Positions 1 through 64,000 of a stretch of DNA of 64,000 bases are shown piece by piece. Every line of letters starts with the position of its first letter. Positions within the stretch are counted from its first letter, which is position 1. The notes beneath the pieces were generated by a model. That model saw only the letters and a program-made list of their open reading frames with translations. It was not told where the DNA came from and made no database searches. The DNA is from Nitrosopumilus sp. GTDB taxonomy: Bacteria > Planctomycetota > Planctomycetia > Pirellulales > Pirellulaceae. The stretch covers positions 18,521 to 82,520 of the forward strand of contig CAXQOB010000012.1 of the NCBI GenBank assembly GCA_964225475.1. Reading direction: 5' to 3'. A program made the translations under genes and the position numbers.

Positions 1-477
1 TTTACCCATTCGGGATTTTGTGCGATCTGTTTTTGGTTGAGTGCGAAAATCGAAATGAGTGAGTCCACTGCCATTGCAGGTAAAGTAGCCGTTTTCCTGA
101 AACAGTTCGGGTATCGGACGGACACCGTTGGGTAGATGGATAGGGTGTTCCTGACTTCTGCCACTACGATGGTGATGAGTGCCGGTTGTTGTTTGATACA
201 TACCTGTAATTAATGCTGACCGGAACGTTGAGCAGACAGGTGATGTTGCGTAAGCTCGAGTGAATCGCGTCCCCTCTTTTGCAAGTGCGTCAATATTGGG
301 TGTCGAGATAACCGTCTCGCCGTAACACGACAGATTTGCCGACATGTCGTCTACCACAAACCAGAGAATGTTGGGGCGAGTCTGATCGGCTTGGCAAAAA
401 GGAGGTACGATTGCTGTTAAGGCAACGCAGGTTAGGTACGCAAGGATTGACCGTGGTTTGATTCGTTTCTTTGCCAC
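1..477 (-). CDS. Sulfatase (S1 family), N-terminal part; runs off the left edge of the window
   Basis: Not in the ORF track; translated by hand. VAKKRIKPRSILAYLTCVALTAIVPPFCQA (signal peptide), then DQTRPNILWFVVDDMS...TPNIDALAKEGTRFTRAYATSPVCSTFRSALITGMYQ...GYFT. GTG start at 477; alternative in-frame ATG at 528. Confidence 0.9.
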   Translation of the reverse strand, partial: MAKKRIKPRSILAYLTCVALTAIVPPFCQADQTRPNILWFVVDDMSANLSCYGETVISTPNIDALAKEGTRFTRAYATSPVCSTFRSALITGMYQTTTGTHHHRSGRSQEHPIHLPNGVRPIPELFQENGYFTCNGSGLTHFDFRTQPKTDRTKSRMGK

Positions 478-815
478 AAAGAAAAAAGCGGCTGAACAAG
501 GTCCTCGATCTTGAGAGTGTTGCGTCATATGGGGGCTCAATCGGTTAGGGAGGGAGCAGGGCTTGCGGTCTTCGTACGAGCCCGGATCGGCGTGAAATGT
601 CGAGAGATTCAAGGTTGGGTGTTTCGAAGCTCATTTTCGCTTTGGGAATGACGCCGGTAACCACTGAAGATATCCGCGGTACTCAGTGGAGGAAATCGTT
701 TTAGCATCCGTTCGTTATTTGTTGTATCGTATACTGTCTTCGGCTACGCTCAAAATCGTTTGGTGGAGCTAGTAAGAGTTGAGTGCAGGCGGCTGCGTGA
801 GAATTCACTTTTCTT

Positions 816-3800
816 TTGTTGTTTTCTGTTGGAAACGCGAACTCGAGGTTTGATTTGATCGGTCATTGGAAACGCGATGTCGTGGCTTGTTTGTGTTTAG
901 CGGCGCTTCACGCGACAGTGTTGACGCACACACGCGCGGATGATTTGAACTCTAATCAGATTCGATTCGATCGAGACATTCAGCCAATCTTTGCAAAGCA
1001 TTGTTTGTTGTGTCACGGTGTCGATGAGGCTGAAGGTGGCCTGCAGTTGCATTCAAGTGATACCGCGATGGCTGCCGCTGATTCAGGTATGCGAGCCATA
1101 GTCCCCGGTAATCTCGATCAGAGTGAGTTGCTCAAGAGGATTGTGTCCGATGAAGTGGATCATCGAATGCCACCTGAGGGCGACCGCCTAACGGAAAGTG
1201 AGGTTCAGCAGTTACGGGATTGGATAGAACAGGGTGCGAATTGGACCGTACATTGGGCCTACGCTCCAATCAGCGAGTCGCCCGTTTCCGACTTGCGCGA
1301 TAACAGCTGGTCCAAGCAGGACATGGACCGTTACGTCCTCGCTCAGTTGGAGCGACAAGGGATTACGCCATCTCCACAAGCGGAAAAAACGACCCTGATC
1401 AAGCGTCTCTATTACGATTTGATTGGCCTGCCTCCAACTCCGGATGAAGTCTCGGACTATCTGAGGGATACCTCCGAGGATGCGTATCCGAGACTGGTTC
1501 AGCGTCTTCTGGCTTCGGATCACTTTGGTGAGCGTTGGGGGCGTCATTGGTTAGATAAGGCTCGATACGCTGATTCAGATGGCTATGAAAAAGATAATCA
1601 TCGAGCGGATGCGTGGAGATATCGCGACTGGGTGATTCAGGCCATTAACGATGATCTGCCATTCGATCAATTTACAATTCAGCAGTTGGCAGGGGATATG
1701 CTCACTGAAGCCAGTGCGGACGATAAGCTCGCGACTGCGTTTCATCGCCAGACTCTAACGAATACGGAAGGTGGTACCGATCGTGAGCAGTGGCGAGTTG
1801 CAGCTGTAATGGATCGTACGGAAACCTTAGGGACGGTTTGGTTGGGGTTGAGTGTTGGGTGTGCGAGGTGTCATTCGCACAAGTATGATCAGATCACTCA
1901 GCAAGAATATTATCAGCTGTATGCTTATTTCAATAACGGCGATGAAGCCAATGCTGACATTCCAAAATCTGCGGAGAGGTACGCCTCGCTGACCCAAGAG
2001 TTGGATTCCGCAAAGGGACTCGTAAATCAGAGGCGAGATGAATTAGTCGAGTCTATCGAAGTTTGGAGTCCTTCGCTCCGTAAGCAGGCATTAGCGATTT
2101 CCGCGGACGAAATCCAAGTCCACGCGTTGGAGAACACTCAAGTTCGAGGTCCGGAGGGAGTCTTGTTTACCGAATTGGACGATGGGTCCTTTCTTGTAAG
2201 CGGAGATAATCCTGATTCTGCAAAGTACACGATTGAAGGGACCACAGACGTAAGCAAAGTCACAGGGATACGACTGGAGGTTTTGCCACATGATTCATTG
2301 AACGCGAAGGGTCCAGGACGGACTGCGCATGGAAATTTTGTGCTCAATGAGGTACGACTGTACGCATCCAGTGAACCAGCATGGACCCCTGATCAGAAGA
2401 AAGTTTTGGCAGATGCTACTGCCGATTTTTCACAGGAGGGTTGGGCGGTTGCTGGTGCGATCGATGGTGTTGAAGGTGTTGGGAAAAGTGGGACGGGATG
2501 GGCAATCTCACCCAAGTTTGGCTCACCGCATACTGCGACCTTCGCACTCGATCAACCGCTGGAGCCGGGTGAAAGTAATCTTCAGATTGTGCTCAATCAA
2601 ACCTACGGTTCTCAGCACACCGTCGGGCGTTTTCGTGTCCACGTTGTCACTGGCCGCCTGCCTGGTACCGGTATGCCTGAGGAGATACGAAGCATTCTGA
2701 TCGACAACAAACGGGATGCAAAGTCAGTGGAGATGTTGGTTGCATATCAGCAAGCTCATGATCCGCCCTCGGCCGAGTTGTCGAAAAAATTGCAAGGCTT
2801 GGAAGAAAAGCTTGCTGCTGAGACAATGAAAGTTCGCGTGATTTCGGAAAGGTCTTCGGGTCGCCGCGAGACCCGTGTGCTTCGTCGTGGCGAATTCAAG
2901 CAACCCGAGGATTTAGTCCAGCCTGCCACGCTCACGACTCTTCCGCCAATACGATCAAGGAATGGAGCTGCTGCTACCGATCGCTTGGATTTGGCGATGT
3001 GGTTGGTCAGCGGCGACAATCCAATTGTTCCTCGTGTTGCGGTGAATCATCTTTGGCATCACCTCTTTGGTTCCGGTATCGTTCCAACGATGAATGATTT
3101 TGGAGTGCGCGGGGACAGCCCTTCTCATCCCGAATTGCTCGACCATCTTGCCGCGAAGTTTATTTCCGAAGGTTGGTCGCGCAAGAAGATGATTGAATAC
3201 ATTGTGAATTCAGCGACCTATCAACAATCATCCTCGCATCGCCCCGAGCTTGTGGATCTGGATCCTCGAAACCGTTGGCTGCATCGACAGAACCGATTTC
3301 GTGTTGAAGCGGAGGTCATGCGAGATATCGCACTTTCGGTGAGTGGTCTGCTGTCGGAAAAAGTCGGGGGGCCTAGCGTCTTTCCTCCAATACCGCCTAG
3401 CGTGACCGATCTGACTTACAACAGTAGCTTTAATTGGAAGACGAGTGCGGGTGAGGATCGTTACCGTCGCGGACTCTACACGTATTTCAAGCGAACTGCG
3501 CCGCATCCAAATCTGATTACATTCGATTGTCCGGATTCGAATGTCTCCAATGTACAGCGCGAGCGTAGTAACACTCCGATCGGAGCATTGGTGACATTGA
3601 ATAATGAGACCTTTGTTGAGGCAGCGCAGGGGATGGCGCGTCTTCTTTTGAACAGGTCTGATTTAAAAACGGACAATGCTCGCCTGCGGTACGCGATGCG
3701 GTTGTGCATCGCGAGAGTGCCCGACTCGGAAGAATTAGCGGACTTTGACGAATTACTGCGGGCTAGTCGCCAGTGGTACAGTTCGCATCCCGAAGAGGCT

Positions 3801-3914
3801 GTGAAGATGATCGGGCAGATGGGAAGTAATTCGGTGGACACGACTGAAAATGCAGCGTGGGTTGCAACCCTGCGAATGATTTTGAATCTGGATGAATTCA
3901 TTACTCGAGAATAG
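816..3914 (+). CDS. Planctomycete cytochrome c + DUF1549 (PSCyt2) + DUF1553 (PSD1) domain protein, exported, with two CxxCH motifs
   Basis: FDRDIQPIFAKHCLLCHG (planctomycete cytochrome c), HWAY, FGERWGRHWLDKARYADSDG, CARCHSHKYD, RVAVNHLWHHLFGSGIV, HPELLDHLA, FDCPD, C-terminal LNLDEFITRE. The true start may lie downstream of 816. Confidence 0.93.
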   Translation: MLFSVGNANSRFDLIGHWKRDVVACLCLAALHATVLTHTRADDLNSNQIRFDRDIQPIFAKHCLLCHGVDEAEGGLQLHSSDTAMAAADSGMRAIVPGNLDQSELLKRIVSDEVDHRMPPEGDRLTESEVQQLRDWIEQGANWTVHWAYAPISESPVSDLRDNSWSKQDMDRYVLAQLERQGITPSPQAEKTTLIKRLYYDLIGLPPTPDEVSDYLRDTSEDAYPRLVQRLLASDHFGERWGRHWLDKARYADSDGYEKDNHRADAWRYRDWVIQAINDDLPFDQFTIQQLAGDMLTEASADDKLATAFHRQTLTNTEGGTDREQWRVAAVMDRTETLGTVWLGLSVGCARCHSHKYDQITQQEYYQLYAYFNNGDEANADIPKSAERYASLTQELDSAKGLVNQRRDELVESIEVWSPSLRKQALAISADEIQVHALENTQVRGPEGVLFTELDDGSFLVSGDNPDSAKYTIEGTTDVSKVTGIRLEVLPHDSLNAKGPGRTAHGNFVLNEVRLYASSEPAWTPDQKKVLADATADFSQEGWAVAGAIDGVEGVGKSGTGWAISPKFGSPHTATFALDQPLEPGESNLQIVLNQTYGSQHTVGRFRVHVVTGRLPGTGMPEEIRSILIDNKRDAKSVEMLVAYQQAHDPPSAELSKKLQGLEEKLAAETMKVRVISERSSGRRETRVLRRGEFKQPEDLVQPATLTTLPPIRSRNGAAATDRLDLAMWLVSGDNPIVPRVAVNHLWHHLFGSGIVPTMNDFGVRGDSPSHPELLDHLAAKFISEGWSRKKMIEYIVNSATYQQSSSHRPELVDLDPRNRWLHRQNRFRVEAEVMRDIALSVSGLLSEKVGGPSVFPPIPPSVTDLTYNSSFNWKTSAGEDRYRRGLYTYFKRTAPHPNLITFDCPDSNVSNVQRERSNTPIGALVTLNNETFVEAAQGMARLLLNRSDLKTDNARLRYAMRLCIARVPDSEELADFDELLRASRQWYSSHPEEAVKMIGQMGSNSVDTTENAAWVATLRMILNLDEFITRE

Positions 3915-3968
3915 ATGGGTTATACGTTTTTCCGAGTACGTTTTGATACTAGTTTTGAATGAGATGAG

Positions 3969-5453
3969 ATGAGACGAGGCATGGATTTTTTTCAAAGACA
4001 ACGTCGAGAGTTTCTTACCACCACCGCAAGCGGTCTCGGTGGAATGGCTTTAGGATCCATGTTGACCGATGATGGAGTTTTGCGTGCGCAAGATGCTGTT
4101 GATGGCACGGAGTTACCAGGCAAGGCACCTCATTTTGAAGCGAAGGCGAAGGCGTGTATTTTTATCTACATGGCAGGGGCCCCCTCTCAATTGGATTTGT
4201 TCGACCCTAAGCCAAAGCTTCAGGAACTGCATGGGCAGAAGTTACCCAAGTCGATCCTTGATAAAGCCCGCTTTGCATTTATCAAACCCGATTCTGCGAC
4301 CCTTATGGGCTCACCGAGGAAGTTCACACCACACGGTGAATGTGGCATGCAGTTTTCGGACTGGTTGCCGAACCTTGGTAGCGTTGCTGACGATCTGTTG
4401 ATGGTTCGTAGTCTTCACAGCGAGGAGTTCAACCACCACCCCGGACAATTGATGATGCAGTGTGGTGTCTCACGTTTTGGCATGCCTGCCATGGGTTCTT
4501 GGATCAACTACGGCCTTGGTAGTGAATCGAAGAACCTGCCCGGCTACGTGGTGCTGACTGCAGGTCGCGGGAGTAGTGGGGGAGCGACACTTTACCAGAG
4601 TGGTTTTTTGCCCTCCTCTTATGGCGGTGTATTATTCCGCAATCAGGGTGAACCCGTCCTGAATTTGACAAATCCCAGCGGACTACCTCCTGAGCTTCAA
4701 AGGGCAGGGCTGGACGCGCTTCGTGCTGCGAATCAGCGGCGTTATCAGGAAGTCCATGATCCCGAGATTGAAAGTCGTATCTCAAGTTATGAGCTTGCCA
4801 ATCGGATGCAGACGGCTGCCCCTGAATTGATTGATCTAAGCAGTGAGTCTCAGCAGACGTTGGACATGTATGGTGTTGGTAGAGAAGAACCGAAGAAGGT
4901 GTGGCGGGGATCGCTGGGGCATTTGAAAACCTATGACACCTTCGCGAGAAATTGCCTGTTGGCTCGTCGAATGGTCCAGCGGGGGGTTCGCTTCATCAAC
5001 ATCATTCATGCATCGTGGGACCAACACAGCGAACTTGACTTTCACTTGAATCATAATGCCGAGTGTGTTGATCAGCCAATTGCCGCCTTGATTAAGGACT
5101 TGAAGCAACGGGGCATGCTCGATTCGACCATGGTGGTATGGGGTAGCGAGTTTGGTCGTACCCCGCTTGGAGAGAATCGTCAGGGACGAGCAGCGAACAC
5201 GGGTCGAGATCACCATCCATTTGCCTACACGATGCTGCTCGCGGGGGGTGGGCTAAAAGGTGGCATGACTTACGGCACGACGGATGAAATTGGTTGGAAC
5301 GTAGAAGAAAACCCGGTTCACATCAATGATCTTCACGCAACGATGTTGCATCAGTTTGGATTGGACCATCTGAAATTAACGTATCGGTTCCAAGGGCGAG
5401 ATTTTCGACTGACTGATGTGGGTGGTAAAGTGATGCGTGATTGGATTGCATAG
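3969..5453 (+). CDS. DUF1501 domain protein (Tat-exported, usual partner of DUF1553 proteins)
   Basis: Twin-arginine RREFLTTTASGLG; AKACIFIYMAGAPSQLDLFDPKP; GSWINYGLGSE; CLLARRMVQRGVRF; WDQH; WGSEFGRTP; GRDHHP; HINDLHATMLHQFGLDH..LTYRFQGRDFRLTDV. Confidence 0.93.
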   Translation: MRRGMDFFQRQRREFLTTTASGLGGMALGSMLTDDGVLRAQDAVDGTELPGKAPHFEAKAKACIFIYMAGAPSQLDLFDPKPKLQELHGQKLPKSILDKARFAFIKPDSATLMGSPRKFTPHGECGMQFSDWLPNLGSVADDLLMVRSLHSEEFNHHPGQLMMQCGVSRFGMPAMGSWINYGLGSESKNLPGYVVLTAGRGSSGGATLYQSGFLPSSYGGVLFRNQGEPVLNLTNPSGLPPELQRAGLDALRAANQRRYQEVHDPEIESRISSYELANRMQTAAPELIDLSSESQQTLDMYGVGREEPKKVWRGSLGHLKTYDTFARNCLLARRMVQRGVRFINIIHASWDQHSELDFHLNHNAECVDQPIAALIKDLKQRGMLDSTMVVWGSEFGRTPLGENRQGRAANTGRDHHPFAYTMLLAGGGLKGGMTYGTTDEIGWNVEENPVHINDLHATMLHQFGLDHLKLTYRFQGRDFRLTDVGGKVMRDWIA

Positions 5454-5628
5454 GAATTGTTCGCCCAAGCTGGCTCTGATCGAGCACTTCTCACCAGCGA
5501 GATGTAGTAAGCTATTGGTCGTCTCGATGTTTCAAATGTCGGCGAAGAGATCACGGTGCCATAGGTTCCTTCTGGGATCGCAGCAGGTGTCTGCGTCATT
5601 CACATAACAATCAAAAGGTTTAGCTGTA

Positions 5629-6825
5629 TTGATGAGGAAACTAGTTATTGCCCAAATGTTTCTGGGGGTCTTGGCCGTCTTGCCGGTTCACGTCGCTCAC
5701 GCAGATGAACAGCAAGTGTTTCGTCTGCTGATCAAAACCATTCGTTCAACGGAGGACACGAGTGTCCAGGTGTCTTTGTTGCAGGGAATCCTTCGTGGGC
5801 TCGAGGGTCGCCGTGATGTCGTTGCACCGGAGTCATGGGGAACTCTCTATGAAAAGTTGAAAGTGAGCCCGGACCCAATCGTCAGGGAGCGAGCAGCGGC
5901 ACTCTCGCAAATTTTCGGTGATCAAGCTGCGGTGGAGCAGGCAATGAAAGCCGTCATGGACGCTCAGCAGCCTGTCGGTCAGCGTCGTGATGCATTGAGT
6001 CGACTGCTGAATCAGCAGAACGAGCAAGCCTCGCAGCTGCTGCAGGACTTACTCGATGACGATGAGATGGCGATGGATGCGATTCGGGGATACGCAATTG
6101 TTGAGAATGCAGATGCACCCACGATTTTGCTCAAACGATACTCATCCTTTGATTCACGGAGTCAACGAGCTGTGGTTGAGACACTTGCGTCTCGAAAGAA
6201 CTATGCCGCTTCGTTGTTGAGTGCAATTGAAACGGGTCAGGTGGCCAAGAGCACCGTGCCTGCTCAGGTGGCACGAACACTCCATGAAATGCTTGGGGAG
6301 TCTTTCACTCGGGTCTTCGGCGAGGTGCGAGAAGTCGCACAGGATCGGAGTCAATTATTGGCGAAGTACAAGGAACTGTGTAATCCTGATGCCGTCGCTG
6401 CTGCGAACGCATCTCGCGGCCGTGCGGTTTATCAGAAAACCTGTGCGGCATGTCACATGCTCTATGGGGAAGGCGGTAAGGTCGGGCCAGACCTCACCGG
6501 ATCAAACCGTGCGAATCTCGACTACATTCTACTGAATAGTGTTGACCCTAGTTTTGATGTTCCAGATGCCTATCGTACTGTTTCGGTGTTGACCGTTGAT
6601 GGTCGGTCGGTCAATGGCGTACTGGCAGAGGAAGATGCAAAGCGGATTGTTCTTAAGACAGCGGAGCAACCACGAGTGGTGATCGCGAAAGAGGATATTG
6701 AAGTAAGGAAAACGTCCCCAAAGTCGATGATGCCTGAGGGGCAGTTAGATCAGATGAAACCACAGGAAGTCATCGATCTGATCAAGTATTTGCGAACAAC
6801 GCAGCAAGTGGAGATGTCAGAATGA
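5629..6825 (+). CDS. Putative heme-binding (TIGR02603-like) c-type cytochrome with N-terminal HEAT-like repeats
   Basis: Signal peptide ending AHA; helical repeats; GRAVYQKTCAACHMLYGEGGKVGPDLTGSNR; ILLNSVDPS; SMMPEG (Met axial ligand). Confidence 0.88.
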   Translation: MMRKLVIAQMFLGVLAVLPVHVAHADEQQVFRLLIKTIRSTEDTSVQVSLLQGILRGLEGRRDVVAPESWGTLYEKLKVSPDPIVRERAAALSQIFGDQAAVEQAMKAVMDAQQPVGQRRDALSRLLNQQNEQASQLLQDLLDDDEMAMDAIRGYAIVENADAPTILLKRYSSFDSRSQRAVVETLASRKNYAASLLSAIETGQVAKSTVPAQVARTLHEMLGESFTRVFGEVREVAQDRSQLLAKYKELCNPDAVAAANASRGRAVYQKTCAACHMLYGEGGKVGPDLTGSNRANLDYILLNSVDPSFDVPDAYRTVSVLTVDGRSVNGVLAEEDAKRIVLKTAEQPRVVIAKEDIEVRKTSPKSMMPEGQLDQMKPQEVIDLIKYLRTTQQVEMSE

Positions 6826-9245
6826 ATATTCGATCCAAGCGACAGCACCGAAAAGCATCCGTTATCGGTTTTGATGGTCCAAGAGGATTCTATCGAAGGT
6901 TGTTCATGCAAAGTGGTTTTCTTGACTGTTCACGAAATCTGGTATCCCTACTCTGCATCGTCCTCGTCATGTCCGCCGCGAATGCGGAGGATGGGCGGAA
7001 CCTGTTGCCAAAAAAGCAACATCGGGACAGTAACGCACCGTTTCTGAGTCCGTCAGAGGCGGTGGCGAAGATGTCGATCCCTGAGGGGTTTGATGTTTCA
7101 GTGTTCGCCTCAGAGCCTGACATTGCCGAACCGATTGCTTTCTGTTTTGATGACCGAGGGCGATTGTGGGTCGCGGAGAATTTTAATTATCAGACGCGAC
7201 GTCAGCACACCGATGACCAAGTCAGTCGTATTCAGATTCTTGAAGACACTGATGGTGATGGTGTTTTCGATAAAAAGAAAACCTTCACAGACAAGCTGAC
7301 TTTTACTTCCGGTATCGCGTGCGGATTTGGCGGAATCTTTGTTGGGTCACCCCCCAACCTAACCTTCATTCCGGATAAAGATGGAGATGATGTTCCAGAT
7401 GGCCCACCCGAGATCTTGCTCGATGGATGGGGTATCAATGACCGTCACGAGACGCTCAATAGTTTTATCTGGGGACCGGATGGTTGGTTGTATGGATGCC
7501 ACGGTGTGTTCACGCATTCAAGAGTAGGTAAGCCAGGTGATCGTGATGCGGATCGTCAATTTATCGATGGAGGTATCTGGCGATATCACCCCGTCCGTGG
7601 AACCTTCGAGATCTTTGCTCGCGGATTCTCTAATCCGTGGGGATTTGATTTCAACGATCATGGACAGGGCTTTGCAACCATGTGTGTGATTCCCCATCTG
7701 TTTCACATCGTTCAAGGTGGAACCTATCACAAACAGAGTCGGCCTCATGTGAATCCCTACGTCTATGATTACATCACGACGATTCGAGATCATACGCACC
7801 TATCAGCGCACGGCGGCGCCCGTTTTTACTTGGCGGATACCTTTCCTGAGCGTTATCGGGACCGTCTATTCATGTGCAATATCCATGAGCATGCCGTGCT
7901 GACAAATTACATGGTGTCCAATGGGTCCAGTTTTATCGGTAAGCATGGAAGTGATTTCATGCCCACCAACGATCTCGCTTGGGTCGGATTCAGCGTGGAA
8001 ATAGGACCTGAGGGTGGAGTCTATCTGTTGGACTGGCATGACCAAGATGTTTGTGGGAATGCGGTTAAATTTCCCAATAGCGGTCGTGTCTATCGAATCA
8101 TGCCGACGGATGCCAAGGTTTCGCAGCGGCCCAATCTTCGAGCGGCGAGCGATGCTGAACTTGTTGCGTATCAAATGCATAGTAATGACTGGTATGTGCG
8201 GCAGGCGCGAACGCTTTTGCATTATCGTGCCGAATCTGGCGAGTTGGAAGATCTTGGTTCGGTGCATGATTCATTAACGGAGATGTTTCATCGAGTCGGC
8301 TCCACGCCCAAAAAATTGCGAGCGATGTGGGCTTTGTATGTCACCGGCGGTCTGGATCGTCAACGTCTGACGGAGTTGCTTGCACACGAGGATGAGTACA
8401 TACGTTCGTGGGCAATTCAGTTCTTGTTGGATGAAAGCACTGTGAATGCTTTTCAGCCGAATTCAGATACCGGAACGTTGCTGGAGAAGGATCTGCTGGG
8501 GCGATTTGCTGCCATGGCGCGAGAGGATACCTCGCAGGTGGTTCGCTTGTACCTTGCCTCCGCCACGCAGCGTCTTGCGTACTCTCAGAGATGGGAAATA
8601 CTGGAGTCGCTGATCTCGCACCCTGAGGATGTAAGCGACAATAATCTACCCAGGATGTACTGGTTTGCTCTTGAACCCATGGTTCCGTCGCATCAGCAGC
8701 AGGCTTTAGAGCTTGTTGTTAAGGGTAAGATTCCGCGTTTGCAGGAGTTCGTGGCGCGAAGGCTTATTACCGGCGACTTGAACCCAGCGGACCTCAATCA
8801 GGTAAGTCGTTCCGCAGCATGGGATAAAACCATTCAGTCATTGATGGCGGGTTTACGCGTCACTGCTGTTGGTGAGGGTGGAGTGTTGAAGCATTCTGAT
8901 TTTCGTAATCAAACCGCAATTCAGACTCATCCGCTCGATCGCAAGACGCCATGTGTGATCGCAAAAAAGCGATTGGTTGTGCCAGAAGATAAGAGCACCA
9001 CCCTGAGACTGAGGGTTTCGCACCATCCGCACGGTGATTGGCAGTTACGTGTTCTTGCAGGAACAGAGGTATTGACGGACCAAATTGTAAGTTCGGCCAC
9101 TGTCGGAAGTGATGAGTGGCTTGATGTATCAATTGACCTATCTCGTTTTGCAGGTCGTCCTATCAACCTATCAATCGAGAACCGGGCCAATGATTGGCGG
9201 AATGAATGGGCCTATTGGAATAAAATTCAGATCGTTTCGGAGTAG
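6822..9245 (+). CDS. PVC-type membrane-bound dehydrogenase-like beta-propeller (TIGR02604/DUF7133-like) with HEAT repeats and an extra C-terminal beta domain; no CxxCH
   Basis: SPSEAVAKMSIPEGFDVSVFASEPDIAEPIAFCFDDRGRLWVAE; DRHETLNSFIWGPDGWLYGCHG; GFSNPWGFDFNDHGQ; GPEGGVYLLDWHD. ATGA overlap with the upstream stop codon (6822-6825). Confidence 0.88.
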   Translation: MNIRSKRQHRKASVIGFDGPRGFYRRLFMQSGFLDCSRNLVSLLCIVLVMSAANAEDGRNLLPKKQHRDSNAPFLSPSEAVAKMSIPEGFDVSVFASEPDIAEPIAFCFDDRGRLWVAENFNYQTRRQHTDDQVSRIQILEDTDGDGVFDKKKTFTDKLTFTSGIACGFGGIFVGSPPNLTFIPDKDGDDVPDGPPEILLDGWGINDRHETLNSFIWGPDGWLYGCHGVFTHSRVGKPGDRDADRQFIDGGIWRYHPVRGTFEIFARGFSNPWGFDFNDHGQGFATMCVIPHLFHIVQGGTYHKQSRPHVNPYVYDYITTIRDHTHLSAHGGARFYLADTFPERYRDRLFMCNIHEHAVLTNYMVSNGSSFIGKHGSDFMPTNDLAWVGFSVEIGPEGGVYLLDWHDQDVCGNAVKFPNSGRVYRIMPTDAKVSQRPNLRAASDAELVAYQMHSNDWYVRQARTLLHYRAESGELEDLGSVHDSLTEMFHRVGSTPKKLRAMWALYVTGGLDRQRLTELLAHEDEYIRSWAIQFLLDESTVNAFQPNSDTGTLLEKDLLGRFAAMAREDTSQVVRLYLASATQRLAYSQRWEILESLISHPEDVSDNNLPRMYWFALEPMVPSHQQQALELVVKGKIPRLQEFVARRLITGDLNPADLNQVSRSAAWDKTIQSLMAGLRVTAVGEGGVLKHSDFRNQTAIQTHPLDRKTPCVIAKKRLVVPEDKSTTLRLRVSHHPHGDWQLRVLAGTEVLTDQIVSSATVGSDEWLDVSIDLSRFAGRPINLSIENRANDWRNEWAYWNKIQIVSE

Positions 9246-9252
9246 AACAACC

Positions 9253-10173
9253 GTGAGAAACTTTTCAATCATTTTCGCGTTGTCATTTTTCCTTGCCTTA
9301 TCGGCGATATTCTCAGTTGAAGCTGCAGCTGCTGATGATGGTGGGGAAAAAAAAGCCAAGGTGGTGTTTATTTCTGGCAAGCCAAGTCACGGTCCCATGG
9401 CTCATGAGCACCGTGCGGGAAACATGATCTTGGCGGATGCTCTGAAGCGATCGGGTCTTGGGGTGGAAACCGCGTTAGTACCTCACCCTGGGTACCCGAA
9501 AGATACATCCATTTTTGACGGAGCATCGACGGTCGTTATTTTTTGCACCGGTCACCAAGGTCACGTGCTTAATCCAAACCTGGATGCATTTGACAAACTG
9601 ATGAAATCCGGTGTAGGGGTCGTTATGATTCACTGGGCGACCGAGGCGGAAAAGGGCAAGCCCGGAGAGAAGTTCCTCGAATGGATGGGTGGTTTCTGTG
9701 ATCTGGATTGGTCGGTGAATCCGCACTGGGCTCCAACTTTTGACTCACTACCCGAACATCCGATTACCAATGGTGTTAAACCATTCAGTGTCCATGATGA
9801 ATGGTATTATCACATGCGATTCGTCGAGGGAATGAAGGGTGTGACTCCTATCCTCTCGGATCTTCCTCCCGAGGAAACGCTTCGTCGCCCAGATGGAGCC
9901 CGTAGTGGTAATCCAGCGGTCCGAAAAGCTGTCGCCCAGGGGCAATCTCAGGTTGTGGCGTGGGCTTATGAACGACCTGATCACGGGCGAGGTTTTGGAT
10001 TCACTGGCGCTCATAATCATGTGAGTTGGCAGGACGAAAACTTTCAGAGAGTCGTTCTAAACGCGATTCTTTGGACTTCGAACGTAGAGGTTCCAAAAGA
10101 GGGTTGTCCCACACCGCAGGTGAGTGACAGCAGAATCAAGGAGAATCTTGATGACAAGAGACCGCGTCGTTGA
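9253..10173 (+). CDS. ThuA-like (class I glutamine amidotransferase-like fold) exported protein
   Basis: GTG at 9253 followed by a signal peptide; KVVFISGKPSHGPMAHEHRAG; HPITNGVKPFSVHDEWYYHMRF; VVAWAYERPDHGRGFGFTGAH. The ORF-track start at 9109 overlaps the upstream gene and is unlikely. Confidence 0.85.
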   Translation: MRNFSIIFALSFFLALSAIFSVEAAAADDGGEKKAKVVFISGKPSHGPMAHEHRAGNMILADALKRSGLGVETALVPHPGYPKDTSIFDGASTVVIFCTGHQGHVLNPNLDAFDKLMKSGVGVVMIHWATEAEKGKPGEKFLEWMGGFCDLDWSVNPHWAPTFDSLPEHPITNGVKPFSVHDEWYYHMRFVEGMKGVTPILSDLPPEETLRRPDGARSGNPAVRKAVAQGQSQVVAWAYERPDHGRGFGFTGAHNHVSWQDENFQRVVLNAILWTSNVEVPKEGCPTPQVSDSRIKENLDDKRPRR

Positions 10174-10364
10174 TCTGCTCTCCGACGTTACGACCTCAAT
10201 AGAATCATTTAGCAGGTCAGTAATGACTTAAGGCGATCACGGATTGATGGTTTGTGCGCGCCTTTCGCCGATTGAGGCCGACTTCATGAAGTGGTTCGGA
10301 GGAACGCATCCGCTCCTCTCTGTTTTTATTTCGACGAATCGGACCGTATTCGGGAAACACGTTA

Positions 10365-11999
10365 ATGGCCGAAATTCAATCAAATCAACGTACTTCCTTA
10401 AGAGCTGTATGGATATCGAGCATGGGCCGAATGTTTACCCCGAAGCTTCTAATCGTAATCGCTTTCTTATGCTTCATCTCAGTCGATGCTGTTGAGGCTG
10501 AAGAGAGGCCTAATGTGATTTTCTTTTTGGTTGACGATTTGGGTTATCGCGACCTCGGCTGCTTTGGCAGCACTTTTTATGAGACACCAGCGATCGACCA
10601 GTTAGCCAAAGAGGGAATGCGTTTCGATAACGCGTATTCCACGTGTCACGTCTGTTCGCCCAGTCGCGCGAGTATCTTGACGGGTAAGTATCCAGCTCGA
10701 ACCAATTTGACGGAATGGCTGGGTGGGAGACCAGAGCGTCAATATGAAAAGCTACATCATGGTGAGAAGGTGACGTCACTGCCTTTGGGCGAGCAGACGT
10801 TGGCAGCCACATTGAAGTCACATGGTTATGCAACTGCGAATTATGGCAAAGCTCATCTGAATCGTGATCCCAAGACCTATGGATTCGATGAGGCCATCAC
10901 CGGGTGGGTGCGGTCTTACTATCATCCATTTTCTCCGGCGTACAGCCAGTCGTTAGCATCAGAACCTGGAGACTATTTTACGGACAAACTAACCGACGCG
11001 GCCTTGGATTTTATCGAGCGGAATCAAGATCGGCCGTTCTTTGTTCATATGGAGCACTTTTCTGTGCATGATCCGATTCAGGGTCGTAAGGATTTGGTTG
11101 AAAAGTATCGACGCAAGCTTGCAAGGTCGGCGGAGCAATCTGGGCCAAGTTTCATCCTCGAAGGAAATCCGGATGGCCCCACCTTAACGGAAAGCGAGAT
11201 GAAGGAGCTCTCAGATAATGATGAGCTTCGGACCCATCAGGAAGCTCGCGTTTGGTGGGTCAAGCAAAAGCAAGACAATGTAGAATTTGCTGCGATGGTG
11301 GAAGCGACTGACCAGAGTTTACATCGTATTCGCCAGAAGCTAACTGAATTGGGTTTGGAGAAAAAAACAATCATTATTTTCACCTCCGACAATGGTGGGA
11401 TGTCTGCCTCGAATCAGTATCGAGGGATTGATCATCCTCGCGAGGTACTGGATTCACGCTACGCCAGTTCAAATCTGCCTTTGCGTGGAGCAAAAGGTTG
11501 GAATTATGAGGGCGGAATACGAGTTCCGCTCATCGTGCATTGGCCAGGAGTTGTTGGGGGAAATACTGAATCTGATGCGATCGTCACAGGGACGGATTAT
11601 TATCCGACACTCTTGCAAATGCTTGACCTACCCATGTTGCCTGATCAACACTGTGACGGTCAAAGTTTCGTGCCAGCGCTCAAGCAGAAACGATATCAGC
11701 GGGGTCCGATTTATTGGCATTTTCCACATTACAGTAACCATGGGTATCAGAGTCCCGGTGGCGCAATTCGTGTAGGTCGATACAAGTTGCTCGATTACTA
11801 TGAGAATGGAACGGTGCAACTATTTGATTTGCTGAATGATGTAGGAGAGACGAATGACCTCTCGAAAACTCAGCCAGAGTTAGCCGCAAGGCTGTTGGGT
11901 CAACTGAATCGGTGGCGTACCGAGGTTGATGCCAAAATGCCCTACCCGAAGACCGAGACGTCGAAACCTGCACCGGGGGCACGTGTCCAGAAAAAGTAA
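10365..11999 (+). CDS. Sulfatase (S1, arylsulfatase-like)
   Basis: RPNVIFFLVDDLG; CSPSRASILTGKYP; GKAHL; SDNGG; PLRGAKGWNYEGGIRVP. Likely start is ATG at 10422 or 10431. Confidence 0.95.
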   Translation: MAEIQSNQRTSLRAVWISSMGRMFTPKLLIVIAFLCFISVDAVEAEERPNVIFFLVDDLGYRDLGCFGSTFYETPAIDQLAKEGMRFDNAYSTCHVCSPSRASILTGKYPARTNLTEWLGGRPERQYEKLHHGEKVTSLPLGEQTLAATLKSHGYATANYGKAHLNRDPKTYGFDEAITGWVRSYYHPFSPAYSQSLASEPGDYFTDKLTDAALDFIERNQDRPFFVHMEHFSVHDPIQGRKDLVEKYRRKLARSAEQSGPSFILEGNPDGPTLTESEMKELSDNDELRTHQEARVWWVKQKQDNVEFAAMVEATDQSLHRIRQKLTELGLEKKTIIIFTSDNGGMSASNQYRGIDHPREVLDSRYASSNLPLRGAKGWNYEGGIRVPLIVHWPGVVGGNTESDAIVTGTDYYPTLLQMLDLPMLPDQHCDGQSFVPALKQKRYQRGPIYWHFPHYSNHGYQSPGGAIRVGRYKLLDYYENGTVQLFDLLNDVGETNDLSKTQPELAARLLGQLNRWRTEVDAKMPYPKTETSKPAPGARVQKK

Positions 12000-12054
12000 T
12001 GTGCGTTAAGTGATTGCCATACTGGTTGGAATCGGATTTGATCGTTGAGTAACC

Positions 12055-14745
12055 ATGAAGGGTGAAGATATTTTTAGGCCTGTTTTTTTACTGAGCATGA
12101 CGTTTTTGTTACGGGTCATTGTGCTGCCCGGCCTGCCCGTTATCTCTGCGGAAACGCAGGAGCTCCAATCACCCAGCAGCGATTTGACCTTGGGCCAAGT
12201 TCGAGACATGGGGCGAGAACGGAGTCGATTTGTAGGTGGGGATGAATCGCGTTCGGACGCGATCGCTACGAATCAAAAGCCGACATCGAATCTAAAGAAG
12301 TATCAAAGTGACGTTCGGTCAATTCTTGTCGAAAGTTGTCAAGACTGTCATGGGCCCGATGATTCTCAGGGGCGACTTCGAATTGATCAGATCGATCCAG
12401 ATTTACTTCAAGGTAAAGATGTCGCTCAGTGGCAAGAGATTTATGCTGCGGTTAGTCACTATGAAATGCCACCACAGGATGATGATGAGCACGTATTAGA
12501 TGAGGTAAAGCGAGGGGTTTTGGTTGACTGGTTGAGTGGTGAGCTGGCAAAAGCGTCAGTGATACAACGCAACAACGGTGTCGCTTCCTCTTTTCGACGA
12601 CTTACGAATTACGAATACAATTATGCTCTTCAGGATCTGCTCGGTCTGAATCATTCGTTGGCCAAAGAGTTACCACCAGAAACAACATCCGAGGAAGGGT
12701 TCAAGAATACCTCCTCGATGTTGCAAATGTCTGCAATGCAGTTTGCGACCTATCGAAAGATTGGATTGGAAGCTTTGCAGCGAGCCGTTGTCGGTGAGGA
12801 TCGACCAGAAACTGTGCGTTACGTTGTGAATATGGAGCAGGAATGGCAAAAAGCATCTGCAGCGACCCCTGACAAAGTTGTTGCGGCTGATAATGAGGCT
12901 TTTCCGAATCAGTTACGGAGATCGCATCTCTGGAACACTGAAACCCAGAGTGCGATACAGTTTTCATCGGGATCATGGAAGCCAGTTCAAGGCGATTCGG
13001 ACCACGCGATCAAGGTTGATTCCGTCGCTATGCTGTCTCTCCCGCGATCCGGAGAGTTGAAAATGAATCTTGATCGATTCTTGCCAGATCTTGGCATCAT
13101 GCGTGTGAGTGTATTGGCCAGTCGGACAACGGATGATCCAAATGAACACGCTGCATTGAGATTCATTTTTAGTGCTCACACGAGCAATAACGCAAACTTT
13201 ACGAATGAAATTAGCGAGCGAGATCTTCCAGTTCATGGTTCCATGGAAAAGCCGCAGTGGATTCATTTCGACATTCCACTTCAAGACATTCAACGCAATC
13301 CGTTTCGAAAGTTGGAGACAACTTTTCCGCGACGTGATGAGTTTTTGCACATTCGCAACATTGCAAATACCAACGGCAAGGACAATTCATTTCGGGTAAT
13401 GATTCACGGTATTGAAATCACGGCACCGTTTTATGATCGTTGGCCACCCAAGACACACACGGATATCTTTTTTGCCAGTGATAACCGTAAAGATGAGCAA
13501 GCTTACGGCGTGGAGGTATTGCAGCGGTTCTTGCAAAGGGTTTGGCGGAGACCCGTTGGGTTGCAGGAAGTTGAACCGTTTATGCAATTGTTCAATGGGT
13601 ATCGCAAGGACTTTGGTCGATTTGAGGACGCGATGGTTGAGGTCCTTGCAACTGCTTTGGCAACACCAGAGTTCCTCTATTTGCGTCAACATGCGGAAGG
13701 TCACCGGGATGAGAATCAGTTGCAGACCGATCAATTTGATTTTGCCTCCAAGCTGGCTGCGTTTCTCTGGTCGAGTCAACCTGATTCTGAACTCCTTAAT
13801 GTTGCGGAGAAAGGCAAGTTAACGGATCCTCGGGTTTTGGATCAGCAAATCTCTCGCATGCTCACCGACGTTAAGTCGGAGCGACTTAGCCAGCACTTCG
13901 TTTCGCAGTGGCTAGGGCTTGAGGGACTGGATGCAACGGTTCACGTGAAGGATCAAGAATTACTGAAGGCGATGCGATCGGAACCAATCGCGCTGTTCAG
14001 TGAGGTCCTTCGGGAAAACCGTAGTGTCGTGGATTTTCTCCATGCGGATTATGTGATGGTGAATGAACGGCTAGCACGCCATTACGGAATTCGTGATGTC
14101 TATGGTCCTGAATTTCAAAAAGTGAATGTGCAGGATTCCCAAAATCGAGGTGGGGTTTTGACCAGTGCTGCGGTGTTGGCAATGAATTCGGATGGAAAGG
14201 AGTCTCATCCACTGAAACGCGGTGTATGGATGTTGGAACGTATTCTGCATGATCCACCACCACCACCACCACCCAATGTTCCTGAGGTTGATCTCACGGA
14301 TCCAAGAATCTTGCAAATGACATTGAAGGAGCGGCTTGCTGATCATCGAAATCAATCGGCTTGTAAGTCATGTCACGCACGCATTGATCCTTGGGGGATC
14401 GCTTTTGAGCAGTACGATGCATTGGGTGCCTTTCGAACGAAATTAGGGAATCAGCCGGTGGACGCAAAGTCGATGCTGTTTAACCGCCAGATTTTAGATG
14501 GGATGGACGGGTTGAAGCGTTATTTGCTATCTGAAAGGCAGGATCAGTTTGCCGGTGCTATGGTTCATAAAATGCTAAGCTACGCCCTGGGACGTCAATT
14601 GACCTTCGGGGATCATGTTGAAATTGAGCGGATCACCCGAGAATTCCGTGCGAGTGAGGATCGGCTAGGGGATCTTGTGCGTTTGATTGTCAGGAGTGAA
14701 TTGTTTGCGAAATTGGACAAAGGCGATTCAATTGGTTTGAAGTAA
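12055..14745 (+). CDS. DUF1587/DUF1595/DUF1592/DUF1588/DUF1585 multi-domain protein with two CxxCH motifs
   Basis: CQDCHG; EMPP; RRLTNYEYNYALQDLLG; FLQRVWRRP; PEFLY; LAAFLWSSQPD; FVSQWL; RGGVLT; SHPLKRGVWMLERIL.DPPPPPPPNVP; CKSCHARIDPWG; KMLSYALGR. Confidence 0.93.
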   Translation: MKGEDIFRPVFLLSMTFLLRVIVLPGLPVISAETQELQSPSSDLTLGQVRDMGRERSRFVGGDESRSDAIATNQKPTSNLKKYQSDVRSILVESCQDCHGPDDSQGRLRIDQIDPDLLQGKDVAQWQEIYAAVSHYEMPPQDDDEHVLDEVKRGVLVDWLSGELAKASVIQRNNGVASSFRRLTNYEYNYALQDLLGLNHSLAKELPPETTSEEGFKNTSSMLQMSAMQFATYRKIGLEALQRAVVGEDRPETVRYVVNMEQEWQKASAATPDKVVAADNEAFPNQLRRSHLWNTETQSAIQFSSGSWKPVQGDSDHAIKVDSVAMLSLPRSGELKMNLDRFLPDLGIMRVSVLASRTTDDPNEHAALRFIFSAHTSNNANFTNEISERDLPVHGSMEKPQWIHFDIPLQDIQRNPFRKLETTFPRRDEFLHIRNIANTNGKDNSFRVMIHGIEITAPFYDRWPPKTHTDIFFASDNRKDEQAYGVEVLQRFLQRVWRRPVGLQEVEPFMQLFNGYRKDFGRFEDAMVEVLATALATPEFLYLRQHAEGHRDENQLQTDQFDFASKLAAFLWSSQPDSELLNVAEKGKLTDPRVLDQQISRMLTDVKSERLSQHFVSQWLGLEGLDATVHVKDQELLKAMRSEPIALFSEVLRENRSVVDFLHADYVMVNERLARHYGIRDVYGPEFQKVNVQDSQNRGGVLTSAAVLAMNSDGKESHPLKRGVWMLERILHDPPPPPPPNVPEVDLTDPRILQMTLKERLADHRNQSACKSCHARIDPWGIAFEQYDALGAFRTKLGNQPVDAKSMLFNRQILDGMDGLKRYLLSERQDQFAGAMVHKMLSYALGRQLTFGDHVEIERITREFRASEDRLGDLVRLIVRSELFAKLDKGDSIGLK

Positions 14746-14826
14746 ACTAGAGATGGAACCGTGTAAGCCACAAAGCTGGCTGCGGGTAACGATTTGGGTT
14801 TCGTCGAGAATCAGCTCGGTGCGAAT

Positions 14827-16242
14827 ATGCTGGAGGAGCAAGAGGTGTCACAAAAGAAAGCCAACTTGAATCGACGTCATTTCCTGCAGGGAACGGGCGT
14901 GGCACTGAGTCTTCCTTGGTTTGAGGCATTAGCGACAGAGCCTGACGCAATCAAACAGACGCCAAGACGTTTTCTGAGCGTCTATCATCCCGATGGTGTC
15001 GGCTTGCCTTTAAAATCAGATCCAGCATGGAATGATTGGAGTTGGTTTCCAAGAGGTGGTGAGCAGGATTTTGAATTAACAAAAGTCCTCGATGTGCTCG
15101 AACCGCTTCGAGGCGAAATAACAATCTACTCCGGCCTTTCTCATCCGGCCGCGAGGCGAGTTCATGGCCACTCCAACGCGGATCAATATCTCACAGGTGC
15201 AGACGTCGGAGGCCACGGTCCTTACAAGAATTCAGTTTCGTTGGATCAGGTCATTGCTGAATATGCTGGTGAATCAACACGGCATGCTTCTCTGGTCATG
15301 TCCACCAATGGCGGTGTTGGCGGTCCACGTGGGGCCCAGACTCAGTCATTCAATCGTGAAGGGCGTCCTATCCCAGCGATGAATCGTCCGAAGCAGATCT
15401 TCGATATGCTCTTTGTGACAAGTGGTAAACAAGCGGCTGAGAAGCTATCACGCAGCAAAAGCGCACTTGATCTTTTAATTGAGAACTCGAAGTCATTCAG
15501 CCGTAAGCTTTCCAGTGCTGATCGTGCAACCTTGCAGCAGTATCTCGATTCCGTTCGAGATACGGAAGTCAAGCTGGTCAAAGCTCAGAAATGGCTCGAC
15601 ACTCCGGTCCCAACGGTGGACACAAGCCGACTAGTGCTTGATGCAGAACCTAAAGAGGCACGACTCTATTTCCAGACAATGTATGAGTTGATCTACCTTG
15701 CCTTCATGAGTGATTCAACTCGAGTCGCAACCTTCCAGTTGGGTCGAGAGAATGGTGAGGGTCCGCACGATCTGCTATCCATGGCGGTTGGGCTCGGCGG
15801 TGCACATGGTCTCACTCATTCAGTCAAAAAGCCTGACGGTTGGAAGAATCTCGGTACCTACAATCGCTACCAAGCTGAGGAATTCGGATGCTTTGTTCAG
15901 CGGCTAAAAGATACGCAAGAGCCGAATGGAAATGGTACCTTGCTGGATAACACTTTTGCGATGCATGGCTCCGCGTCAAGCAGTTTCCATCTTTCACGGA
16001 ACTATCCCATTATCTCTGCCGGTGGTAAGAATCTTGGTTTCCAAAATGGACGTTATCTGAAATTTGGTCGCGGTAATGAAGATAATCAGGCGGGAGCGGG
16101 GATCGATACCGATGCTGGCTGGAGAGGTGAGATACAGGCTGAAGAACTTCCTTTGGCTCACCTTTTTGTCACCATCTTGCAAAGGATGGGTGTTGAGGCG
16201 AATTCATTCGCCGGATACACGGGCACGTTAGACCGCGTGTAA
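14827..16242 (+). CDS. DUF1552 (HXXSHH-type) Tat-exported protein, partner of the DUF1592 protein
   Basis: LNRRHFLQGTGVALSLPWFEAL; SVSLDQVIAE; DRATLQQYLDSVRDTE; FMSDSTRVATF; GTLLDNT; H..RNYPII.AGG; LAHLFVTILQRMGV. The ORF track starts at 14794. Confidence 0.92.
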   Translation: MLEEQEVSQKKANLNRRHFLQGTGVALSLPWFEALATEPDAIKQTPRRFLSVYHPDGVGLPLKSDPAWNDWSWFPRGGEQDFELTKVLDVLEPLRGEITIYSGLSHPAARRVHGHSNADQYLTGADVGGHGPYKNSVSLDQVIAEYAGESTRHASLVMSTNGGVGGPRGAQTQSFNREGRPIPAMNRPKQIFDMLFVTSGKQAAEKLSRSKSALDLLIENSKSFSRKLSSADRATLQQYLDSVRDTEVKLVKAQKWLDTPVPTVDTSRLVLDAEPKEARLYFQTMYELIYLAFMSDSTRVATFQLGRENGEGPHDLLSMAVGLGGAHGLTHSVKKPDGWKNLGTYNRYQAEEFGCFVQRLKDTQEPNGNGTLLDNTFAMHGSASSSFHLSRNYPIISAGGKNLGFQNGRYLKFGRGNEDNQAGAGIDTDAGWRGEIQAEELPLAHLFVTILQRMGVEANSFAGYTGTLDRV

Positions 16243-16320
16243 TGACTGGTTTTCTTGATGAGTGACTGAGCGAGTGAAAACCTTGCATTCAGGGGTCATG
16301 CAGCACGGATCACGTTTGGT

Positions 16321-17907
16321 TTATTTCGCTGGTTGCACTGGATGTCGTCGTACGACCACATCATTGTGCTGATTGGGTCCGGGTGTGCTACGACCTCTAC
16401 GGATCAGTGTCTCCAATAGCTGTTGCAACTCTTCAACAACCGCAGGATATGTGGAAGCTAGGTTTTGCGTTTCACCAATGTCATTTTCAAGGTTATACAG
16501 CTGATGCGGTTGACTCTGATCGCCACCCTTGCCCCAGCCTCCTGACGATGGCACTGGAATGTACTTCCACTGATTCTTGCGAATACTCGGGATGCCACGA
16601 ATCGAGCAGCTGACAGAGTTTTCGCGAACAGGTGAATTCGAGCCCTTTAGTAACGGAAGGAAGCTCACGCTGTCCTCCCCTGCGTTATCGGGGAGAGGGG
16701 CTTGCATGACTTCGGACAGCGTGGCCAAAAGATCTGATTGATGAACCAACTGATTGCAAATAGATCCTGGTTTTGTGACGCCATCCCACCTGACGATAAA
16801 CGGAACGCGGTGCCCACCTTCCCACGCATCTGCCTTATATCCTCGAAGGTCGCCGCTCGGGAAATGCCCTTTCTTTTCTAATTGATCGACTCCGATGTAA
16901 GGAGCGCATCCATTATCACTTGTGAAGATGATCAATGTCTTCTTATCAATTTTATTCTGTTCTAAAGCAGCCAGAACCTTTCCCACAATCGAATCTGTTT
17001 CCATGACAAAATCGGCATACAGATTGAGATTACTTTTCCCCTTCCATTCGTCGTTAACAGAAAGAGGGGTATGTGGAGAGGTCAGCGGTAGGTAAAGCAG
17101 GAAGGGGGATGCTGATTTCGCTTGTCGGTTGATGAAATCACAGGCGCGGTCACCCAACGCAGGAAGAATCGGTTCGAGTGTCCAGCCCGGTAACGCGGGT
17201 CCTTGTTGGCTCGCTTGATTTTTAATGAAGAGATTGGGAGCGGCAAATTCGCTGGGGATTCCAACCGTGCGGTCATTTTCAATGAAGCAATACGGGGGCC
17301 AGTTAGGAACATCGGTGCCAAAGTATTCGTCAAATCCGACAGCAGTCGGTCCGCCGCTGATCGGCTTTGAAAACGCTTGTTTCCATGCCGCTCGGTGTTG
17401 GTCAGTTGCCTCCAGGTCTTTCTTGCCGTTGTAGCCTGTGGTCTTGAAGAATTGTTTTTGCGTTTCCGCGATTGGCCAGTTCCATCCTAAGTGCCATTTT
17501 CCAATACATGCAGTGGCGTAACCCTGTTTTTTTGCAAGAGATGCGATGGTGACGCGATCCGGTTTGATCAGGGGGCTTCCCCAGAGACCAACAATTCCAC
17601 TTTGCAAGCGGGTTCGCCAGTGATAGCGCCCTGTAAGAATCGTATACCGGGAGGGCGAACAAACCCCCGATGACGAATGGCCATCTGTAAATCGCATGCC
17701 CTGTGTTGCGAGTCGATCAATGTGTGGGGTTGCGATCCGACCACGGTCCTGGTTGTAGGATTGAACATCGCCGTATCCAAGGTCGTCTGCATAGAGGATG
17801 ACAACATTCGGCGCTGTTTCATAAGCCCGAAGGATACTGGTTGAAATGCAGGCGTGAACCAGAAATACGAGGGTGAATCTGTAGGTAATCGCGACCGTGA
17901 TGTTCAT
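16321..17907 (-). CDS. Arylsulfatase (S1)
   Basis: PNVVILYADDLGYGD; CSPSRYTILTGRY; GKWHLG; TSDNG; RGYKADAWEGGHRVP. The ORF track starts at 17925. Confidence 0.95.
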   Translation of the reverse strand: MNITVAITYRFTLVFLVHACISTSILRAYETAPNVVILYADDLGYGDVQSYNQDRGRIATPHIDRLATQGMRFTDGHSSSGVCSPSRYTILTGRYHWRTRLQSGIVGLWGSPLIKPDRVTIASLAKKQGYATACIGKWHLGWNWPIAETQKQFFKTTGYNGKKDLEATDQHRAAWKQAFSKPISGGPTAVGFDEYFGTDVPNWPPYCFIENDRTVGIPSEFAAPNLFIKNQASQQGPALPGWTLEPILPALGDRACDFINRQAKSASPFLLYLPLTSPHTPLSVNDEWKGKSNLNLYADFVMETDSIVGKVLAALEQNKIDKKTLIIFTSDNGCAPYIGVDQLEKKGHFPSGDLRGYKADAWEGGHRVPFIVRWDGVTKPGSICNQLVHQSDLLATLSEVMQAPLPDNAGEDSVSFLPLLKGSNSPVRENSVSCSIRGIPSIRKNQWKYIPVPSSGGWGKGGDQSQPHQLYNLENDIGETQNLASTYPAVVEELQQLLETLIRRGRSTPGPNQHNDVVVRRHPVQPAK

Positions 17908-18052
17908 GATGTGTTCAAGGACCACTTATTAGAATCCTATTAGTGGACAGATGCCGTCGGCTTTGCGCCAGATTGTATCGAAGATTTTGGCTTCACTCTG
18001 TTTCAAAAGCCATGATTGCGAACAAATACAGCGATTCGTCAGAATCCAATGT

Positions 18053-18808
18053 TTACCAAAGGCGCCAATCTTGAAACCAGATGATATAGATCCCAAGGAT
18101 TCCATTGGTGATTCCGTGGGCGATGACACAGTCCCAGAATCGCTTCGTACGCAACATCAATAACGTGATGAGAGCAAACCAGATTCCCGCAGCAATCCAC
18201 TCACTGGGATGAGTCAGGATTCCGTATGCTGCAGTGACTGCAATCGCCGACTTGCCGATTCTATCAATGGTCAATTCTGACCAATCCGGTGATGCGAGAT
18301 ATCGGATTAAAAAACCACGCAAGAACAGTTCCTCTGCAATGGGAACTGCCAAGATTAAAAGCGTGAATCTTATTGTCAAAAAAAGATAACGACTAGAATC
18401 CGATGGATACAACTCCCATGGATTAATCGCAGATCGCTTCCCAAGGAGTTCAGGGGATAGACCCAAAAATGACATGATCTGTGATTCAAGATTCAACCTG
18501 CAGAGCAGAATCCAGATTGCAGCGCCTAGAAATCCAATGGTGAATGAAATGGGTGTGATTTGGAAAGGAAATGTTGCTTTGACTCGTGAGAAACCCCAGC
18601 AAACGATTAATCCAATGATGGCGAGCCGTACGCATGCTACGGTGGTGACGACGATAGGTGATTGATTTGCAACTAACTGAATTTCAACCCTTTCCCACAC
18701 GGCAACCACCAAGGAGGCCCCGAGCATGGAGGCGAACAAGGGCCCAACAAACACAAGCCAATAGTGCCATTGGGGCGCTGTCTCGACTGGATTTACCTTG
18801 CTGCTCAC
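18053..18808 (-). CDS. CPBP/Abi intramembrane glutamic endopeptidase (CAAX prenyl protease-related protein)
   Basis: Several TM helices; VPIAEELFLRGFL (EE..R motif); THP; HGITN motif. Confidence 0.88.
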   Translation of the reverse strand: MSSKVNPVETAPQWHYWLVFVGPLFASMLGASLVVAVWERVEIQLVANQSPIVVTTVACVRLAIIGLIVCWGFSRVKATFPFQITPISFTIGFLGAAIWILLCRLNLESQIMSFLGLSPELLGKRSAINPWELYPSDSSRYLFLTIRFTLLILAVPIAEELFLRGFLIRYLASPDWSELTIDRIGKSAIAVTAAYGILTHPSEWIAAGIWFALITLLMLRTKRFWDCVIAHGITNGILGIYIIWFQDWRLW

Positions 18809-18909
18809 GGATGATGTTGTTCGTGTTCAGGTTTCAGGAGGCGATATTTGTCTTGGTTGCCGTGTTGATTTTTACCCTCAGCAGATGTCGACTGCTGATT
18901 CCCATATCT

Positions 18910-19542
18910 TCAATAACTGCTTGGATCTTCAGTCGTTGAATCCTGGGGCGAAGCAACGACATTTGATTCGCCGGTTTCCTCGATCAATTCCTCAAGGCGT
19001 TCTTCTGCCAGCTTCAAGATATCCCCGATTGCTTCACGGTTGTATTTGAAATCGTCCAGGACAAATTTCTGTGTTTTGTTTCCATCAAGGAAGTGGAGCA
19101 CTGCAATGCCTTTTTGTTCCCATCGTCGACGGTCGATACCCACTAATGAATCAAGGGAATAGTTTTGCCCGCGGCTGTTGCGGATTTCTTCTTTATTCCC
19201 CTCAATCCAGGAACCTCGCGGCAAAAGCCATTTCAGGAACATGATGATTCCAACCACGATGCAGCCGGTCATGAGAATGTACTGGTTAAGAATCAACGCT
19301 CGCAGTTCACTTGCGGTTTTTTCTGGTGGTTCTGCGAGCCAACCATTTTTTTCCGATACTGCCTGCCATTGTTCCAATCCTGCATCCGTTTGCGGAAACG
19401 ACTCGTAGGATTCAGCAATCACAAGTTTTCTCGGATAGGTGACCCAAGCATCAAGGAGGCACCAGGCAGTTCCAAGAACACAGCCGATGGCAATCCAGAG
19501 GAATCTTCGAAAGAAAGAGAGATCAACTTCAGCGCGGATCAT
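18910..19542 (-). CDS. Hypothetical membrane protein (2 TM plus PH-like C-terminal region)
   Basis: 210 aa with two hydrophobic segments and a natural composition; co-oriented with the CPBP gene; no family recognised. Confidence 0.7.
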   Translation of the reverse strand: MIRAEVDLSFFRRFLWIAIGCVLGTAWCLLDAWVTYPRKLVIAESYESFPQTDAGLEQWQAVSEKNGWLAEPPEKTASELRALILNQYILMTGCIVVGIIMFLKWLLPRGSWIEGNKEEIRNSRGQNYSLDSLVGIDRRRWEQKGIAVLHFLDGNKTQKFVLDDFKYNREAIGDILKLAEERLEELIEETGESNVVASPQDSTTEDPSSY

Positions 19543-20035
19543 TTTGATTGAATGGTTGGCGATGGATAAAAGGTGAAAAGGAGTAACCAGTGATTGACTC
19601 CGATTCTTTGAGCTGCGTCACCAAAGAGTTTGTTGAGCTCTCAGAGACTCGGAATGATCTCTCTAATGGACCAAAGGCATCTGTGCCCCATGGCGTCGCA
19701 AGAAAGAGGAACGGATCGCGTACTCCTCCTCAGAATAGTCGATGCAGGGGAGGCTGGTTTTTACCTCTCGTTAAACGCCCATTGGATCGATGGTTGATTG
19801 GGCGCTCATTCGGATTGGACCGACTGTAGGGGTTGTTTTCGAAGATGGTTTCTAGCGGAGTTGCCATGATGCTCACACCCCTCATGCGATTGCCTTGCTT
19901 TTGTCATCCTGCTTGCAGGGAGCATGCAAGCTCATTTTCGCTGGAGACGCGAGACGAGAAAAACGTTTCCGACTGATTTTTCCCCGCTTTGTGAGTCTTT
20001 TTTGGGACCGCTCCGTTGATTCCCTGCCCCTCACT

Positions 20036-21622
20036 TTATTTCTGCTTTTGAGCAGTGTCAGTATTTGACGGAGGGGAGTCAAAGTCGTTGCCGGGTCCGA
20101 ATGCAAACTTCCGATAGCCCTTCCCTTCGGGTCGAATGATGTCACGCCATCCCTCACTCCAGATCACCCTTGCCTCTCCGTTGACCACTTCCCAGCGGCC
20201 TGTTGAACTCGGGACGTGACTCTTTCTCGCGGTTCCATCAGCTTTGAGAGACATAACGAAGGCAACTTTTCCGGTCGATGGATTACGGCCAATGTCCCAG
20301 TCTCCGACGTATTGCTGCATCTTTGCATTAGCAACTTTGGGTTGATGTGGAGTCGGGTTTGTTTTGCCTTGTTCAATCCGATAGAGATAGCTTTCGGTTC
20401 GGACGATCAAGCAGTCATCGTCGACGGCGGGGGATGCCAGGACCTTTTGTGGATGAAGTTTATTCGACTTGATAAGCGTGAATTTACGTCCTGGTTCAAT
20501 CAGATAGGTTTCGGCATCTTCATTGAAATAATAGATCCGATTGTTCGCAAAAATAGGCGAGGCAGAAAATCGACCAGATAGACGTTCACGCCAAACCGTT
20601 TTCCCCGTTTCTGCTTCGAGGCAGGTCGCAATTCCCTCTCGATTCACAAGATAAAGTAAGCCTTCAATGAGTAGTGGAGAGCATCGTTGTGGCATGCTGC
20701 GGAATTCTTTCCATACGACGTGTGAGTCGGTGACGTCACCTTTTCCATCGACTCGTATTGCCCAAAGTTCTGGATTATCGCGGTCAATCATGGAAAAGAC
20801 CATGCCTGCTCCATAGACTGGTCGAGGAGCGACCGAAAAGCCTCGGTGTTCAACTCGCCAAAGCTCACGTCCGTCGAAATCGTATGAGTAGATTGCACGT
20901 CCACCTGGACTCACGAGTTGATCGCCAGAGTTTGAAGAGAACGCAAACGGCATGCAGAATGCTTTGCGTTGATTGACGGGTACATCTGAGAAATCACGGC
21001 TCCTCTTGGTTTTCCAAACATCTTTTCCCGTTTCAGGGTCAATCGCGATAATGTATTGGACATCACGACCATCGACATGGACGATGAATTTCCCATCAAC
21101 GATGGTTGGTGAACTTGCCGGTCCTGCATTGACTTCGTGGTCACATGTCAGATCCTGACGCGTCCACTTGGTTTCACCGGTGTTTGCATCTAAGCATTTA
21201 GTCCCATAAGTGCCGAAATGGACAATGATTCGGTCTTTGAATGCGACCGGTGTGGGCGTTGCATAAGTGTTTTCTTCCGTGATCTTTTGCGGCTTTTCGA
21301 TATCAAAAAGATGAAGGTCGTGGATGACTTCTCCGGTCAACTTGTTAACCGCGATTGCGAAGAGTTGCTTGCCGTCCCGTTTAGCAGTGGTGAGCCATAT
21401 GTGGTTGCCAGTGATTACCGGGGAGGACCACCCTCGATCGTGAATCGGTGTTTTCCACGCGATGTTTTCTGATTCACTCCACTCATGCACTAAGTTTTTG
21501 GATTGGACATATCCGTCTCCCCGAGGGCCGCGGAACTGCCACCACGCCTCGTCGGCTGCGCTGGGAGAGACGTAAAAGAACGTAAGAAGTAATGCAATTA
21601 TGTTGGACAGGCGATCGTGCAT
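20036..21622 (-). CDS. PQQ-like/BamB-like beta-propeller protein with an extra C-terminal domain
   Basis: Signal peptide; WWQFRGPRGDG; WSESENIAWKTPIHDRGWSSPVI; YATPTP; LASPAVDDDCLIVRTESYLYRI; then about 110 additional residues. Confidence 0.9.
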   Translation of the reverse strand: MHDRLSNIIALLLTFFYVSPSAADEAWWQFRGPRGDGYVQSKNLVHEWSESENIAWKTPIHDRGWSSPVITGNHIWLTTAKRDGKQLFAIAVNKLTGEVIHDLHLFDIEKPQKITEENTYATPTPVAFKDRIIVHFGTYGTKCLDANTGETKWTRQDLTCDHEVNAGPASSPTIVDGKFIVHVDGRDVQYIIAIDPETGKDVWKTKRSRDFSDVPVNQRKAFCMPFAFSSNSGDQLVSPGGRAIYSYDFDGRELWRVEHRGFSVAPRPVYGAGMVFSMIDRDNPELWAIRVDGKGDVTDSHVVWKEFRSMPQRCSPLLIEGLLYLVNREGIATCLEAETGKTVWRERLSGRFSASPIFANNRIYYFNEDAETYLIEPGRKFTLIKSNKLHPQKVLASPAVDDDCLIVRTESYLYRIEQGKTNPTPHQPKVANAKMQQYVGDWDIGRNPSTGKVAFVMSLKADGTARKSHVPSSTGRWEVVNGEARVIWSEGWRDIIRPEGKGYRKFAFGPGNDFDSPPSNTDTAQKQK

Positions 21623-21834
21623 GGTGATTGATGTCTGTATTCAAAGCGATGAAGCAAACCCGATAGTATACCCAGCACTGTATCCCTGATGGTCGTCCGG
21701 GGACCGAGTGGCAGCGGATTCTTTTTTTCAAAGAACTTGCAGCCGTTTTTTAAGGTTGTTGGCTCCCTCTTCATTCATCGCCGAACAAAATCAATTCTCA
21801 CTCTGCGATGCAATCACCTGCACGTCTCCTCGCC

Positions 21835-22671
21835 TCATACCTCCAAGCTTAGGGTCACGGTGTCTTCACTTGTATCACCCCAGGGCAAAGCATGTTCTAA
21901 GTCCAGTTGTAAATGATTCAGTTCATTAATTGAGTCAAGCACGAGGTCCGGGTGATAGGGAAAGTTATGTAGGTCCTCGTGTTTGGTTGTTCCCGTCAGA
22001 ACCAGAATTGTGCGGTAGCCCATCTGAACCCCACCAAGTATGTCTGTGTCCATGGTGTCTCCGATCATCACCGTCTGTGAGGTGGCAAGTCCGAGTTCTT
22101 TTCGGGCGGCTCTCATCATCACCGGACTTGGCTTGCCCAAATTCATCGCTTTGCAACCGGTTGCCGCTTCGAGGTATGCAACGGTGGCCCCAGCACCTGG
22201 GCGGGTTCCGGATTGTGTGGGGCAATTCGGATCGAGGTTTGTTGCTATAAGTTTCGAGCCATCAAGGATCATTTGCACCGCCGTTTCTAGCATCTCGAGG
22301 TTAACCGTTCGTCCCTCACCCACTACCACGTAGTCTGGAGCTGTATCGACGATGGAATAGCCAATTTCATGCAGAGCCATGAGTAATCCACCTTCCCCAA
22401 TCACGAACGCGGTTCCTCCTGGATTTTGAGTCGATAGGAATTTCGCGGTGGCCATCGCGCAAGTGAAAATGTGTGTGTCAGATACCTTAATCCCCAGTCT
22501 GGATAGTTTGGTCGCTACATCTCTTGTCGTTCGTTGACTGTTGTTGGTGAGAAATAGAAAAGGGTGTTCTTCTCGTATCAATCGATTAATCAGGTCATCA
22601 GCACCTGGTATCAATTTTCCGCCTCGGTAGATCACGCCGTCCATATCGATCAGAAAACCACGTCGCATCAC
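21835..22671 (-). CDS. nagD: HAD-superfamily IIA hydrolase, NagD-like
   Basis: FLIDMDGVIY (motif I); FLTNNS; GKPSP; MIGDTMDTDILGG. Confidence 0.88.
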   Translation of the reverse strand: MMRRGFLIDMDGVIYRGGKLIPGADDLINRLIREEHPFLFLTNNSQRTTRDVATKLSRLGIKVSDTHIFTCAMATAKFLSTQNPGGTAFVIGEGGLLMALHEIGYSIVDTAPDYVVVGEGRTVNLEMLETAVQMILDGSKLIATNLDPNCPTQSGTRPGAGATVAYLEAATGCKAMNLGKPSPVMMRAARKELGLATSQTVMIGDTMDTDILGGVQMGYRTILVLTGTTKHEDLHNFPYHPDLVLDSINELNHLQLDLEHALPWGDTSEDTVTLSLEV

Positions 22672-23034
22672 TCTGTGTCCTGTGTTCGGAGATTAGGTTA
22701 TTTCCGGCAATTGGAAACGAATTGTCTTCTGAACGGGGCAAATCACGTGCCGCAGAACAATAGTCTTTTTCTCGCCGTTACGCTCGCATTCGGGCACGAT
22801 AGCGAGCCACAGTCCGAGGAGTGCATGAACGTTGTGAATTCACTGCTCACAAACAAAGCAATCAATCAAGCCTGGCGTTTCCAAACTATCAGGTCTCTCC
22901 CTTTGGATCTGCAAGAACCCTCACATCTCCTGAATTGGTTACTTCTTCGGGGAAATGTTGCGTTAGGTTGTGAAGTTAAAGCGAAACAGAGAGGAAATGA
23001 TTCTGCAATTCGCCTCTCGGATTCAGGTCTGCTT

Positions 23035-23916
23035 TTAATCGGTTAGGTTTTCAGGAAATGCCATCGTGGCTCCGGCTTGAGTGCAGACGTAGGACGAGAG
23101 AGCGTTGGCTCTTTGGTTCATTGCTTCTATGTTTGTGTTGCCAAGCATGTCCAAAACCATCGAGGCGGTACATGCGTCCCCTGCACCGACCGTGTCGATC
23201 ACCTGCACTTTGCGTCCGGAGAGTTCGCTGAATTGATCACCGGCTAGAATTAAGGATCCTCGTTCGCCGCGTGTCAATGCTGCGAGTTGTAATTCGAATC
23301 GCTTCGAAAGATGCTGCAAGACTTCAATTTCGCCTCCCACGCAATCACATAGTTCTGCAACGACAGGTAATTCGTCCTCATTGAGTTTGAGTGCTGTGGC
23401 GGATTCGAGAGAATTGAGAATCCACTGATCGGCAATGAAGGGCGGACGAATATTGATGTCAAATACACGTAAGGAATGTTCAGGTGTCGATCGAATGAAT
23501 CGTTGAATGGTCTCCCGAGATTCCGCCGAACGTTGCCCTAGGGTGCCAAAGCAAACGGCATCACAACTTGCCGCTAGACGCTCAAGTTTTTGCGACCAAG
23601 TGAGGTGATCCCATGCGCAATTCTCGGCAAATGTGTAGCTAGCTATGCCTGCCTCATCCAATTCAACGTCAACTCTTCCTGTCGGAAGCGGGTTGGTTTG
23701 TACCGCTTCAGTGCAGACATTTCGGTTAGATAAGGCGACCAATGCATCACGCCCAAGGGTGTCATCACCAATTGCACTGACAAGAGTTACTGACGCGTGG
23801 TCTTTGGCTAATTCTGCCGTGCTACAGGCAAAATTTGCCGGTGCACCTCCAAAGCGTGGCCCATCCGGAAAGACATCCCAAAGGATTTCGCCGATTGCAA
23901 CAATCTTCGGTTTCAC
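23035..23916 (-). CDS. PfkB-family carbohydrate kinase (fructokinase-like)
   Basis: IGEILWD; FGGAPANFA; FDINIRP; LKLNEDE; TRGERG; DTVGAGDA signature. Confidence 0.93.
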   Translation of the reverse strand: MKPKIVAIGEILWDVFPDGPRFGGAPANFACSTAELAKDHASVTLVSAIGDDTLGRDALVALSNRNVCTEAVQTNPLPTGRVDVELDEAGIASYTFAENCAWDHLTWSQKLERLAASCDAVCFGTLGQRSAESRETIQRFIRSTPEHSLRVFDINIRPPFIADQWILNSLESATALKLNEDELPVVAELCDCVGGEIEVLQHLSKRFELQLAALTRGERGSLILAGDQFSELSGRKVQVIDTVGAGDACTASMVLDMLGNTNIEAMNQRANALSSYVCTQAGATMAFPENLTD

Positions 23917-24137
23917 GTTGCTTCATTGATTACGAGGAAGGCAGTTATTCGTTGGTAAGAAAGTTTACCATTTTGCGTTGGGGTCTCGAATACAAATCAA
24001 GATGATTGATTGATCTCGTCGTATACGACTCAATTCCAATCAGCCGAAGCTTCTGCACTGTGAATCCCGGTTAGTATGTCAAGAGTCGGGAGATTCACAA
24101 GTAATTGTGAGTATGCTTCCTATGCGGCGAAAATAGA

Positions 24138-25241
24138 TCAGGGTTTCACTGCGATTCGTATGGGTGCTTTTTCTGTAGCGTAATCGAACGCGAGGGCAGA
24201 TTGATCCAGAGGGAAAACTTTCGAGACTAGTTTTTCAAAGGGGTAAGTGTCCTTTGAGTGGCTCAAGAAATGGATCGCTTCAGCAAGATCCCGAGCGTGG
24301 TAATTATGAAGCCCTCGTATGGTCAGCATTTGTCGCACCACCACCTCAGGGTTTAATTTGATCTGCGGTGATCGGAATACAGATCCAGCAAGTAGCAAGC
24401 ATCCACCAATCCGCAAGTGCTCAAGGCTACTTGTGATCGCCTCTGTGTTACCTGAAAAATCAAAGGCAATGTCAGCACCACGATGTTGCGTCAGCTCTTG
24501 GATCTTGGTTTGGAGCGATTCGGTCTGGCAGGATTCAAAACACTCCGATGCACCAAACTCTCTCGCAATCTTGCGTCTTTCTAGATTCGGTTCAACCACC
24601 AAAATGTTTGCACCTCGTTCCTTGAGGTAAGCTGCTGCGGTAAGCCCCAGCATGCCTGCGCCAATCACTAAGATCGTCGTGTTTTTTATGGGATGCGTTT
24701 CTTCAACCAGTCGCGTAGCACCGCATACAGTCGCTGTCGCGCAATTGGCAGGGCACATTAGGGTGTCAGGAAGACCTTCTTTGATTGGAAAGATCGCAGT
24801 GCCGGACTTTAGAACACAGTGTTGCCCGAGACCACCGGTAGGTTGGTGATCACTCTCGTCGTGCCCGTATTTGAATTTCGATTGGCATTTCTGCGGTAGG
24901 TTGTCTTTACAGTAGAAACAGTCACCACAGGAGGCCACCAATGACCAAGTGACTCTTTGTCCTTTGTTCAATGGGTTGCCGAAGTAATCCTTCGGGCTAT
25001 CGGTTCCATTCCACTCTTCAATCGTCCCAATGATCTCGTGACCTAGGACGCATCCCGTGTCGGCGGTCGGTCGTCTTCCGCTGTAGGTATGGAGATCACT
25101 CCCGCAGATCGTGCATAGCGAAATCTTGACAAGTATCTCACCGTTTTTTAACTGCGGTTTGCGATAAGATTCGCTTTGAAACGTTTTAGATTTTGGAAGA
25201 TAGCGAACTGCTGTGCCAAAATGATTGGGTTCATGTTCCAT
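24138..25241 (-). CDS. Zn-dependent alcohol dehydrogenase, phosphonate-catabolism-associated type (TIGR03366-like)
   Basis: CTICGSDLH and GHE (catalytic Zn); CGDCFYC...C (structural Zn); GAGMLG; CATATV; divergent from the phosphonate-associated genes. Confidence 0.88.
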   Translation of the reverse strand: MEHEPNHFGTAVRYLPKSKTFQSESYRKPQLKNGEILVKISLCTICGSDLHTYSGRRPTADTGCVLGHEIIGTIEEWNGTDSPKDYFGNPLNKGQRVTWSLVASCGDCFYCKDNLPQKCQSKFKYGHDESDHQPTGGLGQHCVLKSGTAIFPIKEGLPDTLMCPANCATATVCGATRLVEETHPIKNTTILVIGAGMLGLTAAAYLKERGANILVVEPNLERRKIAREFGASECFESCQTESLQTKIQELTQHRGADIAFDFSGNTEAITSSLEHLRIGGCLLLAGSVFRSPQIKLNPEVVVRQMLTIRGLHNYHARDLAEAIHFLSHSKDTYPFEKLVSKVFPLDQSALAFDYATEKAPIRIAVKP

Positions 25242-25450
25242 TGTGTTTTCCCTGCCAACGGTGCGTCTAATGCGCTCGATTCTGCAATTAAATTGGCAAG
25301 AACGATGCCGGTGCTACTCTCGGTCAGGATATGTTTACCATTGAGTTGACGCTGCTTTCGGTGAGCAATGATAATAACTTGGTGGTGTTGCGGTGGTATA
25401 CGGGGTCAAACGATCTTTCGAAAAGTTCGCCGTTTTATAAGTTGAGGCTG

Positions 25451-26731
25451 ATGAATCGATCTAATCTTTCGAAGAGGCTGACGGAATTTCGGGGGCACTT
25501 CTTTTCGTTGTATTGCATCATTGCTGCGTTCGGTACGTATTTTTGCATGTATGCATTTCGAAAGCCCTTCACCGCAGCGACCTATGAGGATTCAGAGTGG
25601 TTTGGCGTCGGGTTGAAAACCTTGCTGATCGCTTCACAAGTCGCTGGTTATACGCTTTCAAAATTCTTTGGCATTAAATTTGTCTCTGAAATCAAGAAGC
25701 GTCATCGCGGAATTGCGATTGTCATCTTGGTTTTATCTGCAGAATTAGCACTGCTGCTTTTTGCCGTGACCCCCGCGCCTTGGAACTGTATTTGGCTTTT
25801 TTTTAATGGGCTACCTCTGGGGATGGTGTTCGGGCTGGTTTTGGGGTTTCTGGAGGGGAGGCGAGTATCCGAGGTGCTGGCGGCCGGGCTGTGTGCCAGC
25901 TTTATTGTCTCCTCTGGATTCGTGAAGACGGTTGGTCGTGCTTTACTGCAAAATGAGTTCGTAACAGAATCATGGATGCCTTTCTTTACAGGGCTCCTGT
26001 TTCTTTTACCACTCCTTTTGTTTGTTGGGATGCTTTCACGAATTCCGGAGCCAAATGATCGAGATGTTCTGTCGCGATCCGCTCGAGATCCAATGGACAA
26101 AGAGACACGTTTTAAGTTTTTTCGAGGGCATGCGGTTGGATTATCAAGCCTGATTTTGATCTACATGTTGATCACAGTGGTACGTAGCCTCCGTGACGAT
26201 TTTGCTGTGGAAATTTGGTCTGATCTTGGGGTTGAGGACGAACCTGCCTTGTTCGCGATTTCTGAATTTTGGGTCATGTTTGGGGTAATCTTTATTAATG
26301 GATGCTTCAGTTTGATCAGTAATAATCGGGCTGCGTTTCTAAGTTCAATTGGTACAATTATCGTGGGCGGCGTCATCATCTTATCTGCTGTCTACGGACA
26401 CTACGTCGATTTCTTTTCGCCAATGACCCTTATCATTTTGCTTGGGGTCGGAATGTATCTTCCCTACGTCGCATTCCATACAACCATGTTCGAGAGGATG
26501 ATTGCCGTCTGTAAGGAGACAGGAAACGTCGGGTATCTGATGTATTTGGCAGACGCAGTTGGGTACCTGGGATATGTAGCAGTGCTTATATTTCGTAACC
26601 TCTATTCGGGGCAGCTCGGTTACCTTTCCTTATTGATGATTAGTGCATCGGTTGTCGCGATCGTGTCATCAGTGGTCACGGTTTGGTTGTTATTTCATTT
26701 CTACGCACGAACGACCCATTCATCTCGCTAG
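25451..26731 (+). CDS. DUF5690-family MFS-like transporter, putative phosphonate importer
   Basis: About 12 TM; YFCMYAFRKPF, SQVAGYTLSKFFGIKFVSE, NGLPLGMVFG, FLEGRR, MYLPYVAFHTTMFER, GYLMYLADAVGYLG. ATG at 25451; the ORF track starts at 25331. Confidence 0.85.
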   Translation: MNRSNLSKRLTEFRGHFFSLYCIIAAFGTYFCMYAFRKPFTAATYEDSEWFGVGLKTLLIASQVAGYTLSKFFGIKFVSEIKKRHRGIAIVILVLSAELALLLFAVTPAPWNCIWLFFNGLPLGMVFGLVLGFLEGRRVSEVLAAGLCASFIVSSGFVKTVGRALLQNEFVTESWMPFFTGLLFLLPLLLFVGMLSRIPEPNDRDVLSRSARDPMDKETRFKFFRGHAVGLSSLILIYMLITVVRSLRDDFAVEIWSDLGVEDEPALFAISEFWVMFGVIFINGCFSLISNNRAAFLSSIGTIIVGGVIILSAVYGHYVDFFSPMTLIILLGVGMYLPYVAFHTTMFERMIAVCKETGNVGYLMYLADAVGYLGYVAVLIFRNLYSGQLGYLSLLMISASVVAIVSSVVTVWLLFHFYARTTHSSR

Positions 26732-26748
26732 GAGGATGTTGCATCAAC

Positions 26749-27912
26749 ATGGAGAGTCAAGAAGCAGATCTCTTGGTGATTGGCGGTGGCGTTCTCGGCG
26801 CTTTTCATGCTTTTCATGCACTGCAACGCGGACTTCGTGTCACGATGTTGGAACGCAATTCCGAGCCTCTGGGAGCGACGGTGCGGAATTTTGGGCAGGT
26901 TGTTCCCTCGGGTATGGACTCTCACTGGCAGCAGTTGGGGCGACGGAGCCTCCAGATTTACCAGACATTGCAGAGCGAGGCAGATCTCTCGATTCGTCAG
27001 CAAGGTAGTATTTATATCGCTTCGGATGAGTGTGAATTGGCGCTGCTGGAGGAGCTGGCCGATATCAACCGCCAAAACGATTACTGCTCCGAGTTGTTGT
27101 CAGCGAAGCAATGCTGCGAACGTTATCCCGGGTTGAGAACCGACTACTGTAAAGGCGGTCTCTTCTTTCCCGATGAATTATCACTCAACCCTCGCGAGAT
27201 GATTCATCGATTGCATCGTCTGCTCAAGGCAAATGCTGATTACCACTGTTGTTTCAGTGCGGGGGTGAAAGAGCTCTCGGAAGTTGGTTCGGAAGGTGTC
27301 GTTGCAGTTACAGAATCGGATCAGCGTTATTACGCGAAACGAGCCATCTTGTGTGGCGGATGTGACTTTCGTTCACTGTTTCCTGATGTATTTCTTCGTA
27401 GCGGTTTGGTGACGGTTCAGTTGCAAATGACGCGTCTGAGGCCGAATACGGCTCAACGGTTACCTGGGAATATTTTGACAGGGTTGACGATCCGCCGGTA
27501 TGAAAGTTTTTCATTCTGTCCGTCTTGGCAATCCGTGCAGTCGCAGAATGACGGTGAGGATTTTGCCACGAAGTGGGGGATTCACATTCTATTCAAGCAG
27601 GAGGTAGACGGCGGGATGATCCTTGGGGATTCACACGAGTATGCAAAACTAGGTGAAGAGGCGAACCTAGACTTTGGTCTTCGGCAGGATATCACCGACT
27701 TCTTCATTCGCGAGGGTCGCAAGATTTTTGATTTGCCGCACTGGGAGATTGACACATCATGGATGGGGCGATACTCACAGACCTCTGACCCCTCTGGTAT
27801 CTTTAAAGAGACGATTGGAGACCGAATTCATATCGTTACCGGGATTGGTGGCAAGGGAATGACCGCGAGCCCTGGATTTGCTGAGAACCACATCGGGGAG
27901 ATTTTTTCATGA
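26749..27912 (+). CDS. FAD-dependent oxidoreductase, DAO-like, phosphonate-associated (TIGR03364-like)
   Basis: DLLVIGGGVLG (FAD binding); GATVRNFGQ; LTGLTIRRYESF; GIHILFKQ; ILGDSHEY; TGIGGKGMT. AGGAGG lies upstream of ATG 26749. Confidence 0.88.
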   Translation: MESQEADLLVIGGGVLGAFHAFHALQRGLRVTMLERNSEPLGATVRNFGQVVPSGMDSHWQQLGRRSLQIYQTLQSEADLSIRQQGSIYIASDECELALLEELADINRQNDYCSELLSAKQCCERYPGLRTDYCKGGLFFPDELSLNPREMIHRLHRLLKANADYHCCFSAGVKELSEVGSEGVVAVTESDQRYYAKRAILCGGCDFRSLFPDVFLRSGLVTVQLQMTRLRPNTAQRLPGNILTGLTIRRYESFSFCPSWQSVQSQNDGEDFATKWGIHILFKQEVDGGMILGDSHEYAKLGEEANLDFGLRQDITDFFIREGRKIFDLPHWEIDTSWMGRYSQTSDPSGIFKETIGDRIHIVTGIGGKGMTASPGFAENHIGEIFS

Positions 27913-28577
27913 TAAAGTTGGTCGTATTCGACATGGCTGGGACAACCGTTGATGAGGACAATGTTGTCTACAAGACGGTAAGAGCGGCGATCAATTCAGC
28001 CGGTTACTCTTTCACTCAAGATCAAGTGCAAGCGGCAGGCGCCGGTAAGGAAAAATCCCAGGCCATACGTGATGTTCTGGCTCTTGATGGATCGGAGCAT
28101 GATGAAGAAGAGGTGCAAGTCATCTTCGCTGATTTCAAGAGGCTTCTCGCCGCGGCTTACTGCGATCTAGATGTACGCGAGCAGCCCTACACCACAGAGG
28201 TCTTTGAAGCGTTACGTGAGCGGGGAATCAAAGTGGTGCTGAATACGGGATACGATCGAAAAACTGCAGAAAGCTTGATCGACAAGATTGGATGGAAACT
28301 GCATGAACACTTTGATGCATTGGTGACGGCCAGCGATGTCGAGAATGGTCGCCCGGCGCCCGATATGATTCACCTTGCTATGGATCGAGTTGGGGTCAGC
28401 GAATCCAAAGCGGTGGTCAAAATAGGTGACTCGCAAATTGATATTCACGAAGGTAAGAACAGTGATTGTGGAGTGACGATAGGGATTACAACAGGTGCTC
28501 AGACTCAGTCGCAACTATTGGAGGCCAGTCCAACATACATCATTCACTCACTGCGTGAATTATTAGAGCTTGTTTGA
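27909..28577 (+). CDS. Phosphonatase-like HAD hydrolase (PhnX-like, TIGR03351-like)
   Basis: VVFDMAGTTVDE (DxAGT, as in phosphonatases); GKEK; LNTGY; GRPAPDMI; KIGDSQIDI.EG. ATGA overlap with the oxidoreductase stop codon. Confidence 0.88.
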   Translation: MIKLVVFDMAGTTVDEDNVVYKTVRAAINSAGYSFTQDQVQAAGAGKEKSQAIRDVLALDGSEHDEEEVQVIFADFKRLLAAAYCDLDVREQPYTTEVFEALRERGIKVVLNTGYDRKTAESLIDKIGWKLHEHFDALVTASDVENGRPAPDMIHLAMDRVGVSESKAVVKIGDSQIDIHEGKNSDCGVTIGITTGAQTQSQLLEASPTYIIHSLRELLELV

Positions 28578-28778
28578 TTCTGGGGTAAGCTGCAGGGGTA
28601 GCTTTATTTGATATCGAGTCAATTCCGCAGTGTTATGGTTCTGCAAGCAGTGAAGAGGATCTGGCTGTTTATTTAACGATCCATCACATTCCGGTAGTGC
28701 ACAGGTGTGTTAGTCGGTGACGATTGCGTTACAATTCACACGAATTATGGGTCAGTTGTTTCTTTTTCGGAATATACA

Positions 28779-28973
28779 ATGAAAGTTACCGGTTTAAAAT
28801 TCTTGGCGTTAAGCTTTTTCGCTGTTTCACTATTTGGTTGCAACGCGTCAACGGAGCCCACCAATACGGTTGGTAATGCGGAGCAGTCTGCAATCGATGC
28901 ATACGAATCTGCGTTGGCAGAAGAAGAAGGAGCGATGGATGAAGCACCTCCATCGGAGGACTTGGAGGAGTAA
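28779..28973 (+). CDS. Small acidic lipoprotein (64 aa), of the kind found next to DUF1559 genes
   Basis: MKVTGLKFLALSFFAVSLFG-C lipobox; mature part rich in E/D/A; followed by a terminator. Confidence 0.75.
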   Translation: MKVTGLKFLALSFFAVSLFGCNASTEPTNTVGNAEQSAIDAYESALAEEEGAMDEAPPSEDLEE

Positions 28974-29043
28974 TCGCCCTCCACTCCAAGATCGATAAGG
29001 AGATGGGTGGTCATTTTGAAGTGAGATGCCTGATCCAAAATAA

Positions 29044-29073
29044 AAAACCCACTCAGTTACCTGAGTGGGTTTT
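29044..29073. terminator. Bidirectional intrinsic terminator between convergent genes
   Basis: Perfect 13-bp inverted repeat AAAACCCACTCAG-TTAC-CTGAGTGGGTTTT with an A-tract on the left and a T-tract on the right. Confidence 0.88.
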
Positions 29074-29110
29074 CTTTTTGCATCACGGTATTCGATTTGA
29101 ATCAATCTGA

Positions 29111-30367
29111 TTATTGATTCAACTGTTCCTCAATCGTTTCCTTCGAGGCGCGAGATCCGAGTGCACCCCACAAGCCATAAGGGCTTTCTGAGCCGGGAGT
29201 GTTGATGCGATTATTCAGCCAGACCATCGGTGCTCGGTTGTCGCCGGCTTCAATCGAATCCGTGATAAACACCACTGCTCCATCGGCCATTAGAACGTGC
29301 GCTCCACCTTGGTGACGACTCGAAGCGGACCATACACCGGTTTGACCGGCATTGTTTCCGCTGCAGATTTCTGCATTGGGTGGCAGAATCGTGTGGAACC
29401 CAGACGCATAGGGACGGAAATCCGCCCAGCGGTATCCGCGTCGTGCAGCCACACCATCCAATGCGACCCCCTGCGCCCAGAATCTTGGTCGCTCAGGGTC
29501 GATCTGCCCCTGATCAGCACACCACTTGGGATTGTCCCTAATGGATCTTGGTGGGTTCTGGCTACGGTTTCGCGTTGAGCTGGTGCGGTTATCGCGATCC
29601 CCTAGATCCGTCGCAATTTCACCCATTGCAACCGTATTAGCGAGTCCATCGAGAATATCACGGAATTTGGATTCCTTGTGAGGTACGAAGACACCACGAT
29701 CAGCTGCTCGACTCTGTCGATTCCAACCATTGTTGCTGAAGTTCATGATTCCAGGCGTGCGAAAGCGAAGGTGTCCTGGGCCTCGGACGGACCACCACAT
29801 TGAGTCGCCCATGCAGACGGCGTAGTTAGTTCTTCCCAAAGCAGGAAGGCCTTGGCCCGGATCACTCGGGCAACGCAGCGTTGGTATCTCAGTGACCCAA
29901 GGCTGGTAGCGGATCTGAGACGGCACTGGTCCCATTGCCGGCCAAGGTACCGTGTACGGTGTGTCAGGTGCTAAAGCATTAACAAGACTTGGATTGCTGA
30001 TCTGCTCCCAAACTGCCTGTTGCTCGATAAAGGGGGTGAGCCCAACAAGTGCACTCAGACGCCAGGCATTCGCAGCGCCATAGTTGGACCACCAGTTGGT
30101 CGTAGCTCCCCTGCTACCCGCAGGTGCGATTCCACCGAGTGTATCGGTGCCGGCACCATGAGTTGGTAACTGCTTGTAGGCACTGTGGTAGTTATGGATG
30201 GCTAAACCGATTTGTTTGAAATTATTGCTGCAGCTCATTCGCCTCGCTGCTTCCCTCGCAGCTTGAACCGCCGGCAACAACAAGCCAACAAGAATACCGA
30301 TGATGGCGATCACCACCAGAAGTTCGACAAGGGTAAATCCCAAGCGATCTTTTTTATTAATCTTCAT
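29111..30367 (-). CDS. DUF1559 prepilin-type N-terminal cleavage/methylation protein with H-X9-DG motif
   Basis: G|[39 protein letters not shown]; LRCPSD; RTNY; [24 protein letters not shown] 5 nt before ATG 30367. Confidence 0.95.
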
Positions 30368-30672
30368 GAACACTCCTATGAGATAAGGGAACTACGGTTG
30401 AGTAGGCTAACAGCTTTGACCTAGTTGCTGAAGATTTGTCCCACATTATGGTTTCAAAAACTCGGTTTTTCTCTACGTAGAGGGCAGAACTCTCTACTAC
30501 TTGGTGGGGCAGAAACCACCATCCTTTTCCCCTTCAATCCTTGTCATTAGATGTGATTGAAAATCAGGATTGATCCTAGATCGCCCACGGAGAAGTCCTC
30601 AGCTCACCGAGTCTCGGTTGGAAATATGATCTTAGCGACGAGTTTGACTGCGGGATGGAAGAGGGTTCACCA

Positions 30673-33600
30673 TCAAGGGTTTGATGGATGATAGGTGAAG
30701 GGTTGCTGATCAGCTTCTGTGAGCAGGTGTTGATGGTTGGTTTCAAGGTTCTTGAATTGCTGGGTCAGGCCGCTGGGCCATTGCACCTCGACATCGCATC
30801 GTAGAACTGCTTGACCTAAACCGATTCGCAGTGTTCTCTCGTTGCTGCATAGGTAGCCATCGCCGGCTAGTAGCCAAGCTGACCATGTCTGCTCATCGGA
30901 TTTGACTCGGATTAAGGAACCCACAGCGTCCCGACTACTGGCCGTGCCTCTCAGATCGAGACTGATCCGTGTTCCAACCTGCGTGCAGTGATTAATAAGT
31001 AACGCTGTTGGCTCGGTTTGATGGGTTACCACAAAATCTGATGCGTGGTCACCATTGGCGTCGATCGTCCATAACGCACGAGCCACGTGTGGATTCTGGA
31101 AGTACTCACTTTTGATTTGCTCCCCAACGGAAACGTAGGTGGAGGATTCACCGCGTTGAAAGAGTTGCATGGGATGTTCATAGAGAGATTTTTCATTTCC
31201 ACGAGAGAACATGTCCACGTGACCGTTAGCGACAATCAGTTCTAATTTCCCACTTGCATTCAAATCGACAGCTTCTGTACCAAATCCAACCAAAGGCATT
31301 GTGCATGACGCAAGATTCACGGTGGATGTAACATCTTGCCAAAGCCCCGAAGAACGATTGTCGTGCAAAGTGTTGTATTCTTTGTCAAAGTTTGTGACGT
31401 AAAAATCAAGATCGCCATCCTGATCAAAGTCTGCCGAGGCGATCCCCATCGACCCTTGAGAAAGTGCTCGATCATCAGTGCCAAGGCCTCTCAACATGCC
31501 TGATTCGATCAGCAAATCTTGCGGTTTATCACTCTCGCTTTTCTGTCGGAATGACCAGAGATGATTGTTGGTCATGTCGTTGGCAATGAAAATGTCGTTT
31601 CCGACCTCTTCATCCAATGCGCCAACAACAATTCCCAATCCACGTCCTAGTACAGTAGGTTTTGCTTTCCAAGTTTTGGTGCAGTCTTTTAATCTTCCAT
31701 CAGCTTGTGCTTGATAGAAATGATCGGCAGCTGCTGCGAATTTCACCGGGCTACAGGATCGAAAGACATCACTCTCTGGCATCGGGCATGTTACCGTAAC
31801 GGGTTCAGTTCCATCGCAGTAATTCACAATGGCAATATCATTTAAACCATCTCCGTTCAGATCTGCGATCGCCCCGCTTGTTGACCATTGTGGCTCATTG
31901 ATATCCAAAAGTTGCGTGCGATCAGAGAAGGTTCCATCTCCGTTGTTTACCAGCAGGGTGTTGGGGCCATAATTCAGAATCAAGAGGTCCGGAAATCCGT
32001 CTTCATTGATGTCGCCCACTGCGATGCCTTGAGTGAATCCGCGTTCATCCGAATTAGAAGCAAGGGAGCATTCGGTGAAGTGCCCGAGTTGATTTCGAAA
32101 AAGAGCGTTGGGTTTGGAGTCCTTCCTCGGTGGCTTTCCCTCCGCCGCAGCAAGGTAGAGATCGCTCCAGCCATCGAGGTCAAAGTCTAAGGTTCCACCA
32201 CCACAACCAAGTGTTTGGTAGAGCATGATTCCTGGTTGATCAAGCTTGTCACTGGTTTTCCCAAAGAAATCTAAGCCTCGCTTCATCGCTTCGTTGCTAA
32301 GCTCGTAGGTTGAGGTTTTATCTGGCACGCCGGACAGCGCTGCTCTTCGAACCGGGTTGAACCGGCTGATTGACGGGATCTCCAGACTGGTTAAGTCGAT
32401 CTGCAATTCAGGAGAATTGAGAGTGGTCTGCCACGGCGTGTCACGAGATAATTGACTGATTAACTCAGCACGGGTCTCTTCCGCTTTGACGGCATCATCT
32501 TCAGGTAACTGCAAAGCGATTGAGCACCATGCCTCTGCTTCCCAAAGTCGACCCAGCTTCTGTAATGTTTTTGCAAGTTCGATTGCGGTTTCCCTAGAGA
32601 CTCCTCCGGTACGCTCAAATTTTTGCTTCTGTTGGTTGAAAGTGCTTAGCAAAGTGGCTCTTTGATCGATGCGTTCCAAGAGCGAGTCGGTGAATATAGA
32701 TCTAGTTGTGAACGGTTCATTCGCTTCAGTGGCTACCGTTTCTGAATTAATCAGCATGCGTTTTACGGTCAGGCTTAGCTTGGTCCAGGCCTCCACTAAG
32801 TCTGAATCCACTTTGGTTGCTTCCCAGTAACACCTCGCGGCTTCACGAAACTTTTCCTTAGCCCTTGCCCAGTCGCCCATCGCCATCCAGTATTCGGGGT
32901 AGCCAACGATACTGACCGTCAATTGGTCGACCCATTTCTCAAAGGCTTTCCAATCTCCGTCGCCCGCAAGGGACCTGCCGAGTAAACCTTGTGCAGGGGC
33001 GTATTCGGGATAGGGGTCAACGATGCTTTGAAGGATTTTTATTGCACCATCAAAATCACGTTCGTCATATTTTTGACGCGCATAACCGAGAAGAGGTCGC
33101 GTATCATCGGGATTGCGTTCTGTCATTTGCAAGAGTGGTTGAGCATCCATCGTTCGATATTCGGTATTGCTCAATGCTTTCAGTAATTCAACGTCAAATT
33201 TTCTAACGCGAATCAAGTAACGCCCGTGTGGCAGACCCGCCTGTCGATCTTCGCTTCCCATCAACAGGTCGAATAACCATCGACGTGATTCGTGTTGCTC
33301 AGGGTGTTCATTCACTGCGTTCGAGAGTAGTTCCAATCCATCGAATAAGTCACCCACACTCACCATCGCAATCATTGCCTGTTGGACTCGTTTGGGGTTG
33401 GTATAGTTATCGGCGACACACGCGAGCTTCAGGTATTTGGCTGCATCGTCAGCTCTCTGTGTATCGTTTGCCAAGCGAGCCAGCTTTGTTAACACCTCAG
33501 GATCATCACTGTGGTCAGCGGCAACCTGTTCGGCATAGCTCCACGCTTCCTCGAAAAGACCCCTGCGAATAGCAGATTCCATCGCACGCAGTGGACGCAC

Positions 33601-33897
33601 CGTTGGATGCTGGACCGATTTTGGTGGTTCCGTTCCACAGCCTCCGGTCAAAAGTAAGGTGATGCAGGTGATCAACAGAGCGATCAAGTTTTGCTTGGAG
33701 ACTTGGAGCCTGATTCTCAGCAAGGCATCGCACAGGGAACAGCCGCCGTCCAAGGAAATGGGTGGATGGTCAAGGCAGTCATTTTGCTTGATGGACCCTG
33801 TGGGACGGACGTGTGACATGAGGTTTGGCGCTGATGGGTACGAAAAGTTGTTTAGGTAACTCGAGAAATAAACTGGCGTTGTTTGTTGCCGTTCCAT
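30673..33897 (-). CDS. TPR + FG-GAP (CRTAC1-like) + ASPIC/UnbV protein, probable lipoprotein
   Basis: Lipobox-like LLLTGGC; TPR-like helical N-half; DFDLDGWSD, DINEDGFPD, DLNGDGLND, DFDQDGDLD; C-terminal RDAVGS...GDGYLCSNERTLRIGLG. The true start is probably about 190 nt downstream of 33897. Confidence 0.9.
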   Translation of the reverse strand: MERQQTTPVYFSSYLNNFSYPSAPNLMSHVRPTGSIKQNDCLDHPPISLDGGCSLCDALLRIRLQVSKQNLIALLITCITLLLTGGCGTEPPKSVQHPTVRPLRAMESAIRRGLFEEAWSYAEQVAADHSDDPEVLTKLARLANDTQRADDAAKYLKLACVADNYTNPKRVQQAMIAMVSVGDLFDGLELLSNAVNEHPEQHESRRWLFDLLMGSEDRQAGLPHGRYLIRVRKFDVELLKALSNTEYRTMDAQPLLQMTERNPDDTRPLLGYARQKYDERDFDGAIKILQSIVDPYPEYAPAQGLLGRSLAGDGDWKAFEKWVDQLTVSIVGYPEYWMAMGDWARAKEKFREAARCYWEATKVDSDLVEAWTKLSLTVKRMLINSETVATEANEPFTTRSIFTDSLLERIDQRATLLSTFNQQKQKFERTGGVSRETAIELAKTLQKLGRLWEAEAWCSIALQLPEDDAVKAEETRAELISQLSRDTPWQTTLNSPELQIDLTSLEIPSISRFNPVRRAALSGVPDKTSTYELSNEAMKRGLDFFGKTSDKLDQPGIMLYQTLGCGGGTLDFDLDGWSDLYLAAAEGKPPRKDSKPNALFRNQLGHFTECSLASNSDERGFTQGIAVGDINEDGFPDLLILNYGPNTLLVNNGDGTFSDRTQLLDINEPQWSTSGAIADLNGDGLNDIAIVNYCDGTEPVTVTCPMPESDVFRSCSPVKFAAAADHFYQAQADGRLKDCTKTWKAKPTVLGRGLGIVVGALDEEVGNDIFIANDMTNNHLWSFRQKSESDKPQDLLIESGMLRGLGTDDRALSQGSMGIASADFDQDGDLDFYVTNFDKEYNTLHDNRSSGLWQDVTSTVNLASCTMPLVGFGTEAVDLNASGKLELIVANGHVDMFSRGNEKSLYEHPMQLFQRGESSTYVSVGEQIKSEYFQNPHVARALWTIDANGDHASDFVVTHQTEPTALLINHCTQVGTRISLDLRGTASSRDAVGSLIRVKSDEQTWSAWLLAGDGYLCSNERTLRIGLGQAVLRCDVEVQWPSGLTQQFKNLETNHQHLLTEADQQPFTYHPSNP

Positions 33898-34386
33898 TGA
33901 TCGTTGCCGCTCAACCGATCGCTGCCAGTGAATCGATAACCGGCCGATTCCTGTAACTCATTGTTTCAAATCCGATTCCGCTTGCAACGGGCTAGGGTTG
34001 GTCGCAAGGATTTGGTTTGTGAAATACGGCTGAGGTCACGCGCAAACCGTTCTGATCAACAAGTTATCGGTGATGACGGATCAGGATTGCAGAAGCGTTA
34101 GCACGAGGGATGGAGAAGCAATGAAATGGTTTGGCTCACCAACGGTTATTGTATTGGATTTTTTTCGGTCACCACCCGGCCGGTGGGAGTCATTGAATCT
34201 GTTCGGCCGTTTTACCTGTCAATGGACCTGCATTTGTGTTGGTCGCCTGTTTTTTTAACCGATGGTAAAGATCATTCTAGATTTGTCTCCACCCAAAAGC
34301 TGTGTTTTTGATGCTTGTTTTGTAACTTACGTCAGACGAATTCGTGGTATTCTTGACGCCACGCTGTTTTCTTTGTTCCATCACCG

Positions 34387-36057
34387 ATGACCTCCATGCA
34401 GAAACCTCAACAACGAGCTGTCGCACGCTTCGGCGGTAATCATGTAAGAGTCGCGAGGCAGGTGATCAGCTCAGCGGCTTCACTGCTGGTCTTGTGGGGG
34501 CTTTTGCTTGCCTTGGGGTGTGATCGGCAGAAAGGCGGTTCGGTTGGTTCCCCTCCCGGTCCTCAGATTTCGCTGGACAAGGGAGGTCAAGACTTGGGCT
34601 CTGAGCCGAGGGATGAAACAGGTACCCTTAGCGCGGAAAGGGTCGCTTATATCGATGAAGTTAGACCCCGCGTGGAAGCGTTTTGTGGTGATTGCCATGC
34701 GATGCCACGGCCAGCGAGTTCTACCAAAGAAATGTGGGTCGAGGAGGTCAATCAGGGATTCACGCTTTACGGAAAATCAGGTCGAAATGATCTGGTCGTG
34801 CCTTCGTACGAAGAGGTGCTCAAGTTTTTTCAATACCAAGCTCCGACGGAGATCAAGCTTCCACCTTCGATTGACAACTATCCTGCTTGCACGCTTAATC
34901 TAGAGCTGAGTGGTGTGCGGATGGAGGGTCCTCGTCCTCCCGGGATTACCAACGTTCGTTGGATTGATCTGGGAATCGGTAACTCAGCCACCCTCGTCTA
35001 TTGCGACATCGGAACAGGAATGGTCAAAGGCCATTGGCCCAATGATCCTGATCGTGCGTCGGTGAGGCTCTCTACACTTCTTCAGCCTGTTCATGTTGAG
35101 TCCTGTGATTTGGATTCCGATGGTTTGACTGACCTTGTGGTTGCCGATATCGGTGAATTCAATGCAGAAGATAGTCAGCTTGGACGGGTTGTTTGGTTGA
35201 GAAGAAAAGAAGGCGTTGAAACTTTCGACAAAATCGTGATTCGTGATGGGTTAAGCCGAGTCGCCGACGTTCAGCCCGGAGATTTTGATTCCGATGGTGA
35301 TGTGGATCTATTGGTCGGTGTGTTTGGGTGGCGAGCAACCGGCGAGATTTTACTACTGGAAAACCAAGGCATTAACAAGGAGGGCGTTCCCGAGTTCAAG
35401 GACCGTGAGATCGATTCACGACATGGTGCAGTGAATGTTCCTTGTACTGATCTCAATGGCGACGGACATTTGGACTTCGTTGCTTTGCTGAGTCAGGAGC
35501 ATGAGGTCGTTGACGCGTTCATTAACGATGGCTCTGGTAACTTTACCACGGAAAGGATTTGGTCCGCCCCGGATCCTGCTTATGGGTCAAGCGGCATCGA
35601 ATTGACCGATCTCGATGGTGATGGTGATCAGGATATTCTCTTCACGAATGGAGATTCATTTGATCGTGGTGCCAAGCCTTACCACAGCGTGCAATGGCTC
35701 GAAAATAATGGCGGCTACCCATACGTTCATCATCACATCTGTGAGATGCCGGGAGTGCTGAACGCCACCGCTGCAGATTTTGATGGCGATGGCGATCAGG
35801 ATGTCGTGGCGGTGGCGCTGCTCGCCGGTGATGATTATGAGGAACTCGTGAAACGCCAAACTTCATCCGTTGTGTTTTTGCAGCAGATGGCGCCTGGTGA
35901 GTTTGCGAGATTTCAGGTTGAGGCGAAAACTCCCACGCATCTTTCGGTCGAGGCCGGTGATTTCAATGAAGATGGCAAGTTGGATTTTGCAGTAGGACCC
36001 TTTCTTCGGTCTGGCGCAGCGAAGGAACCTGAGTTGCAGATTTGGTCAGTGCGCTGA
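34387..36057 (+). CDS. FG-GAP/VCBS beta-propeller lipoprotein with an N-terminal CxxCH heme motif
   Basis: LLLALG-C lipobox; FCGDCHAMPRP; repeats DLDSDGLTD, DFDSDGDVD, DLNGDGHLD, DLDGDGDQD, DFDGDGDQD, DFNEDGKLD. Confidence 0.88.
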   Translation: MTSMQKPQQRAVARFGGNHVRVARQVISSAASLLVLWGLLLALGCDRQKGGSVGSPPGPQISLDKGGQDLGSEPRDETGTLSAERVAYIDEVRPRVEAFCGDCHAMPRPASSTKEMWVEEVNQGFTLYGKSGRNDLVVPSYEEVLKFFQYQAPTEIKLPPSIDNYPACTLNLELSGVRMEGPRPPGITNVRWIDLGIGNSATLVYCDIGTGMVKGHWPNDPDRASVRLSTLLQPVHVESCDLDSDGLTDLVVADIGEFNAEDSQLGRVVWLRRKEGVETFDKIVIRDGLSRVADVQPGDFDSDGDVDLLVGVFGWRATGEILLLENQGINKEGVPEFKDREIDSRHGAVNVPCTDLNGDGHLDFVALLSQEHEVVDAFINDGSGNFTTERIWSAPDPAYGSSGIELTDLDGDGDQDILFTNGDSFDRGAKPYHSVQWLENNGGYPYVHHHICEMPGVLNATAADFDGDGDQDVVAVALLAGDDYEELVKRQTSSVVFLQQMAPGEFARFQVEAKTPTHLSVEAGDFNEDGKLDFAVGPFLRSGAAKEPELQIWSVR

Positions 36058-36239
36058 TTCGATGAAGCTCCGCAATCGTCACTCCATTGGATCATTCATA
36101 GAAGGAGTGCGATCATCGATTTCGAGGTTTGGGTGGTGGCTTTTACGAGCAACCATTTGAATGAACTCGCTCATCTTTCATGCTTCTACTTCCTGTAGCC
36201 GATTTGCGATTCCTCAATTTTGCATTGCACGTTGAGGTT

Positions 36240-37166
36240 TCATTGCATGGTGATCTGCCGTTCGCTGATTCTTGGCACCACCGTCGAGGGTTCGGGTCGG
36301 TTGGGGGTCTGGAAGTATCCCATTTCACTGGGTGATTCATCCTTCCAGCTGCTATGTGATGCTTCGACTCGAACGGTTGACATCTTGGGGTCAATCGTGA
36401 GGGTGGTGAAAAGTGGATCGGTGTAATATGCCATCCTTGTCTTGCCGCCAACCCAGTAGTACGAGGCTGAGTTAATGTGGAGGTACGGGACCTGATTGAC
36501 TTGACGCATTGCGTCAAGATGGCTGTGGCCGTTCAGGCACGCAATGACCTTGGAGCGATGGCGTCCGATTAATTGTTGAATCTCGTTGGCGTTGTTAATA
36601 CTGCTCCTGCCTGCGAGAGGCTGGTGACTGAGGATTAGGATCGGCTTGGTTGATTCTTTTAGTTGTTCCTCCAACCACGCTTGTTGATCTGGTCCGATGT
36701 ATGAAGGGTACCCTCCGCGATGAGTCGGTGATCCACTCTCATTTCCATCTAAGACAAGGATGCGGATACCTGCCACGTCACGCCGATAGTAACTCGATTC
36801 AATTCCCCATGCGTCGTAGATGTCTTTTCGATCAAGTCCATGATCAAATTCATGATTACCGATGACGTGAATGGTTTCTTGGTGTGCTGCATTAAATTTA
36901 TTTGCAAATTGTTTGTGAGCGGAGTTTGGATAAGCGAAATCGCCTAATTGGATAAGCGCGTCACATTCCATTGGTTTCATCGCACTCAGGAACGCACCGA
37001 GTCTCATTTCTGCATCATTGGCAAGGCCCCCGTGCAGGTCAGCTATGAGGCCAAAACGAATCAGATTCTCCGATGGCACTTTGCTGGCCAAGGTTTTCGT
37101 CATCACAAACGTCGTTGATAGAGCACCAAGCTTTCTTAAAGCGTTCCGGCGATCGATGCATTTCAT
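36240..37166 (-). CDS. Calcineurin-like metallophosphoesterase, Tat-exported
   Basis: IDRRNALRKLG Tat signal; DLH, GDF, GNHE, SHQP and GHSH metal motifs. Confidence 0.9.
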   Translation of the reverse strand: MKCIDRRNALRKLGALSTTFVMTKTLASKVPSENLIRFGLIADLHGGLANDAEMRLGAFLSAMKPMECDALIQLGDFAYPNSAHKQFANKFNAAHQETIHVIGNHEFDHGLDRKDIYDAWGIESSYYRRDVAGIRILVLDGNESGSPTHRGGYPSYIGPDQQAWLEEQLKESTKPILILSHQPLAGRSSINNANEIQQLIGRHRSKVIACLNGHSHLDAMRQVNQVPYLHINSASYYWVGGKTRMAYYTDPLFTTLTIDPKMSTVRVEASHSSWKDESPSEMGYFQTPNRPEPSTVVPRISERQITMQ

Positions 37167-37224
37167 GGGAATGTTGCCGCACGTGAATAGAGCCTTCGTC
37201 ATAATATTCTTTCAAGGACTCAAG

Positions 37225-37647
37225 TTACCAATCCAACTCATCAGGAAGGTCTTCTTCCATTTCTGCGTTGGAGCTGAACATGAGAAACTTACCATCCTCG
37301 AAGCAGTAGGTTGCGATGAGATTTGGCTCTTCATCAGCAAATGAAATCACAAATACAAATTTGTCGTACCCCACTTCGTCTGGTTCAGGCGCCACTTCCA
37401 CATACGAGAGATGATTCTCGTCTCGTGCTGAGAGAATCGACCAATTGACCAGAGTGTCATCTCCGGTTCCAACGTGCTCACGACCCCATGCGGTGATGTT
37501 GTCGGCGAGGATTTGACCTCGCGGGCCATCGGGGATTATCCCCTCGTGCACGGCGGGTGGTTCTGGCGTGGCCGTCTCAGTAGGTGGTGTTGTCGTATTG
37601 CAGCCGCCAAACAGCAAACCGCAGAGGATCGATACTAGTTTCTTCAT
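37225..37647 (-). CDS. Hypothetical acidic lipoprotein
   Basis: MKKLVSILCGLLFGG-C lipobox; T/P-rich linker; acidic globular domain. Confidence 0.75.
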   Translation of the reverse strand: MKKLVSILCGLLFGGCNTTTPPTETATPEPPAVHEGIIPDGPRGQILADNITAWGREHVGTGDDTLVNWSILSARDENHLSYVEVAPEPDEVGYDKFVFVISFADEEPNLIATYCFEDGKFLMFSSNAEMEEDLPDELDW

Positions 37648-37664
37648 TGCGACACCATCATTCG

Positions 37665-37696
37665 TGGGTTGATTGCAGTTTATGGGTTGATTGCAG
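37665..37696. repeat. Perfect 14-bp direct repeat (period 18 bp)
   Basis: TGGGTTGATTGCAG at 37665-37678 and 37683-37696, separated by TTTA, 18-49 bp upstream of the lipoprotein ATG. Confidence 0.9.
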
Positions 37697-38117
37697 GATG
37701 GAGAGGGTGACACCCCGGGCCGTGGCCTCCAATCCCAGCACCCGGTGATTCATGCTGCTGGTTAATGGATCCTGCTGGCAATTGTATACCCTATTTTACG
37801 TCAAATTACAGGTTTTCCGTATGGAACTGCTCTGGTTGCCAGCTGGGCAGTGGTGTTTCAATCCAGCGGAGATCGAGTCGGACCTCTCTTGGCAGCCACC
37901 ATCGAGAGCCAAGTCAAAGGTCATCTCTCGATGTCACGAGTCCGATTGAACAGAATCTGCTTGGATGCCTACCCGTCAGATGAAATCCCGCCTCAGAGAA
38001 CACCAAAATTTGTACCCCGACCTCTAATCCTGTTACATTTGGGTTAATGCATGGAGCGGCATCGATGATGCGAAGCTGAAATGACATCCTCTAAGTCCAC
38101 AGGCGTGAGGCGGTTCA

Positions 38118-39401
38118 ATGAGCGAGAGTTCCATATCTTTTTGTCGATCAATCGATCAATGGTCGTTAGCTGGAGGTAATCTCGAGGAGGTGCTATCCGT
38201 CTACGAGGGGCACACAATCTCCACTTCGGCGGAGGTCGAAGCGATCTGCCGAGCGTTGGATTCTTTGCATGCAAATTACCAGGCATTGGTCGGCACCGAT
38301 GATCGACCTTTGGGATTGTTAGCGAGTTATCTTTTTTCGCCGTGCAATGCAGAGGTTATGGAGTCGATTGTGAGTGGCGCGTTGCCATTATTAAGGTGGT
38401 ACGTTACCGACGCTTTATCGAAGAAACCGTATGAGCCAGCGGATTTATTAAAAGTCTTGCAACTGCTGGCGATGTTTCGTCAGAAAGAGGATATCTCGCT
38501 GATTTTTAAATCGATTCTTTTTCCAATCGAGCCAAAAGATGAAGCTTGGTTTGAGATCTTGGCCAGTTTCCGTGACAAGCATCCTTACCTCAGACCCTTT
38601 CTTCAGGCGTTGGCACAGAGGCCACCGTCGGGGCAGGCTGGTCTGGCCTTTCAGAATTTGTGCGATCACGTTGTGTTAACAAAGCAATTGTTGCCACATG
38701 CCTTCAATTCAGAGGCTGGAATGAAGCAGTTGCGAGGATACCTGCAGCCGTCGGGTCAAACCTTACCCCAGCATGCAAGGGCAGCGGTGCAGTCCGCAGC
38801 ATTTTTGGAGGAGGAAAATCGCGAAAGCCTTTTTGATCTCGCGAGCCAGCATCCGGACGAGGCTATTGTCTTTTTAGTGAATGTCACTCAGGCAAAGTTG
38901 GGGGACACCAGCCAGGAGGATGTGCTCAGGGAGCGTTGCGCCGATGTTTGTCTAAGCTACGAGACGCAACTGAAATTAAGGGAGATTGGAATGGAAGCCT
39001 TGATTCCGCAGGAAGCGGTTGAGCCTGAATTTCTTGCTTGCGCGAAAACCGCACACTGGCTGATTCACGAGAGTCCGTATCGCCGTGCGCCAGACCGCAT
39101 GCGAGTGGTTGATGAGCGTGAACTGTTTTGGTTACCACAGCATCAGCCGGTCTATTTATACGCGGTAATCTATGAATACGATCAGCCACAAGGAGAGTCA
39201 GGCCTGACCGACGGGATCGCAGTGGTGGGTGGCATCACCTGTTCGCTCATTGATGAAACCAATGCGAAGATGGATCTCGCGGATGTTTACGGATTGCATT
39301 GCTGCTGGGAACTTGAGCAATTAAATGACCCGGTAGCACCGAGGCACCGTACGCCCAAAATTGGGCGAAACCTGCTCCGAAAGAACAATCCCGATTTCTG
39401 A
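38118..39401 (+). CDS. Hypothetical protein with a HEAT-like helical N-terminal/central region
   Basis: 427 aa, helix-rich, natural composition; no catalytic motif recognised. Confidence 0.75.
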   Translation: MSESSISFCRSIDQWSLAGGNLEEVLSVYEGHTISTSAEVEAICRALDSLHANYQALVGTDDRPLGLLASYLFSPCNAEVMESIVSGALPLLRWYVTDALSKKPYEPADLLKVLQLLAMFRQKEDISLIFKSILFPIEPKDEAWFEILASFRDKHPYLRPFLQALAQRPPSGQAGLAFQNLCDHVVLTKQLLPHAFNSEAGMKQLRGYLQPSGQTLPQHARAAVQSAAFLEEENRESLFDLASQHPDEAIVFLVNVTQAKLGDTSQEDVLRERCADVCLSYETQLKLREIGMEALIPQEAVEPEFLACAKTAHWLIHESPYRRAPDRMRVVDERELFWLPQHQPVYLYAVIYEYDQPQGESGLTDGIAVVGGITCSLIDETNAKMDLADVYGLHCCWELEQLNDPVAPRHRTPKIGRNLLRKNNPDF

Positions 39402-39572
39402 GAAGCCGAGGTTCACCTGATTTGCTCGAAATGATGAAAGCCAAAGGACAGTATTTGTGCCTCATCCCACGGTCAATTTCCTTTTTCGGTCTTCCATCAT
39501 TTTGGATTCTATTATCAAATCTGCAAAATCAGCACTAAGGGGGGTTAGCCCAGCTTTGTGGAGTTTCCAAGG

Positions 39573-39581
39573 TGCTAGAAT
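39573..39581 (+). promoter_or_regulatory. Possible extended -10 promoter element for hppA
   Basis: TG-C-TAGAAT, 78 bp upstream of ATG 39659; no clear -35 element seen. Confidence 0.35.
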
Positions 39582-39658
39582 GCCCCGATGGGTGATCAGT
39601 CGAATTCGACGATACCGCAACGGATTTGCCAAACTTTAGACGAGAGGTCGTGCAAGCG

Positions 39659-42070
39659 ATGAGAGCGTACCGGTTTTTATGGGCTTTGGTGTTTTTGGTC
39701 GGCTTGATGACAACCTCGGTCGTCGGTAATCCACCTCAGGAAGATTCCGAAACGCCTGCCGCTGACACAGTCAATGCCACGGATTCGGCACCGGTTCAGG
39801 CCGATGTAACGGAGACGGTTTCTTCACCCTCTCCAAAAAGCCTTCCCTGGGTTGCTTACGTGATTCCCTTTTTTGGCGTCTTGGGACTGATTTACACCTA
39901 TTACCGTTCCGCCTGGGTCGGACGCCAAGAAGTCGGATCCGAGCGTATGGCAGGAATTGCGGCAAACATCACGGAGGGGGCGATGTCTTTTCTCCGTGCG
40001 GAATACTCCATCTTGACGCTGTTCGTGATCGTTGTCGCGTGCTTGCTTGGATACGCGGGTACTCAGGGTGATCAGTCATCTCCGCTCATTGCACTCTCGT
40101 TCGGACTCGGTGCTTTGTGCTCCGGCTTGGCCGGTTTTGTAGGAATGCGTGTCGCTACCAAAGCGAATGTTCGCACCACTCACGCCGCGAAAACCGGACT
40201 CGGCCCTGCTCTCGAGGTCGCCTTTGCTGGCGGCTCTGTCATGGGGATGGGGGTTGTTGGTTTGGGCGTCCTCGGCTTAAGCGTTCTATTGGTTATTTAC
40301 TCCAGCATCTTTGGCGTCGACCGGATCGCGCAAGTGATTACCGTATTGACGGGTTTCTCTTTTGGTGCCTCGTCGATTGCCTTGTTTGCACGAGTTGGCG
40401 GTGGGATTTACACCAAAGCTGCTGATGTAGGAGCTGACCTTGTTGGAAAGGTTGAGGCAGGGATACCTGAGGATCACCCTCTGAATCCTGCCACCATTGC
40501 TGACAATGTTGGTGACAACGTTGGAGACGTTGCTGGGATGGGAGCTGATTTATTCGAATCCTATGTGGGTTCGATCATCGGTACGATGGTTCTTGGTGCT
40601 GCGTTCGTTAGTCTCCCTGAGTATGCGGGTGACGGAATGAATGGTCTCTCCGCAGTGATGCTTCCTTTGGTGCTCGCTGGAATTGGAATTGTTACGTCGA
40701 TCGCCGGCACCTTTTTGGTAAAGGTGAAGGATGGCGGCGACCCGCATCATGCATTGAATCTCGGTGAATTTGTTTCGGCTGCTGTGCTATTGGTTCTGAC
40801 GTATGTGACCATTCAAGTCATGCTTCCAGCAACTTGGTCCGCTGATAATATCGCTTACACCAGCAACGGTGTTTTTGTGGCGATTGTTCTCGGTTTAGGA
40901 GCGGGGTTAGGGATCGGTAAAATTACGGAGTACTACACAGGCACTGGAAAACCACCTGTTGAGTCGATTGTCCGTCAATCTGTGACGGGCTCTGCAACCA
41001 CCATCATCTCCGGCGTCGGGGTCGGTATGATGTCCACCGCAGTGCCAATTCTGATCATGGCGGTTGCAATCATTGGTGCCTACAGCTGTGCCGGTCTCTA
41101 TGGCATCGCGATTGCTGCGGTAGGAATGCTCTCCAATACGGGGATTCAGCTTGCCGTGGATGCTTATGGTCCGATTTCGGACAATGCCGGTGGAATCGCA
41201 GAGATGGCCGAGCTTCCTCCCGAGGTTCGCGAGCGAACGGATAAATTGGATGCGGTTGGTAATACAACTGCCGCAATTGGAAAGGGGTTTGCGATTGGCT
41301 CTGCCGCACTGACGGCTCTCGCCCTCTTTGCTGCCTTCAAAGTAACCTACAACGAAAGTCATCCGACGACGCCGATCGTCAGTATTGACATTATTAACCC
41401 TTACGTGATGGCCTCGTTATTCGTTGGTGCAATGCTGCCCTTCCTTTTTTCTGCTTTGTCAATGAATGCGGTTGGACGTGCTGCGATGGCAATGATTGAA
41501 GAGGTGAGACGTCAATTCCGTGATCTGCCTCAATTAAGAAACGCTTTGGACGCGATGCAACGGAATGAGGGGCGTAGTGTTGAGGAGTGGTCCGAGGAGG
41601 ATCAACGTATTTTCCATGAGGCTGATGGAAAAGCTGAGTACGGGAAATGCGTTGCGATTTCCACTCGTGCATCCATCCGTGAAATGGTCCTTCCTGGTCT
41701 CGTCGCAGTTCTTGTCCCTGTTGCATTCGGTTTTGTTCCGAAGATCGGCATTGTCGCAGAGACATTGGGTTTGGGCGGTAACACCAACGCATTGATGCTT
41801 GGAGGATTACTGGCGGGTGTTACCGTCAGTGGTGTTCTACTTGCATTGTTCCAATCGAATGCTGGAGGAGCTTGGGATAACGCCAAAAAGATGATCGAAG
41901 AGGGATTCGAAGTTGACGGTGTTAAACTCACCAAAGGTAGTGAGGCTCACAAGGCTGCTGTGGTGGGAGATACCGTTGGTGACCCGTTCAAAGATACCTC
42001 CGGGCCCTCACTGAACATTCTCTTGAAGCTGATGAGTGTTGTCGCGCTCGTGATCGCCTCGATGATTTGA
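39659..42070 (+). CDS. hppA: Membrane-integral pyrophosphatase, K+-dependent, probably Na+-translocating
   Basis: [56 protein letters not shown]; [12 protein letters not shown]; [13 protein letters not shown] (Ala, K+-dependent type); GGAWDNAKK; [14 protein letters not shown]. Confidence 0.97.
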
Positions 42071-42189
42071 CCATCATCGAGAGAGAATTGTCATATTGAC
42101 CAAACACTGCGGATGCCTGCGAGTTAGATCACAGGTCTCATGCGTTGGGTCGTCATTGAGTGGCGTTACAGGCAGTCAACGGGGAGATT

Positions 42190-43668
42190 GTGATCAAGAA
42201 CGCTCGCAAGCTAATTGGCTTTCTCTGTTTACTATTCGCGCCTCCCGCGCGAGCGGATCTTACTGAAAACCCAATTGCAACGCGTCCAAATGTCCTGCTG
42301 ATTGTTTCGGAGGACAACAGTGAGCACCTGGGCTGTTATGGTGAATCGCGAGTTCACACTCCCCACCTTGATCGTTTGGCCTCAGGGGGTGTGCGGTATA
42401 CGCGGGCTTATGTTCCCTATTCTGTTTGCAGTCCATCAAGGGCAGCGTTTCTGACGGGGCTCTACACTCGACAGACGGGCCACATTGGTCTGGCAACTCA
42501 TCGATTTTCGATGTTTCAAGACTTCAAAACCATTCCCGCGTATTTTCAGGAAGCTGGTTATTACACGGGTTTTCTTGGTAAGACCCACGTTAATCCTGAG
42601 AGATTGGTGGAGGACCACATTGATCATCGCGCCATTCCGCAATCCAATTTCAACAAATCCATCAGTATTCAGCAATACGCGGAGGAAGCGTCGCTGGTGA
42701 TGCAGGGAGCAAAGAAGCGAAATAAGCCCTTCCTGCTAATAGTTAATTATGCCGACGCGCACCGAAGCTATATCGGCAAATCAAAGGCTGGTTTTCCATC
42801 GCGTCACATCGAGGACAGTGTTGAGCCGTTCCCGTGGATTGGTTCCGATAGTGAGCATTTGCGAATGGAGATTCGAGATTACTTTAATTGTATTAATCGG
42901 CTCGATGAAGGAATTGGGATGGTGCTTGACCGCATGGTTCAGGCGGGTGTGAGAGAGAATACGTTGGTCATTTATATCAGTGATCATGGTGCTGATTTCC
43001 CGAGAGGCAAAGGCAGTGTCTATGAGCACGGAACTCGCATTCCAATGATTATCAATGATTCTCATCATTTCTCCGGAGGAAGGGTTGAGAACGCATTTGT
43101 CTCAACCATCGATCTCTTGCCCACGCTGCTGCATGCTGCGGATTTGCCGATTCCTGAACAGTTGCCAGGTTTTGCTCTGCAAGAAATTGAAACATCGAGC
43201 GAGCAGAAGCGAAAGTACATCCATACATTTACAACCGGGTCATCGCCCGGATTGCTTTACGTTCAATTTGGAATCCGTGATGAGCGATTTAAACTGATCT
43301 ATAGTCCGGATCGAGCGTTGAATCGCCTCGCTGAGTCGCGTTATCGAAATAGTCGGTTGCCTCAAGATCAACAGGTGGCCAGCTTTCTCTACCCACCGAA
43401 ATATGAGCTTTACGATCTGCAGGTCGATCCGGATGAATGGCACAACTTAGCTGAAAACCATGAGTACTCTCTGGCTCGTGATCGACTGCTGAAAGCGATG
43501 CGAGATTTCCAGGCTCGCATCGGAGATCCGTTTCTACAACCATCAAATTTGGATCAGTTCATCGCAGAGCAGAAAGAGTATCAGAGTAAAACGTACAAGC
43601 GAGCTGATTTTAGATGGCCCCATCTGCAGATGTTTGAGGCGGCTCAGTTGCCATCTGAGCGGGAGTGA
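42190..43668 (+). CDS. Sulfatase (S1, N-sulfoglucosamine sulfohydrolase-like)
   Basis: RPNVLLIVSED; CSPSRAAFLTG; GKTH; SDHG; FPRGKGSVYEHGTRIP. GGGGAG RBS before GTG 42190. Confidence 0.94.
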   Translation: MIKNARKLIGFLCLLFAPPARADLTENPIATRPNVLLIVSEDNSEHLGCYGESRVHTPHLDRLASGGVRYTRAYVPYSVCSPSRAAFLTGLYTRQTGHIGLATHRFSMFQDFKTIPAYFQEAGYYTGFLGKTHVNPERLVEDHIDHRAIPQSNFNKSISIQQYAEEASLVMQGAKKRNKPFLLIVNYADAHRSYIGKSKAGFPSRHIEDSVEPFPWIGSDSEHLRMEIRDYFNCINRLDEGIGMVLDRMVQAGVRENTLVIYISDHGADFPRGKGSVYEHGTRIPMIINDSHHFSGGRVENAFVSTIDLLPTLLHAADLPIPEQLPGFALQEIETSSEQKRKYIHTFTTGSSPGLLYVQFGIRDERFKLIYSPDRALNRLAESRYRNSRLPQDQQVASFLYPPKYELYDLQVDPDEWHNLAENHEYSLARDRLLKAMRDFQARIGDPFLQPSNLDQFIAEQKEYQSKTYKRADFRWPHLQMFEAAQLPSERE

Positions 43669-43849
43669 TTGTGTTGGTTCGATGTGTTGGCTTTGTCAAT
43701 GAAAGCTTGGTGAATGTTGGCAGATGTTTTATGCTGAACGACGCATGTCGCCATGTTTTTTCTGCGAAAACGTGGCCGCCCGAATTAATCTCAACCTATC
43801 AGTTCTGTATTTTTTTCCGCCAATTGTCTATCCGTTAGAGGTAACGATT

Positions 43850-45169
43850 GTGAGACGTTGCTTGCTCTTTGTTATCGTTGTGACAAGCGTTTTATCTGCG
43901 CATGCCGGGGGTGCAGGTCCGAACATACTGTTAATCTTTGCTGATGACGTTGGTACGGATGCAATCGGTTGTTACGGGGGGCAGTCGCATCCAACACCTC
44001 ACATCGACTCCATCGCCAGCGCAGGTATCAAGTTCAATCATTGCTATGCGATGCCTGTTTGTCATCCTTCTCGAATTTGCTTGATGACAGGCAAGTACCC
44101 TTTTCGATTTGGCGCTGCTGGCAAGCGATGGGGGGGGTTTCCGGAGGAAGCGGAAAGCGAGACCATTTCCCATGAAATGAAACGGCTTGGTTACAGAACT
44201 GCGGTGGCAGGTAAGTGGCAGCTCTGCATGATGAAGGATGATCCAATGCATCCTGGCAGACTCGGGTTTGATCGATGGATGCTTTTCGGCTGGCACGAAG
44301 GTGCTCGCTACAACGATCCTCTGCTCTACGTGAATGGTCAACAATTGGAAAGCACCGAAGGACGGTTTGGACCCGATGAGTATGTCGAGTTTCTAGTTGA
44401 TTTCATGGAGGATGCCAAGCGAGGGAATCAGCCGTTTTTCGCTTACTACCCGATGGCGTTGTGCCACGATGTCACCAATGACTTGAAAGACCAGACGGTT
44501 CCTTTTTATACGGATAACCGATGGATGACCTATGCCGAGATGATATCCGCCATGGATGATCGTATTGGTAGACTGCTTGATGAACTTGATCGGCTCGATC
44601 TCGCGAAAAACACGTTAGTACTTTTTGTGACCGATAATGGTACTGCTGCCTCGAGTTTCTTTGATGTCAATGAAAATGGGGTGATGCAGAGAAGGCCTGT
44701 GTTCAATATTCAAGATGGCGAGGTGGTGCGTGGTGGTAAGGGGCGATTACTTGATACTGGTACTCACGTGCCAATGCTTGCTCGTTGGCCCGGGGAAATT
44801 GCAGAAGGGACTGTCACAGATGCGATGGTGGATCTCACTGATTTATTGCCGACCGTTGTTGAGATTGGTGGCGGCAAGAAATCTGCGGATTCAATTGATG
44901 GAAAAAGTTATGCGGACCTTCTGAGCAGTAAGTTGGATGGTAATCGGCGACGGACTTGGGTTTACCTGGGTCATCGAGGACGGCAGGCGATCCGATCCCA
45001 TCAGGCAAAACTTTACAGTGATGGTAAGTTTTTCGATATGCTTGACGACCCTGCTGAACTCAATCCTATTTTGCCAACTCAGTTGGGGCCAAACTTAAGG
45101 AAGGAAAGCAAGATGCTTCGGGAAACACTTGATCATTTGCTCACTGAAAGTGTGCTGGCTGTAGAATAG
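43850..45169 (+). CDS. Sulfatase (S1)
   Basis: GPNILLIFADDVG; CHPSRICLMTG; GKWQL; TDNGT; GKGRLLDTGTHVP. GAGG RBS before GTG 43850. Confidence 0.93.
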   Translation: MRRCLLFVIVVTSVLSAHAGGAGPNILLIFADDVGTDAIGCYGGQSHPTPHIDSIASAGIKFNHCYAMPVCHPSRICLMTGKYPFRFGAAGKRWGGFPEEAESETISHEMKRLGYRTAVAGKWQLCMMKDDPMHPGRLGFDRWMLFGWHEGARYNDPLLYVNGQQLESTEGRFGPDEYVEFLVDFMEDAKRGNQPFFAYYPMALCHDVTNDLKDQTVPFYTDNRWMTYAEMISAMDDRIGRLLDELDRLDLAKNTLVLFVTDNGTAASSFFDVNENGVMQRRPVFNIQDGEVVRGGKGRLLDTGTHVPMLARWPGEIAEGTVTDAMVDLTDLLPTVVEIGGGKKSADSIDGKSYADLLSSKLDGNRRRTWVYLGHRGRQAIRSHQAKLYSDGKFFDMLDDPAELNPILPTQLGPNLRKESKMLRETLDHLLTESVLAVE

Positions 45170-45251
45170 AGGCCGATCCCATCGTTTGTCGAACAAACTC
45201 GTAGGCGAGGCGAGAGAGTCTGCGGAGTGGTAATTCAAAAGGTGCATACTG

Positions 45252-48041
45252 TTGAATGATGGCTTTCCCCCTCTGACGTTTGACGGGCGATTACGTCCCT
45301 CGCAGAATGATGTAATTCAGATAGCGAAAGAACAGTTGAGCCGTGGGGAGCGTCGACTTCACGTCGTTGCACCTCCCGGTACCGGCAAAACGGTACTTGG
45401 GCTCTATCTTTGGGCTCACTGTATTCGTAAGCCTGCGGTCGTGCTTTCTCCGAACTCAGCGATCCAAATGCAGTGGGCTGCAAGAACCAATTTGTTTTCG
45501 ATCGCAGCGCAAGGGGATGATCAAAGGGATTTGGTCAGTACCGATCCGAATAAACCCGGTCTCCTCACATCCCTTACCTATCAGTCCGTCACCATGCCAC
45601 AGCGTGGTGGCAGCAATTTAGATAATGCGGCAGTGCGTCTGTGGATCGAGAACTTATTAGTTAAATCGCAAGCGACTGATGAAGCAGAGGCGTCGGCTTG
45701 GATAGCTGATCTAGCTGAAAAGAACCCAGCTTATCATCGAGAAAGGCTTGCTGCATTTCGTAAGTGCGTTCGAGATGAATCGTTCATTCAGGGTAATGCC
45801 CTTGAGATGTTGCATCGTTCATCCAAAGAAACGTTGCAACGACTTCAAGATTCAGAGGTTGGTTTAATCATTCTCGATGAGTGTCACCATTTGATGGGGC
45901 ATTGGGGGAGAGTTCTTGCTGATGCATTCAATTATTTAGGTCAGCCCATCGTCGTAGGACTTACTGCAACACCTCCGGACCTTGAGGGGAAAGATCGGTT
46001 GGATGTTGAAAGATATCAGTCTTTCTTCGGTCCGATTGATTATGAAGTGCCAGTCCCGGCAGTGGTTAAAGATGGATTTCTGGCACCATACCAAGACCTT
46101 GCCTACTTTGTTCGCCCTACATCGGACGAGCTGCATTACATTGCGAATGTTGATCGAAATCTTCGCGAACTGGTAGGCAAGTTTACGGATCCACTTCTGC
46201 AAAATCCGCTCCCTCAATGGATCTATCAGGCATTAGTCGAAAAGAAGGTTGGGATAAATGTTGCCAGCGATTGGCGCGATTTTGTTCGTCGAGATGTGAA
46301 GTTTGCCGATGCCGCTCGCGTGTATTTGCACCGTCTGGGGACGAAGTTGCCAGACGATGTTCCCGCACTGAATCGATCAGATGAAGCGTTTGCAATCAGC
46401 GAGTTGGAGCTACTCGGTACCGTCATGGACCGCTACATCCGGCACTGTCTGCGGCGCAGTGAAAGCGAACAGGACAAGCAGCTCGCGCGAGAAGCGATTT
46501 CGGGTTTGAGATTATTGGGGATACAGATTACCGAAACGGGTTCGCAGCCCTGCGCGTCGCCCGTGTCACGAGTCATGGCCTATTCACTGAGTAAATGCGA
46601 GGCAATTCGCAAGATTCTGACCGCAGAGCACCAGGAACTGAAGGATCAGTTGCGAGCGGTGGTGGTTGCTGACTTTGAAAAAAGTTCTGCGATCTCGGCG
46701 GAGATTAGTCACCTCATGGATGAAGAGGTGGGCGGTGCGATCGCTGCATTCAAGGCCTTGGTGGATCACGAATCCACTGACCTTTTAGATCCCATTTTGG
46801 TGACGGGATCTAGCGTATTGCTGGATGATGATGTTGCATCAAAAATTGTTGCCGAGGCAGAAGTTTGGCTAGCTGAGCGAGGCTACCACGTGGAGCTAAC
46901 ACTTGTTGATTATGAGGGATTCAAATTACTCAAGGGGGCGGGATCGGATTGGTCACCCAAAGTTTATGTCGAACTGATTACCGATCTCTTTCAGAGAGGG
47001 TTGACGCAGTGTTTGGTCGGCACACGTGGCTTGCTGGGTGAAGGTTGGGATGCAAATCGAATCAATGTCCTCGTTGATTTGACTTGCGTGACAACGTCGA
47101 TGACCGTCAATCAATTACGAGGACGATCCATTCGTCTAGACCCAACGCATCCAGAAAAAGTCGCAAACAATTGGGACGTGGTTTGTGTGGCTGCCGAGTT
47201 TGCCAAGGGGCTTGATGACTACCATCGTTTTTGCAAGAAGCACAAGAGTCTTTTTGGGGTGACCGATGACGCGGCCATTGAGAAGGGTGTAGGACACGTT
47301 CACGCCTCGTTTACTGAAATTAGGCCCGAGGGGATTGAGGGTACTGTTTCCGCCATTAATAGTGAGATGTTGTCTCGAGTTTCCCAACGCGAGGAAACTC
47401 GAGAACGATGGAAGATCGGACAACCCTATCATCCAGAACCAGTGAAGACGTTGGAAGTGAAGATGTCGGGCGGCGGAGGTGGTTTTCCCCCTTTCGCTGG
47501 TTCGGCTGAGCCGTGGTCGCGTGGATCGTTAACTGCTGCAATTGCCGAGGCAGTGCTCGGATCGATGCAAGAGGTGGGGCTGATCAAGCAGGGGCAAAGT
47601 TTCCAGTTGAATGAACGAGAGGGTGATTATCTGCGGGTCTTCTTGGCAGATGCGTCTGAGGAAGACGCCCGGACGTTCAGTATCGCTCTGAAGGAGGCAA
47701 TCGGTCCCATTGATCGTCCTCGGTATGTCATTCCAAGAAGCGTGAATTATCAAGAAGAAACTCTTCTCTCGCGATTACTCCCTGAAGTGGTGGGGCGCTA
47801 TTTCAGAAAGAATTATCGGGAGATGGTGATGCTCCACTGTGTGCCAAGTGAACTTGCGAAACATCGTAACCTCGTCAAGGTCTACGAGAAACATTGGTCT
47901 AAATGGGTGAGTCCGGGCGAAGCATTGTACGCGCACCGCGGATCCGGTGCAGACTTGTTGGACCGTTGCTCAAGAGAGGGAATCTTGCCGAATGCGGAAG
48001 TTCGAAGCAAAGAGGTTTTTCTAAGTAAGTCGGACGACTAG
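45252..48041 (+). CDS. Superfamily 2 DEAD/DEAH-box (ResIII-like) helicase family protein
   Basis: APPGTGKT (Walker A); LDECHH; GLTATP; VGTRGLLGEGWD; QLRGRSIR; about 220-aa C-terminal region of unknown function. Confidence 0.92.
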   Translation: MNDGFPPLTFDGRLRPSQNDVIQIAKEQLSRGERRLHVVAPPGTGKTVLGLYLWAHCIRKPAVVLSPNSAIQMQWAARTNLFSIAAQGDDQRDLVSTDPNKPGLLTSLTYQSVTMPQRGGSNLDNAAVRLWIENLLVKSQATDEAEASAWIADLAEKNPAYHRERLAAFRKCVRDESFIQGNALEMLHRSSKETLQRLQDSEVGLIILDECHHLMGHWGRVLADAFNYLGQPIVVGLTATPPDLEGKDRLDVERYQSFFGPIDYEVPVPAVVKDGFLAPYQDLAYFVRPTSDELHYIANVDRNLRELVGKFTDPLLQNPLPQWIYQALVEKKVGINVASDWRDFVRRDVKFADAARVYLHRLGTKLPDDVPALNRSDEAFAISELELLGTVMDRYIRHCLRRSESEQDKQLAREAISGLRLLGIQITETGSQPCASPVSRVMAYSLSKCEAIRKILTAEHQELKDQLRAVVVADFEKSSAISAEISHLMDEEVGGAIAAFKALVDHESTDLLDPILVTGSSVLLDDDVASKIVAEAEVWLAERGYHVELTLVDYEGFKLLKGAGSDWSPKVYVELITDLFQRGLTQCLVGTRGLLGEGWDANRINVLVDLTCVTTSMTVNQLRGRSIRLDPTHPEKVANNWDVVCVAAEFAKGLDDYHRFCKKHKSLFGVTDDAAIEKGVGHVHASFTEIRPEGIEGTVSAINSEMLSRVSQREETRERWKIGQPYHPEPVKTLEVKMSGGGGGFPPFAGSAEPWSRGSLTAAIAEAVLGSMQEVGLIKQGQSFQLNEREGDYLRVFLADASEEDARTFSIALKEAIGPIDRPRYVIPRSVNYQEETLLSRLLPEVVGRYFRKNYREMVMLHCVPSELAKHRNLVKVYEKHWSKWVSPGEALYAHRGSGADLLDRCSREGILPNAEVRSKEVFLSKSDD

Positions 48042-48108
48042 CCTGATTCGGGTAGTTGAGCGTTGCTCAGCATACAAAGCTTGTTGTTGATCTGGCCTAG
48101 GGCTTGTT

Positions 48109-49689
48109 CTACTTAAAGTCAACTCGGCGCGGCCATCCTGGTACCTTGGTTTTGATTGGCTGTCTGGCTTCATTCATCGGGTGAAATTGCACTTCAATTT
48201 CACGACTCTCTGTATCAAATAGGATAATTCCGTAACCATTCAGCCCGTTGCCCGCTCCATACATTGTGACCTTGTTACCGAATCGATCATGGAATTGACC
48301 TGTTGATTCTGGAGCATTCGGTTCACGGTTCATACCCGCTACCAGCGGCTCCCAACGGCGGCTTGCTTTCGATGAGAACGAAGGTAACGAATAGGCCAGA
48401 GGCCCATCGTCGAACCGCTCTACTCCATGGCGGAACAGGGTCCCCAAGTGCACATCACCGTGGAGCATAACGACCGGAGCTTTTCCAATTGCCCGAAGAG
48501 CGCGATTCCTTGCCGATTGAGGCCAGGCGTTTGAATCCGTGTCAGCTGATGTCGGTGAGTACATGGCAACGTGAGCCCATGGGCTTTGAGAGAGCACTGC
48601 ACCGACGCTATCGGAAGCGATTAGTTTTTTCGACCACTTCGACAGAAAGGCTTCCTGTTTTTCGCCCAGTAAATTCAGATCGGCACGGTCGAGCTGCGTA
48701 CAATCAAAATCGGGATCAAGTACCACCTCAATTTTAAAATCTGTTTTACGTTTTTTGGGAAACTCAAAGCCTTTCGGTGCGATGAGTTCTTTAATCACTT
48801 CGGACGGTGCGCTTTTGAATTTTCGGTCCTCCAGAATTGCAAAATGCACGCCTCCATACTCCAGTTCTGTGTAGTAGGCGCGGACGCCGTCCCCATGAGG
48901 TCCTGCGTCAATCGGATCTGGAAGATGTCCTGTCTGTGTGAATTCAGCAGCATTTACCCAGTCTGGGTGTGTTGGGTAACCACCGGTAGTTCGGTCACCC
49001 TTCATTCTAACGCCTCCCCTACCCCAGAGATCGTTAGCAAACACATCGTGGTCATCGGTAATCATGATGGTTGGTCGATCACGCATCAGCTCTCCAAAGG
49101 CCTCTCCAAATTTTCGGTATTTCTCGAGATAGTTGAACATACCCTTGGGGACTTCTTCCGCGGTTAATGCGCGAAACATTGGGCTCCCGTAATCGTTTTC
49201 ATAAATTTGATCTCCTGAAAAGAAAACGATGTCCGGGTTGTGAGAGATCACTTCATCAATCGCTTCCTTCCATGGCCAGCCAATCTCTTTGTGGCATGAC
49301 AGGCCTGCCATTTTCAGCTTAGATCCTTGTTCGGGCTCCGCGCGAAAAACACCCTCCCAATTTGACCGTCCGCAGGTCACTCGAAATAGTTTTCGACTTT
49401 GGCTCGGCCAGGGTTGTATCTCGAATAATGCCGTTGCAGTGAGTCGTTTAATGGGTTGAGTTTGAACGAGCTTCCATGCTTCTTCTGATTTGTCTCGCAA
49501 CCACAATTGCACCGGTTGCCCATCGGAGGCTTTGGGTTCACGTGGATCGTTATCCAAGTGAACCAATAGCTTCATCGTGCCACGATGCTGACAGTATTGT
49601 GTCCAAAGAATCTTGGAAGCAAAACCTTCAGTGCTCAGACTCAGTACAGTCAGAATGAAGATGAGTAGTAAATGGATTCGTTCCCTCAT
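48109..49689 (-). CDS. PhoD-like alkaline phosphatase / metallophosphoesterase
   Basis: Signal peptide; LSCH; FFSGDQIYE; ITDDHDV; EDRKFKS; WPQSARN; HGDVHL. Confidence 0.85.
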   Translation of the reverse strand: MRERIHLLLIFILTVLSLSTEGFASKILWTQYCQHRGTMKLLVHLDNDPREPKASDGQPVQLWLRDKSEEAWKLVQTQPIKRLTATALFEIQPWPSQSRKLFRVTCGRSNWEGVFRAEPEQGSKLKMAGLSCHKEIGWPWKEAIDEVISHNPDIVFFSGDQIYENDYGSPMFRALTAEEVPKGMFNYLEKYRKFGEAFGELMRDRPTIMITDDHDVFANDLWGRGGVRMKGDRTTGGYPTHPDWVNAAEFTQTGHLPDPIDAGPHGDGVRAYYTELEYGGVHFAILEDRKFKSAPSEVIKELIAPKGFEFPKKRKTDFKIEVVLDPDFDCTQLDRADLNLLGEKQEAFLSKWSKKLIASDSVGAVLSQSPWAHVAMYSPTSADTDSNAWPQSARNRALRAIGKAPVVMLHGDVHLGTLFRHGVERFDDGPLAYSLPSFSSKASRRWEPLVAGMNREPNAPESTGQFHDRFGNKVTMYGAGNGLNGYGIILFDTESREIEVQFHPMNEARQPIKTKVPGWPRRVDFK

Positions 49690-50223
49690 CGCGGTATCTC
49701 TCCAGCCTTGTCTCGTAATCACAGGTGTAATGAATCAATTATGTTTGATGGCATTAGCGTACGGTTCGCTCGTGACGCCGCAACCGTTAGCTGGTTTGGT
49801 GCGTCCATAAATCAACACTTTTACGGCTATTTGTCTTTGTATGAGTGAAATTGTGGCTAGCAAAGACGATTGCCTCGAATCTTTTGCCGCGTCGCACACC
49901 GTGCCAACTGGTTGTGGAACAATGATGTTTCTGTTGAGGAGAGCCTGAATGGTGATTCAGTCCCTAGCTGACTCGTTTAAATTGTGAGAGTTGACTGTCG
50001 TGAGGAAAATGAGGAATCAAACCTATCGAATGATTTCATGTTTGTCGCTCTTTCGTTGAGTTTGTGTCCGATTGAGAATATGGGTTGAGGATCACTTGGA
50101 AACGCAGAGCATCCGATTGGGTATTCATGGAGTGGTCAGCAAGTTGTGATTGGGACGAAAGTGTCACTGAACCTACGTTCGATAGCATGTTTTTTTAAGT
50201 CACATTTCTGGGGATGTCTTTTG

Positions 50224-51729
50224 ATGAATCAGTTGAGAACGATTGCTGTGATGCTCATCATCTTTACGACGTTGTCAATGACCGTTGTGAAGGCGGATCA
50301 CTTCGAAGCAGGTGTTTCGAAAGTCGAAATCACCGATAGGGAAGCCGGCCCTGTAAATGATCCACTTTATGTAAAAGCACTGGTGATCAAGTCGTCGGAG
50401 GTTTCACTCGTGGTGATCACGGTTGATGCCGTCGCGATCGGTGAGATTGGAAGAATCAGCAATGATTACCTACCTAAGGTGCGTTCAGAGCTTTCCGAGC
50501 GTCTTGGGATTGATCCAAAAAACGTCATGGTTAATGCGAGCCATTGCCACGGTGTCGTGCGCCGGGATATTGCCGACTTAACGGTTCAGGCAGTCCTGAA
50601 GGCATTTGAGGAGAGAGTGCCCGTCAAGATCGGCTTTGGTTTAGGTGAAGAAAATCGCATCATGGAAAACCGCCGGTTGCTCCTCAAGAGTGGGCGAACG
50701 GTTGATGTGCGGCACGCGTATTCCTTACCCCCAGACGAAGAGGTTGTGGGAGTGGGACCGGTTGATCCTTCGATTGGAATCGTCAGGCTTGATCGGTTAG
50801 ATGGAACGACCCATTGTGTTTTGTATAACTTTGCTTGTCATCCCATTCAGGGCGTTCCAAGTGGTGGAAATACTGCTGACATCACGGGTTTTGCTTCCAG
50901 TGTGATCGAAGAGAATTTTGGTGATGGCTGTATTGCAATGTTCATTCAGGGATGCGGTGGCGATATCAATCCGCGTAACTACAAAGAGGTGAATCGACCA
51001 CGTGATGCAGAGCCTCTTGGTAACCGACTGGGTTTGAGTGTTCTGCGAGCGGCTCGAGTGATTGAGTGTGTCTCGGATGATCGCTTGAAGGTATTGAATG
51101 AGACACTGGTTTTACCCAGAGGCGATCAAAGCGCGAAGATTTTTGAACTCGAGAGGCGGCAAGAGGAATTGCTCAGTGAGTTGCGAGGAACCAATCTCAA
51201 CTTGAAGGCGTTTTTACCTTTGTTGGTTAAGTATCAACTCGATGAAAAATTTCCATCCTATTATTCCTATGGTTACCTGCGTGATGAGCAGCTTGGAACG
51301 GATGATTACCTCAAGCTGGATCAAAAGAATCAGGACTCGATCAAGGCTTACATTCGCAATATTCACATCATGGAGGAGCTGACGCGTTTGCAGACTAACT
51401 TGCGTCTTCTGAAAAAGCATCACGCCTCATTGGTTGATTCGGGGAAGCGAACCGTTGATGTTGAGGTGATGGGGATAAGGATTGGAGATGCGAAGCTAGT
51501 CACTTTTCCCGGTGAGTTGACGGTCCCAATCGGATTGAAAATCAAGAAGCTTTCTGCTGAAACCAGTGCGATGGTAGCCGGTTACACCAACGGCTACATC
51601 TATTACGCGCCAACGACCGAGCAGCTGGAAAATGCAGGTGGGGCTCAAGAGGATAGCGATTGCATACTCGATCCAGGGTGGTATCCAATCTTTGAGTCGA
51701 AGGCGTTGGAGATACTCGGTCAGTTGTAG
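50224..51729 (+). CDS. Neutral/alkaline ceramidase-like fold exported protein (amidohydrolase-like, substrate unknown)
   Basis: DPLYVKALV; NASHCH; NFACHP; QGCGGDINP; VTFPGE; GYTNGYIYYAPT. The ORF track starts at 50146. Confidence 0.75.
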   Translation: MNQLRTIAVMLIIFTTLSMTVVKADHFEAGVSKVEITDREAGPVNDPLYVKALVIKSSEVSLVVITVDAVAIGEIGRISNDYLPKVRSELSERLGIDPKNVMVNASHCHGVVRRDIADLTVQAVLKAFEERVPVKIGFGLGEENRIMENRRLLLKSGRTVDVRHAYSLPPDEEVVGVGPVDPSIGIVRLDRLDGTTHCVLYNFACHPIQGVPSGGNTADITGFASSVIEENFGDGCIAMFIQGCGGDINPRNYKEVNRPRDAEPLGNRLGLSVLRAARVIECVSDDRLKVLNETLVLPRGDQSAKIFELERRQEELLSELRGTNLNLKAFLPLLVKYQLDEKFPSYYSYGYLRDEQLGTDDYLKLDQKNQDSIKAYIRNIHIMEELTRLQTNLRLLKKHHASLVDSGKRTVDVEVMGIRIGDAKLVTFPGELTVPIGLKIKKLSAETSAMVAGYTNGYIYYAPTTEQLENAGGAQEDSDCILDPGWYPIFESKALEILGQL

Positions 51730-51948
51730 AGCCAACGATAGATTGCATGTCAGAGGAGTGTCCTGATCCACCGAATCTTTGCAATCACAGCGCGGTGTGT
51801 CGAGACAAGTGCTCGGTGCGGCTCCAAACCTTTGTTGCCTGTGGCAAGAGCACCACGGTTTTAGAAATCAATGATCGAGGTGTTTGAAATCGATGGAGAT
51901 GTTTTGGGGTGCACTCGTCTATTTACCAGTCCTCTTTAAGCCGTTTTC

Positions 51949-54495
51949 TTATTCAGCAGACTTCCATGATCGCATGATCTCAACTCGGTCAATGTCGATC
52001 CACTCATTTGGACCGAGGTTTAGTCGATCGAGTTCGATGGTTACAGCATTTGGAGCTGTCTTTGGGTTAAAAGGGCTACTCAAAGTCGTTTTCCAAGAAT
52101 CGGTCGAAGCATTTCGGGTATGGATTTTCAGTTGTTTTGAACCTGAATTGAATTCAACGCGAAGCAAAATTGGTTGTGTCAACTGTGACGCGGCTGACAG
52201 AGAAACGGACTCTCCCGTTTTTCCATTGATTTGTGTCCATGCCTGTATTTCATCATTCCCTCTGCGTCCAACGCAGAGCATCGCATCCCAGGCAATCGTT
52301 GTTTCTGAAAGCCTGCTCAACGAGAATCCGATCATCTCATTGAAGTCATCCCCGGCAAAATGAAGGCTGTCTATTTTGATTTCTAGCATCCATTGATTGG
52401 TTCTATCGGTCCGTTTCGTCGCAGGAAGTTTTACGGAGATTTTGGATCGAGATTCCGTCGATGGATTCGCCGGACTGATTAATGGTTTTTCTGTTTTCTC
52501 GACCTTTTCAGAGTCCTCATTTTTTTCAGTCGCACTAAACCTCAAGTGGTCAAAGCCGTTTGACTTTGCATTTGAGATAGAGTCGTTCCATCGGAGTTGC
52601 CCTTCACCGCTATCGAGAGTTTTTGCGAGTGGTGTGCCCGCGGGTTCGTCAAACTCCCACTTCGCAACGCTTTCCGAGTGAAACGCAGAGGGGCGACCTG
52701 ACCTGCGAAAATCAGAGATACCGATTCTTGTTTGGTTCTCAGGGTCGATCGCAACGGTATGAGCCGAACCTTGGGCTGGGCGATCAGCGACGTTGTGCCC
52801 CATTTCCGTTAGGCGATCGGCAATCTCAGAGTGCGGGGGATTGTTTAGCTTTTCCAGTAGAATGCGATCCGGATACCACTGGTGGTGCATCCTTGGAGAC
52901 GCGACGGATTCAACCGGTGATTTTTCAAAATCAATCAAGTTGATCAGAATGCAAAGGACCGTGTTGATGATCGTCCGTCCCCCCGGACTTCCAGTCACCA
53001 TGATTAATTCACCATCACGCTCAACGATAACAGGGCACTGAGAGCTCAGCATTCGCTTGCCACCATTGAGCTGATTAGCTTTGGTACCGATTCTTCCATA
53101 CACGTTAGTCTCACCGGGAAACCAATTGAAATCGCCCATTTCGTTGTTGAGAACAAATCCTGCGTCGCGGACAACGATCCGAGATCCCCACGTTGCTTCC
53201 AAGGTATAGGTGTTACTTACTGCCATCCCCTCCGCATCAACAATTGAGAAGTGCGTCGTGTCAGGACTTTCATCCGGCTCCGAAATAGGGGGGCCAATCT
53301 GATGACTGGGGGTTGCTCGGGTGGCTTTGATCTCACTCGCCAACTTCCGAGCATAACTTTTCTCGGTGAGGTGTTTCGGAATTTCAACAAAATCAGGGTC
53401 GCCCAAATGCATTGCACGGTCAGCAAATGCACGACGCATGGATTCGGCGATGAGATGAACGGTCGTCGGATGGTATCTTGAATGTTTTGCTAAATCAAAG
53501 CATTCAAGAATGTTGAGTGCCTCAACGATGCAGGTGCCTCCTGAGGAGGGAGGTGGCGCTCCGAGAATGGTATAGCCTCGATAATTCCCACGAATGATTG
53601 AACGAGATTTGGCCTGATACGCAACAAGATCGTCTTTGCTGATCTCACCGTCGCCTCGGCGCATTTCCTGAACGATCTTTTCCGCAATTTCACCCAGATA
53701 AAAAGCATCCGGTCCGATTTGTGCGATCTGCTTTAATGTGTTTGCGAGGTCGGGCTGTTTTAGCTGATCGCCGGGACGCCATTCACGGCTTTGAGGATTT
53801 CCGAAGACTCGCCTAAACTCTGCGAATCGCGATTGTTCTCGTACTCGATCCTCCGAAAGAACCGAGTTAAGTGAATCTGCGAGTGGGCGGTCAACCTGAA
53901 CACCGTCCTTTGCCAGTTTCGCGGCGGGGGTCACTAGTTCTTTCCAAGGTAATTTGCCGTACTTTTGATGGGCAAACGCTAAACCACGAACGGTACCTGG
54001 AACACCAACTGCCTTGTGAGAAAATGTGGTGTCTGTGCGATTAAAGGACTTCGCATGCATACTGAGGGGAGCGACTTCTCGGTAGTCAATGCATATCGGT
54101 TCTTTACCATCTGCAGGACGGATCATCATAAATCCTCCCCCGCCTATGTTCCCTGCGTCCGGCCAGGAAACCGCAAGCGCAAAAGCGGTCGCGACCGCCG
54201 CATCAACGGCATTACCGCCCTTCGCGATAATAGCTGTTCCGATACGGCTTGCTGCGGCCGAATCACTCACAACCATTGCTGAATCGCCTCGTTCAACATG
54301 TACTCCTGAAATCCGTTTCAGCGAGTGATTTTCGTATGCGGTTGTTAAGGTGTCTTGCTCAACTTTGATTTGAGCATCTGCTTGATTGCTTCCGGCTGTT
54401 AGCGTTGCGAGTAAAAGACAGCAACAGGAACGGAAAAGAATGAATAAGCGATTGGTTTGTTGCGTAGTGAATCGCGGCAACTCAGATAAAAACAA
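51949..54495 (-). CDS. ggt: Gamma-glutamyltransferase with an approximately 240-aa C-terminal extension
   Basis: GGNAVDAAVATAFALAV; GNIGGGGF; IDYRE; VGVPGTVRG; PPPSSGG; D|TTHFSIVD (Thr nucleophile); LNNEMGDF; RMLSSQCP; GSPGGRTI; PRMHHQW. Confidence 0.95.
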   Translation of the reverse strand: MFLSELPRFTTQQTNRLFILFRSCCCLLLATLTAGSNQADAQIKVEQDTLTTAYENHSLKRISGVHVERGDSAMVVSDSAAASRIGTAIIAKGGNAVDAAVATAFALAVSWPDAGNIGGGGFMMIRPADGKEPICIDYREVAPLSMHAKSFNRTDTTFSHKAVGVPGTVRGLAFAHQKYGKLPWKELVTPAAKLAKDGVQVDRPLADSLNSVLSEDRVREQSRFAEFRRVFGNPQSREWRPGDQLKQPDLANTLKQIAQIGPDAFYLGEIAEKIVQEMRRGDGEISKDDLVAYQAKSRSIIRGNYRGYTILGAPPPSSGGTCIVEALNILECFDLAKHSRYHPTTVHLIAESMRRAFADRAMHLGDPDFVEIPKHLTEKSYARKLASEIKATRATPSHQIGPPISEPDESPDTTHFSIVDAEGMAVSNTYTLEATWGSRIVVRDAGFVLNNEMGDFNWFPGETNVYGRIGTKANQLNGGKRMLSSQCPVIVERDGELIMVTGSPGGRTIINTVLCILINLIDFEKSPVESVASPRMHHQWYPDRILLEKLNNPPHSEIADRLTEMGHNVADRPAQGSAHTVAIDPENQTRIGISDFRRSGRPSAFHSESVAKWEFDEPAGTPLAKTLDSGEGQLRWNDSISNAKSNGFDHLRFSATEKNEDSEKVEKTEKPLISPANPSTESRSKISVKLPATKRTDRTNQWMLEIKIDSLHFAGDDFNEMIGFSLSRLSETTIAWDAMLCVGRRGNDEIQAWTQINGKTGESVSLSAASQLTQPILLRVEFNSGSKQLKIHTRNASTDSWKTTLSSPFNPKTAPNAVTIELDRLNLGPNEWIDIDRVEIMRSWKSAE

Positions 54496-54966
54496 CGGAT
54501 TGCCCTCTTCAGTGCTTTTGTGTCAGCGCGGTCTCAATTTCATTGCTACCTCAGTGTAACCATCACCGAGCAATTGATGTATGAGCAGTCAGAGCAAAAT
54601 CAGGTTTTGTATCAGGCTGCCCAGTAATTCTCAGCCATTTGACAGAATAGGATCCTGTCTGTCTGGTGGGAGCTTGGTAATCGCATCGGAGCTTTTACTC
54701 GGGATGTGCGTTTTTGATTGTTCTTGTGCAAAAGAATTGAATGCCGCTTAATTCAGGAGTGCGATGTGAGTTTGTCGCAGAAACTCTGCGTGTTTTGTCA
54801 AGCTGTGATAAACCCGCTCAAGACCTCATCGATCTCACGGGTTACAATTTCGGCCAATCACATGTGAAACCCCATGGTTTTAGTGAATTGATTTCATTGG
54901 ATACTGCAATCATTATCCTCGATTTCTCATTCCCTGAATCTCTTTTCTAACTCGGAACAAGATGAC

Positions 54967-56544
54967 ATGAATAGGTTTGTCGCCGTTTGTTTGACTGCAA
55001 TTTGTATGTCCTCTTTGATGTCCCAAATTGCGTTCGGGAATCCAAAGGGAGAGAGGCCAAACATTGTTTTTGTTTTGGCCGACGACATGGGTTGGAACCA
55101 GCCTGGATTCAATGGGGGCAAGTCCCAACTTACTCCGAATATTGATCAACTCGCATCAGAAGGGATGCGATTGAGTGAGTTTTACACGCACAGTGTTTGC
55201 GCTCCCACAAGAGCCGCATTCTTGACGGGACGCTACGCGTTTCGCACTTGGAGTGACTGGAGATCAGAGGATTTTGGAAAGCCGAGTTACCTTGCCAAGC
55301 TAGGATTAGGTCTAGCACATAACGATCGGGGCGAACCCACACGGCGAATCCATGCTCTTGATACTAATGAGCGGACTATTGCGGAGGCATTACAAGACAC
55401 CGGTTACTTCACCGCACTTCTCGGTAAATGGCATCTGGGTGAGTGGTTGCCAGAGCATTTACCGATGGGCCAGGGGTTCGAGTATCAGTATGGTCATTAT
55501 GCTTGGGGTATCGATTACTACACCAAGACGATTGTTCATAATGCACCAGCACGGTTTGCGGTTTATGACTGGCACCGTAACCAGAAACCTGTTCAAGAGA
55601 AGGGTTATGCAACGGATCTAATTGCATCCGAGGCCGAGCGAGTCATTGCTTCCCGAAAAGAGGATGATCGCCCGTTCTTTCTCTACGCAGCCTTCAATGC
55701 CGTGCATGGTCCGTTGAACCCGCCACCGGGTTTTGAGGGTGACAAAGAGGATCCCCTCGCAATTCGTGACGCGATGTTGGCAAATTTAGACCAAGCGGTA
55801 GGGCGTATCAGTCGCGCGATTGATGAGAACGGTTTTCGGGAGAATACCTTATTCATTTTTACCAATGATAATGGGCCAGTTTTGGAGGCAATGAGTAAGC
55901 CTTTTCGGGGTACGAAGAATACTACCTTCGAGGGCGGAGTTCGGCAGCCGGCAATTGTTCGTTGGCCCGGACATACCAAGTCGGGTACCGAAAAGGATGG
56001 GATGATGTTCATCGCGGATTTTTTTCCCACGTTCATCTCGCTTGCAGGTGGAGACCATGAGCAGGAACGTCCTATTGATGGGATTGATATGACGGAAATG
56101 CTCTTTGAGGGTGAAGACAGTCCTCGAAATGAAATCGTGTTTGATGTTTCTGGCAGCGTAAGGTTACCGACCATTCGCCGTGGGGATTTCAAGCTAATGG
56201 GGAGTCAGCTTTACAACATCAAGGAGGACCCATTCGAGAAGAAAGATGTTGCCTCTGATTTTCCGAAGATCGCCAAGGAGTTGATGGACCGTGTCAACGC
56301 TATCGGCAAACAGCGGCCTCCGTTGGGAGACAAGCCGTTATTGATGGATCCGCCATTACCGTACGTTTACGGATTAGAGGAACAGGGGAATCAGCCCGAT
56401 TGGTTAGTTGAAGCTGTCAATGCTGTCAGAGCTCAACAGCCCACGCAATGGGGGCCGGGGGAGACACCCTGGCCGAAAGCACCTAAGGGGGCAGAGGCGA
56501 GCAAAATGGATGGTTTGAAAGATGAGGTCGGTGGCTCGAAATAG
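54967..56544 (+). CDS. Arylsulfatase (S1, arylsulfatase B/J-like)
   Basis: RPNIVFVLADDMG; CAPTRAAFLTGRY; GKWHLG; NDNG; FRGTKNTTFEGGVRQP. Confidence 0.95.
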   Translation: MNRFVAVCLTAICMSSLMSQIAFGNPKGERPNIVFVLADDMGWNQPGFNGGKSQLTPNIDQLASEGMRLSEFYTHSVCAPTRAAFLTGRYAFRTWSDWRSEDFGKPSYLAKLGLGLAHNDRGEPTRRIHALDTNERTIAEALQDTGYFTALLGKWHLGEWLPEHLPMGQGFEYQYGHYAWGIDYYTKTIVHNAPARFAVYDWHRNQKPVQEKGYATDLIASEAERVIASRKEDDRPFFLYAAFNAVHGPLNPPPGFEGDKEDPLAIRDAMLANLDQAVGRISRAIDENGFRENTLFIFTNDNGPVLEAMSKPFRGTKNTTFEGGVRQPAIVRWPGHTKSGTEKDGMMFIADFFPTFISLAGGDHEQERPIDGIDMTEMLFEGEDSPRNEIVFDVSGSVRLPTIRRGDFKLMGSQLYNIKEDPFEKKDVASDFPKIAKELMDRVNAIGKQRPPLGDKPLLMDPPLPYVYGLEEQGNQPDWLVEAVNAVRAQQPTQWGPGETPWPKAPKGAEASKMDGLKDEVGGSK

Positions 56545-56624
56545 CAGCCACTCGCCGGGTTCCTAGAATCCCGTATTGAAGCCGCAGGCGATCCATTGCC
56601 AACATGAGATTCATCGAACGAACC

Positions 56625-57971
56625 ATGAAGATTCAGTTTGTTTTTTTTGTCGCCCTTTCTGTGTGTGTTCAAGCAAAAAGTTTTGCTGAATCCTGGTCGG
56701 GATTTCGGGGGCCCTCTGGACTTGGAGTCAGTACGAGTGAGGTAAGGCTGCCGGAGTCTTGGTCAGAACAGTCTAATTTGTCGTGGAAGGTTCCGCTTCC
56801 GGGGCCCGGGGCATCAAGTCCGATAGTTTCCGAAAAGCGAGTCTTCGTAACGTGTTACTCGGGGTATGGAGTTCCCAACGATACAGATCGTGATATCCAG
56901 AAGCTGAGGCGACATCTTCTTTGTTTTGATCTGGAGACCGGTGAGAAACGCTGGCAGGCAAGTGCCAAGGGATCATTGCAGGAGGATTCCTACTACGAAA
57001 CAGGAGTCTCTTCACACGGGTACGCTTCTCATACCCCGGTAACAGACGGCAAGAACGTTTACGCTTTTTTTGGCAAGAGTGGAGTTTACGCTTTCACGAT
57101 TGATGGTCAGGAGCTCTGGCAAACGCAGGTTGGGTCTGGTTCTGATCCACCGAAGTGGGGATCCTCCTCCAGTCCTGTTCTTCATGGCAACACACTGATT
57201 GTTACTGCTGCGGCAGAAAGTCAATCGCTTTACGGCTTGGACAAGGCAACCGGGTCGATCGTGTGGCAACACAAGTCAAAGGGCTTGGATGGGATGTGGG
57301 GTACCCCAACTATTGTGAAAGTAGATGGCAGTCGTAGCGATTTAGTGATGCTGGTTGCCGGCGAACTGTGGGGGCTGAATCCCGCGACAGGAGAACTGCG
57401 GTGGCGAATCGGTGCGACCGATTCAAAACAAGCTTATACGAGCATTTTATTTCAGGGAACGAGAGTCTTTGCGTTCTCTGGCCAAGGTGGTGGTGGTTTG
57501 GCAATTGATCTAGCAACCACTCAGGAGCAGGGTGGTATCCCAGAGATCATTTGGAGGAGCACCGTGAACGCAACCTATGCTTCTCCGGTCTCGGATGGGG
57601 CAAGAATTTACTTAGTCTCGCGTGGAATCCTTTCGGTGTTGGATTCGAACAGTGGTAAACGTCTCAAACAAGTTCGGCTCAAAGGTGCGAAAGAGACGGG
57701 AGGACCGTTTGGTTCACTCGATTATGCTTCGCCAGTTATTCACCAGGACCAATTATACTATTTGAATGCTCGTGGTCAGGTTTACGTTTTCAGCACTTCC
57801 CCGACGCTGAAGTTGCGATCAGTGAATGAGCTAACTGTAGATCGTGAAATGTTTTGGGGATCACCAGCTATTTGTAGTGGGCGGTTGTTGTTGAGGAGCT
57901 CTGCTTTCCTCTACTGTGTGGCGAATTCCACCCGCGTTCACAACCGTGACGTCTCAAGGACCTCTAATTAG
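56625..57971 (+). CDS. PQQ-like/BamB-like beta-propeller protein
   Basis: Signal peptide; WSGFRGPSG; LSWKVPLPGPGASSPIV; GYASHTPVTDG; WGSSSSP; WGSPAICSGRLLLRS. Confidence 0.9.
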   Translation: MKIQFVFFVALSVCVQAKSFAESWSGFRGPSGLGVSTSEVRLPESWSEQSNLSWKVPLPGPGASSPIVSEKRVFVTCYSGYGVPNDTDRDIQKLRRHLLCFDLETGEKRWQASAKGSLQEDSYYETGVSSHGYASHTPVTDGKNVYAFFGKSGVYAFTIDGQELWQTQVGSGSDPPKWGSSSSPVLHGNTLIVTAAAESQSLYGLDKATGSIVWQHKSKGLDGMWGTPTIVKVDGSRSDLVMLVAGELWGLNPATGELRWRIGATDSKQAYTSILFQGTRVFAFSGQGGGGLAIDLATTQEQGGIPEIIWRSTVNATYASPVSDGARIYLVSRGILSVLDSNSGKRLKQVRLKGAKETGGPFGSLDYASPVIHQDQLYYLNARGQVYVFSTSPTLKLRSVNELTVDREMFWGSPAICSGRLLLRSSAFLYCVANSTRVHNRDVSRTSN

Positions 57972-58025
57972 GCGAATCACGCTCGGCGGTGTTTCCCCAA
58001 TGACTGAAGGGCGTATCGTTTCAGG

Positions 58026-59348
58026 TCATTCAGTGATCGGCTTGATTGACATGAATTGATCAAGGATCGACTGGAGGCGTTTTCGGTCTTCCGAATGATC
58101 GCTTTCTGCCGCGATGAATTCACTGTAACGAGTCTCATCAGAATCGATGGGGATGTCATACAAGTTTCCATTTTGATTCAGGCGAAAACGTCGATCACGA
58201 ACAAAAAAACCTTGACCAAAATTAATTGAAACCGTTTCGCGGTCGATTCCCTGACCACCAATTAGATAGTGAGCAAGATTGTAACCGTCGACTTTCCGAT
58301 TCAGTTCAATATTCGCAATGGAGTGAATGGTTGGTAGCACATCAATTAAACAAATTAATTCATCGCGAACTACAGGAGTAATCTGACCAGGCCACCAAGC
58401 AATTAGGGGGACACGGGTACCAGCTTCGGTCATCGACCCTTTGCCACCTTGGATCTGGATACCATTAAGTTGACTGGTGATGCTCTTGTTAGTGCCATTG
58501 TCTCCAGTGAATAGAACGAGGGTCTTTCTCTGTAGGTTGTGTTCTTTTAGTTTTTTGATAATAGACCCCACCGTGTGATCCATGTAGGTGATCATCTGGC
58601 CAAACGCTCGTGAGTTTTTGTCCATTTCGGTTGTGAAGTTTTTGCTCGCAAGTTTTTTCAGGCTAGGCGGATTGATAAAGGGTGAGTGAACCAGAGCCAT
58701 TGGGAAGTAAACAAGGAACGGTTGATCTTTTTTTCTGTCGATAAAGTCAAGGATGAAATCGCGGTAATCGTCGGGTCCAAATTCGTCGGCGCTTCCGTTT
58801 TTGACTTTTCCGTTGCGGTAAATCTGCGGGCCATAGTATCGACTCGATTTTTGACCCTCATAGATCCACGTCCACATGCAATACTCATCGAATCCATGTT
58901 CAACTGGTTGGGCTGGGTACTCATCGAACTTACCGAGTTGCCACTTTCCGGCGACCGCAGTTGAGTAACCTGCGTCACGGAAATCATTTGCGAAGGTTCG
59001 GATGCTGGATGGCAATCGAATCCCCTCCTCTTTGCTAATGAGTCGTTGGAAACCGGTGCGATTTGGGTAAAGGCCACTCATCAGCATCACACGGGTGGGT
59101 GTGCATAACGGCGTTGCGTAGGCATTTTCAAAACGAACACCCTCAGATGCCATTCGATCAAGGTGAGGTGTTGTATAGATGTCACTTCCATAACAGGCCA
59201 ATCCTTCAGCACCGATGTCATCCGCCATGATGATGATCACGTTTGGGCGTTCGTTTTCGGTTTCGAGAGCAGAAGATTCAGCGGTCACTCCAAGCGATAG
59301 AACGAGGAGTGAGATGCCGTAGACGAGTGAGTGATTTGTCGATTTCAT
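58026..59348 (-). CDS. Sulfatase (S1)
   Basis: RPNVIIIMADDIG; CTPTRVMLMSG; GKWQL; GDNGT; GGKGSMTEAGTRVP. ATG 59348 is preferred over the ORF-track start at 59423. Confidence 0.94.
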   Translation of the reverse strand: MKSTNHSLVYGISLLVLSLGVTAESSALETENERPNVIIIMADDIGAEGLACYGSDIYTTPHLDRMASEGVRFENAYATPLCTPTRVMLMSGLYPNRTGFQRLISKEEGIRLPSSIRTFANDFRDAGYSTAVAGKWQLGKFDEYPAQPVEHGFDEYCMWTWIYEGQKSSRYYGPQIYRNGKVKNGSADEFGPDDYRDFILDFIDRKKDQPFLVYFPMALVHSPFINPPSLKKLASKNFTTEMDKNSRAFGQMITYMDHTVGSIIKKLKEHNLQRKTLVLFTGDNGTNKSITSQLNGIQIQGGKGSMTEAGTRVPLIAWWPGQITPVVRDELICLIDVLPTIHSIANIELNRKVDGYNLAHYLIGGQGIDRETVSINFGQGFFVRDRRFRLNQNGNLYDIPIDSDETRYSEFIAAESDHSEDRKRLQSILDQFMSIKPITE

Positions 59349-59415
59349 GAGTGAGTTTTTAGCGTGCGAAAGGATGTGTTTTCTTAATGAGTGTTTCACG
59401 GAAATCTCGCATCGC

Positions 59416-61488
59416 TCACTCACCTTCGGTTGTTTTAGCTAGGTTATGGACGAAACTCGGTAGGAGCGTTTGGGGAAGCTGACGCAGTAGGCTGCCCATC
59501 CCCTTATTATGAGCGGTGACCACAACAACTAGTTTGATTGATGGAAAAATAAACAGAAACTGTCCGCCCGCACCTCGACCCTGGATGCTGTGATACGTGC
59601 GTTCACCGATTTCGTAGTCTTGTGTCCACCAGAAATAGCCGTAAGACGATGCTCCGCTGTTATTCCTGATCCCGTTGGTGGCTCTTTGTATAAATTCAGC
59701 GGGGATCAATTGTTTGCCCTTCCATTGGCCGTGGTTTAAAACAAGCAAACCCATTTTGAGCATGTCCCTCGACCGAATGCTTGAGCCCGCAGCAGATTTT
59801 GGAAGACCACTTACATCCTGTTGCCACTGGTAGTTCTCTACACCCAATGGTCCCCATAATTGTTCTCGAATGAATTCACTTGCATTGCCCGGTACAACCG
59901 CTTCAACGATCTGCATTGTGATGGTCGGGTCGGATGACTGATATTTGAATTCTCTTGGCGCTGGGGGAATCGGATCGCTATTTGCCAGGTAAGCTTCAAC
60001 CTGCCTTTGTCCTTTAAGTTCTTCGGGGCGTCTTCTAAGTTGATTCGCGATATCAGGATCAATTCGAACCCCCGATCGCATGTGCATCGCTTGATGTAAG
60101 GTGATTTGGTTTGCACCGCGAGTCAAGTTGCTAGAGTCCAGCTCGTTCAGAAAGGCGGTAATGGGCTTGTCCAGATCGGCCATCGACAGATAGCCCAATT
60201 GAATTGCACGACCGATCACCATTGCAGTGTAGGACTTGGTGATCGACATTTGATAATGAGGGTAGTTGACTCGTCCACGACGATAGTAGGATTCAAGAAT
60301 TAATTTCCCTCGATAGCAGATCAGTAAACTATCGGTATTACCTGCTCTTTGATCCCGTGCCGTTTCTCCGAGCGCTCTGGCAAATTCCAAGATGCTTTCT
60401 TTATCACCTCCATCGATCCCCAGCACTCCCACATCGATGCCATCTTTTTTGTCCTCGGGGCTTGAATCAATGAACGGCTCATCTAGGTAGGGTAGCTGGT
60501 GTTCTAATTGAAAAGACACATCCTCTGCACTGAGGTCGGGAACTTCTGGGGCCAAGCCATCGGCGCCTTTCTGCCGTTGGTCAGCTTCGGTCTTTGTTGT
60601 CGAATCACGTCCTTGCTTTGGTGTTGTTTGAGCTGATTCAATCTGCTGTTCCGAGTTCTGGGCGTAAAGCCATTGGTAGAAATCTTTGGAGGTATAGACT
60701 CTTCGGCTCGCGCCGTGTCCTTCATTTGGGAAGATTGTTAATCTCGCAAGTTTGCCTCCCTGTTTTTGAATCATGTCGATCATGCGCTTGGAGCGATCAG
60801 CTGGAACAACTCGATCTTGCTCTCCATGGAACGCCCATAATGGTAGGTTCACCAAATTGTTTGCCCATTGATCAAGGTTCGGAGTGATCTCTTTCGGTCC
60901 GCCTTCGCCCAAGCCTCCGACAATGGGAGCTGCGGCTGCAAACTGCTTCGGCGAATGAGAGGCCCAGTACCACGTCCCAAACCCTCCCATGCTGTTTCCT
61001 GTCAGGTAAATGCGATTTGAGTCGATCGGTAGCGTCGATTTGAGGTGTTTGAGAAAAATATTGAGCTCATCTGGCACCCAGCTTTGTCGATTACCAGTTG
61101 CGCCGGGAATCACTTGAGGGGCAACAAAAATCGAGGGTTCACCAGCATATCGCTCCATGCCCATCAGGGCGGCTTGTGCAATCCGCTTTACTTTTTGAAT
61201 GTCACTACCTCGCCCACCCGCACCATGCAGAAAAATAAGTAACGGATACTTCTTGTCTACCTTTGCAACTTCTGGAGTTGCAGCGAGATATTCCTGATTC
61301 AGTAAACGCGCCTTTTCTTTTACAACGCCTGGAAGCCGAAGGACTTTAAGTTCGGTTGCCGCAGATCGGTTGGTAAAAACGCTCATGCCGCCGACGAGGC
61401 AGATTGCAATCGCAATCAGGTGATGTTTGTGGAAGATACCCTTGATTCTCATCGGACGACTTTTTGGATTGAGACCTGCTGGAGGCAA
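59416..61488 (-). CDS. Fusion of an alpha/beta-hydrolase (prolyl oligopeptidase/carboxylesterase-like) and a beta-lactamase-fold serine hydrolase
   Basis: N-half: LIFLHGAG, RIYLTGNSMGG, HGEQD, EGH. C-half: MSITKS (SxxK), FKYQSSD, LWGPLG, YGYFWW, GRGAGGQ. Confidence 0.88.
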   Translation of the reverse strand: MPPAGLNPKSRPMRIKGIFHKHHLIAIAICLVGGMSVFTNRSAATELKVLRLPGVVKEKARLLNQEYLAATPEVAKVDKKYPLLIFLHGAGGRGSDIQKVKRIAQAALMGMERYAGEPSIFVAPQVIPGATGNRQSWVPDELNIFLKHLKSTLPIDSNRIYLTGNSMGGFGTWYWASHSPKQFAAAAPIVGGLGEGGPKEITPNLDQWANNLVNLPLWAFHGEQDRVVPADRSKRMIDMIQKQGGKLARLTIFPNEGHGASRRVYTSKDFYQWLYAQNSEQQIESAQTTPKQGRDSTTKTEADQRQKGADGLAPEVPDLSAEDVSFQLEHQLPYLDEPFIDSSPEDKKDGIDVGVLGIDGGDKESILEFARALGETARDQRAGNTDSLLICYRGKLILESYYRRGRVNYPHYQMSITKSYTAMVIGRAIQLGYLSMADLDKPITAFLNELDSSNLTRGANQITLHQAMHMRSGVRIDPDIANQLRRRPEELKGQRQVEAYLANSDPIPPAPREFKYQSSDPTITMQIVEAVVPGNASEFIREQLWGPLGVENYQWQQDVSGLPKSAAGSSIRSRDMLKMGLLVLNHGQWKGKQLIPAEFIQRATNGIRNNSGASSYGYFWWTQDYEIGERTYHSIQGRGAGGQFLFIFPSIKLVVVVTAHNKGMGSLLRQLPQTLLPSFVHNLAKTTEGE

Positions 61489-61915
61489 TTGAAGAATGAA
61501 TCGGAGGATTCACCGAGCGGATAAGTTACCATTTTTAAGCATCTACTCTTTGATCGTACACCGCTTGAATCGGTTTTTAGATCGGCTTTGTAGGATCAAT
61601 GGAAAAGGTCTTTTAAATTCATTGCATGCCACAAAATAAGCATCCACGGTTTGAGCCATCCATGTCTCGATTTCCGCGGCGAGGAAACCAATGGTTTTGA
61701 CCAGTAATTAAGCGAGCATGCAATCTGAATTGTTGAGTGAAGTGACCTTCGCGTGCCTGTCAGGAAAGGTCCATATCGGGTATGGTTCATCTATGCTACC
61801 TTTTTTAAGGTGCTGACAACTACATTGGAGAAAAGCTGTTCGCTCTGCTTAATGGCTTGCTTTAAAAAGTATTTAAATCGTGTAGGTCTTCTTATTCATG
61901 AAACGTGAACAATCA

Positions 61916-62260
61916 ATGAGCGAAGAGAAAGAATCGAAGACGGAAAAGTCATCAAGGCCAACGGCATTCAGCCTTCGCACACTGCTGCTTCTCGTTCTAA
62001 TCTTCGCGTTGGCAATGGGCTGGGCGCTTGATCGTGCCAAGATGAAATCCGTTTCAGAATCATCGGAATACGATATTCAAGGCCCTTTGTTTGTTCAATA
62101 CACAGTCAGAAAATCTTCAAATAGCACTGCAGGGTCCAAAATCAGCGGGGCACTGGGCATCGATTTTAGAGGTGGCAACACGATTGTTCATACAAGGCAA
62201 GGTGGCACGGTACTTAGTTCGGCGAGTTTAGTTGATTGCGTTTGGATATTCGACAATTAA
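61916..62260 (+). CDS. Small hypothetical single-pass membrane protein
   Basis: AFSLRTLLLLVLIFALAMGW membrane anchor followed by a small beta-rich domain. Confidence 0.6.
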   Translation: MSEEKESKTEKSSRPTAFSLRTLLLLVLIFALAMGWALDRAKMKSVSESSEYDIQGPLFVQYTVRKSSNSTAGSKISGALGIDFRGGNTIVHTRQGGTVLSSASLVDCVWIFDN

Positions 62261-62492
62261 CACAAAGCGATTTGCCGACGTTTGCTCGGATATTTTGTTG
62301 GGACTGATCTTTCAGCCGCGTGTTAACGCTTTACTCATGAGGACTGCTATAACATGCAGTAGGAATGAAGGCAGCGTTATAGCAGCTTGAAGGGCTGAAT
62401 CATTTGACGCTCTTTCCAATTCATCGCTAAGAAACTTCTTTCTGATCGTTGCTTAGTTTTCGCGCCAACCTATAACCACTCATTCATGCCTT

Positions 62493-64000
62493 ATGGTGAT
62501 AAATAAAAGAGATCAGTTTTTGTCGGACTTGATTTATCGAAACCCGCTTGCGGCGATTCTTGCGGTGCTTGCAAATTTGCTTTTGATCTTTGGGAATCTC
62601 TTTGCAGCGGACCGACCCAATATTCTGTTTTGTATCTCCGATGATCAGAGTTATGCGCACACGGGCGTGAATGGGGATCCTGTTGTTCAAACCCCTGCGT
62701 TTGATAGGATCGCAAAGGAGGGATTGCGTTTCACGCACGCTTTCTGCGACGCACCGACATGTGGGCCATCTCGATCCGCAATCCTTACAGGGCAACATAT
62801 ATGGCGACTTGAGGAAGCGGGGAATATTCACAGTACCCTTCCTGCAAAATTTGCAACCTACACGGAGATGTTAGAGGAATCAGGCTACGCGGTTGGTTTT
62901 ACCGGCAAAGGATGGAGTCCGGGACGACTTGAACCCGGAGGACGCAGCAGTAATCCAGCGGGTGAACCATTTCAGAATCGCAAATGGAAGCCTGAATTGC
63001 GATCGATGGCAAACACGGATTATGCCGCGAATTTTCAAGATTTCCTTCAACAGGTTGAAGAGGATCAGCCATTCTGTTTTTGGCTTGGTACCTACGAGCC
63101 ACATCGTGGATTTCAACCGGGTGCGGGTAAACTGAGTGGAAAAGATCCAGCGAAGGTCGTTGTGCCCCCTATTTTTCCCGATAACGAAATCATACGCAGT
63201 GATATTCTCGATTATCTCTTGGAGGTTGAAACCTTTGATCAGCAAGTAGCTCGGGCGATCGTTGCACTGCAAGTTCGAGGGGAACTTGATAACACGATCA
63301 TCGTAGTAACAAGTGATCATGGTATGCCTTTCCCTAGAGCGAAGGCGAGTCTTTACGATGCGGGCTCAAAGGTTCCTCTCGCGATTCGCTGGCCCAATGG
63401 AATCAGCAACCCAGGCAGGACCGTCGACGAGTTTGTTAATTTAAGTGATCTCGCGCCGACGTTTTTACAGTGTGCTGGACTACAGCCGCCAGAGATGATG
63501 ACGGCACGCGGTTTGACTGGTATTTTCAACGCGAACGACACCGATGATCGTTCGGCAGCGTTGATTGCAATGGAACGCCATGATGGCTGCCGTAAAGGTG
63601 GTAAAGGATATCCTTGTCGAGCAATTCGGACTCGTGACTTTCTGTACATCTATAATTTTGAGCCTTCCCGATGGCCCTCCGGATCTCCTGACCCCGACGT
63701 TTGCGCCCGCTCGATTCCCTTTGGTGAAATTGACAGTTCACCCACGAAGAGTTTCATGATGGAGCATCGTAATGAGGATGGTGTTGCTCATATTGCTGAA
63801 CTCGCATTTGGAATGCGGCCTGCGGAAGAACTCTATGATCTTCGAAAGGATCCTCATCAAATGGTCAATGTCGCGGGATCGGTTCCAATGATAGACGTAC
63901 AGCAATCTCTGCGGCGCAGGCTATTCGATTACCTTCGTGATACACTTGATCCACGTGTTGTGGGCGGTACCGTTGATTGGGACTATTATCCCTACTACGG
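62493..64000 (+). CDS. Sulfatase (S1, heparan N-sulfatase-like), runs off the right edge of the window
   Basis: Not in the ORF track; translated by hand. MVINKRDQF...AADRPNILFCISDDQS...APTCGPSRSAILTG...GFTGKGWSPG...TSDHGMPFPRAKASLYDAG...ERHDG...DWDYYPYY. Confidence 0.93.
   Translation, partial: MVINKRDQFLSDLIYRNPLAAILAVLANLLLIFGNLFAADRPNILFCISDDQSYAHTGVNGDPVVQTPAFDRIAKEGLRFTHAFCDAPTCGPSRSAILTGQHIWRLEEAGNIHSTLPAKFATYTEMLEESGYAVGFTGKGWSPGRLEPGGRSSNPAGEPFQNRKWKPELRSMANTDYAANFQDFLQQVEEDQPFCFWLGTYEPHRGFQPGAGKLSGKDPAKVVVPPIFPDNEIIRSDILDYLLEVETFDQQVARAIVALQVRGELDNTIIVVTSDHGMPFPRAKASLYDAGSKVPLAIRWPNGISNPGRTVDEFVNLSDLAPTFLQCAGLQPPEMMTARGLTGIFNANDTDDRSAALIAMERHDGCRKGGKGYPCRAIRTRDFLYIYNFEPSRWPSGSPDPDVCARSIPFGEIDSSPTKSFMMEHRNEDGVAHIAELAFGMRPAEELYDLRKDPHQMVNVAGSVPMIDVQQSLRRRLFDYLRDTLDPRVVGGTVDWDYYPYY

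Follow-up and report, generated by a model that had tools for sequence, protein, structure and literature searches.

A PVC-type propeller–HEAT–cytochrome c protein, split into separate genes with the cytochrome gene placed first, was found in the window (the whole 64,000-nt stretch of DNA that was analysed). The split is genuine; it dates far back and is shared by many marine relatives. Probably, the conserved operon arose once and encodes a separately exported form of this enzyme, in which P2 oxidises a sugar and P1 takes the electrons. The operon is a variant of a known family and not a new kind of system. Three co-oriented exported genes, designated P1, P2 and P3, fill positions 5629–10173 of the window according to the ORF calls (Table 1).

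Table 1. Positions of the genes, predicted domains and sites of the operon and of the adjacent sulfatase gene, numbered from the first letter of the window
Feature	Position	Strand	Basis
P1, exported HEAT + mono-haem cytochrome c subunit	5629–6825	+	ORF; TIGR02603
P1 signal peptide, MMRKLVIAQMFLGVLAVLPVHVAHA/DE	5629–5703	+	Read from translation
CAACH, predicted haem-attachment motif, P1 residues 272–276	6442–6456	+	Sequence
Predicted axial Met-Pro, P1 residues 368–369	6730–6735	+	Alignment
ATGA, overlap of P1 stop and P2 start	6822–6825	+	Sequence
P2, exported propeller + HEAT + CBM-like protein, 807 aa	6822–9245	+	ORF; TIGR02604, DUF7133
P2 beta-propeller, residues 76–430	7047–8111	+	DUF7133; fold matches
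P2 first HEAT-like helical half, residues about 444–671	8151–8834	+	Model; profile; alignment
P2 CBM-like beta-jelly-roll, residues about 679–806	8856–9239	+	Domain model; Foldseek
P3, exported ThuA-domain protein, 306 aa from GTG 9253	9253–10173	+	ORF; ThuA PF06283
Sulfatase gene, candidate associate of the operon	10365–11999	+	Sulfatase + SGSH_C domains

The initial annotation described three parts, with a signal peptide on the cytochrome part and an exported ThuA, and this agrees with the Sec-type signal peptides read in the translations of P1, P2 and P3 and with the HMM domain mapping, which placed TIGR02603 in P1, TIGR02604 in P2 and ThuA in P3, each above cut-off, as well as DUF7133 in P2. 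The reported ATGA coupling of the cytochrome gene to the propeller gene was read in the sequence, and a 4-nt overlap, ATGA in 26 cases and GTGA in 5, joins the two genes in 31 of 32 distinct related loci. P2 and P3 are separated by the 7 nt originally noted, with GTG 9253 as the start of P3; the P3 frame is open from 9109, and this GTG is most likely the start, judging by the starts of orthologues just past the P2 stop. P1 comprises 398 aa from TTG 5629 or 397 aa from ATG 5632, the latter being the probable start. ATG 6906 (Met29), an alternative start of P2, was not preferred, because orthologues differ in how long their N-region is but conserve the start codon that overlaps the P1 stop. A motif scan of positions 5300–12300 for promoters and terminators gave counts no higher than chance.

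P1 contains the HEAT and cytochrome part as a separate upstream gene with its own signal peptide, as had been proposed. TIGR02603 matches residues 259–390 (117.1 bits, cut-off 68.15), a Cytochrom_C match was also obtained, and weak HEAT_2 matches lie N-terminal of the TIGR02603 region. Similarity to PDB 7zs0 (E 4e-15) was seen for the cytochrome domain. Signal peptides also begin the P1 orthologues and two other split cytochromes of the same genome. The CAACH motif is the sole CxxCH among the three proteins, and residues C272, C275, H276, M368 and P369 are invariant in all 74 sequences compared (orthologues, fused homologues and paralogues); the haem of P1 is predicted to be His/Met-ligated.

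P2 begins with a Sec-type signal peptide ending in LVSLLCIVLVMSAANA/ED, read from the translation, and carries matches to TIGR02604 at residues 89–429 (325.6 bits, cut-off 122.2) and to DUF7133 at residues 76–413 (E 1.2e-64). The absence of CxxCH from the propeller gene was confirmed over the whole protein. The AlphaFold2 model of P2 has a pLDDT of 84 and a pTM of 0.74, and the best PDB folds found for its propeller by Foldseek are PQQ-dependent soluble glucose/aldose dehydrogenases (2ism, 8re0/1c9u/5min, 3a9g, 7cdy), which are six-bladed, with E 1e-9 to 1e-7 and TM 0.5–0.68 on the target. With the P2 sequence, no matches were obtained in the PDB, while the P2-family profile matched only HEAT designs and, weakly, YliI of E. 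coli. In hhalign the YliI match (probability 90%, E 1.7e-6) covers the C-terminal half of the propeller only (P2 255–425). The HEAT-like region is represented by 14 helices in the model, and the family profile matches alphaRep/HEAT designs at E 5e-10.

The C-terminal domain of P2 (model pLDDT 93) is a CBM6/35-like beta-sandwich by its predicted structure and a candidate carbohydrate-binding module. Foldseek matched it to CBM6/35/4/22 modules and alginate- and porphyran-binding CBMs (8zqf, 5fui, 8xmz), as well as to 8j3x, with E about 1e-4 and TM 0.55–0.65 against CBM structures; no sequence-level match was obtained in Pfam, and no second copy was detected in the same genome with an HMM of the domain. 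The domain is retained in the divergent members L097 and L099 and contains the invariant motifs FRNxxAxQTHP, SHHPHGDW and NEWAYW, the His-rich ones of which could equally form a metal site. In fused relatives, its place is taken by the other half of the HEAT repeats, followed by the cytochrome. P2 does lack the cytochrome, as the split reading implied, but is not merely the fused protein minus that domain.

The arrangement is not peculiar to this genome but is an operon conserved throughout a large clade of marine bacteria. The synteny search suggested in the initial annotation found the split order in about 40 loci, showing that it is common in nature; no published description of it was found in the literature. 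Of 25 genomes of the same genus, 16 contributed related loci, and further loci came from 30 species genomes and an assembly of Alienimonas chondri (GCA_013036045.1). Among these roughly 40 loci, all that have enough sequence contain the adjacent cytochrome-then-propeller pair, which reaches divergent members with 39–44% P1 identity. As regards selection, dN is 0.12–0.32, with synonymous sites saturated. The reversed order was seen only in this clade; stand-alone HEAT–cytochrome modules are common generally, and such proteins of ~400 aa dominate the 150 representative clusters nearest to P1, a search with P1 alone having found about 17,000 such clusters.

The statement that these domains normally form one polypeptide holds in the same genome, where 22 of the 25 TIGR02603 domains above cut-off lie in frames of 898–1749 aa and the remaining three in short frames. 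Fused homologues align to P2 66–685 and then to P1 15–396 along one chain; P2 444–671 and P1 about 30–250 are consecutive halves of their helical linker. In the trees of the P2 part and the P1 part, the split proteins form one clade each (support 100 and 99), the fused sister group is the same, DUF6807–DUF7133–HEAT–cytochrome (group A), and sub-clades within the split clade are shared. This collinearity and the agreement of the two trees bear out the proposed natural fission of a normally fused protein. Since the split proteins are a single clade in both half-trees, next to one and the same fused group, a single old fission with reordering is well supported by the sequence comparisons. The fused gene would have been cut in the middle of the helical linker, and its halves would then have been reordered, once. 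No neighbours common to the operon and the fused group-A genes of G021, G013 and G019 were found within about 7 kb. The alignments of P2 and P1 on fused homologues overlap by about 25–45 residues, which is probably alignment run-on, because profiles of P1 26–110 and P2 600–700 have no similarity (probability 2.6%). Tandem duplication with reciprocal truncation was rejected as the likely route of the reordering on the same comparison.

P3 is a free-standing exported ThuA gene, as had been annotated, with a ThuA (PF06283) match of 67.6 bits (cut-off 33.4) and a Sec-type signal peptide, MRNFSIIFALSFFLALSAIFSVEA/AA, read from the translation; no CxxCH is present. P3 also matched the ThuA-like PDB structure 1t0b (E 0.002). 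Across 33 related loci, ThuA is a separate gene in 15, continues the P2 reading frame as a fusion in nine and is absent from nine. The nine fusions belong to sister lineages and have ThuA without a signal peptide; this in-frame fusion confirms the link of ThuA to P2. The 'three-subunit complex' of the initial annotation could therefore apply to some lineages of the clade only. Since ThuA is missing in about one quarter of the loci, it is not essential, and the evolutionary record supports its repeated fusion and loss.

As to function, the operon is best guessed to encode a dehydrogenase of glycosides or glycans that works in the periplasm and is linked to cytochrome c, because of the sGDH-like fold of P2, its CBM-like module, the nearby sulfatases and the fusions with 3-keto-disaccharide hydrolase. 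The domain of the latter (PF06439; BT2157) is found on fused relatives and on stand-alone HEAT–cytochrome modules, that is, on relatives of both P2 and P1, but not in the operon itself. We infer a physical complex of P1, P2 and P3, as well as redox catalysis, the class of substrate and the cofactor. P2 would be the catalytic subunit, with an sGDH-like propeller and a C-terminal CBM-like module keeping it near the glycan, and its activity in the periplasm would be the oxidation of a sugar or glycoside. Electrons would pass from P2 to the His/Met-ligated haem of P1, which would dock on P2 via the complementary HEAT half and feed the respiratory chain. ThuA would be an optional accessory module acting on or beside P2, and sulfated algal glycans may be prepared by the neighbouring sulfatases.

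The use of PQQ by P2 is doubtful, because the Arg of the RNPxG motif is replaced by Ser and no pqqC or pqqE was found in the genome. In the hhalign alignment, 'RNPQG' of YliI corresponds to 'SNPWG' of P2, the N-terminal half with the catalytic His lying outside the alignment, and sequence similarity to sGDH spans half of the P2 propeller only. Neither PqqE above cut-off nor any PqqC match was detected in the host genome, a draft of 233 contigs that is 94.7% complete, the PqqC control being likewise without a match. E. coli uses external PQQ.

The sole biochemistry found for the family concerns the fused protein Lac161_ORF7 (AGW45552; TIGR02604 + HEAT + TIGR02603), which in purified form hydrolysed lactose with a Km of 1.8 mM, the activity being hydrolysis and not oxidation (PMC5342196). 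By analogy, P2 could be a non-redox beta-propeller glycoside hydrolase and the cytochrome incidental, serving as a sensor, as a stabiliser or in another pathway. The family has been listed among putative beta-propeller glycoside hydrolases (Naumoff and Dedysh), the CBM-like module and sulfatase context equally suit a glycan-degrading enzyme, and conservation of the PQQ site is not evident in P2. However, lactose hydrolysis does not explain the haem of the family. In hundreds of lineages the propeller is accompanied, by fusion or by translational coupling, by a haem c module whose ligands are invariant, which is difficult to account for unless electrons are transferred; the best fold matches of P2 are dehydrogenases, not glycosidases; and the recurrent 3-keto-disaccharide hydrolase fusions suggest that what looks like 'hydrolysis' could be an oxidation with subsequent cleavage. 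A purely hydrolytic P2 is accordingly regarded as improbable. The dehydrogenase reading may be extended, tentatively and with rather less than even expectation, to P1 and P2 as a PQQ-independent cytochrome-c-linked glycoside dehydrogenase starting the oxidative keto-sugar cleavage of algal glycans in the periplasm of planctomycetes. ThuA, DUF6807 and 3-keto-disaccharide hydrolase would then be interchangeable downstream modules, and the 'beta-galactosidase' activity of Lac161_ORF7 would be oxidation followed by cleavage. If so, PVC bacteria would have a large class of respiratory enzymes that oxidise glycans, and the two-gene form would be its smallest natural version.

Co-regulation of P1 and P2 without a stable complex, with P1 as a diffusing periplasmic electron carrier serving several enzymes, would be in line with the dominance of stand-alone HEAT–cytochrome proteins among the clusters nearest to P1, with the lack of a propeller neighbour for L021, L022, L081–L084, L092, P0130 and P0137, and with one stand-alone HEAT–cytochrome gene that follows a gene for a DUF6288–HEAT protein instead. 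Such a free carrier is nevertheless unlikely within the clade, in which the pair is never separated, its overlap is kept in nearly every locus, the trees share sub-clades and the two HEAT halves correspond to stretches that lie side by side in the linker of fused proteins. Decay of a fused gene on its way to loss, or an error of assembly or reading frame such as metagenome-assembled genomes can contain, might be suspected from the draft state of the genome that contains the window and from two frameshift-like loci, L089 with the cytochrome and L091 with the propeller in two frames. This reading has a negligible probability. A frameshift is ruled out because the gene order is reversed, and each part has its own signal peptide. 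The parts are intact in more than 40 loci from independent assemblies, one of them from an isolate, and the dN of 0.12–0.32 at saturated dS is accompanied by retention of family-invariant residues. The pseudogene or artefact reading was rejected on conservation, selection and the retained overlap, and a separately exported dehydrogenase remains the preferred interpretation.

Among known systems, the exported PVC-type heme-binding CxxCH proteins (TIGR02604 'Piru_Ver_Nterm' + TIGR02603; DUF7133) have the same propeller, HEAT linker and haem domain. In contrast to them, the domains described here are divided between two genes with the cytochrome first and the linker cut midway, the C-terminus of P2 is a CBM-like domain and not a cytochrome, and ThuA is a third gene. 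The combination of TIGR02603 and CxxCH with the propeller, absent from the P2 polypeptide, is present only for P1 and P2 taken together. The periplasmic soluble PQQ dehydrogenases (sGDH of A. calcoaceticus 1c9u, YliI/Asd of E. coli 2g8s, the T. thermophilus enzyme 2ism; GSDH) have a propeller fold like that of P2, but their similarity to P2 is partial and, unlike P1 and P2, they contain no dedicated cytochrome, HEAT or CBM modules. The AA12 pyranose dehydrogenase of Coprinopsis cinerea combines a cytochrome AA8, a PQQ propeller AA12 and CBM1 in a single chain with a b-type cytochrome. It follows the same three-module logic of sGDH-like propeller, cytochrome and carbohydrate-binding module, but with another CBM family and unrelated sequence, while the modules of P1 and P2 are divided between two genes.

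ThuAB and LacABC have been described as cytochrome-c-dependent 3-ketoglycoside dehydrogenases (PMC8121099) and share a ThuA domain and cytochrome c-linked electron flow with the scheme proposed for the operon. They differ in that the operon has no ThuB (Gfo/Idh/MocA) or FAD subunit, the candidate dehydrogenase being the propeller; no GFO_IDH_MocA domain was found beside ThuA among the ORFs from 816 to 14745. The evolutionary record supports a link of the family to keto-sugar metabolism. It likewise supports, at the level of sequence, the HEAT–cytochrome half as an autonomous, exchangeable electron-transfer module, because the fission took place a single time, fusion and loss of ThuA recurred, and 3-keto-disaccharide hydrolase is found joined to stand-alone modules.

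The view of the locus as a convenient system for working out the function of the family is upheld, since it offers a handy route into a scarcely studied enzyme family. Owing to the natural split, the haem-free P2 and the small cytochrome P1 can be expressed and assayed separately, so that reconstitution would show directly if redox chemistry is carried out by the family. As the operon is annotated in an assembly of Alienimonas chondri, a cultured species, physiological and transcript work may be possible.

ORFs from 816 to 14745 represent PSCyt/PSD, DUF1501, the triad P1–P2–P3, the sulfatase and a DUF1592-type protein. Of the 24 related loci with enough sequence, 15 have a sulfatase gene no further than about 260 nt downstream of the operon; the loci are not independent samples, and this count is to be read against 156 sulfatase-like ORFs in this genome. 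A sulfatase gene is also located downstream in the Alienimonas chondri locus. A published Gemmataceae genome contains 20 copies of TIGR02604/DUF7133–HEAT–cytochrome proteins (PMC7397252). About 25 such paralogues were found in the genome studied here, one of which, C35, carries ThuA as its N-terminal domain.

The three open reading frames of the initial annotation were found on the forward strand, encoding a HEAT-cytochrome protein (P1), a propeller protein (P2) and ThuA (P3). The stop codon of P1 and the start codon of P2 share ATGA, and the candidate GTG start of P3 lies 7 nt past the P2 stop, as described earlier. Domain mapping assigned residues 259-390 of P1 to TIGR02603 (117 bits, NCBIfam), residues 89-429 of P2 to TIGR02604 (326 bits), P2 also to DUF7133 (NCBIfam, Pfam), and P3 to ThuA (68 bits, Pfam). 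CAACH in P1 is the sole CxxCH motif in the three proteins, and the propeller gene indeed contains none; Sec-type signal peptides were read from the translations at all three N-termini, in line with separate export of the parts.

Features of the operon (window positions unless residues are stated)
Feature	Position	Strand	Basis
P1, HEAT + cytochrome	5629-6825	+	ORF
P2, propeller protein	6822-9245	+	ORF
P3, ThuA	candidate start GTG 9253; frame end 10173	+	ORF
P2 signal peptide and disordered region	N-terminal	+	AlphaFold2 model
P2 beta-propeller	residues 76-430	+	AlphaFold2 model
P2 HEAT-like helices (14)	residues 444-671	+	AlphaFold2 model
P2 beta-sandwich, CBM-like	residues 679-806 (8856-9239)	+	AlphaFold2 model

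In the genome carrying the window, 22 of the 25 TIGR02603 domains terminate frames of 898-1749 aa, mostly beside a TIGR02604 propeller; the earlier view that these parts are normally one polypeptide is therefore correct. All fused homologues, in which propeller, HEAT and cytochrome form one chain, match residues 66-685 of P2 and then 15-396 of P1 along that chain. Trees of the P2 half and the P1 half, made separately, each place the split proteins in one clade (support 100 and 99); in both, the sister group consists of the same fused proteins, which are 1098-1379 aa long and have the architecture DUF6807-DUF7133-HEAT-cytochrome. The ordered mapping and the agreement of the half-trees lend good support to a single old fission with reordering and uphold the proposed natural fission of a normally fused protein. 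Fused sister proteins were found, in this sample, in genomes of the same genus without the split pair. The P2 and P1 halves seem to overlap on the fused proteins in the alignment, direct comparison revealed no similarity between these parts of P1 and P2, and the neighbourhoods of the fused sister genes differ from that of the operon.

The arrangement is not unique to the window. P1 orthologues, at 56-73% identity and in frames of about 400-456 aa, were found in 16 of 25 genomes of the window's GTDB genus. They are also present in 30 species-level genomes that bear the label Rubripirellula, Mariniblastus, Blastopirellula or Pirellulaceae, and in metagenomes (>120 clusters at at least 60% identity). 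The cytochrome gene precedes the propeller gene in every locus with downstream sequence, and the propeller start overlaps the cytochrome stop as ATGA in 26 and as GTGA in 5 of 32 distinct loci. Haem ligands are unchanged in 74/74 relatives, and dN of 0.12-0.32 with saturated synonymous sites indicates that the operon genes are under purifying selection. Divergent members (P1 identity 39-44%) retain both the order and the CBM-like end. One of them (L099:4086-8450) has three abutting exported genes, in the order DUF6807 (302 aa), HEAT-cytochrome (389 aa), DUF7133-HEAT-CBM (759 aa); the fused sister proteins carry DUF6807 at their N-terminus. GCA_013036045.1, labelled Alienimonas chondri (Planctomycetales), encodes cytochrome (404 aa), DUF7133 (789 aa) and ThuA (294 aa) proteins, followed by a sulfatase. 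In the trees, this copy (WTPX01000075.1) falls within the Pirellulaceae sequences, suggesting that it was either transferred horizontally or lies on a wrongly assigned contig.

Outside the split clade, four propeller-then-cytochrome pairs and at least 10 cytochromes lacking a neighbouring propeller were found, and no cytochrome-then-propeller pair among the split loci examined there; the reversed order, recovered in many related genomes, is thus specific to one large clade. In literature on the family, on its assayed fused member Lac161_ORF7 and on ThuA with 3-keto chemistry, no account of a split or reordered version was found. The split order is common in related genomes, and the operon is an undescribed but conserved form of a family that is known yet uncharacterised; for experiments, it offers a useful way into that family.

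In a phylum-wide sample of 51 genomes, short frames hold about 10% of the TIGR02603 domains. The window's genome contains two further two-gene versions in normal order, the cytochrome part of each with a signal peptide: ThuA-NPCBM-DUF7133-HEAT (1127 aa) with HEAT-cytochrome (377 aa; contig C35, 18051-22628), and GDSL-DUF7133-HEAT (895 aa) with a 645-aa cytochrome protein (contig C71, 2246-7121). Among 1.8 billion representative proteins searched, 813 matched at E 1e-30 or better, and the best 150 of these are mostly HEAT-cytochrome proteins that stand alone and are about 390-460 aa long. In 5 of 8 longer representatives scanned (P0167, P0233, P0189, P0230, P0248), the HEAT-cytochrome c module runs straight into a 3-keto-disaccharide hydrolase domain (PF06439), some of these fusions having FG-GAP repeats as well and others not. 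At one locus (L096:3685-7173), a 767-aa DUF6288-HEAT protein is followed, after a gap of 12 nt, by a stand-alone HEAT-cytochrome (390 aa), so the cytochrome module may also serve non-propeller catalytic partners. Given the stand-alone forms, the PF06439 fusions and this neighbour, the HEAT-cytochrome half behaves as an autonomous, exchangeable module. Long fused relatives have the architecture FG-GAP-DUF7133-HEAT-cytochrome-PF06439 (L072:1-5706). A genome of another family (G033) encodes a 626-aa DUF7133-HEAT protein ending near the same boundary (L076:2391-4268) and, on a different contig, an unlinked 417-aa HEAT-cytochrome (L021:1702-2952), which may represent an independent split. In two propeller-then-cytochrome loci of related genomes (L089:5834-8897, L091:3970-7107), the cytochrome or propeller extends across two frames, probably owing to frameshifts or assembly errors.

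The state of ThuA was scored at 33 loci besides the window's own, which is also of the separate-gene kind; a few loci are represented twice from one genome (e.g. L013 and L032), so independent loci are slightly fewer. At 15 loci ThuA forms an exported gene of its own, at 9 it is joined in frame to the P2 C-terminus without a signal peptide, and at 9 it is absent; the tree demands at least four changes of state. This distribution is good evidence that ThuA works with P2, and also for its being dispensable. The proposed three-subunit complex would accordingly apply to some lineages only, and an obligate form of it is not supported. The P2-ThuA fusions (L033, L038-L041, L043, L045, L049, L052; e.g. 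L052:7047-10367) are single open frames of 1060-1278 aa in sister lineages, with a short linker in place of the ThuA signal peptide.

The AlphaFold2 model of P2 (pLDDT 84) includes a C-terminal beta-sandwich absent from the initial annotation. Modelled alone (pLDDT 93), it resembles CBM6/35/4-type modules (E about 1e-4), with alginate-, porphyran- and laminarin-associated CBMs among the matches; it has no Pfam match, and no second copy was found in the window's genome. The top PDB fold matches of the propeller are PQQ-dependent soluble glucose/aldose dehydrogenases, and the family profile aligns with E. coli YliI (probability 90%, last blades covered).

The haem c has invariant ligands and is fused or translationally coupled to a propeller that is closest in fold to sugar dehydrogenases; this combination suggests that a substrate is oxidized and its electrons pass to cytochrome c. 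ThuAB and LacABC have been described as cytochrome-c-dependent 3-ketoglycoside dehydrogenases, and BT2157 as a 3-keto-disaccharide hydrolase (PMC8121099). The sole published assay of the family, lactose hydrolysis by one member (PMC5342196), favours instead a propeller enzyme that is a hydrolase, not an oxidase, but the same activity could reflect oxidation followed by cleavage. For the oxidase, a simple PQQ mechanism is disfavoured, since P2 has Ser in place of the Arg in the RNPxG motif and a profile search found no pqq genes in the window's genome (the PqqC control also matched nowhere). Glycosides or glycans, possibly oxidized via keto-sugar intermediates, are suggested as substrate by the CBM-like module, the downstream sulfatase, ThuA and the fusion of relatives to 3-keto-disaccharide hydrolase; we infer complex formation of P1-P2-P3, as we do substrate and cofactor. 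A sulfatase gene lies directly 3' of the operon, within about 260 nt, in 15 of 24 related loci (10365-11999 in the window). The window's genome has 156 sulfatase-like ORFs; enrichment beside the operon is likely, but the loci are not independent samples. The downstream sulfatases are on the same or opposite strand and belong to differing subfamilies.

The C-terminal domain of P2 has invariant His-rich motifs (FRNxxAxQTHP, SHHPHGDW, NEWAYW), and the start of the ThuA subfamily (9253-9420) has another, PSHGPMxHEHRAGN; SHHPHGDW, QTHP and the ThuA motif may be metal sites. In the closest relatives, a DUF1553/DUF1501 pair accompanies the operon; the upstream DUF1501 protein (3969-5453) is 88-93% identical to those of L019 and L023-L026, and the operon proteins of the same genomes are only 70-89% identical.

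Follow-up and report, generated by a model that had tools for sequence, protein, structure and literature searches.

A planctomycete gene cassette predicted to mineralize phosphonates through two entry routes meeting at phosphonoacetaldehyde

Organization of the locus

The window is the whole 64,000-nucleotide stretch of DNA analyzed here, and its host is a sulfatase-rich planctomycete. Four open reading frames lie at positions 24138-28577, each scoring over the curated cut-off of its family: a Zn/NAD alcohol dehydrogenase (ADH), a DUF5690 permease, a FAD-dependent oxidase, and a PhnX-like HAD hydrolase (Table 1). The original prediction named these four families and described their spacing, and both the assignments and the layout are borne out. 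The dehydrogenase gene is divergent from the other three. The DUF5690 stop at 26731 is followed after 17 bp by the oxidase ATG at 26749, which is preceded by an AGGAGGA ribosome-binding site, and the hydrolase ATG at 27909 overlaps the oxidase TGA as ATGA. Through this overlap, the PhnX-like gene is translationally coupled to pbfD. For DUF5690, the ATG at 25451 gives a homologue-like protein of 426 amino acids and is the more likely start on sequence comparison, in preference to the longest-ORF start at 25331.

Table 1. Features of the cassette, with positions counted from the first letter of the window
Feature	Position	Strand	Basis
pbfG-type Zn/NAD alcohol dehydrogenase (TIGR03366)	24138..25241	-	TIGR03366 profile; PF00107 and PF08240
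Intergenic region separating divergent pbfG from the DUF5690-pbfD-phnX-like operon	25242..25450	.	sigma-70-like site inside
DUF5690 (PF18943) 12-helix MFS-fold permease, predicted importer	25451..26731	+	PF18943; AF2 model; neighborhood
pbfD-type FAD-dependent aminophosphonate oxidase (TIGR03364)	26749..27912	+	TIGR03364; PF01266; BLASTP; tree
PhnX-like HAD hydrolase (TIGR03351), predicted phosphonoacetaldehyde C-P hydrolase	27909..28577	+	TIGR03351; conserved residues
Weak terminator-like hairpin	28587..28604	+	7-bp stem, then T-rich tail; 10 bp past last operon stop

The same four-gene layout occurs on Tara Oceans scaffolds (80-84% amino acid identity), in Roseimaritima ulvae and Rhodopirellula europaea, and in several Pirellulaceae MAGs, and this recurrence in relatives indicates that the arrangement is not a matter of chance. 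Genes for a PfkB kinase, an HAD-IIA protein, and a PQQ propeller flank the cassette but are not kept beside it in its closest relatives, and they are excluded as members. The divergent intergenic region contains a sigma-70-like site on the plus strand (25346-25375, TTGACG-18-GATAAT, 10/12 matches), a type of site no commoner here than in shuffled sequence. The count of terminator-like hairpins likewise equals the shuffle expectation, so the hairpin at 28587-28604 is suggestive only. Across the divergent intergenic regions of seven homologous cassettes there is no clear conserved operator or Pho box, and a vague TTGAC-like element recurs in several homologous regions.

The PbfD-type oxidase

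The oxidase is a TIGR03364 protein (374.1 bits; cut-off 285.1) that also matches PF01266 at 159.8 bits and carries the N-terminal GxGxxG FAD motif VIGGGVLG at residues 10-17. Zangelmi et al. (2023, PMC10590968) showed that PbfD, a TIGR03364 enzyme, turns 2-aminoethylphosphonate (AEP) and its N-methyl derivative (N-methyl-AEP) into phosphonoacetaldehyde (PAA) by oxidation. PbfD1 originates from Acinetobacter baumannii and PbfD2 from Mariniblastus fucicola, a planctomycete without phnW (PMC10590968). The same study explicitly proposes a PbfD-PhnX pathway and lists Planctomycetota clusters.

Three flavin enzymes, PbfB, PbfC, and PbfD, had been named as points of comparison for the oxidase; it joins the PbfD pair, PbfD1 and PbfD2, and stays separate from PbfB and PbfC. 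In BLASTP it is 30% identical over its full length to PbfD1 (E 2e-43) and PbfD2 (E 8e-45), and its matches to PbfB and PbfC (E>0.1) are not meaningful. In a maximum-likelihood tree it falls within the PbfD group, in an 11-member Pirellulaceae clade that is sister to PbfD1 with support of 100/99; in both analyses the reference sequences came from a figure by OCR, and the branch leading to PbfD1 is long. Long branches also separate the clade of the window oxidase from both assayed PbfD enzymes. PbfD1 handles plain AEP poorly, with a KM of 71 mM (PMC10590968). Because the tree groups the window enzyme with PbfD1, AEP may be a weak substrate for it, and N-methyl- or N,N-dimethyl-AEP may be the real one.

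Its gene lies directly beside one of a PAA-degrading type, the PhnX-like hydrolase gene of the ATGA overlap. The window resembles the PbfD-PhnX system (PMC10590968) in having a TIGR03364 oxidase directly 5' of a phosphonatase-type hydrolase, in the absence of phnW from both cluster and genome, in its planctomycete host, and in its predicted chemistry from amine to PAA to acetaldehyde and Pi. It differs in the distance of its oxidase, about 30% identical to either assayed PbfD and in a Pirellulaceae clade of its own as sister of PbfD1, in the TIGR03351 subtype of its hydrolase where the published system has canonical PhnX, and in the attachment of pbfG. The window also lacks phnZ, whereas three of the four recognized planctomycete clusters in Table S1 of that study are phnX-only with phnZ and the fourth, from Gimesia benthica, is phnWX with phnZ (PMC10590968). 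The original prediction held this cassette to be its strongest candidate for an undescribed pathway; the PbfD-PhnX route was in fact described in 2023, including the enzyme from phnW-less M. fucicola.

The PbfG-type dehydrogenase

The dehydrogenase scores 389.6 bits against TIGR03366 (cut-off 328.1) and matches PF00107 and PF08240; its best NCBIfam families after TIGR03366 are L-threonine 3-dehydrogenase models. PbfG is a specific 2-hydroxyethylphosphonate (HEP) dehydrogenase that forms PAA with a kcat/KM of 8.8e4 M-1 s-1 and has no appreciable activity with ethanol, 1-propanol, or threonine (Piazza et al. 2026, PMC13576164). Seven window residues occur without change in 63/63 DUF5690-linked homologues: the catalytic Zn ligands C46, H68, and C167 (PbfG Cys45, His66, Cys166) and the HEP-binding equivalents S48, R57, H127, and N313 (PbfG Ser47, Arg56, His124, Asn298), where the correspondence is one of order and spacing and not of direct alignment to the assayed Cellulosimicrobium protaetiae protein. 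The structural-Zn cysteines 105, 108, 111, and 119 and a GxGxxG motif at 194-199 are both present.

PbfG from C. protaetiae and the window enzyme are alike as Zn-dependent medium-chain dehydrogenases nearest threonine dehydrogenases, in the ligands of the catalytic Zn, the structural Zn site, and the residues predicted to bind phosphonate (matched by spacing), and in their genomic association with phnX, pbfD, and phnZ. Unlike in the PbfG system, the window gene is divergent from the transporter-pbfD-phnX operon that it adjoins. TIGR03366 homologues occur in 51/80 DUF5690 loci, and pbfG clusters are also reported in Pirellulales (PMC13576164). PbfF, a pfam02826 racemase of 1-hydroxy-2-aminoethylphosphonate (HAEP), belongs to a different fold family and was ruled out as the identity of this protein.

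The residue matches predict that the window dehydrogenase is an HEP dehydrogenase making PAA. Since its homologue PbfG makes PAA from HEP, it would provide a second entry into the pathway. The original prediction instead placed the ADH after C-P cleavage in a single linear route, where it would reduce or oxidize the acetaldehyde or alcohol product. PhnX yields acetaldehyde that needs disposal, and a Zn-ADH beside the operon could serve; the description of the TIGR03351 model presumably proposes such a downstream role as well. In the TIGRFAMs text that PMC10590968 quotes, the oxidase alone is given a proposed role. A downstream role is nevertheless improbable: it conflicts with the HEP specificity of characterized PbfG over ethanol and 1-propanol (PMC13576164) and with the invariance in the window ADH family of Arg57, His127, Asn313, and Ser48, which bind phosphonate in the PbfG model. 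Moreover, in 16/80 loci the ADH has only DUF5690 as its partner and PhnX is missing from the surrounding 9 kb, which fits an ADH acting on an imported compound and not on what PhnX releases. An entry from HEP to PAA is accordingly the preferred role, and the product-handling role is set aside.

The PhnX-like hydrolase

The hydrolase matches the PhnX-like family TIGR03351 at 281.1 bits (cut-off 218.9), whereas its score against canonical PhnX (TIGR01422) is 114.9 bits, under the equivalog cut-off of 220. Its best PDB relatives are the Bacillus cereus phosphonoacetaldehyde hydrolase structures 1FEZ and 1RQL. With these canonical enzymes it shares the HAD fold, an Asp nucleophile (D8, in a DxAGT motif, aligned with Asp12 of B. 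cereus PhnX), the Schiff-base Lys of the cap domain, and equivalents of Arg160 and Tyr128. D8, A10-G11-T12, K49 (= Lys53), and R148 (= Arg160) are kept in 18/18 subgroup members, with Y115 (the Tyr128 equivalent) and D174 also conserved. Close TIGR03351 homologues are known by name from Roseimaritima, Stieleria, Rhodopirellula, and Aeoliella. A phylum-wide tally that placed 1/401 genomes over the TIGR03351 cut-off was discarded as an artefact, because at most seven candidates per genome were scored and HAD paralogues crowded out the true match.

The window protein is about 30 residues shorter than canonical PhnX and differs from it by His56 to Ala and Met49 to Ala, changes that are invariant or dominant in the subgroup, and by Trp13 to Met. 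At the His56 position, 18/18 TIGR03351-type sequences have Ala (Ala52 in the window), whereas 31/32 canonical sequences from the same module type have His. For B. cereus PhnX, the residues named as taking a direct part in catalysis include His56 alongside Asp12 and Lys53 (PMC11203657). The literature yielded no report of an assayed TIGR03351 hydrolase.

TIGR03351 and TIGR01422 hydrolases alternate in otherwise identical DUF5690/TIGR03366/TIGR03364/PhnZ modules, and this interchange argues for a shared substrate, PAA. A different aminophosphonate such as HAEP could be considered, with the oxidase yielding a substituted PAA for which the His56-less hydrolase is specialized. The standing of TIGR03351 as a distinct subfamily, its invariant His56-to-Ala change, further cap changes such as Met49 to Ala, and the long branches of the window PbfD clade would suit such a specialization, as would the TIGR03364 annotation text, an old TIGRFAMs hypothesis that proposes HAEP (quoted in PMC10590968). 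This reading is nonetheless unlikely. On the amino-compound panel assayed with PbfD1 and PbfD2, for which (R)-HAEP derivatives had been synthesized by the authors, AEP and its N-alkyl derivatives were the only compounds with appreciable reported activity (PMC10590968). The PbfG-type enzyme of the same locus would make unsubstituted PAA, and in many related modules a separate PhnZ (TIGR03276) gene serves HAEP, while the swapping of hydrolase subtypes again points to PAA.

Absent genes and direction of metabolism

The genome searched for missing genes comprises 5.25 Mb in 233 contigs and is 94.7% complete. It contains no phnW over the cut-off; the best candidate is a generic class-V aminotransferase at 133 bits against 400.8, and at this completeness the absence of phnW is not fully certain. 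PhnZ, PhnJ, PhnA, and canonical PhnX have no match over their family cut-offs anywhere in the genome, and PhnD has genome-wide a sub-threshold match only, on another contig. The absence of PhnW, PhnZ, PhnA, and C-P lyase, first noted within the window, therefore extends to the genome, with none of the four encoded elsewhere over cut-off. Since phnW, phnA, phnZ, and phnJ are absent genome-wide, the locus falls outside the classical PhnWX, PhnWYA, PhnY*Z, and C-P lyase pathways. A PbfD-type oxidase that deaminates to PAA would take the place of the missing transaminase PhnW.

No PEP mutase was found anywhere in the genome, which marks the module as catabolic and not biosynthetic. It is highly improbable that the HAD protein is an ordinary phosphatase or that the locus serves biosynthesis, its ADH reducing PAA to HEP. 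Thermodynamics favor HEP in the reversible PbfG reaction, and pbfG is present in two biosynthetic clusters of Actinoplanes (PMC13576164); against a biosynthetic role stand the missing PEP mutase and a gene content of importer and deaminating oxidase in place of biosynthetic genes. HAD-superfamily phosphatase models match the hydrolase weakly, but the Asp+2 general acid that HAD phosphatases use is missing from its DxAGT motif, and the cap Lys specific to phosphonatases does not vary.

The DUF5690 permease

The transporter matches PF18943 (DUF5690) at 459 bits, its sole Pfam match at E<0.001, and thus has no match to Pfam MFS_1 at that threshold. A profile of 27 DUF5690 sequences retrieves no chain from PDB sequences at E<=1. 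Its AF2 model (pLDDT 90.4, pTM 0.89) adopts a 12-helix MFS fold. A fold search with the model gives 361 PDB matches at E<=0.001, and the best 50 of the 361 are all MFS carriers. The best matches, with TM of about 0.6-0.7, are G6PT/SLC37A4, SLC37A2, sialin, and DgoT, so that the modeled fold is nearest organophosphate and organic-anion carriers. In 73/80 loci from several phyla, DUF5690 lies within 9 kb of pbfG, pbfD, phnX, or phnZ homologues. Together, the fold and the gene neighborhood predict that DUF5690 imports 2-substituted ethylphosphonates.

AepP of Pseudomonas putida BIRD-1 is a GlpT-like MFS permease for AEP (Murphy et al. 2021, PMC8316502). Like AepP, DUF5690 is a single-component MFS-fold carrier beside phosphonate (AEP) catabolic genes, and both stand in for ABC systems of the PhnCDE, PhnSTUV, or AepXVW type. 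AepP is a recognizable GlpT relative, whereas DUF5690 has no MFS_1 sequence match and resembles G6PT, SLC37, and sialin in its predicted fold only; AepP was ruled out as its identity. There is about an even chance that two proposals hold jointly: that DUF5690 is an undescribed and highly divergent MFS family whose task is to import small 2-substituted ethylphosphonates (HEP, AEP or N-methyl-AEP, and HAEP) for interchangeable PbfG/PbfD/PhnX/PhnZ modules in at least six phyla, and that TIGR03351 is a mechanistically distinct C-P hydrolase that dispenses with His56.

Proposed pathway and distribution

The locus is probably a hydrolytic phosphonate-mineralization module in which two entry reactions converge on PAA. 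The DUF5690 permease would bring in small 2-substituted ethylphosphonates. The PbfG-type Zn/NAD dehydrogenase would convert HEP to PAA, as its homologue does, and the PbfD-type oxidase would convert N-methyl-AEP, and probably AEP, to PAA with release of methylamine or ammonia and H2O2, as demonstrated with two homologues that are each about 30% identical to it. Lys49 of the hydrolase would then form a Schiff base with the PAA carbonyl, and the phosphoryl group would pass to Asp8 with release of acetaldehyde and phosphate, as suggested by the conserved catalytic residues and by the interchange with canonical PhnX in the same module. The originally predicted sequence of secondary transport, flavin-dependent oxidative deamination to an aldehyde, here PAA, and C-P cleavage by the HAD protein is retained; the ADH as handler of the aldehyde or alcohol is not.

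Phosphonates form a large pool within marine dissolved organic phosphorus, and HEP is found esterified to marine polysaccharides that are degraded by sulfatase-rich planctomycetes. The cluster is real, and its sequence predicts that it lets a marine planctomycete obtain phosphate from natural phosphonates. It joins the HEP and N-methyl-AEP/AEP entries in one locus with a single permease, and the predicted two-entry module needs no PhnW, PhnZ, or C-P lyase. Two of its three enzyme families are already characterized, PbfD in 2023 and PbfG in 2026; as the pathway is in the literature, the locus contributes distribution data and not new biochemistry. DUF5690 is a candidate phosphonate transporter family and a possible marker gene for metagenomes, and the His56-less TIGR03351 hydrolase is a useful lead.

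A point against the two-entry reading comes from Piazza et al. (2026, PMC13576164), who argue that co-expression of PbfG with PhnX and PbfD would produce a tug-of-war over PAA and who emphasize that clusters for HEP are often distinct from those for AEP. In the window, by contrast, pbfG and pbfD share one locus. Both genes are present in 27/80 DUF5690 loci sampled, about a third, which sits uneasily with the published separation of the routes.

Organization of the Cassette

Four genes at 24138-28577 make up the cassette, one each for a Zn-dependent alcohol dehydrogenase (ADH), a membrane protein of the DUF5690 family, a flavoprotein of the DAO family, and a HAD hydrolase. The cassette exists as described, and its pathway belongs to a type already in the literature. 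All four proteins exceed the curated cut-offs of their families, so the original prediction was accurate in its family assignments, and ORF coordinates and starts bear out the tight arrangement it reported. An AGGAGGA site precedes the flavoprotein ATG, which follows the DUF5690 stop by 17 bp, and the flavoprotein stop overlaps the HAD start as ATGA. The DUF5690 start at 25451 matches that of its homologues and of the nearest called genes. With TIGR01422, the model of canonical phosphonatases, the HAD protein scores 114.9 bits and falls short of the cut-off of 220. Every cassette gene is single-copy in the genome, and the base composition is the same as that of the surroundings.

The layout, pbfG divergent and then DUF5690-pbfD-phnX-like, recurs in two Tara Oceans scaffolds (80-84% protein identity), in Rhodopirellula europaea 6C and several Pirellulaceae MAGs, and in Roseimaritima ulvae, where an unrelated HD phosphohydrolase lies downstream. 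Because flanking genes vary among loci, the ADH and HAD genes mark the cassette boundaries.

Features of the cassette and its surroundings in the window
Feature	Position	Strand	Family model and score	Cut-off (bits)
PSCyt1/DUF1549/DUF1553 + DUF1501 gene pair	816-5453	plus		
Sulfatase	10365-11999	plus		
DUF1587/1592/1595/1588/1585 + DUF1552 gene pair	12055-16242	plus		
Sulfatase	16321-17925	minus		
Zn-ADH	24138-25241	minus	TIGR03366, 389.6 bits	328.1
DUF5690 membrane protein	longest ORF from 25331; ATG 25451 (426 aa)	plus	PF18943, 459 bits	
DAO-family flavoprotein	start ATG 26749	plus	TIGR03364, 374.1 bits	285.1
HAD hydrolase	start ATG 27909	plus	TIGR03351, 281.1 bits	218.9
DUF1559 prepilin-like H-X9-DG protein	29111-30373			
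Calcineurin-like phosphoesterase	36240-37202	minus		
Sulfatase	42160-43668	plus		
Sulfatase	43724-45169	plus		
PhoD-like phosphatase	48109-49722	minus		

Zn-Dependent Alcohol Dehydrogenase

PbfG is a pf00107 Zn-dehydrogenase whose nearest relative is threonine dehydrogenase; phosphonate clusters of several phyla, including Actinomycetota and Planctomycetota (Pirellulales), encode it (Piazza et al. 2026, PMC13576164). It oxidizes 2-hydroxyethylphosphonate (HEP) to phosphonoacetaldehyde (PAA) with a kcat/KM of 8.8e4 M-1 s-1 and is not appreciably active with ethanol, propanol, or threonine (PMC13576164). The window ADH contains C46, S48, R57, H68, H127, C167, and N313, which correspond to PbfG Cys45, Ser47, Arg56, His66, His124, Cys166, and Asn298 as mapped by order and spacing rather than direct alignment. 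These seven residues are invariant in 63/63 homologues adjoining DUF5690, and all four structural-zinc cysteines are also present.

The original prediction placed the ADH downstream of C-P cleavage and was aware of no biochemically validated complete route with these components in planctomycetes. Both statements are superseded by the published work on PbfG, which makes PAA from HEP (PMC13576164), and on the flavoenzyme PbfD (PMC10590968). Among the 80 DUF5690 loci examined, the ADH gene is divergent from the operon in every Pirellulaceae-type cassette and lies on the same strand, after DUF5690, in most other lineages.

FAD-Dependent Oxidase

TIGR03364 enzymes were named PbfD by Zangelmi et al. 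2023 (PMC10590968). PbfD1 from Acinetobacter baumannii and PbfD2 from the planctomycete Mariniblastus fucicola, which lacks phnW, convert N-methyl-2-aminoethylphosphonate (N-methyl-AEP) and AEP to PAA with O2. The same study put forward a two-enzyme PbfD-PhnX pathway and tabulated further planctomycete clusters (PMC10590968).

The window oxidase shares 30% full-length identity with each of PbfD1 and PbfD2, and sequence comparison found no relationship to PbfB or PbfC. A maximum-likelihood tree, the phylogenetic placement called for by the original prediction, puts it inside a well-supported 11-member Pirellulaceae clade that is sister to PbfD1 (support 100/99); the reference sequences were taken from a figure by OCR, and the PbfD1 branch is long. 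A TIGR03351-type hydrolase adjoins 10 of the 11 clade members; the exception is the Allorhodopirellula copy, next to which no such gene was found. PbfD1, the sister of this clade, oxidizes AEP poorly (KM 71 mM; PMC10590968), so the preferred substrate of the window oxidase may be N-methylated AEP.

PhnX-like Hydrolase

The window HAD protein aligns best with the phosphonoacetaldehyde hydrolase of B. cereus. It retains the Asp nucleophile and DxAGT motif of canonical PhnX as well as the cap lysine (K49, Lys53 in PhnX), Arg148 (Arg160), and Tyr115, but His56, which is listed as directly catalytic in PhnX (PMC11203657), is replaced by Ala52. Alanine occupies this position in 18/18 members of the TIGR03351 subgroup, whereas 31/32 canonical sequences have His. 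A literature search found no assay of any TIGR03351 protein. The main argument that this subgroup would also cleave PAA is that the two hydrolase types alternate in one module type: NCBIfam scans of DUF5690 modules assign the hydrolase to TIGR01422 in some and to TIGR03351 in others.

When a superfamily is rich in paralogues, a family search can overlook true matches, as few first-look candidates are scored. In three genomes (G190, G370, and G223) the TIGR03351 match was absent or weak, yet a PhnX-type hydrolase lies within about 2 kb of DUF5690. In Aeoliella mucimassa (CP036278.1, 7800-10690), a TIGR03351-type hydrolase with 71% identity to that of the window occurs without PbfD, PbfG, or DUF5690. 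It directly follows a 717-aa sulfatase/phosphodiesterase-family protein, with a PhoD phosphatase nearby.

Other Phosphonate Genes and Proposed Route

The proposed genome search for phnW, phnZ, phnA, and phnJ covered 5.25 Mb in 233 contigs (94.7% complete) and returned nothing above cut-off. The top PhnW match reaches 133 bits where the cut-off is 400.8; it is on a different contig and scores highest with generic class-V aminotransferase models. PhnZ (TIGR03276) had no real match genome-wide, and a PhnZ-type protein query taken from related loci returned nothing by tblastn of the genome. PhnJ, PhnA, canonical PhnX, and PEP mutase were likewise not found in this 94.7%-complete assembly. A lipoprotein-like PhnD-family binding protein on contig C132 (4668-5291, minus strand) reaches 74.5 bits with TIGR01098, where the cut-off is 112, and 57 bits with the PhnD model TIGR03431, where it is 261.

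In the proposed route, DUF5690 would import HEP and (N-methyl-)AEP. By analogy with its characterized homologue, PbfG would oxidize HEP to PAA with NAD+, and PbfD, as its homologues do, would convert the amines to PAA, methylamine or ammonia, and H2O2. The PhnX-like enzyme is predicted from its sister subfamily to cleave PAA to acetaldehyde and Pi via a Schiff base at Lys49 and a phosphoenzyme at Asp8. The remaining interest lies in DUF5690 and the hydrolase lacking His56.

DUF5690, a Candidate Transporter

DUF5690 is present in 29/401 sampled Planctomycetota genomes. A scan of species-representative genomes identified at least 598 loci, and the best 80 (L088-L167) span Planctomycetota, Verrucomicrobiota, Acidobacteriota, Bacteroidota, Armatimonadota, and Pseudomonadota. 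Among these best 80, at least one of four partner families lies within 9 kb of DUF5690 in 73: PbfG-type ADH in 51, PbfD in 41, PhnX or PhnX-like hydrolase in 38, and PhnZ-type HD protein in 38. The ADH and HD proteins of these modules belong to TIGR03366 and TIGR03276 in NCBIfam scans. PbfG and PbfD occur together in 27 of the 80; according to the PbfG study, HEP and AEP clusters are often separate so that a tug-of-war over PAA is avoided (PMC13576164).

The AlphaFold2 model of the window DUF5690 protein is confident (pLDDT 90.4) and adopts a 12-helix MFS fold. In the PDB, its fold comes closest to those of sialin, DgoT, and two glucose-6-phosphate/Pi exchangers, G6PT and SLC37A2. At the level of sequence, no solved transporter matches either the protein or a profile of its family. 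No paper was found that ties DUF5690/PF18943 to phosphonates. The known MFS AEP permease AepP, being a plain relative of GlpT, belongs to a different family.

In three planctomycete genomes (loci L064-L066 in G176, G008, and G098), DUF5690 is divergent beside a CDP-alcohol phosphatidyltransferase (PF01066) that replaces the catabolic enzymes. In this arrangement, imported AEP could be salvaged into phosphonolipids rather than broken down.

Genomic Surroundings

The rest of the window has typical marine planctomycete content, including PSCyt/PSD pairs, DUF1501, an H+-pyrophosphatase, and a PhoD-like phosphatase. Two planctomycete-specific gene pairs and the DUF1559 protein confirm the phylum. 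The presence of four sulfatases within 64 kb is typical of marine polysaccharide-degrading planctomycetes. HEP reportedly occurs as an ester on marine polysaccharides, which would fit the PbfG route. The PhoD-like and calcineurin-like genes, 8-20 kb downstream of the cassette, possibly serve further phosphorus scavenging outside the conserved module.

What the first reader, a model, noticed from the sequence alone, without database searches (positions are those of the whole stretch)
27909..28577. PhnX-like enzyme keeps the Schiff-base Lys position but lacks the Met and His helpers
Motif I is DMAGT; Ala replacing the second Asp is the phosphonatase hallmark (DWAGT in PhnX). By eye, the cap loop GAGKEKSQA aligns with Bacillus cereus PhnX PMGLLKIDH (M49-G50-K53-H56). 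Gly and Lys are retained, but the Met and His positions are Ala. This suggests Schiff-base chemistry with a different aldehyde-phosphonate substrate or an altered mechanism.
Basis: partly seen in the sequence, partly recalled or inferred. Interest (0 to 1): 0.6.

Follow-up and report, generated by a model that had tools for sequence, protein, structure and literature searches.

The report
Phosphonatase-like hydrolase lacking helper His
This gene belongs to an already named but never assayed family of phosphonatase-like enzymes; it keeps the catalytic lysine of the classical C-P bond-cleaving enzyme PhnX, lacks two of its helper residues, and most likely does the same job, splitting phosphonoacetaldehyde into acetaldehyde and phosphate.

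Summary
ORF 27909-28577 (+) encodes a 222-aa HAD hydrolase with motif I DMAGT. Family alignments, a profile alignment to B. cereus PhnX and two AlphaFold models all put Lys49 at the PhnX Lys53 position. Gly46 matches Gly50, Ala52 replaces His56, Ala45 replaces Met49 and Asn18 replaces Cys22.

It is not a new kind of enzyme. It scores 281 bits on NCBIfam TIGR03351, "phosphonatase-like hydrolase" (the HpnX of the proposed HpnWXZ pathway). At least 592 species genomes hold a relative. His56-to-Ala is a hallmark of the whole family. Met49-to-Ala/Gly is confined to this subgroup.

A different substrate is not favoured. The gene is start/stop-coupled to a PbfD-type FAD amine oxidase and lies near a PbfG-type Zn alcohol dehydrogenase. 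Characterised members of both families make phosphonoacetaldehyde. Relatives pair with either of these or with an Fe-ADH that may be PhpC-like, and the cap loop stays the same. A related planctomycete has canonical PhnX between the same partner families. Canonical PhnX and the PhnX-like gene never co-occurred in the genomes searched.

The best reading is a phosphonoacetaldehyde hydrolase with a rewired proton relay. No assay of any family member was found. The scan made the same observation earlier on another genome (e1-5132568).

The parts
27909..28577 (+). PhnX-like (HpnX) phosphonatase-like HAD hydrolase, 222 aa
   Evidence: ORF. TIGR03351 scores 281.1 bits against a cutoff of 218.9; TIGR01422 scores 114.9 against 220. 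AlphaFold pLDDT is 96.7. The best structural match is PhnX 1rql, Z 26.5, rmsd 1.9 A over 216 residues.
27930..27944 (+). HAD motif I DMAGT: Asp8 nucleophile, Ala10 at the Asp+2 position
   Evidence: D, A, G and T are invariant or nearly so in 94 representatives and 80 genome loci.
27954..27971 (+). Flap segment EDNVVY: Glu16, Asn18 (B. cereus Cys22 position) and Tyr21, subgroup-specific conserved residues
   Evidence: All 80 loci read xExNxVY. The alignment places Asn18 on Cys22.
28038..28064 (+). Cap loop GAGKEKSQA: Ala45 (Met49), Gly46 (Gly50), Lys49 (Lys53, nt 28053-28055), Ala52 (His56)
28245..28253 (+). HAD motif II TGY: Thr113 (Thr126) and Tyr115 (Tyr128)
   Evidence: Tyr is kept in subgroup A and is Phe in subgroup B.
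28350..28352 (+). Arg148, the Arg that replaces the usual HAD motif III Lys (B. cereus Arg160)
   Evidence: Invariant in 94/94 PhnX-like and in the canonical sequences.
28428..28442 (+). HAD motif IV DSQID: Asp174 and Asp178 (B. cereus Asp186 and Asp190, Mg2+ site)
   Evidence: Both invariant in 94/94; coordinates checked.
26749..27912 (+). PbfD-type FAD-dependent amine oxidoreductase (TIGR03364). Its TGA overlaps the ATG of the hydrolase gene (ATGA at 27909-27912).
   Evidence: TIGR03364 scores 374.1 bits against a cutoff of 285.1. Overlap seen in the sequence. Likely start at Met23 of the ORF. Family function: PMC10590968.
25331..26731 (+). DUF5690 membrane protein, the cluster's probable phosphonate importer
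   Evidence: PF18943 at E 1.2e-137. Co-located with the hydrolase in 38 of 80 related loci.
24138..25241 (-). PbfG-type Zn-dependent alcohol dehydrogenase (TIGR03366), divergently transcribed
   Evidence: TIGR03366 scores 389.6 bits against a cutoff of 328.1. 41% identical to the TIGR03366 protein of the canonical PhnX cluster in G070. PbfG function: PMC13576164. That PbfG equals TIGR03366 is my inference.
28587..28604 (+). Terminator-like hairpin 10 nt after the stop codon, a possible operon end
   Evidence: This is a consensus match only: 7 such sites were found in the region against 4.5 expected.

Best explanation
The gene encodes the phosphonoacetaldehyde (PAA) hydrolase of a transaminase-free phosphonate-catabolic cluster. 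A DUF5690 carrier probably imports 2-aminoethylphosphonate (AEP), N-methyl-AEP and/or 2-hydroxyethylphosphonate (HEP). The PbfD-type FAD oxidase converts the amines to PAA, and the PbfG-type Zn dehydrogenase converts HEP to PAA. This PhnX-like HAD enzyme then cleaves the C-P bond. Lys49 in the cap forms a Schiff base with the aldehyde. Asp8 attacks phosphorus, with Mg2+ held by Asp8, Asp174 and Asp178 and the phosphonate held by Arg148 and Thr113. Acetaldehyde and phosphate are released. The proton-transfer and positioning roles that His56, Met49 and Cys22 play in B. cereus PhnX must be covered by other residues. Candidates conserved in this subgroup are Glu48, Glu16, Asn18, Tyr21, Tyr84 and the retained Tyr115. 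Shown here: the residue equivalences, the fold, the family membership, the gene context and the distribution across genomes. Inferred: the substrate, the Schiff-base mechanism and the replacement relay.
For: (1) Catalytic core is retained. Asp8, Ala10, Gly11, Thr12, Gly46, Lys49, Thr113, Gly114, Arg148, Asp174 and Asp178 are invariant or nearly so, and align with B. cereus Asp12, Ala14, Gly15, Thr16, Gly50, Lys53, Thr126, Gly127, Arg160, Asp186 and Asp190.
(2) Fold. The AlphaFold model has pLDDT 96.7. Its best structural match is PhnX with bound inhibitor (1rql), Z 26.5 and rmsd 1.9 A over 216 of 222 residues, so cap and core superpose together.
(3) Operon. The stop of the TIGR03364 FAD oxidase overlaps this gene's start as ATGA. 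Natural fusions of TIGR03364 with the PhnX-like domain exist (P0127, P0137).
(4) Partner chemistry. PbfD enzymes oxidise AEP and N-methyl-AEP to PAA, shown by NMR and a coupled assay. PbfD1 is annotated TIGR03364, and PbfD2 comes from the planctomycete Mariniblastus fucicola, whose genome apparently lacks phnW (PMC10590968). PbfG and PhpC oxidise HEP to PAA, and their clusters occur in Planctomycetota (for pbfG the paper names Pirellulales) with 'phnX' (PMC13576164).
(5) Context across genomes. Of 59 related loci with at least 4 kb on both sides, 47 carry a PbfD-like gene, a PbfG-like gene or an Fe-ADH within 8 kb, often directly adjacent.
(6) The cap loop [GA][AGV]G[KRM]EKxx[AS][IV] and the flap xExNxVY are the same in all 80 loci whichever partner is present. 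The substrate is therefore what the partners have in common.
(7) No alternative sink. The own genome (94.7% complete) has no canonical PhnX, PhnW, PhnA or PhnY above the family cutoffs.
(8) Same slot. In G070 a canonical PhnX sits between a TIGR03364 oxidase and a TIGR03366 dehydrogenase.
(9) Complementary distribution. Among 121 genomes of the order, 42 have canonical PhnX and 8 have the PhnX-like gene, with none holding both. In the own family, 5 of 6 relatives have canonical PhnX. Four further PhnX-like genomes also lack canonical PhnX.
Against: No member of TIGR03351 has been assayed in any paper I could find. The published coupled assays used the PhnX of Vibrio splendidus, not a cluster's own phnX. 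By my recollection of Morais et al. 2004 (paper not held), His56, Met49 and Cys22 were reported important for Schiff-base formation in B. cereus PhnX, so their joint loss could mean low PAA activity or another substrate. Replacing Met and His with Ala should enlarge the pocket, which fits a bulkier 2-oxoalkylphosphonate. Twelve of the 59 well-flanked loci show none of the three partner types. The 0-of-8 overlap with canonical PhnX would have p about 0.03 if the genomes were independent, and they are not. No coordinates were available, so the Lys49-to-Asp8 geometry was not measured.
Confidence: 0.7

Rival explanations
1. It uses the same Schiff-base chemistry, but its preferred substrate is a different 2-oxoalkylphosphonate, for example 1-hydroxy-phosphonoacetaldehyde from 1-hydroxy-2-aminoethylphosphonate (the original TIGRFAM proposal), or a substituted or ketone analogue. 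The pocket enlarged by Met49-to-Ala and His56-to-Ala would accommodate it.
For: Three carbonyl-side residues of canonical PhnX are replaced, two of them by Ala. The family scores far below the PhnX equivalog cutoff, 114.9 against 220. The TIGR03364 curators suggested a hydroxylated substrate, as quoted in PMC10590968. Fusions with PhnZ-like HD oxygenases exist, and the M. fucicola cluster holds a phnZ homologue, which links the family to hydroxy-aminophosphonate metabolism.
Against: The characterised PbfD and PbfG enzymes yield plain PAA (PMC10590968, PMC13576164). The loop is identical whether the partner is an amine oxidase or an alcohol dehydrogenase. Canonical PhnX occupies the same slot with the same partner families. 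No genome searched holds both enzymes.
Confidence: 0.17
2. It is an ordinary HAD phosphomonoesterase, or another non-phosphonate hydrolase, that merely resembles PhnX. The conserved Lys would be structural or substrate-binding.
For: Pfam sees only generic HAD domains. Structural Z scores to phosphatases such as AlnB and phosphoglycolate phosphatases are close to those for PhnX, 24-26.
Against: Ala replaces the Asp+2 general acid/base that HAD phosphatases use, and Arg replaces the motif III Lys. Both are PhnX hallmarks and are invariant here. Sequence profiles put PhnX far ahead of any phosphatase, E 4.6e-51 against 1e-21. The gene is tightly coupled, and in some genomes fused, to phosphonate-oxidising enzymes.
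Confidence: 0.05
3. It hydrolyses PAA, but the Schiff-base lysine is Lys47 (the register of the pairwise alignment) with Lys49 standing in for His56, or no Schiff base forms at all.
For: The pairwise phmmer alignment to 1fez pairs Lys47 with Lys53 and Lys49 with His56. Lys47 is conserved in 78 of 80 close genome loci.
Against: Across the wider family the Lys47 column is K 27, Y 18, M 13, I 12, L 9, F 3, whereas Lys49 is 92/94. The profile alignment is gap-free with Lys49 on Lys53. The Asp-to-Lys spacing and the helix start are identical.
Confidence: 0.05

Closest known systems
Phosphonoacetaldehyde hydrolase PhnX (phosphonatase, EC 3.11.1.1; NCBIfam TIGR01422; B. cereus structures 1fez, 1rql, 2iof)
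   Same: HAD fold with a C1 helical cap (Z 26.5, rmsd 1.9 A). DxAGT motif with Ala at Asp+2. Cap Gly and Lys with the same 41-residue spacing from the nucleophile. Thr-Gly-Tyr motif II. Arg in place of the motif III Lys. Asp-x3-Asp Mg2+ site. Sits in the same cluster position next to PAA-generating enzymes.
   Different: About 28-31% identity. Below the equivalog cutoff (114.9 against 220 bits). His56 to Ala, Met49 to Ala, Cys22 to Asn, Trp13 to Met. About 40 residues shorter: it lacks a cap insertion (about residues 62-75) and a C-terminal helical insertion (about 209-239). No adjacent PhnW in any of 80 loci. No assay was found in the held literature.
NCBIfam TIGR03351 'phosphonatase-like hydrolase' (HpnX of the proposed HpnWXZ pathway; Acker et al. 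2022, PMC8931226)
   Same: Full-length match at 281 bits, above the cutoff. Synteny with the TIGR03364 FAD oxidoreductase and the TIGR03366 Zn-ADH. No PhnW. This is the family the gene belongs to.
   Different: Nothing essential. Within the family this protein falls in a subgroup (GAGKEK loop, NTGY) that has also lost Met49. A second subgroup (VMGxPKPxAI, DTGF) keeps Met49 but has Phe at the Tyr128 position.
pbfD2-phnX cluster of Mariniblastus fucicola, and the pbfG-phnX clusters described for Planctomycetota (Pirellulales) (Zangelmi et al. 2023, PMC10590968; Piazza et al. 2026, PMC13576164)
   Same: Same phylum and the same gene set: FAD amine oxidase and/or Zn-ADH plus a 'phnX' and a transporter, with no phnW. 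The pathway logic is identical.
   Different: Those papers call the hydrolase simply PhnX and used the Vibrio splendidus enzyme in their assays. I could not fetch the M. fucicola hydrolase sequence, so I could not confirm that it is the TIGR03351 type.

Membership tests
Canonical PhnX (TIGR01422, EC 3.11.1.1) | Score above the curated equivalog cutoff | tested here: not met
   114.9 bits against a cutoff of 220.
Canonical PhnX (TIGR01422, EC 3.11.1.1) | Motif I DxAGT: Asp nucleophile, with Ala instead of the second Asp | tested here: met
   DMAGT at residues 8-12.
Canonical PhnX (TIGR01422, EC 3.11.1.1) | Cap-domain Schiff-base Lys (Lys53) preceded by Gly50 | tested here: met
   Lys49 and Gly46 occupy these positions by multiple alignment, gap-free profile alignment, equal Asp-to-Lys spacing and equal helix start.
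Canonical PhnX (TIGR01422, EC 3.11.1.1) | His56, Met49 and Cys22 lining the carbonyl side of the active site | tested here: not met
   Ala52, Ala45 and Asn18 stand at these positions. Their roles are taken from the review PMC7916636 and from my recollection of Morais et al. 2004.
Canonical PhnX (TIGR01422, EC 3.11.1.1) | Tyr128, Thr126, Arg160, Asp186 and Asp190 | tested here: met
   Tyr115, Thr113, Arg148, Asp174 and Asp178.
Canonical PhnX (TIGR01422, EC 3.11.1.1) | Genomic association with the AEP transaminase PhnW | tested here: not met
   No PhnW above cutoff in the own genome. None within 8 kb in any of 80 related loci.
Canonical PhnX (TIGR01422, EC 3.11.1.1) | Mg2+-dependent hydrolysis of phosphonoacetaldehyde through a borohydride-trappable imine | not testable with these tools
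   Needs the purified enzyme. No published assay of a family member was found.
TIGR03351 phosphonatase-like hydrolase (HpnX) | Score above the curated cutoff over the full length | tested here: met
   281.1 bits against 218.9; residues 2-222 on profile positions 1-219 of 220.
TIGR03351 phosphonatase-like hydrolase (HpnX) | Synteny with a TIGR03364 FAD oxidoreductase and/or a TIGR03366 Zn-ADH, without PhnW | tested here: met
   Both are adjacent in the window. 42 of 59 well-flanked related loci have one or both; adding the 5 loci with an Fe-ADH gives 47.
HAD superfamily, subfamily I with a C1 helical cap | Rossmannoid core with four HAD motifs and a helical cap inserted after motif I | tested here: met
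   Pfam PF00702 and PF13419. Model secondary structure. Z 22-26 to many HAD-IA structures.

The most novel reading that the evidence does not exclude
The whole TIGR03351 family, found in at least 592 species genomes, cleaves C-P bonds through a Lys Schiff base that is assisted by a proton relay different from the one in PhnX. Tyr84, which is family-wide, and Glu16, Glu48 and Tyr21 in this subgroup would replace His56, Met49 and Cys22. The enlarged pocket would give it a broader or shifted range of 2-oxoalkylphosphonate substrates. It would then be a second, independently tuned solution to phosphonatase catalysis, not a degraded copy of PhnX.
Probability: 0.2. Interest if true: 0.5.

Novelty: new member of a known kind. 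Interest (0 to 1): 0.3.

Why it matters
The oxidase (PbfD, 2023) and the dehydrogenase (PbfG, 2026) of the transaminase-free HpnWXZ-type phosphonate route have been characterised. The hydrolase, which actually breaks the C-P bond, has not. Papers label it 'PhnX' although it lacks three residues that line the carbonyl side of the PhnX active site in the classical mechanism. Surveys that use the canonical PhnX equivalog model at its cutoff will miss it. In the order searched here, 8 of 121 genomes carry only this form. Showing that it hydrolyses phosphonoacetaldehyde, and how it does so without His56, would close the pathway and refine the textbook PhnX mechanism. This is gap-filling enzymology, not a surprise.

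Tried and rejected
- Pairwise phmmer register (Lys47 on Lys53, Lys49 on His56): rejected on family conservation and the profile alignment.
- The search for related loci with the broad alignment A2 failed because no stretch was conserved enough. It worked with the subgroup alignment A3, so the 80 loci cover subgroup A only.
- Model coordinates are not exposed. I could not measure Lys49-Asp8 distances or test which conserved residues lie near Lys49. I relied on whole-chain superposition statistics and secondary-structure register.
- The primary mechanistic paper on PhnX (Morais et al. 2004, JBC) is not held. The roles of His56, Met49 and Cys22 rest on a review (PMC7916636) and my recollection.
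- The supplementary tables of the PbfG paper are not held. I could not confirm that PbfG of Cellulosimicrobium protaetiae is a TIGR03366 member, nor check the hydrolase type in the published Pirellulales clusters. That equation is inferred from Pfam family, threonine-dehydrogenase likeness, taxonomy and cluster make-up.
- The PfkB kinase (23035-23916) was considered as part of the cluster and rejected: it is absent from all 80 related loci.
- The phylum-level sample was too sparse to be informative, so the order-level sample was used instead.
- The FastTree phylogeny separates canonical PhnX (support 100) and groups subgroup A on one side. It is poorly resolved and unrooted, so no order of events is claimed.
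Full report
**1. What is there**

The ORF at 27909-28577 on the + strand is open and gives 222 residues. DMAGT lies at residues 8-12. The string GAGKEKSQA lies at residues 44-52 (nt 28038-28064). Pfam sees only generic HAD domains.

NCBIfam is specific. TIGR03351, 'PhnX-like: phosphonatase-like hydrolase', scores 281.1 bits against a cutoff of 218.9 over the full length. The true phosphonatase model TIGR01422 scores 114.9 against 220. So the gene belongs to a named family that was set apart from PhnX long ago.

The neighbours are also named families:
- 24138-25241 (-): TIGR03366, 'phosphonate catabolism associated alcohol dehydrogenase', 389.6 bits.
- 25331-26731 (+): DUF5690.
- 26683/26749-27912 (+): TIGR03364 FAD-dependent oxidoreductase, 374.1 bits.

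The oxidoreductase stop codon overlaps the hydrolase start codon as ATGA. A terminator-like hairpin follows the hydrolase stop by 10 nt (a weak consensus match). The next gene downstream, a DUF1559 prepilin-like gene, is convergent and marks the genome as planctomycete.

**2.

A plain pairwise phmmer alignment to B. cereus PhnX (1fez) gives a different register. It inserts two gaps and pairs Lys47 with Lys53 and Lys49 with His56. I therefore tested the register at family level.

A search of 1.84 billion 50%-identity representatives gave 133 relatives at E <= 1e-30. I aligned 94 full-length ones with four canonical PhnX. These came from planctomycete genomes and score 342-346 bits on TIGR01422. 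The columns read as follows:

| Position here | PhnX-like representatives (94) | Canonical PhnX (4) |
|---|---|---|
| Lys49 | K 92 | K (Lys53) |
| Gly46 | invariant | G (Gly50) |
| Ala52 | A 84, V 5, G 4, T 1 | H (His56) |
| Ala45 | M 48, A 27, G 6, R 4, H 3 | M (Met49) |
| Lys47 | K 27, Y 18, M 13, I 12, L 9, F 3 | not conserved |

The family forms a visible series: canonical PMGxxKxxH[IV], then VMGxPKPxAI, then GAGKEKxxAI. This fixes the register without gaps.

A profile of the alignment matches 2iof and 1rql at E about 5e-51, with 'evmGlekpeair' directly over 'KPMGLLKIDHVR'.

The AlphaFold model of the window protein (pLDDT 96.7) starts a cap helix exactly at Lys49 (helix 49-60). A model of a canonical planctomycete PhnX, whose numbering coincides with B. 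cereus, starts the equivalent helix at Lys53 (helix 53-61). The nucleophile Asp lies 41 residues before the Lys in both.

VIA-align puts 1rql (PhnX with vinyl sulfonate) at the top: Z 26.5, rmsd 1.9 A over 216 of 222 residues. Cap and core therefore superpose together.

**3. What else differs from PhnX**

Using the canonical numbering:
- Retained: Asp12, Ala14, Gly15, Thr16, Gly50, Lys53, Thr126, Gly127, Tyr128, Arg160, Asp186 and Asp190.
- Changed: Trp13 to Met, Cys22 to Asn, Met49 to Ala, His56 to Ala.

The protein is about 40 residues shorter. It lacks a cap insertion and a C-terminal helical insertion.

Two subgroups appear. Subgroup A, which includes this gene, has the [GA][AG]GKEK loop, NTGY, and invariant Glu16, Tyr21 and Tyr84, with Asn18 and Glu48 nearly so. 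Subgroup B has VMGxPKPxAI and DTGF. A subgroup B member also passes the TIGR03351 cutoff (P0163, 233 bits). So His56-to-Ala is a hallmark of the whole family, and loss of Met49 is specific to subgroup A.

Tyr84 is hydrophobic in canonical PhnX. It is invariant in subgroup A and present in 55/59 of subgroup B. It is the most obvious candidate for a replacement proton-transfer residue. This is inference only.

**4. What does it act on?**

The literature now covers both neighbours.

The TIGR03364 description, as quoted by Zangelmi et al. 2023, proposed oxidation of a hydroxylated aminophosphonate. Those authors showed that PbfD enzymes oxidise N-methyl-AEP and AEP to plain phosphonoacetaldehyde (PAA). 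PbfD1 is annotated TIGR03364. PbfD2 comes from the planctomycete Mariniblastus fucicola (PMC10590968). In M. fucicola the cluster lacks phnW, the gene is apparently absent from the whole genome, and the pathway is drawn as PbfD2 + 'PhnX'.

Piazza et al. 2026 showed that two unrelated dehydrogenases oxidise 2-hydroxyethylphosphonate to PAA: PbfG (a Pfam PF00107 enzyme resembling threonine dehydrogenase) and PhpC (PF00465, Fe-ADH type). They report pbfG clusters in Planctomycetota (Pirellulales) containing 'phnX', with or without pbfD, and phpC-type degradative clusters in Planctomycetota too (PMC13576164). In both papers the PhnX used for assays was from Vibrio splendidus. I found no paper that assays a TIGR03351 member. 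Acker et al. 2022 still list 'HpnWXZ' as a proposed pathway.

**5. My own tests of the PAA reading**

(a) Context. A scan of one genome per species found at least 592 genomes with a relative. The 80 loci kept span Planctomycetota, Akkermansiaceae, many Bacteroidota, a Beijerinckiaceae and a Rokubacteria MAG. Of the 59 loci with at least 4 kb on both sides, 47 have a partner within 8 kb, often directly adjacent:
- PbfD-like only: 20
- PbfG-like only: 12
- Both: 10
- Fe-ADH only: 4
- PbfD-like plus Fe-ADH: 1
- None: 12

The Fe-ADH is PF00465, and its best NCBIfam hit is the phosphonate-linked PsrA model, below cutoff.

(b) Loop conservation. In all 80 loci the loop reads [GA][AGV]G[KRM]EKxx[AS][IV] and the flap reads xExNxVY, whichever partner is present. 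An active site that does not change between amine-oxidase and alcohol-dehydrogenase partners points to their common product.

(c) No alternative sink. The own genome (94.7% complete) has no canonical PhnX, PhnW, PhnA or PhnY above cutoff.

(d) Same slot. In a genome of the same class (G070), a canonical PhnX sits in the row TIGR03364 oxidase, GlpT-like MFS, PhnX, PhnW, TIGR03366 dehydrogenase.

(e) Complementary distribution. Among 121 genomes of the same order, 42 have canonical PhnX and 8 have the PhnX-like gene, with no overlap. In the own family, 5 of 6 relatives carry canonical PhnX and none the PhnX-like gene. The hypergeometric chance of no overlap is about 0.03 if the genomes were independent, which they are not. 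Four further genomes with the PhnX-like gene (Rhodopirellula, Chitinophaga, Pedobacter, Dyadobacter) also lack canonical PhnX and PhnW.

(f) Fusions. Natural fusions of a TIGR03364 oxidase with the PhnX-like domain exist.

**6. Verdict on mechanism**

I put about 0.7 on this protein being the cluster's PAA hydrolase. It would work as PhnX does, with a Lys49 imine, Asp8 attack on phosphorus and Mg2+ at Asp8, Asp174 and Asp178. A different set of residues would handle proton transfer around the imine.

I put about 0.17 on a shifted or broadened substrate. The two Ala substitutions should enlarge the pocket. The links to PhnZ-like HD oxygenases keep the hydroxylated-substrate idea alive.

An ordinary phosphatase is unlikely, because the Asp+2 general acid is Ala and the motif III Lys is Arg throughout the family. 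The Lys47 register is unlikely on conservation.

**7. Novelty**

The gene is one more member of a family defined in the TIGRFAMs era, and genome annotation would name it automatically. Its cluster type is described in two recent papers. The same residue observation was already noted by this scan on another genome (e1-5132568).

What is not in the literature I could search is the explicit point that these 'PhnX' proteins lack His56 family-wide, and Met49 and Cys22 in this subgroup, and that none has been assayed. That is a fair, modest enzymology question, and it is directly testable.

Noticed in passing
P0127 (621 aa) and P0137 (644 aa), metagenomic representatives: Natural fusions of a TIGR03364 (PbfD-type) FAD oxidase to a C-terminal PhnX-like domain. 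P0127 scores 406 and 223 bits on the two models. This is a Rosetta-stone link between the two adjacent genes of the window.
   Followed up: partly
P0134 (426 aa) and P0139 (419 aa): Fusions of a PhnZ-like HD-domain oxygenase (TIGR03276, 189-195 bits, just under the 214.6 cutoff) to a PhnX-like domain. The oxidative and the hydrolytic C-P cleavage enzymes would sit in one chain. The reason is unclear, since PhnZ products are not aldehydes.
   Followed up: partly
P0221 (564 aa), P0254 and P0210; also the single-domain P0244 and P0207: A PhnX-like subclade fused to a beta-hydroxyacid dehydrogenase (NAD_binding_2/11, like tartronate semialdehyde reductase). Its cap loop reads W-H-G-x-x-K-x-x-V. 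A His sits at the Met49 position and not at position 56, as if the helper His had moved.
   Followed up: no
L107 4275-10532 (G070, same class): One row holds a TIGR03364 oxidase, a GlpT-like MFS carrier, canonical PhnX, PhnW and a TIGR03366 Zn-ADH. This is a cluster with both the transaminase and the oxidase routes plus the HEP dehydrogenase, built around a canonical PhnX.
   Followed up: partly
L034, L036, L038, L041 and L048 (Pirellulaceae, Rubripirellula and Rhodopirellula MAGs): Here the PhnX-like gene sits with an Fe-ADH (PF00465), in place of PbfD or PbfG. L036, L038, L041 and L048 also carry an MFS carrier and a cupin-HTH regulator; L034 instead has a TRAP DctM carrier nearby. This looks like a dedicated 2-hydroxyethylphosphonate cluster.
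   Followed up: partly
window 28158-28160 (Tyr84) and its family column: Tyr84 is invariant in subgroup A and present in 55/59 of subgroup B. The position is Leu, Ala or Ile in canonical PhnX (position 98). It is the only polar residue conserved across the whole PhnX-like family and absent from PhnX.
   Followed up: no
window 21835-22671 (-): A second, unrelated HAD hydrolase (Hydrolase_6 / Hydrolase_like, NagD type) lies 1.5 kb beyond the cluster.
   Followed up: no
window 23035-23916 (-): A PfkB-family sugar kinase lies directly downstream of the Zn-ADH on the same strand. It is found in none of 80 related loci, so it is probably not part of the phosphonate cluster.
   Followed up: yes
G153 (Chitinophaga jiangningensis) and G155 (Dyadobacter bucti): These genomes hold two or three PhnX-like paralogues each (TIGR01422 scores 102-127 bits) and no canonical PhnX. 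This may mean separate AEP and HEP clusters, each with its own hydrolase.
   Followed up: no

Follow-up and report, generated by a model that had tools for sequence, protein, structure and literature searches.

A block of four adjoining genes for exported proteins in a marine Rubripirellula (Planctomycetota) recurs in related genomes as a conserved unit with variable flanks. The block lies in a 64,000-nucleotide stretch of DNA, here called the window, and encodes a DUF1559 pilin-like protein, a small acidic lipoprotein (mini-lipoprotein), a lipoprotein with TPRs, an FG-GAP propeller and an ASPIC/UnbV domain (TPR-propeller), and a second FG-GAP lipoprotein with a CxxCH motif (haem-propeller). 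We infer, with a probability of roughly 45%, that the block is one copy of a recurrent envelope module of Pirellulaceae that captures a substrate and subjects it to redox processing, and not a pilus-tip adhesin. A literature search found no publication describing the block, which offers the first reproducible genomic context for several large families of unknown function.

The original prediction treated these genes as one locus. All four are indeed found together at the coordinates in Table 1, but they do not form a single operon, as they run in three transcription directions. The TPR-propeller and DUF1559 genes are a tandem pair on the minus strand, whereas the haem-propeller gene, on the plus strand, points away from the TPR-propeller gene; the putative promoters of this divergent pair presumably both sit in the intergenic region that separates them. 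The mini-lipoprotein gene is convergent with the DUF1559 gene, and an inverted-repeat and terminator scan placed between them a hairpin that is terminator-like on both strands. We also sought a conserved regulatory element in the spacer between the TPR-propeller and DUF1559 genes and found none. Among the window ORFs scanned there was no T2SSE or pilus ATPase, secretin, PilY1-like or further N_methyl (pilin) gene, in agreement with the earlier statement that the window lacks a pilus ATPase and a secretin. The same ORFs included neither a TonB-dependent receptor nor SusD, and no glycoside hydrolase adjoins the block in this window. Elsewhere, the genome carries at least 10 T2SSE-family ATPase genes as well as A24 prepilin peptidase genes, which makes assembly machinery acting in trans, as had been proposed, plausible.

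Table 1. Features of the four-gene block, in window coordinates.
Feature	Coordinates	Strand	Remarks
Mini acidic lipoprotein	28779..28973	+	64 aa; lipobox; DUF1559-linked small family
Bidirectional intrinsic-terminator-like hairpin	29042..29075		13-15 bp stem, T-runs on both strands
DUF1559 / prepilin-type protein	29111..30367	-	418 aa from ATG at 30367; P0122, 100% identical
TPR + FG-GAP propeller + ASPIC/UnbV lipoprotein (CRTAC1-like)	30673..33723	-	likely TTG start at 33723
Divergent intergenic region, TPR-propeller/haem-propeller	33724..34386		from gene coordinates
Haem-propeller lipoprotein	34387..36057	+	556 aa; lipobox, CxxCH, seven-bladed FG-GAP calcium propeller

The DUF1559 protein is composed of a prepilin signal, an alpha-1 helix, a large globular domain, an H-X9-DG hairpin and a flexible C-terminal tail. 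Its N-terminus has a class III signal, RLG/FTLVELL (slash, cleavage site), that matches the prepilin cleavage and methylation motif (PF07963, 31.9 bits, cut-off 21.2; TIGR02532, 25.7 bits, cut-off 16.3), and F11, T12, L13 and E15 are invariant across 33 sequences. PF07596, the family model, scored 208.5 bits (cut-off 23.3), and TIGR04294, which models the H-X9-DG domain, scored 34.7 bits (cut-off 19), in line with the original description of a prepilin-peptidase substrate with G/FTLVEL and H-X9-DG. In the structural model (pLDDT 81, pTM 0.81), the alpha-1 helix spans residues 13-64, 52 residues and thus of pilin length, and few regular elements lie beyond it. The C-terminal tail (...IEEQLNQ) is conserved, yet modelled with low confidence. 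Sequence matches in the PDB were to pilin N-termini only, the best being Geobacter PilA-N, and structural matches were to pilin alpha-1 helices only; a Foldseek search of the PDB gave no fold match for the globular domain and no match at E below 0.001.

Two assignments of this protein were rejected. A solute-binding protein (Pfam name SBP_bac_10) did not fit, as there is no two-lobed alpha/beta fold and no Foldseek match to a binding protein. For the GspG major pseudopilin equivalog (TIGR01710), the match covered only residues 12-87 and gave 40.5 bits where the cut-off is 88.85, and the NCBIfam equivalog cut-offs for PilA and ComGC were likewise not reached. The protein resembles type IV pilins and T2SS pseudopilins (PilA, GspG; Geobacter PilA-N, 9egp/7tgg) in its G/FTLVE with Glu5, its ~52-residue alpha-1 helix and a C-terminal beta-hairpin region. 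It differs from them in a globular domain of ~350 residues without a PDB fold match, in having tens of paralogues per genome and in having no assembly genes alongside. Like Streptococcus sanguinis PilB (PMC8179133), it joins a pilin N-terminus to a large additional module that in PilB bears a function, but its own module does not correspond to a known adhesion domain and its gene lies outside a pilus operon. DUF1559 is among the largest protein families of Planctomycetes, with its function unknown: R. baltica has 74 such genes, and in P. limnophila the 68 genes are the largest paralogue group, two of them essential (PMC2754498, PMC10632474). We counted ~20 paralogues in the present genome and far more in relatives; one close paralogue adjoins a T2SSE-family ATPase gene. 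Proteins with N_methyl and SBP_bac_10 are recovered in the membrane fraction, and proteins with signal peptides are often encoded beside their genes (PMC8567305).

The mini-lipoprotein has a signal peptide ending in ...SLFGC (lipobox), the motif NAEQSAIDAYESALAEEE and an acidic C-terminus. G20, C21, A34, A38 and Y42 are invariant in the family alignment, and the gene is annotated on 49 public contigs. In 30 of its 40 best matches a DUF1559 gene lies 96-345 bp away with the mini-lipoprotein on its 3' side. The TPR-propeller ORF is open to 33897; its TTG is the likely start codon and yields the signal peptide M-RIRLQVSKQNLIALLITCITLLLTGG/C (...LLLTGGC), whose lipobox cysteine is retained in four orthologues. 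Pfam matches in this protein were TPR_19, FG-GAP_3 (100.8 bits) and UnbV_ASPIC (53.3 bits, cut-off 23.4), and against the PDB it matched CRTAC1 (9etn) at E 7e-8. With FG-GAP repeats and a C-terminal UnbV_ASPIC domain, it is assigned by its domain matches to the CRTAC1 family.

The haem-propeller protein is arranged as a lipobox (...LALG/C45), a disordered linker, a ~75-residue helical CxxCH domain and a seven-bladed FG-GAP calcium propeller. In 30 homologues with 45-66% identity, G44-C45, C100-x-x-C103-H104 and the DxDxDGD calcium ladders are invariant, and the haem motif C100-G-D-C103-H104 is also invariant in 22 homologues from several phyla, as is H433 in the propeller across phyla. In the other phyla there is an insert with a Met-containing LPxM, which the Pirellulales subfamily lacks. 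On the strength of a CxxCH motif in an exported protein, we classify it as a c-type haem protein with predicted haem attachment. No Pfam or NCBIfam cytochrome model matched the haem domain, even at E up to 1 over residues 1-191, and this domain alone as a query retrieved 284 clusters at 50% identity, nearly all with the same architecture. The model (pLDDT 84.7) had CRTAC1 (9etn) as its top PDB structural match; in Pfam there was no UnbV_ASPIC match, so the protein is CRTAC1-like in its propeller only. The original account of three lipobox proteins, two of them FG-GAP propellers with TPR and ASPIC/UnbV in one and CxxCH in the other, therefore held: the lipobox cysteine is conserved in the homologues of all three proteins, which we take as predicted lipoproteins from this motif.

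The calcium FG-GAP beta-propeller of CRTAC1 (9etn) and of bacterial CRTAC1-family, ASPIC-UnbV proteins is common to both propellers of the block, and ASPIC/UnbV is found in the TPR-propeller. Unlike CRTAC1, both are bacterial lipoproteins with no EGF-type domain detected in Pfam; the TPR-propeller adds a ~400-residue N-terminal TPR domain, and the haem-propeller adds the CxxCH domain and lacks ASPIC. Fusions of a cytochrome c domain to a propeller occur in quinohaemoprotein alcohol dehydrogenases and in the cytochrome cd1 nitrite reductase. The haem-propeller shares with these enzymes the combination of a c-type haem domain and a beta-propeller in an exported protein, but its propeller is of the FG-GAP calcium type, with no PQQ or d1-haem signature and no sequence relationship to them.

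The order haem-propeller, divergent TPR-propeller, DUF1559 and convergent mini-lipoprotein was intact in three related Rubripirellula genomes (G031, G015, G020), the same arrangement was seen across contig breaks in two more (G014, G027), and the block is also present in Novipirellula and Roseiconus. The divergent propeller pair is kept in G031, G015, G020, G014, G003, G004, G030, Novipirellula and Roseiconus. In G031 neither flank matches that of the window: the gene past the haem-propeller is non-homologous, and the genes past the mini-lipoprotein differ. Other arrangements were also found. In Stieleria varia the two propeller genes are in tandem, 41-43 bp apart, in Stieleria marina the haem-propeller is on its own, in G008 and G026 it is split from the TPR-propeller/DUF1559 pair, and G019 has a decayed copy.

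We measured the co-occurrence of these genes against expectations from paralogue numbers and found enrichments of 19- to 24-fold. In 15 related genomes, a CRTAC1-like (TPR/FG-GAP/ASPIC) gene lay <1 kb from 25 of 150 DUF1559 genes compared to ~1.3 expected (~19-fold), although most counts stem from one genus and orthologous loci are thus not independent events. Genes for c554-like cytochromes lay within 1 kb of a CRTAC1-like gene in 12 of 49 cases, compared to ~0.5 expected. Co-occurrence of the four gene types had been named beforehand as the decisive check, and it was far above chance, with the mini-lipoprotein nearly always beside DUF1559. Only ~17-25% of the DUF1559 paralogues examined have a CRTAC1-like neighbour, indicating that DUF1559 is not tied exclusively to this partner. 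In the present genome, three loci pair DUF1559 with a CRTAC1-like gene (C12, C64, C198), and all three encode a c-type haem protein: the single-haem propeller at this locus and a c554-like seven-haem cytochrome at the other two. Together with the c554-like enrichment, this substantiates the proposed link of a haem component to the cassette.

The propeller pair extends to other phyla. In Verrucomicrobiota, the genes for a haem-propeller homologue and an ASPIC propeller form a pair, 4 bp apart, and in Bacteroidota homologues of both occur, with no pilin, within SusC/SusD loci that also encode an amine oxidase and glycoside hydrolases of families GH3 and GH2. A CRTAC1-like gene was within 10 kb at 10 of 19 haem-propeller homologue loci. 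DUF1559 and the mini-lipoprotein occupy the neighbouring position that SusC/SusD hold in Bacteroidota, a likeness that is a positional analogy only.

For a module of substrate capture and redox processing, we envisage that prepilin peptidase would cleave DUF1559, which would then be retained in the cytoplasmic membrane or be assembled into a short pseudopilus by pilus or type II secretion machinery supplied in trans. DUF1559 could tether, position or deliver its lipoprotein partners, and either its conserved C-terminal tail or the acidic tail of the mini-lipoprotein may dock into the TPR domain. Outside the cell or in the periplasm, the two propellers would bind a substrate or convert it, the likeliest being a polymer of glycan type, and the covalently bound haem would pass electrons. 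The glycan part of this scheme is an analogy drawn solely from the Bacteroidota gene context. Points that weaken the module reading are the lack of a shared operon, the minority of DUF1559 paralogues with a CRTAC1-like neighbour, the haem-propeller genes that stand alone or apart in some genomes, and a haem domain that no curated cytochrome model recognises; the dextran-binding fibres of planctomycetes (PMC5394234) and the membrane fractionation of N_methyl and SBP_bac_10 proteins (PMC8567305) fit it.

The original prediction was instead a pilus-tip or adhesin cassette, with DUF1559 as a modular pilin on a type IV pilus assembled in trans and the propellers as adhesins, chaperones or modifying enzymes. 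This would suit the prepilin features of DUF1559 and the integrin-like, CRTAC1-like propellers, which are typical binding modules; modular pilins with grafted adhesion domains are known (PMC8179133), and in planctomycetes dextran is bound by pili-like fibres (PMC5394234). However, the window ORFs scanned include a single pilin-like gene and no minor-pilin set, PilY1-like, secretin or ATPase gene, dozens of DUF1559 paralogues per genome would be unusual for a tip adhesin, homologous propeller pairs are found in pilin-free nutrient-uptake loci, and two unrelated kinds of haem protein are conserved partners that an adhesin would not need. These observations point away from adhesion and towards redox chemistry and the handling of a substrate, and we now regard the cassette as quite improbable. 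We also consider it rather unlikely that DUF1559 is a cargo-specific pseudopilin of a type II secretion-like machine, which with the mini-lipoprotein would push or escort exported proteins encoded by its neighbours towards the surface, the cargo here being the two propeller lipoproteins with a function independent of DUF1559. In favour of such an adaptor, DUF1559 carries E5 in its prepilin signal and a helix of pilin type, its many paralogues have diverse exported neighbours (also PMC8567305), and assembly genes are present elsewhere in the genome, with one close paralogue beside a T2SSE-family ATPase gene. The top PDB sequence match, Geobacter PilA-N, points the same way, as a possible secretion role of the PilA-N/PilA-C filament has been discussed (PMC12954529). 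Against this, the score fell below the GspG equivalog cut-off, the globular domain is ~3x as large as a pseudopilin and so an unlikely fit for a packed piston, the haem-propeller/ASPIC pair occurs without a pilin in Bacteroidota, and surface export of planctomycetal lipoproteins is uncharacterised.

The genes might also form no functional unit, their adjacency reflecting shared descent and the abundance of DUF1559 and CRTAC1-like paralogues. The data come mostly from one genus, the genes run in three directions, the haem-propeller is separable (G008, G026, Stieleria marina) and one copy has decayed (G019). We nevertheless judge this very unlikely, in view of the 19- to 24-fold enrichment over paralogue-number expectations, the intact block amid differing flanking genes, the adjacency in several orientations, other genera and other phyla, and the repeated three-way composition of paralogous loci within one genome.

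A module of substrate capture and redox processing would be a concrete candidate for macromolecule capture and uptake in planctomycetes without SusC/SusD-type systems. With its four parts and defined partners it makes a testable system of DUF1559 and of two further uncharacterised families, the CRTAC1/ASPIC proteins of bacteria and the haem-propeller proteins (~280 clusters at 50% identity). Its connection with utilisation loci of Bacteroidota suggests that polymer turnover includes a redox step that is widespread and has been overlooked. A bolder version is speculative and in our estimate improbable: DUF1559 and the mini-lipoprotein would play in planctomycetes the part of SusC/SusD, as a pilin-based capture and import system with paralogue-matched surface proteins, the propeller pair would be an unrecognised extracytoplasmic glycan oxidoreductase conserved from Planctomycetota to Bacteroidota, and the TPR domain would read the DUF1559 tail. 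Co-localisation of haem proteins with the CRTAC1 family is also on record for hydrazine-synthase-like clusters, which flank a CRTAC1-family FG-GAP gene (PMC12758564).

Coordinates, profile matches and invariant motifs confirmed the four genes of the block with the features that the original prediction had read in them (see the table below). The original prediction gave no strands: the mini-lipoprotein and DUF1559 genes are convergent and are separated by a bidirectional terminator hairpin. The DUF1559 gene follows the gene for the TPR-propeller (a CRTAC1-like protein) in tandem across a 300-bp spacer, and the TPR-propeller and haem-propeller genes are divergent. Alignment of the TPR-propeller ORF with its homologues begins only at about residue 70, and translation from the TTG yields a lipoprotein signal (…LLLTGG↓C) whose cysteine is conserved in 4 orthologues. 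The haem-propeller lipobox, CxxCH and calcium ladders were invariant across 30 homologues at 45–66% identity. A protein 100% identical to the 418-aa DUF1559 protein exists in public collections, and the mini-lipoprotein gene is called on 49 public contigs. Four orthologues of the 300-bp spacer, when aligned, revealed only a ribosome-binding site, and the idea of a conserved element acting in regulation or as RNA was rejected.

Features of the conserved block and of its surroundings in the window
Feature	Position	Strand	Characteristics
First classical planctomycete pair	816-5453		PSCyt1-PSCyt2-PSD1 with DUF1501
Cytochrome c, DUF7133 and ThuA-domain protein genes	5629-10173		
Second classical planctomycete pair	12055-16242		PSD/PSCyt3 (DUF1592/1588/1585/1587/1595) with DUF1552
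DUF5690/DAO/HAD set	25331-28577	+	DUF5690 membrane protein, DAO-family FAD oxidoreductase, HAD hydrolase
Terminator-like hairpin	28587-28604		
Mini-lipoprotein gene	28779-28973	+	64 aa; lipobox …SLFGC; acidic tail
Bidirectional terminator hairpin	29042-29075		
DUF1559 gene	29111-30367	-	↓FTLVELL prepilin motif; PF07963, PF07596 (208.5 bits), H-X9-DG model TIGR04294
DUF1559 C-terminal tail	within 29111-29185	-	
TPR + FG-GAP + ASPIC protein (TPR-propeller)	ORF 30673-33897	-	likely start TTG at 33723
Haem-propeller gene	34387-36057	+	lipobox G44-C45; C100-x-x-C103-H104; DxDxDGD calcium ladders
162-aa lipoprotein	37225-37713	-	no Pfam match
427-aa protein	38118-39401	+	no Pfam match

The host genome (5.25 Mb, 233 contigs), assigned to Rubripirellula by the names attached to homologues, has ~20 DUF1559 genes, 12 TPR-propeller paralogues and 2 clear mini-lipoprotein genes, with a single haem-propeller gene. 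Orthologues of the latter (≥54% identity) were present in 11 of 36 same-genus genomes, and in seven of these (G031, G015, G020, G014, G003, G004 and G030) the gene directly adjoins the best TPR-propeller orthologue. The contigs of G027 break off where the two propeller genes meet. In G008 and G026 the haem-propeller gene is located elsewhere, and the tandem TPR-propeller and DUF1559 genes still face a convergent mini-lipoprotein gene. The copy in G019 (locus L016, 9242-12816) has decayed, with haem-propeller and mini-lipoprotein intact, the TPR-propeller deleted and DUF1559 reduced to a fragment. The flanks vary on both sides among genomes, even at 91% DUF1559 identity: beyond the mini-lipoprotein gene lies the DUF5690/DAO/HAD operon in the window, a sulfatase-esterase in G015 and G020, and, in G031, a metallo-hydrolase-like gene and then a 539-aa ORF. 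Synteny carried through orthologous flanks was thereby ruled out, since these mini-side flanks differ and the G031 gene beyond the haem-propeller is unrelated to the metallophosphatase gene of the window. Conserved genes between differing flanks mean that the four behave as a single, bounded unit.

Co-occurrence was counted from gene coordinate tables of 15 related genomes, covering 150 of the 207 DUF1559 matches. A CRTAC1-like gene lay within 1 kb of at least 25 of these 150 genes, compared to ~1.3 expected from paralogue numbers, and within 5 kb of at least 37, compared to ~3.1; the counts are lower bounds, and the loci are phylogenetically non-independent. The predicted association of the two families greatly exceeded the paralogue expectation. 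All 4 relative orientations of DUF1559 and CRTAC1-like neighbours were found. A profile search for the mini-lipoprotein family in the same 15 genomes gave 40 matches at E ≤ 2e-5, and at least 30 of these best 40 sit 96–345 bp 3' of a DUF1559 gene. The pairing is tight and yet not fixed in orientation, which is unusual: among the same 40 matches, 16 loci have the gene co-directional with DUF1559 and 14 have it convergent. This led us to consider an invertible switch; inverted repeats flanking the gene in the window are weak (17 nt, 76% complementary), and an active switch is unlikely. Taken together, the statistics and the conserved motifs show that a module of four exported proteins is conserved.

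Beyond the genus, the block or parts of it recur. Novipirellula sp. SH528 has divergent propeller genes with two DUF1559 genes after the TPR-propeller, and Roseiconus lacunae has the same divergent pair followed by DUF1559 and a co-directional mini-lipoprotein gene. The divergent pair of R. nitratireducens lies at a contig end, Stieleria varia carries the TPR-propeller and haem-propeller genes in tandem (gap 41–43 bp) without DUF1559, and in Stieleria marina the haem-propeller gene stands by itself. In a Ca. Anammoximicrobium MAG (L033, 4024-16587), 2 haem-propeller and 3 DUF1559 genes share one cluster, without a TPR-propeller, with genes for a 405-aa seven-haem and a 666-aa two-haem protein. 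Outside the phylum the haem-propeller family keeps its architecture, with the C, C, H and W of the N-terminal domain and the propeller H433 invariant; of the 80 loci listed by a search whose patterns were generic FG-GAP calcium loops, about 20 were true haem-propellers. On a Verrucomicrobiota contig the gene is followed after 4 bp by one for a 1253-aa ASPIC protein, and the Dyadobacter copy faces a SusC–SusD–FG-GAP/ASPIC operon. A series in Mucilaginibacter (L040, 727-15119) and a Bacteroidota MAG (L036) comprises a 1195-aa double FG-GAP/ASPIC protein, a PAP2-superfamily protein, a haem-propeller, GH3, a second haem-propeller, GH2 (exo-glucosaminidase-like) and a flavin amine oxidase; this locus appears functionally undescribed. 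Overall, a CRTAC1-like gene was located within 10 kb of the haem-propeller gene in 10 of 19 loci.

The haem-propeller model (pLDDT 84.7) consists of a disordered linker after the lipobox, a ~75-residue helical domain and a seven-bladed propeller. CxxCH lies at the end of the first helix of the helical domain, as it does in class I cytochromes c. The best PDB matches were, in order, murine CRTAC1 (9etn), aldos-2-ulose dehydratase and integrin alpha subunits. No Pfam or NCBIfam model matched the haem domain. Searched by itself, the domain matched 284 clusters (50% identity), in almost all of which it is N-terminal in proteins of 500–570 aa. Members from other phyla contain an LPxM insert that could supply a Met haem ligand; the insert is absent from the Pirellulales subfamily, where we infer H433 to be a candidate sixth ligand.

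The predicted haem link recurred outside the block. All 3 loci of the host genome that pair DUF1559 with CRTAC1-like genes also encode a c-type haem protein: the single-haem propeller in the window contig (C12), a 620-aa c554-like protein with seven CxxCH motifs and a C-terminal TPR region on contig C64, and, on contig C198, a c554-like protein of 479 aa that also has seven CxxCH motifs. Among 49 homologues of the c554-like cytochrome in 16 genomes, 12 lay within 1 kb of a CRTAC1-like gene (~0.5 expected). In R. lacrimiformis (G003) a single cluster holds both kinds of haem protein together with DUF1559 and several CRTAC1-like genes. Occupation of the same slot by two non-homologous haem proteins is difficult to account for unless redox chemistry belongs to the function of the module. 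A 2025 study places a CRTAC1-family FG-GAP gene within hydrazine-synthase-like haem-protein clusters (PMC12758564).

In the DUF1559 model (pLDDT 81, pTM 0.81), a pilin-type alpha-1 helix of 52 residues precedes a head that is large and mostly irregular. A PDB fold search matched nothing beyond the helix, and none of its hits reached E < 0.001. Model and search rule out a solute-binding fold and contradict the 'solute-binding protein' label of the Pfam identifier, which older literature repeats (PMC2754498). The last 10 residues were modelled with low confidence. All 8 close paralogues in the host genome, and ~80% of the 120 closest homologues, nevertheless keep the C-terminal tail, which ends in IEEQLNQ and resembles a short linear docking motif. 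C-terminal acidic peptides are common ligands of TPR domains, so the tail is possibly such a ligand, and the neighbouring propeller and the TPR-bearing cytochrome each contain a TPR domain that is a candidate receptor.

Our leading reading, with a probability of roughly 45%, is that the module is a substrate-handling and redox unit. The two propellers would handle a substrate, with electrons transferred via haem, and DUF1559 and the mini-lipoprotein would tether, position or deliver the propellers, with pilus or type II secretion machinery acting in trans. Judging by the gene context in Bacteroidota, the substrate may be a glycan-type polymer. No pilus or secretion machinery genes were found among the window ORFs scanned; the original prediction had likewise seen no pilus ATPase or secretin. 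The host genome has at least 10 T2SSE/PilB/PilT-family ATPase genes as well as prepilin peptidase genes, so that DUF1559 could feasibly be processed, and possibly assembled, in trans. On contig C95 (1892-4490) a T2SSE-family ATPase gene is adjacent and divergent to the gene of a close DUF1559 paralogue that shares the C-terminal tail; no other direct connection of this DUF1559 subfamily with assembly machinery was seen.

We consider a variant in which DUF1559 is a secretion adaptor unlikely. The original prediction had proposed a pilus-associated tip or adhesin, and planctomycete pili-like fibres do bind gold-labelled dextran (PMC5394234); its co-occurrence and haem components stood, and the adhesin reading did not, being in our view a little less likely still than the adaptor. 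That the genes form no functional unit is very improbable given the excess of neighbouring pairs. DUF1559 genes number 74 in R. baltica, some of them stress-responsive (PMC2754498), and form the largest paralogue group of P. limnophila, with two essential members (PMC10632474). None of the papers found to mention the family assigns it a function, and no description of the four-gene module was found. No characterised system is known to share the composition of the module, although all of its parts are drawn from known domain families and its function is a proposal.

The other window ORFs scanned are ordinary planctomycete content, including sulfatases, PSCyt/DUF1501 and PSD/DUF1552 pairs and an H+-pyrophosphatase. 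The DUF5690/DAO/HAD set lies outside the conserved block and is followed by its own terminator-like hairpin; we take its composition to resemble aminoethylphosphonate-type phosphonate catabolism. The cytochrome c, DUF7133 and ThuA-domain protein genes are adjacent, with the first two coupled or overlapping.
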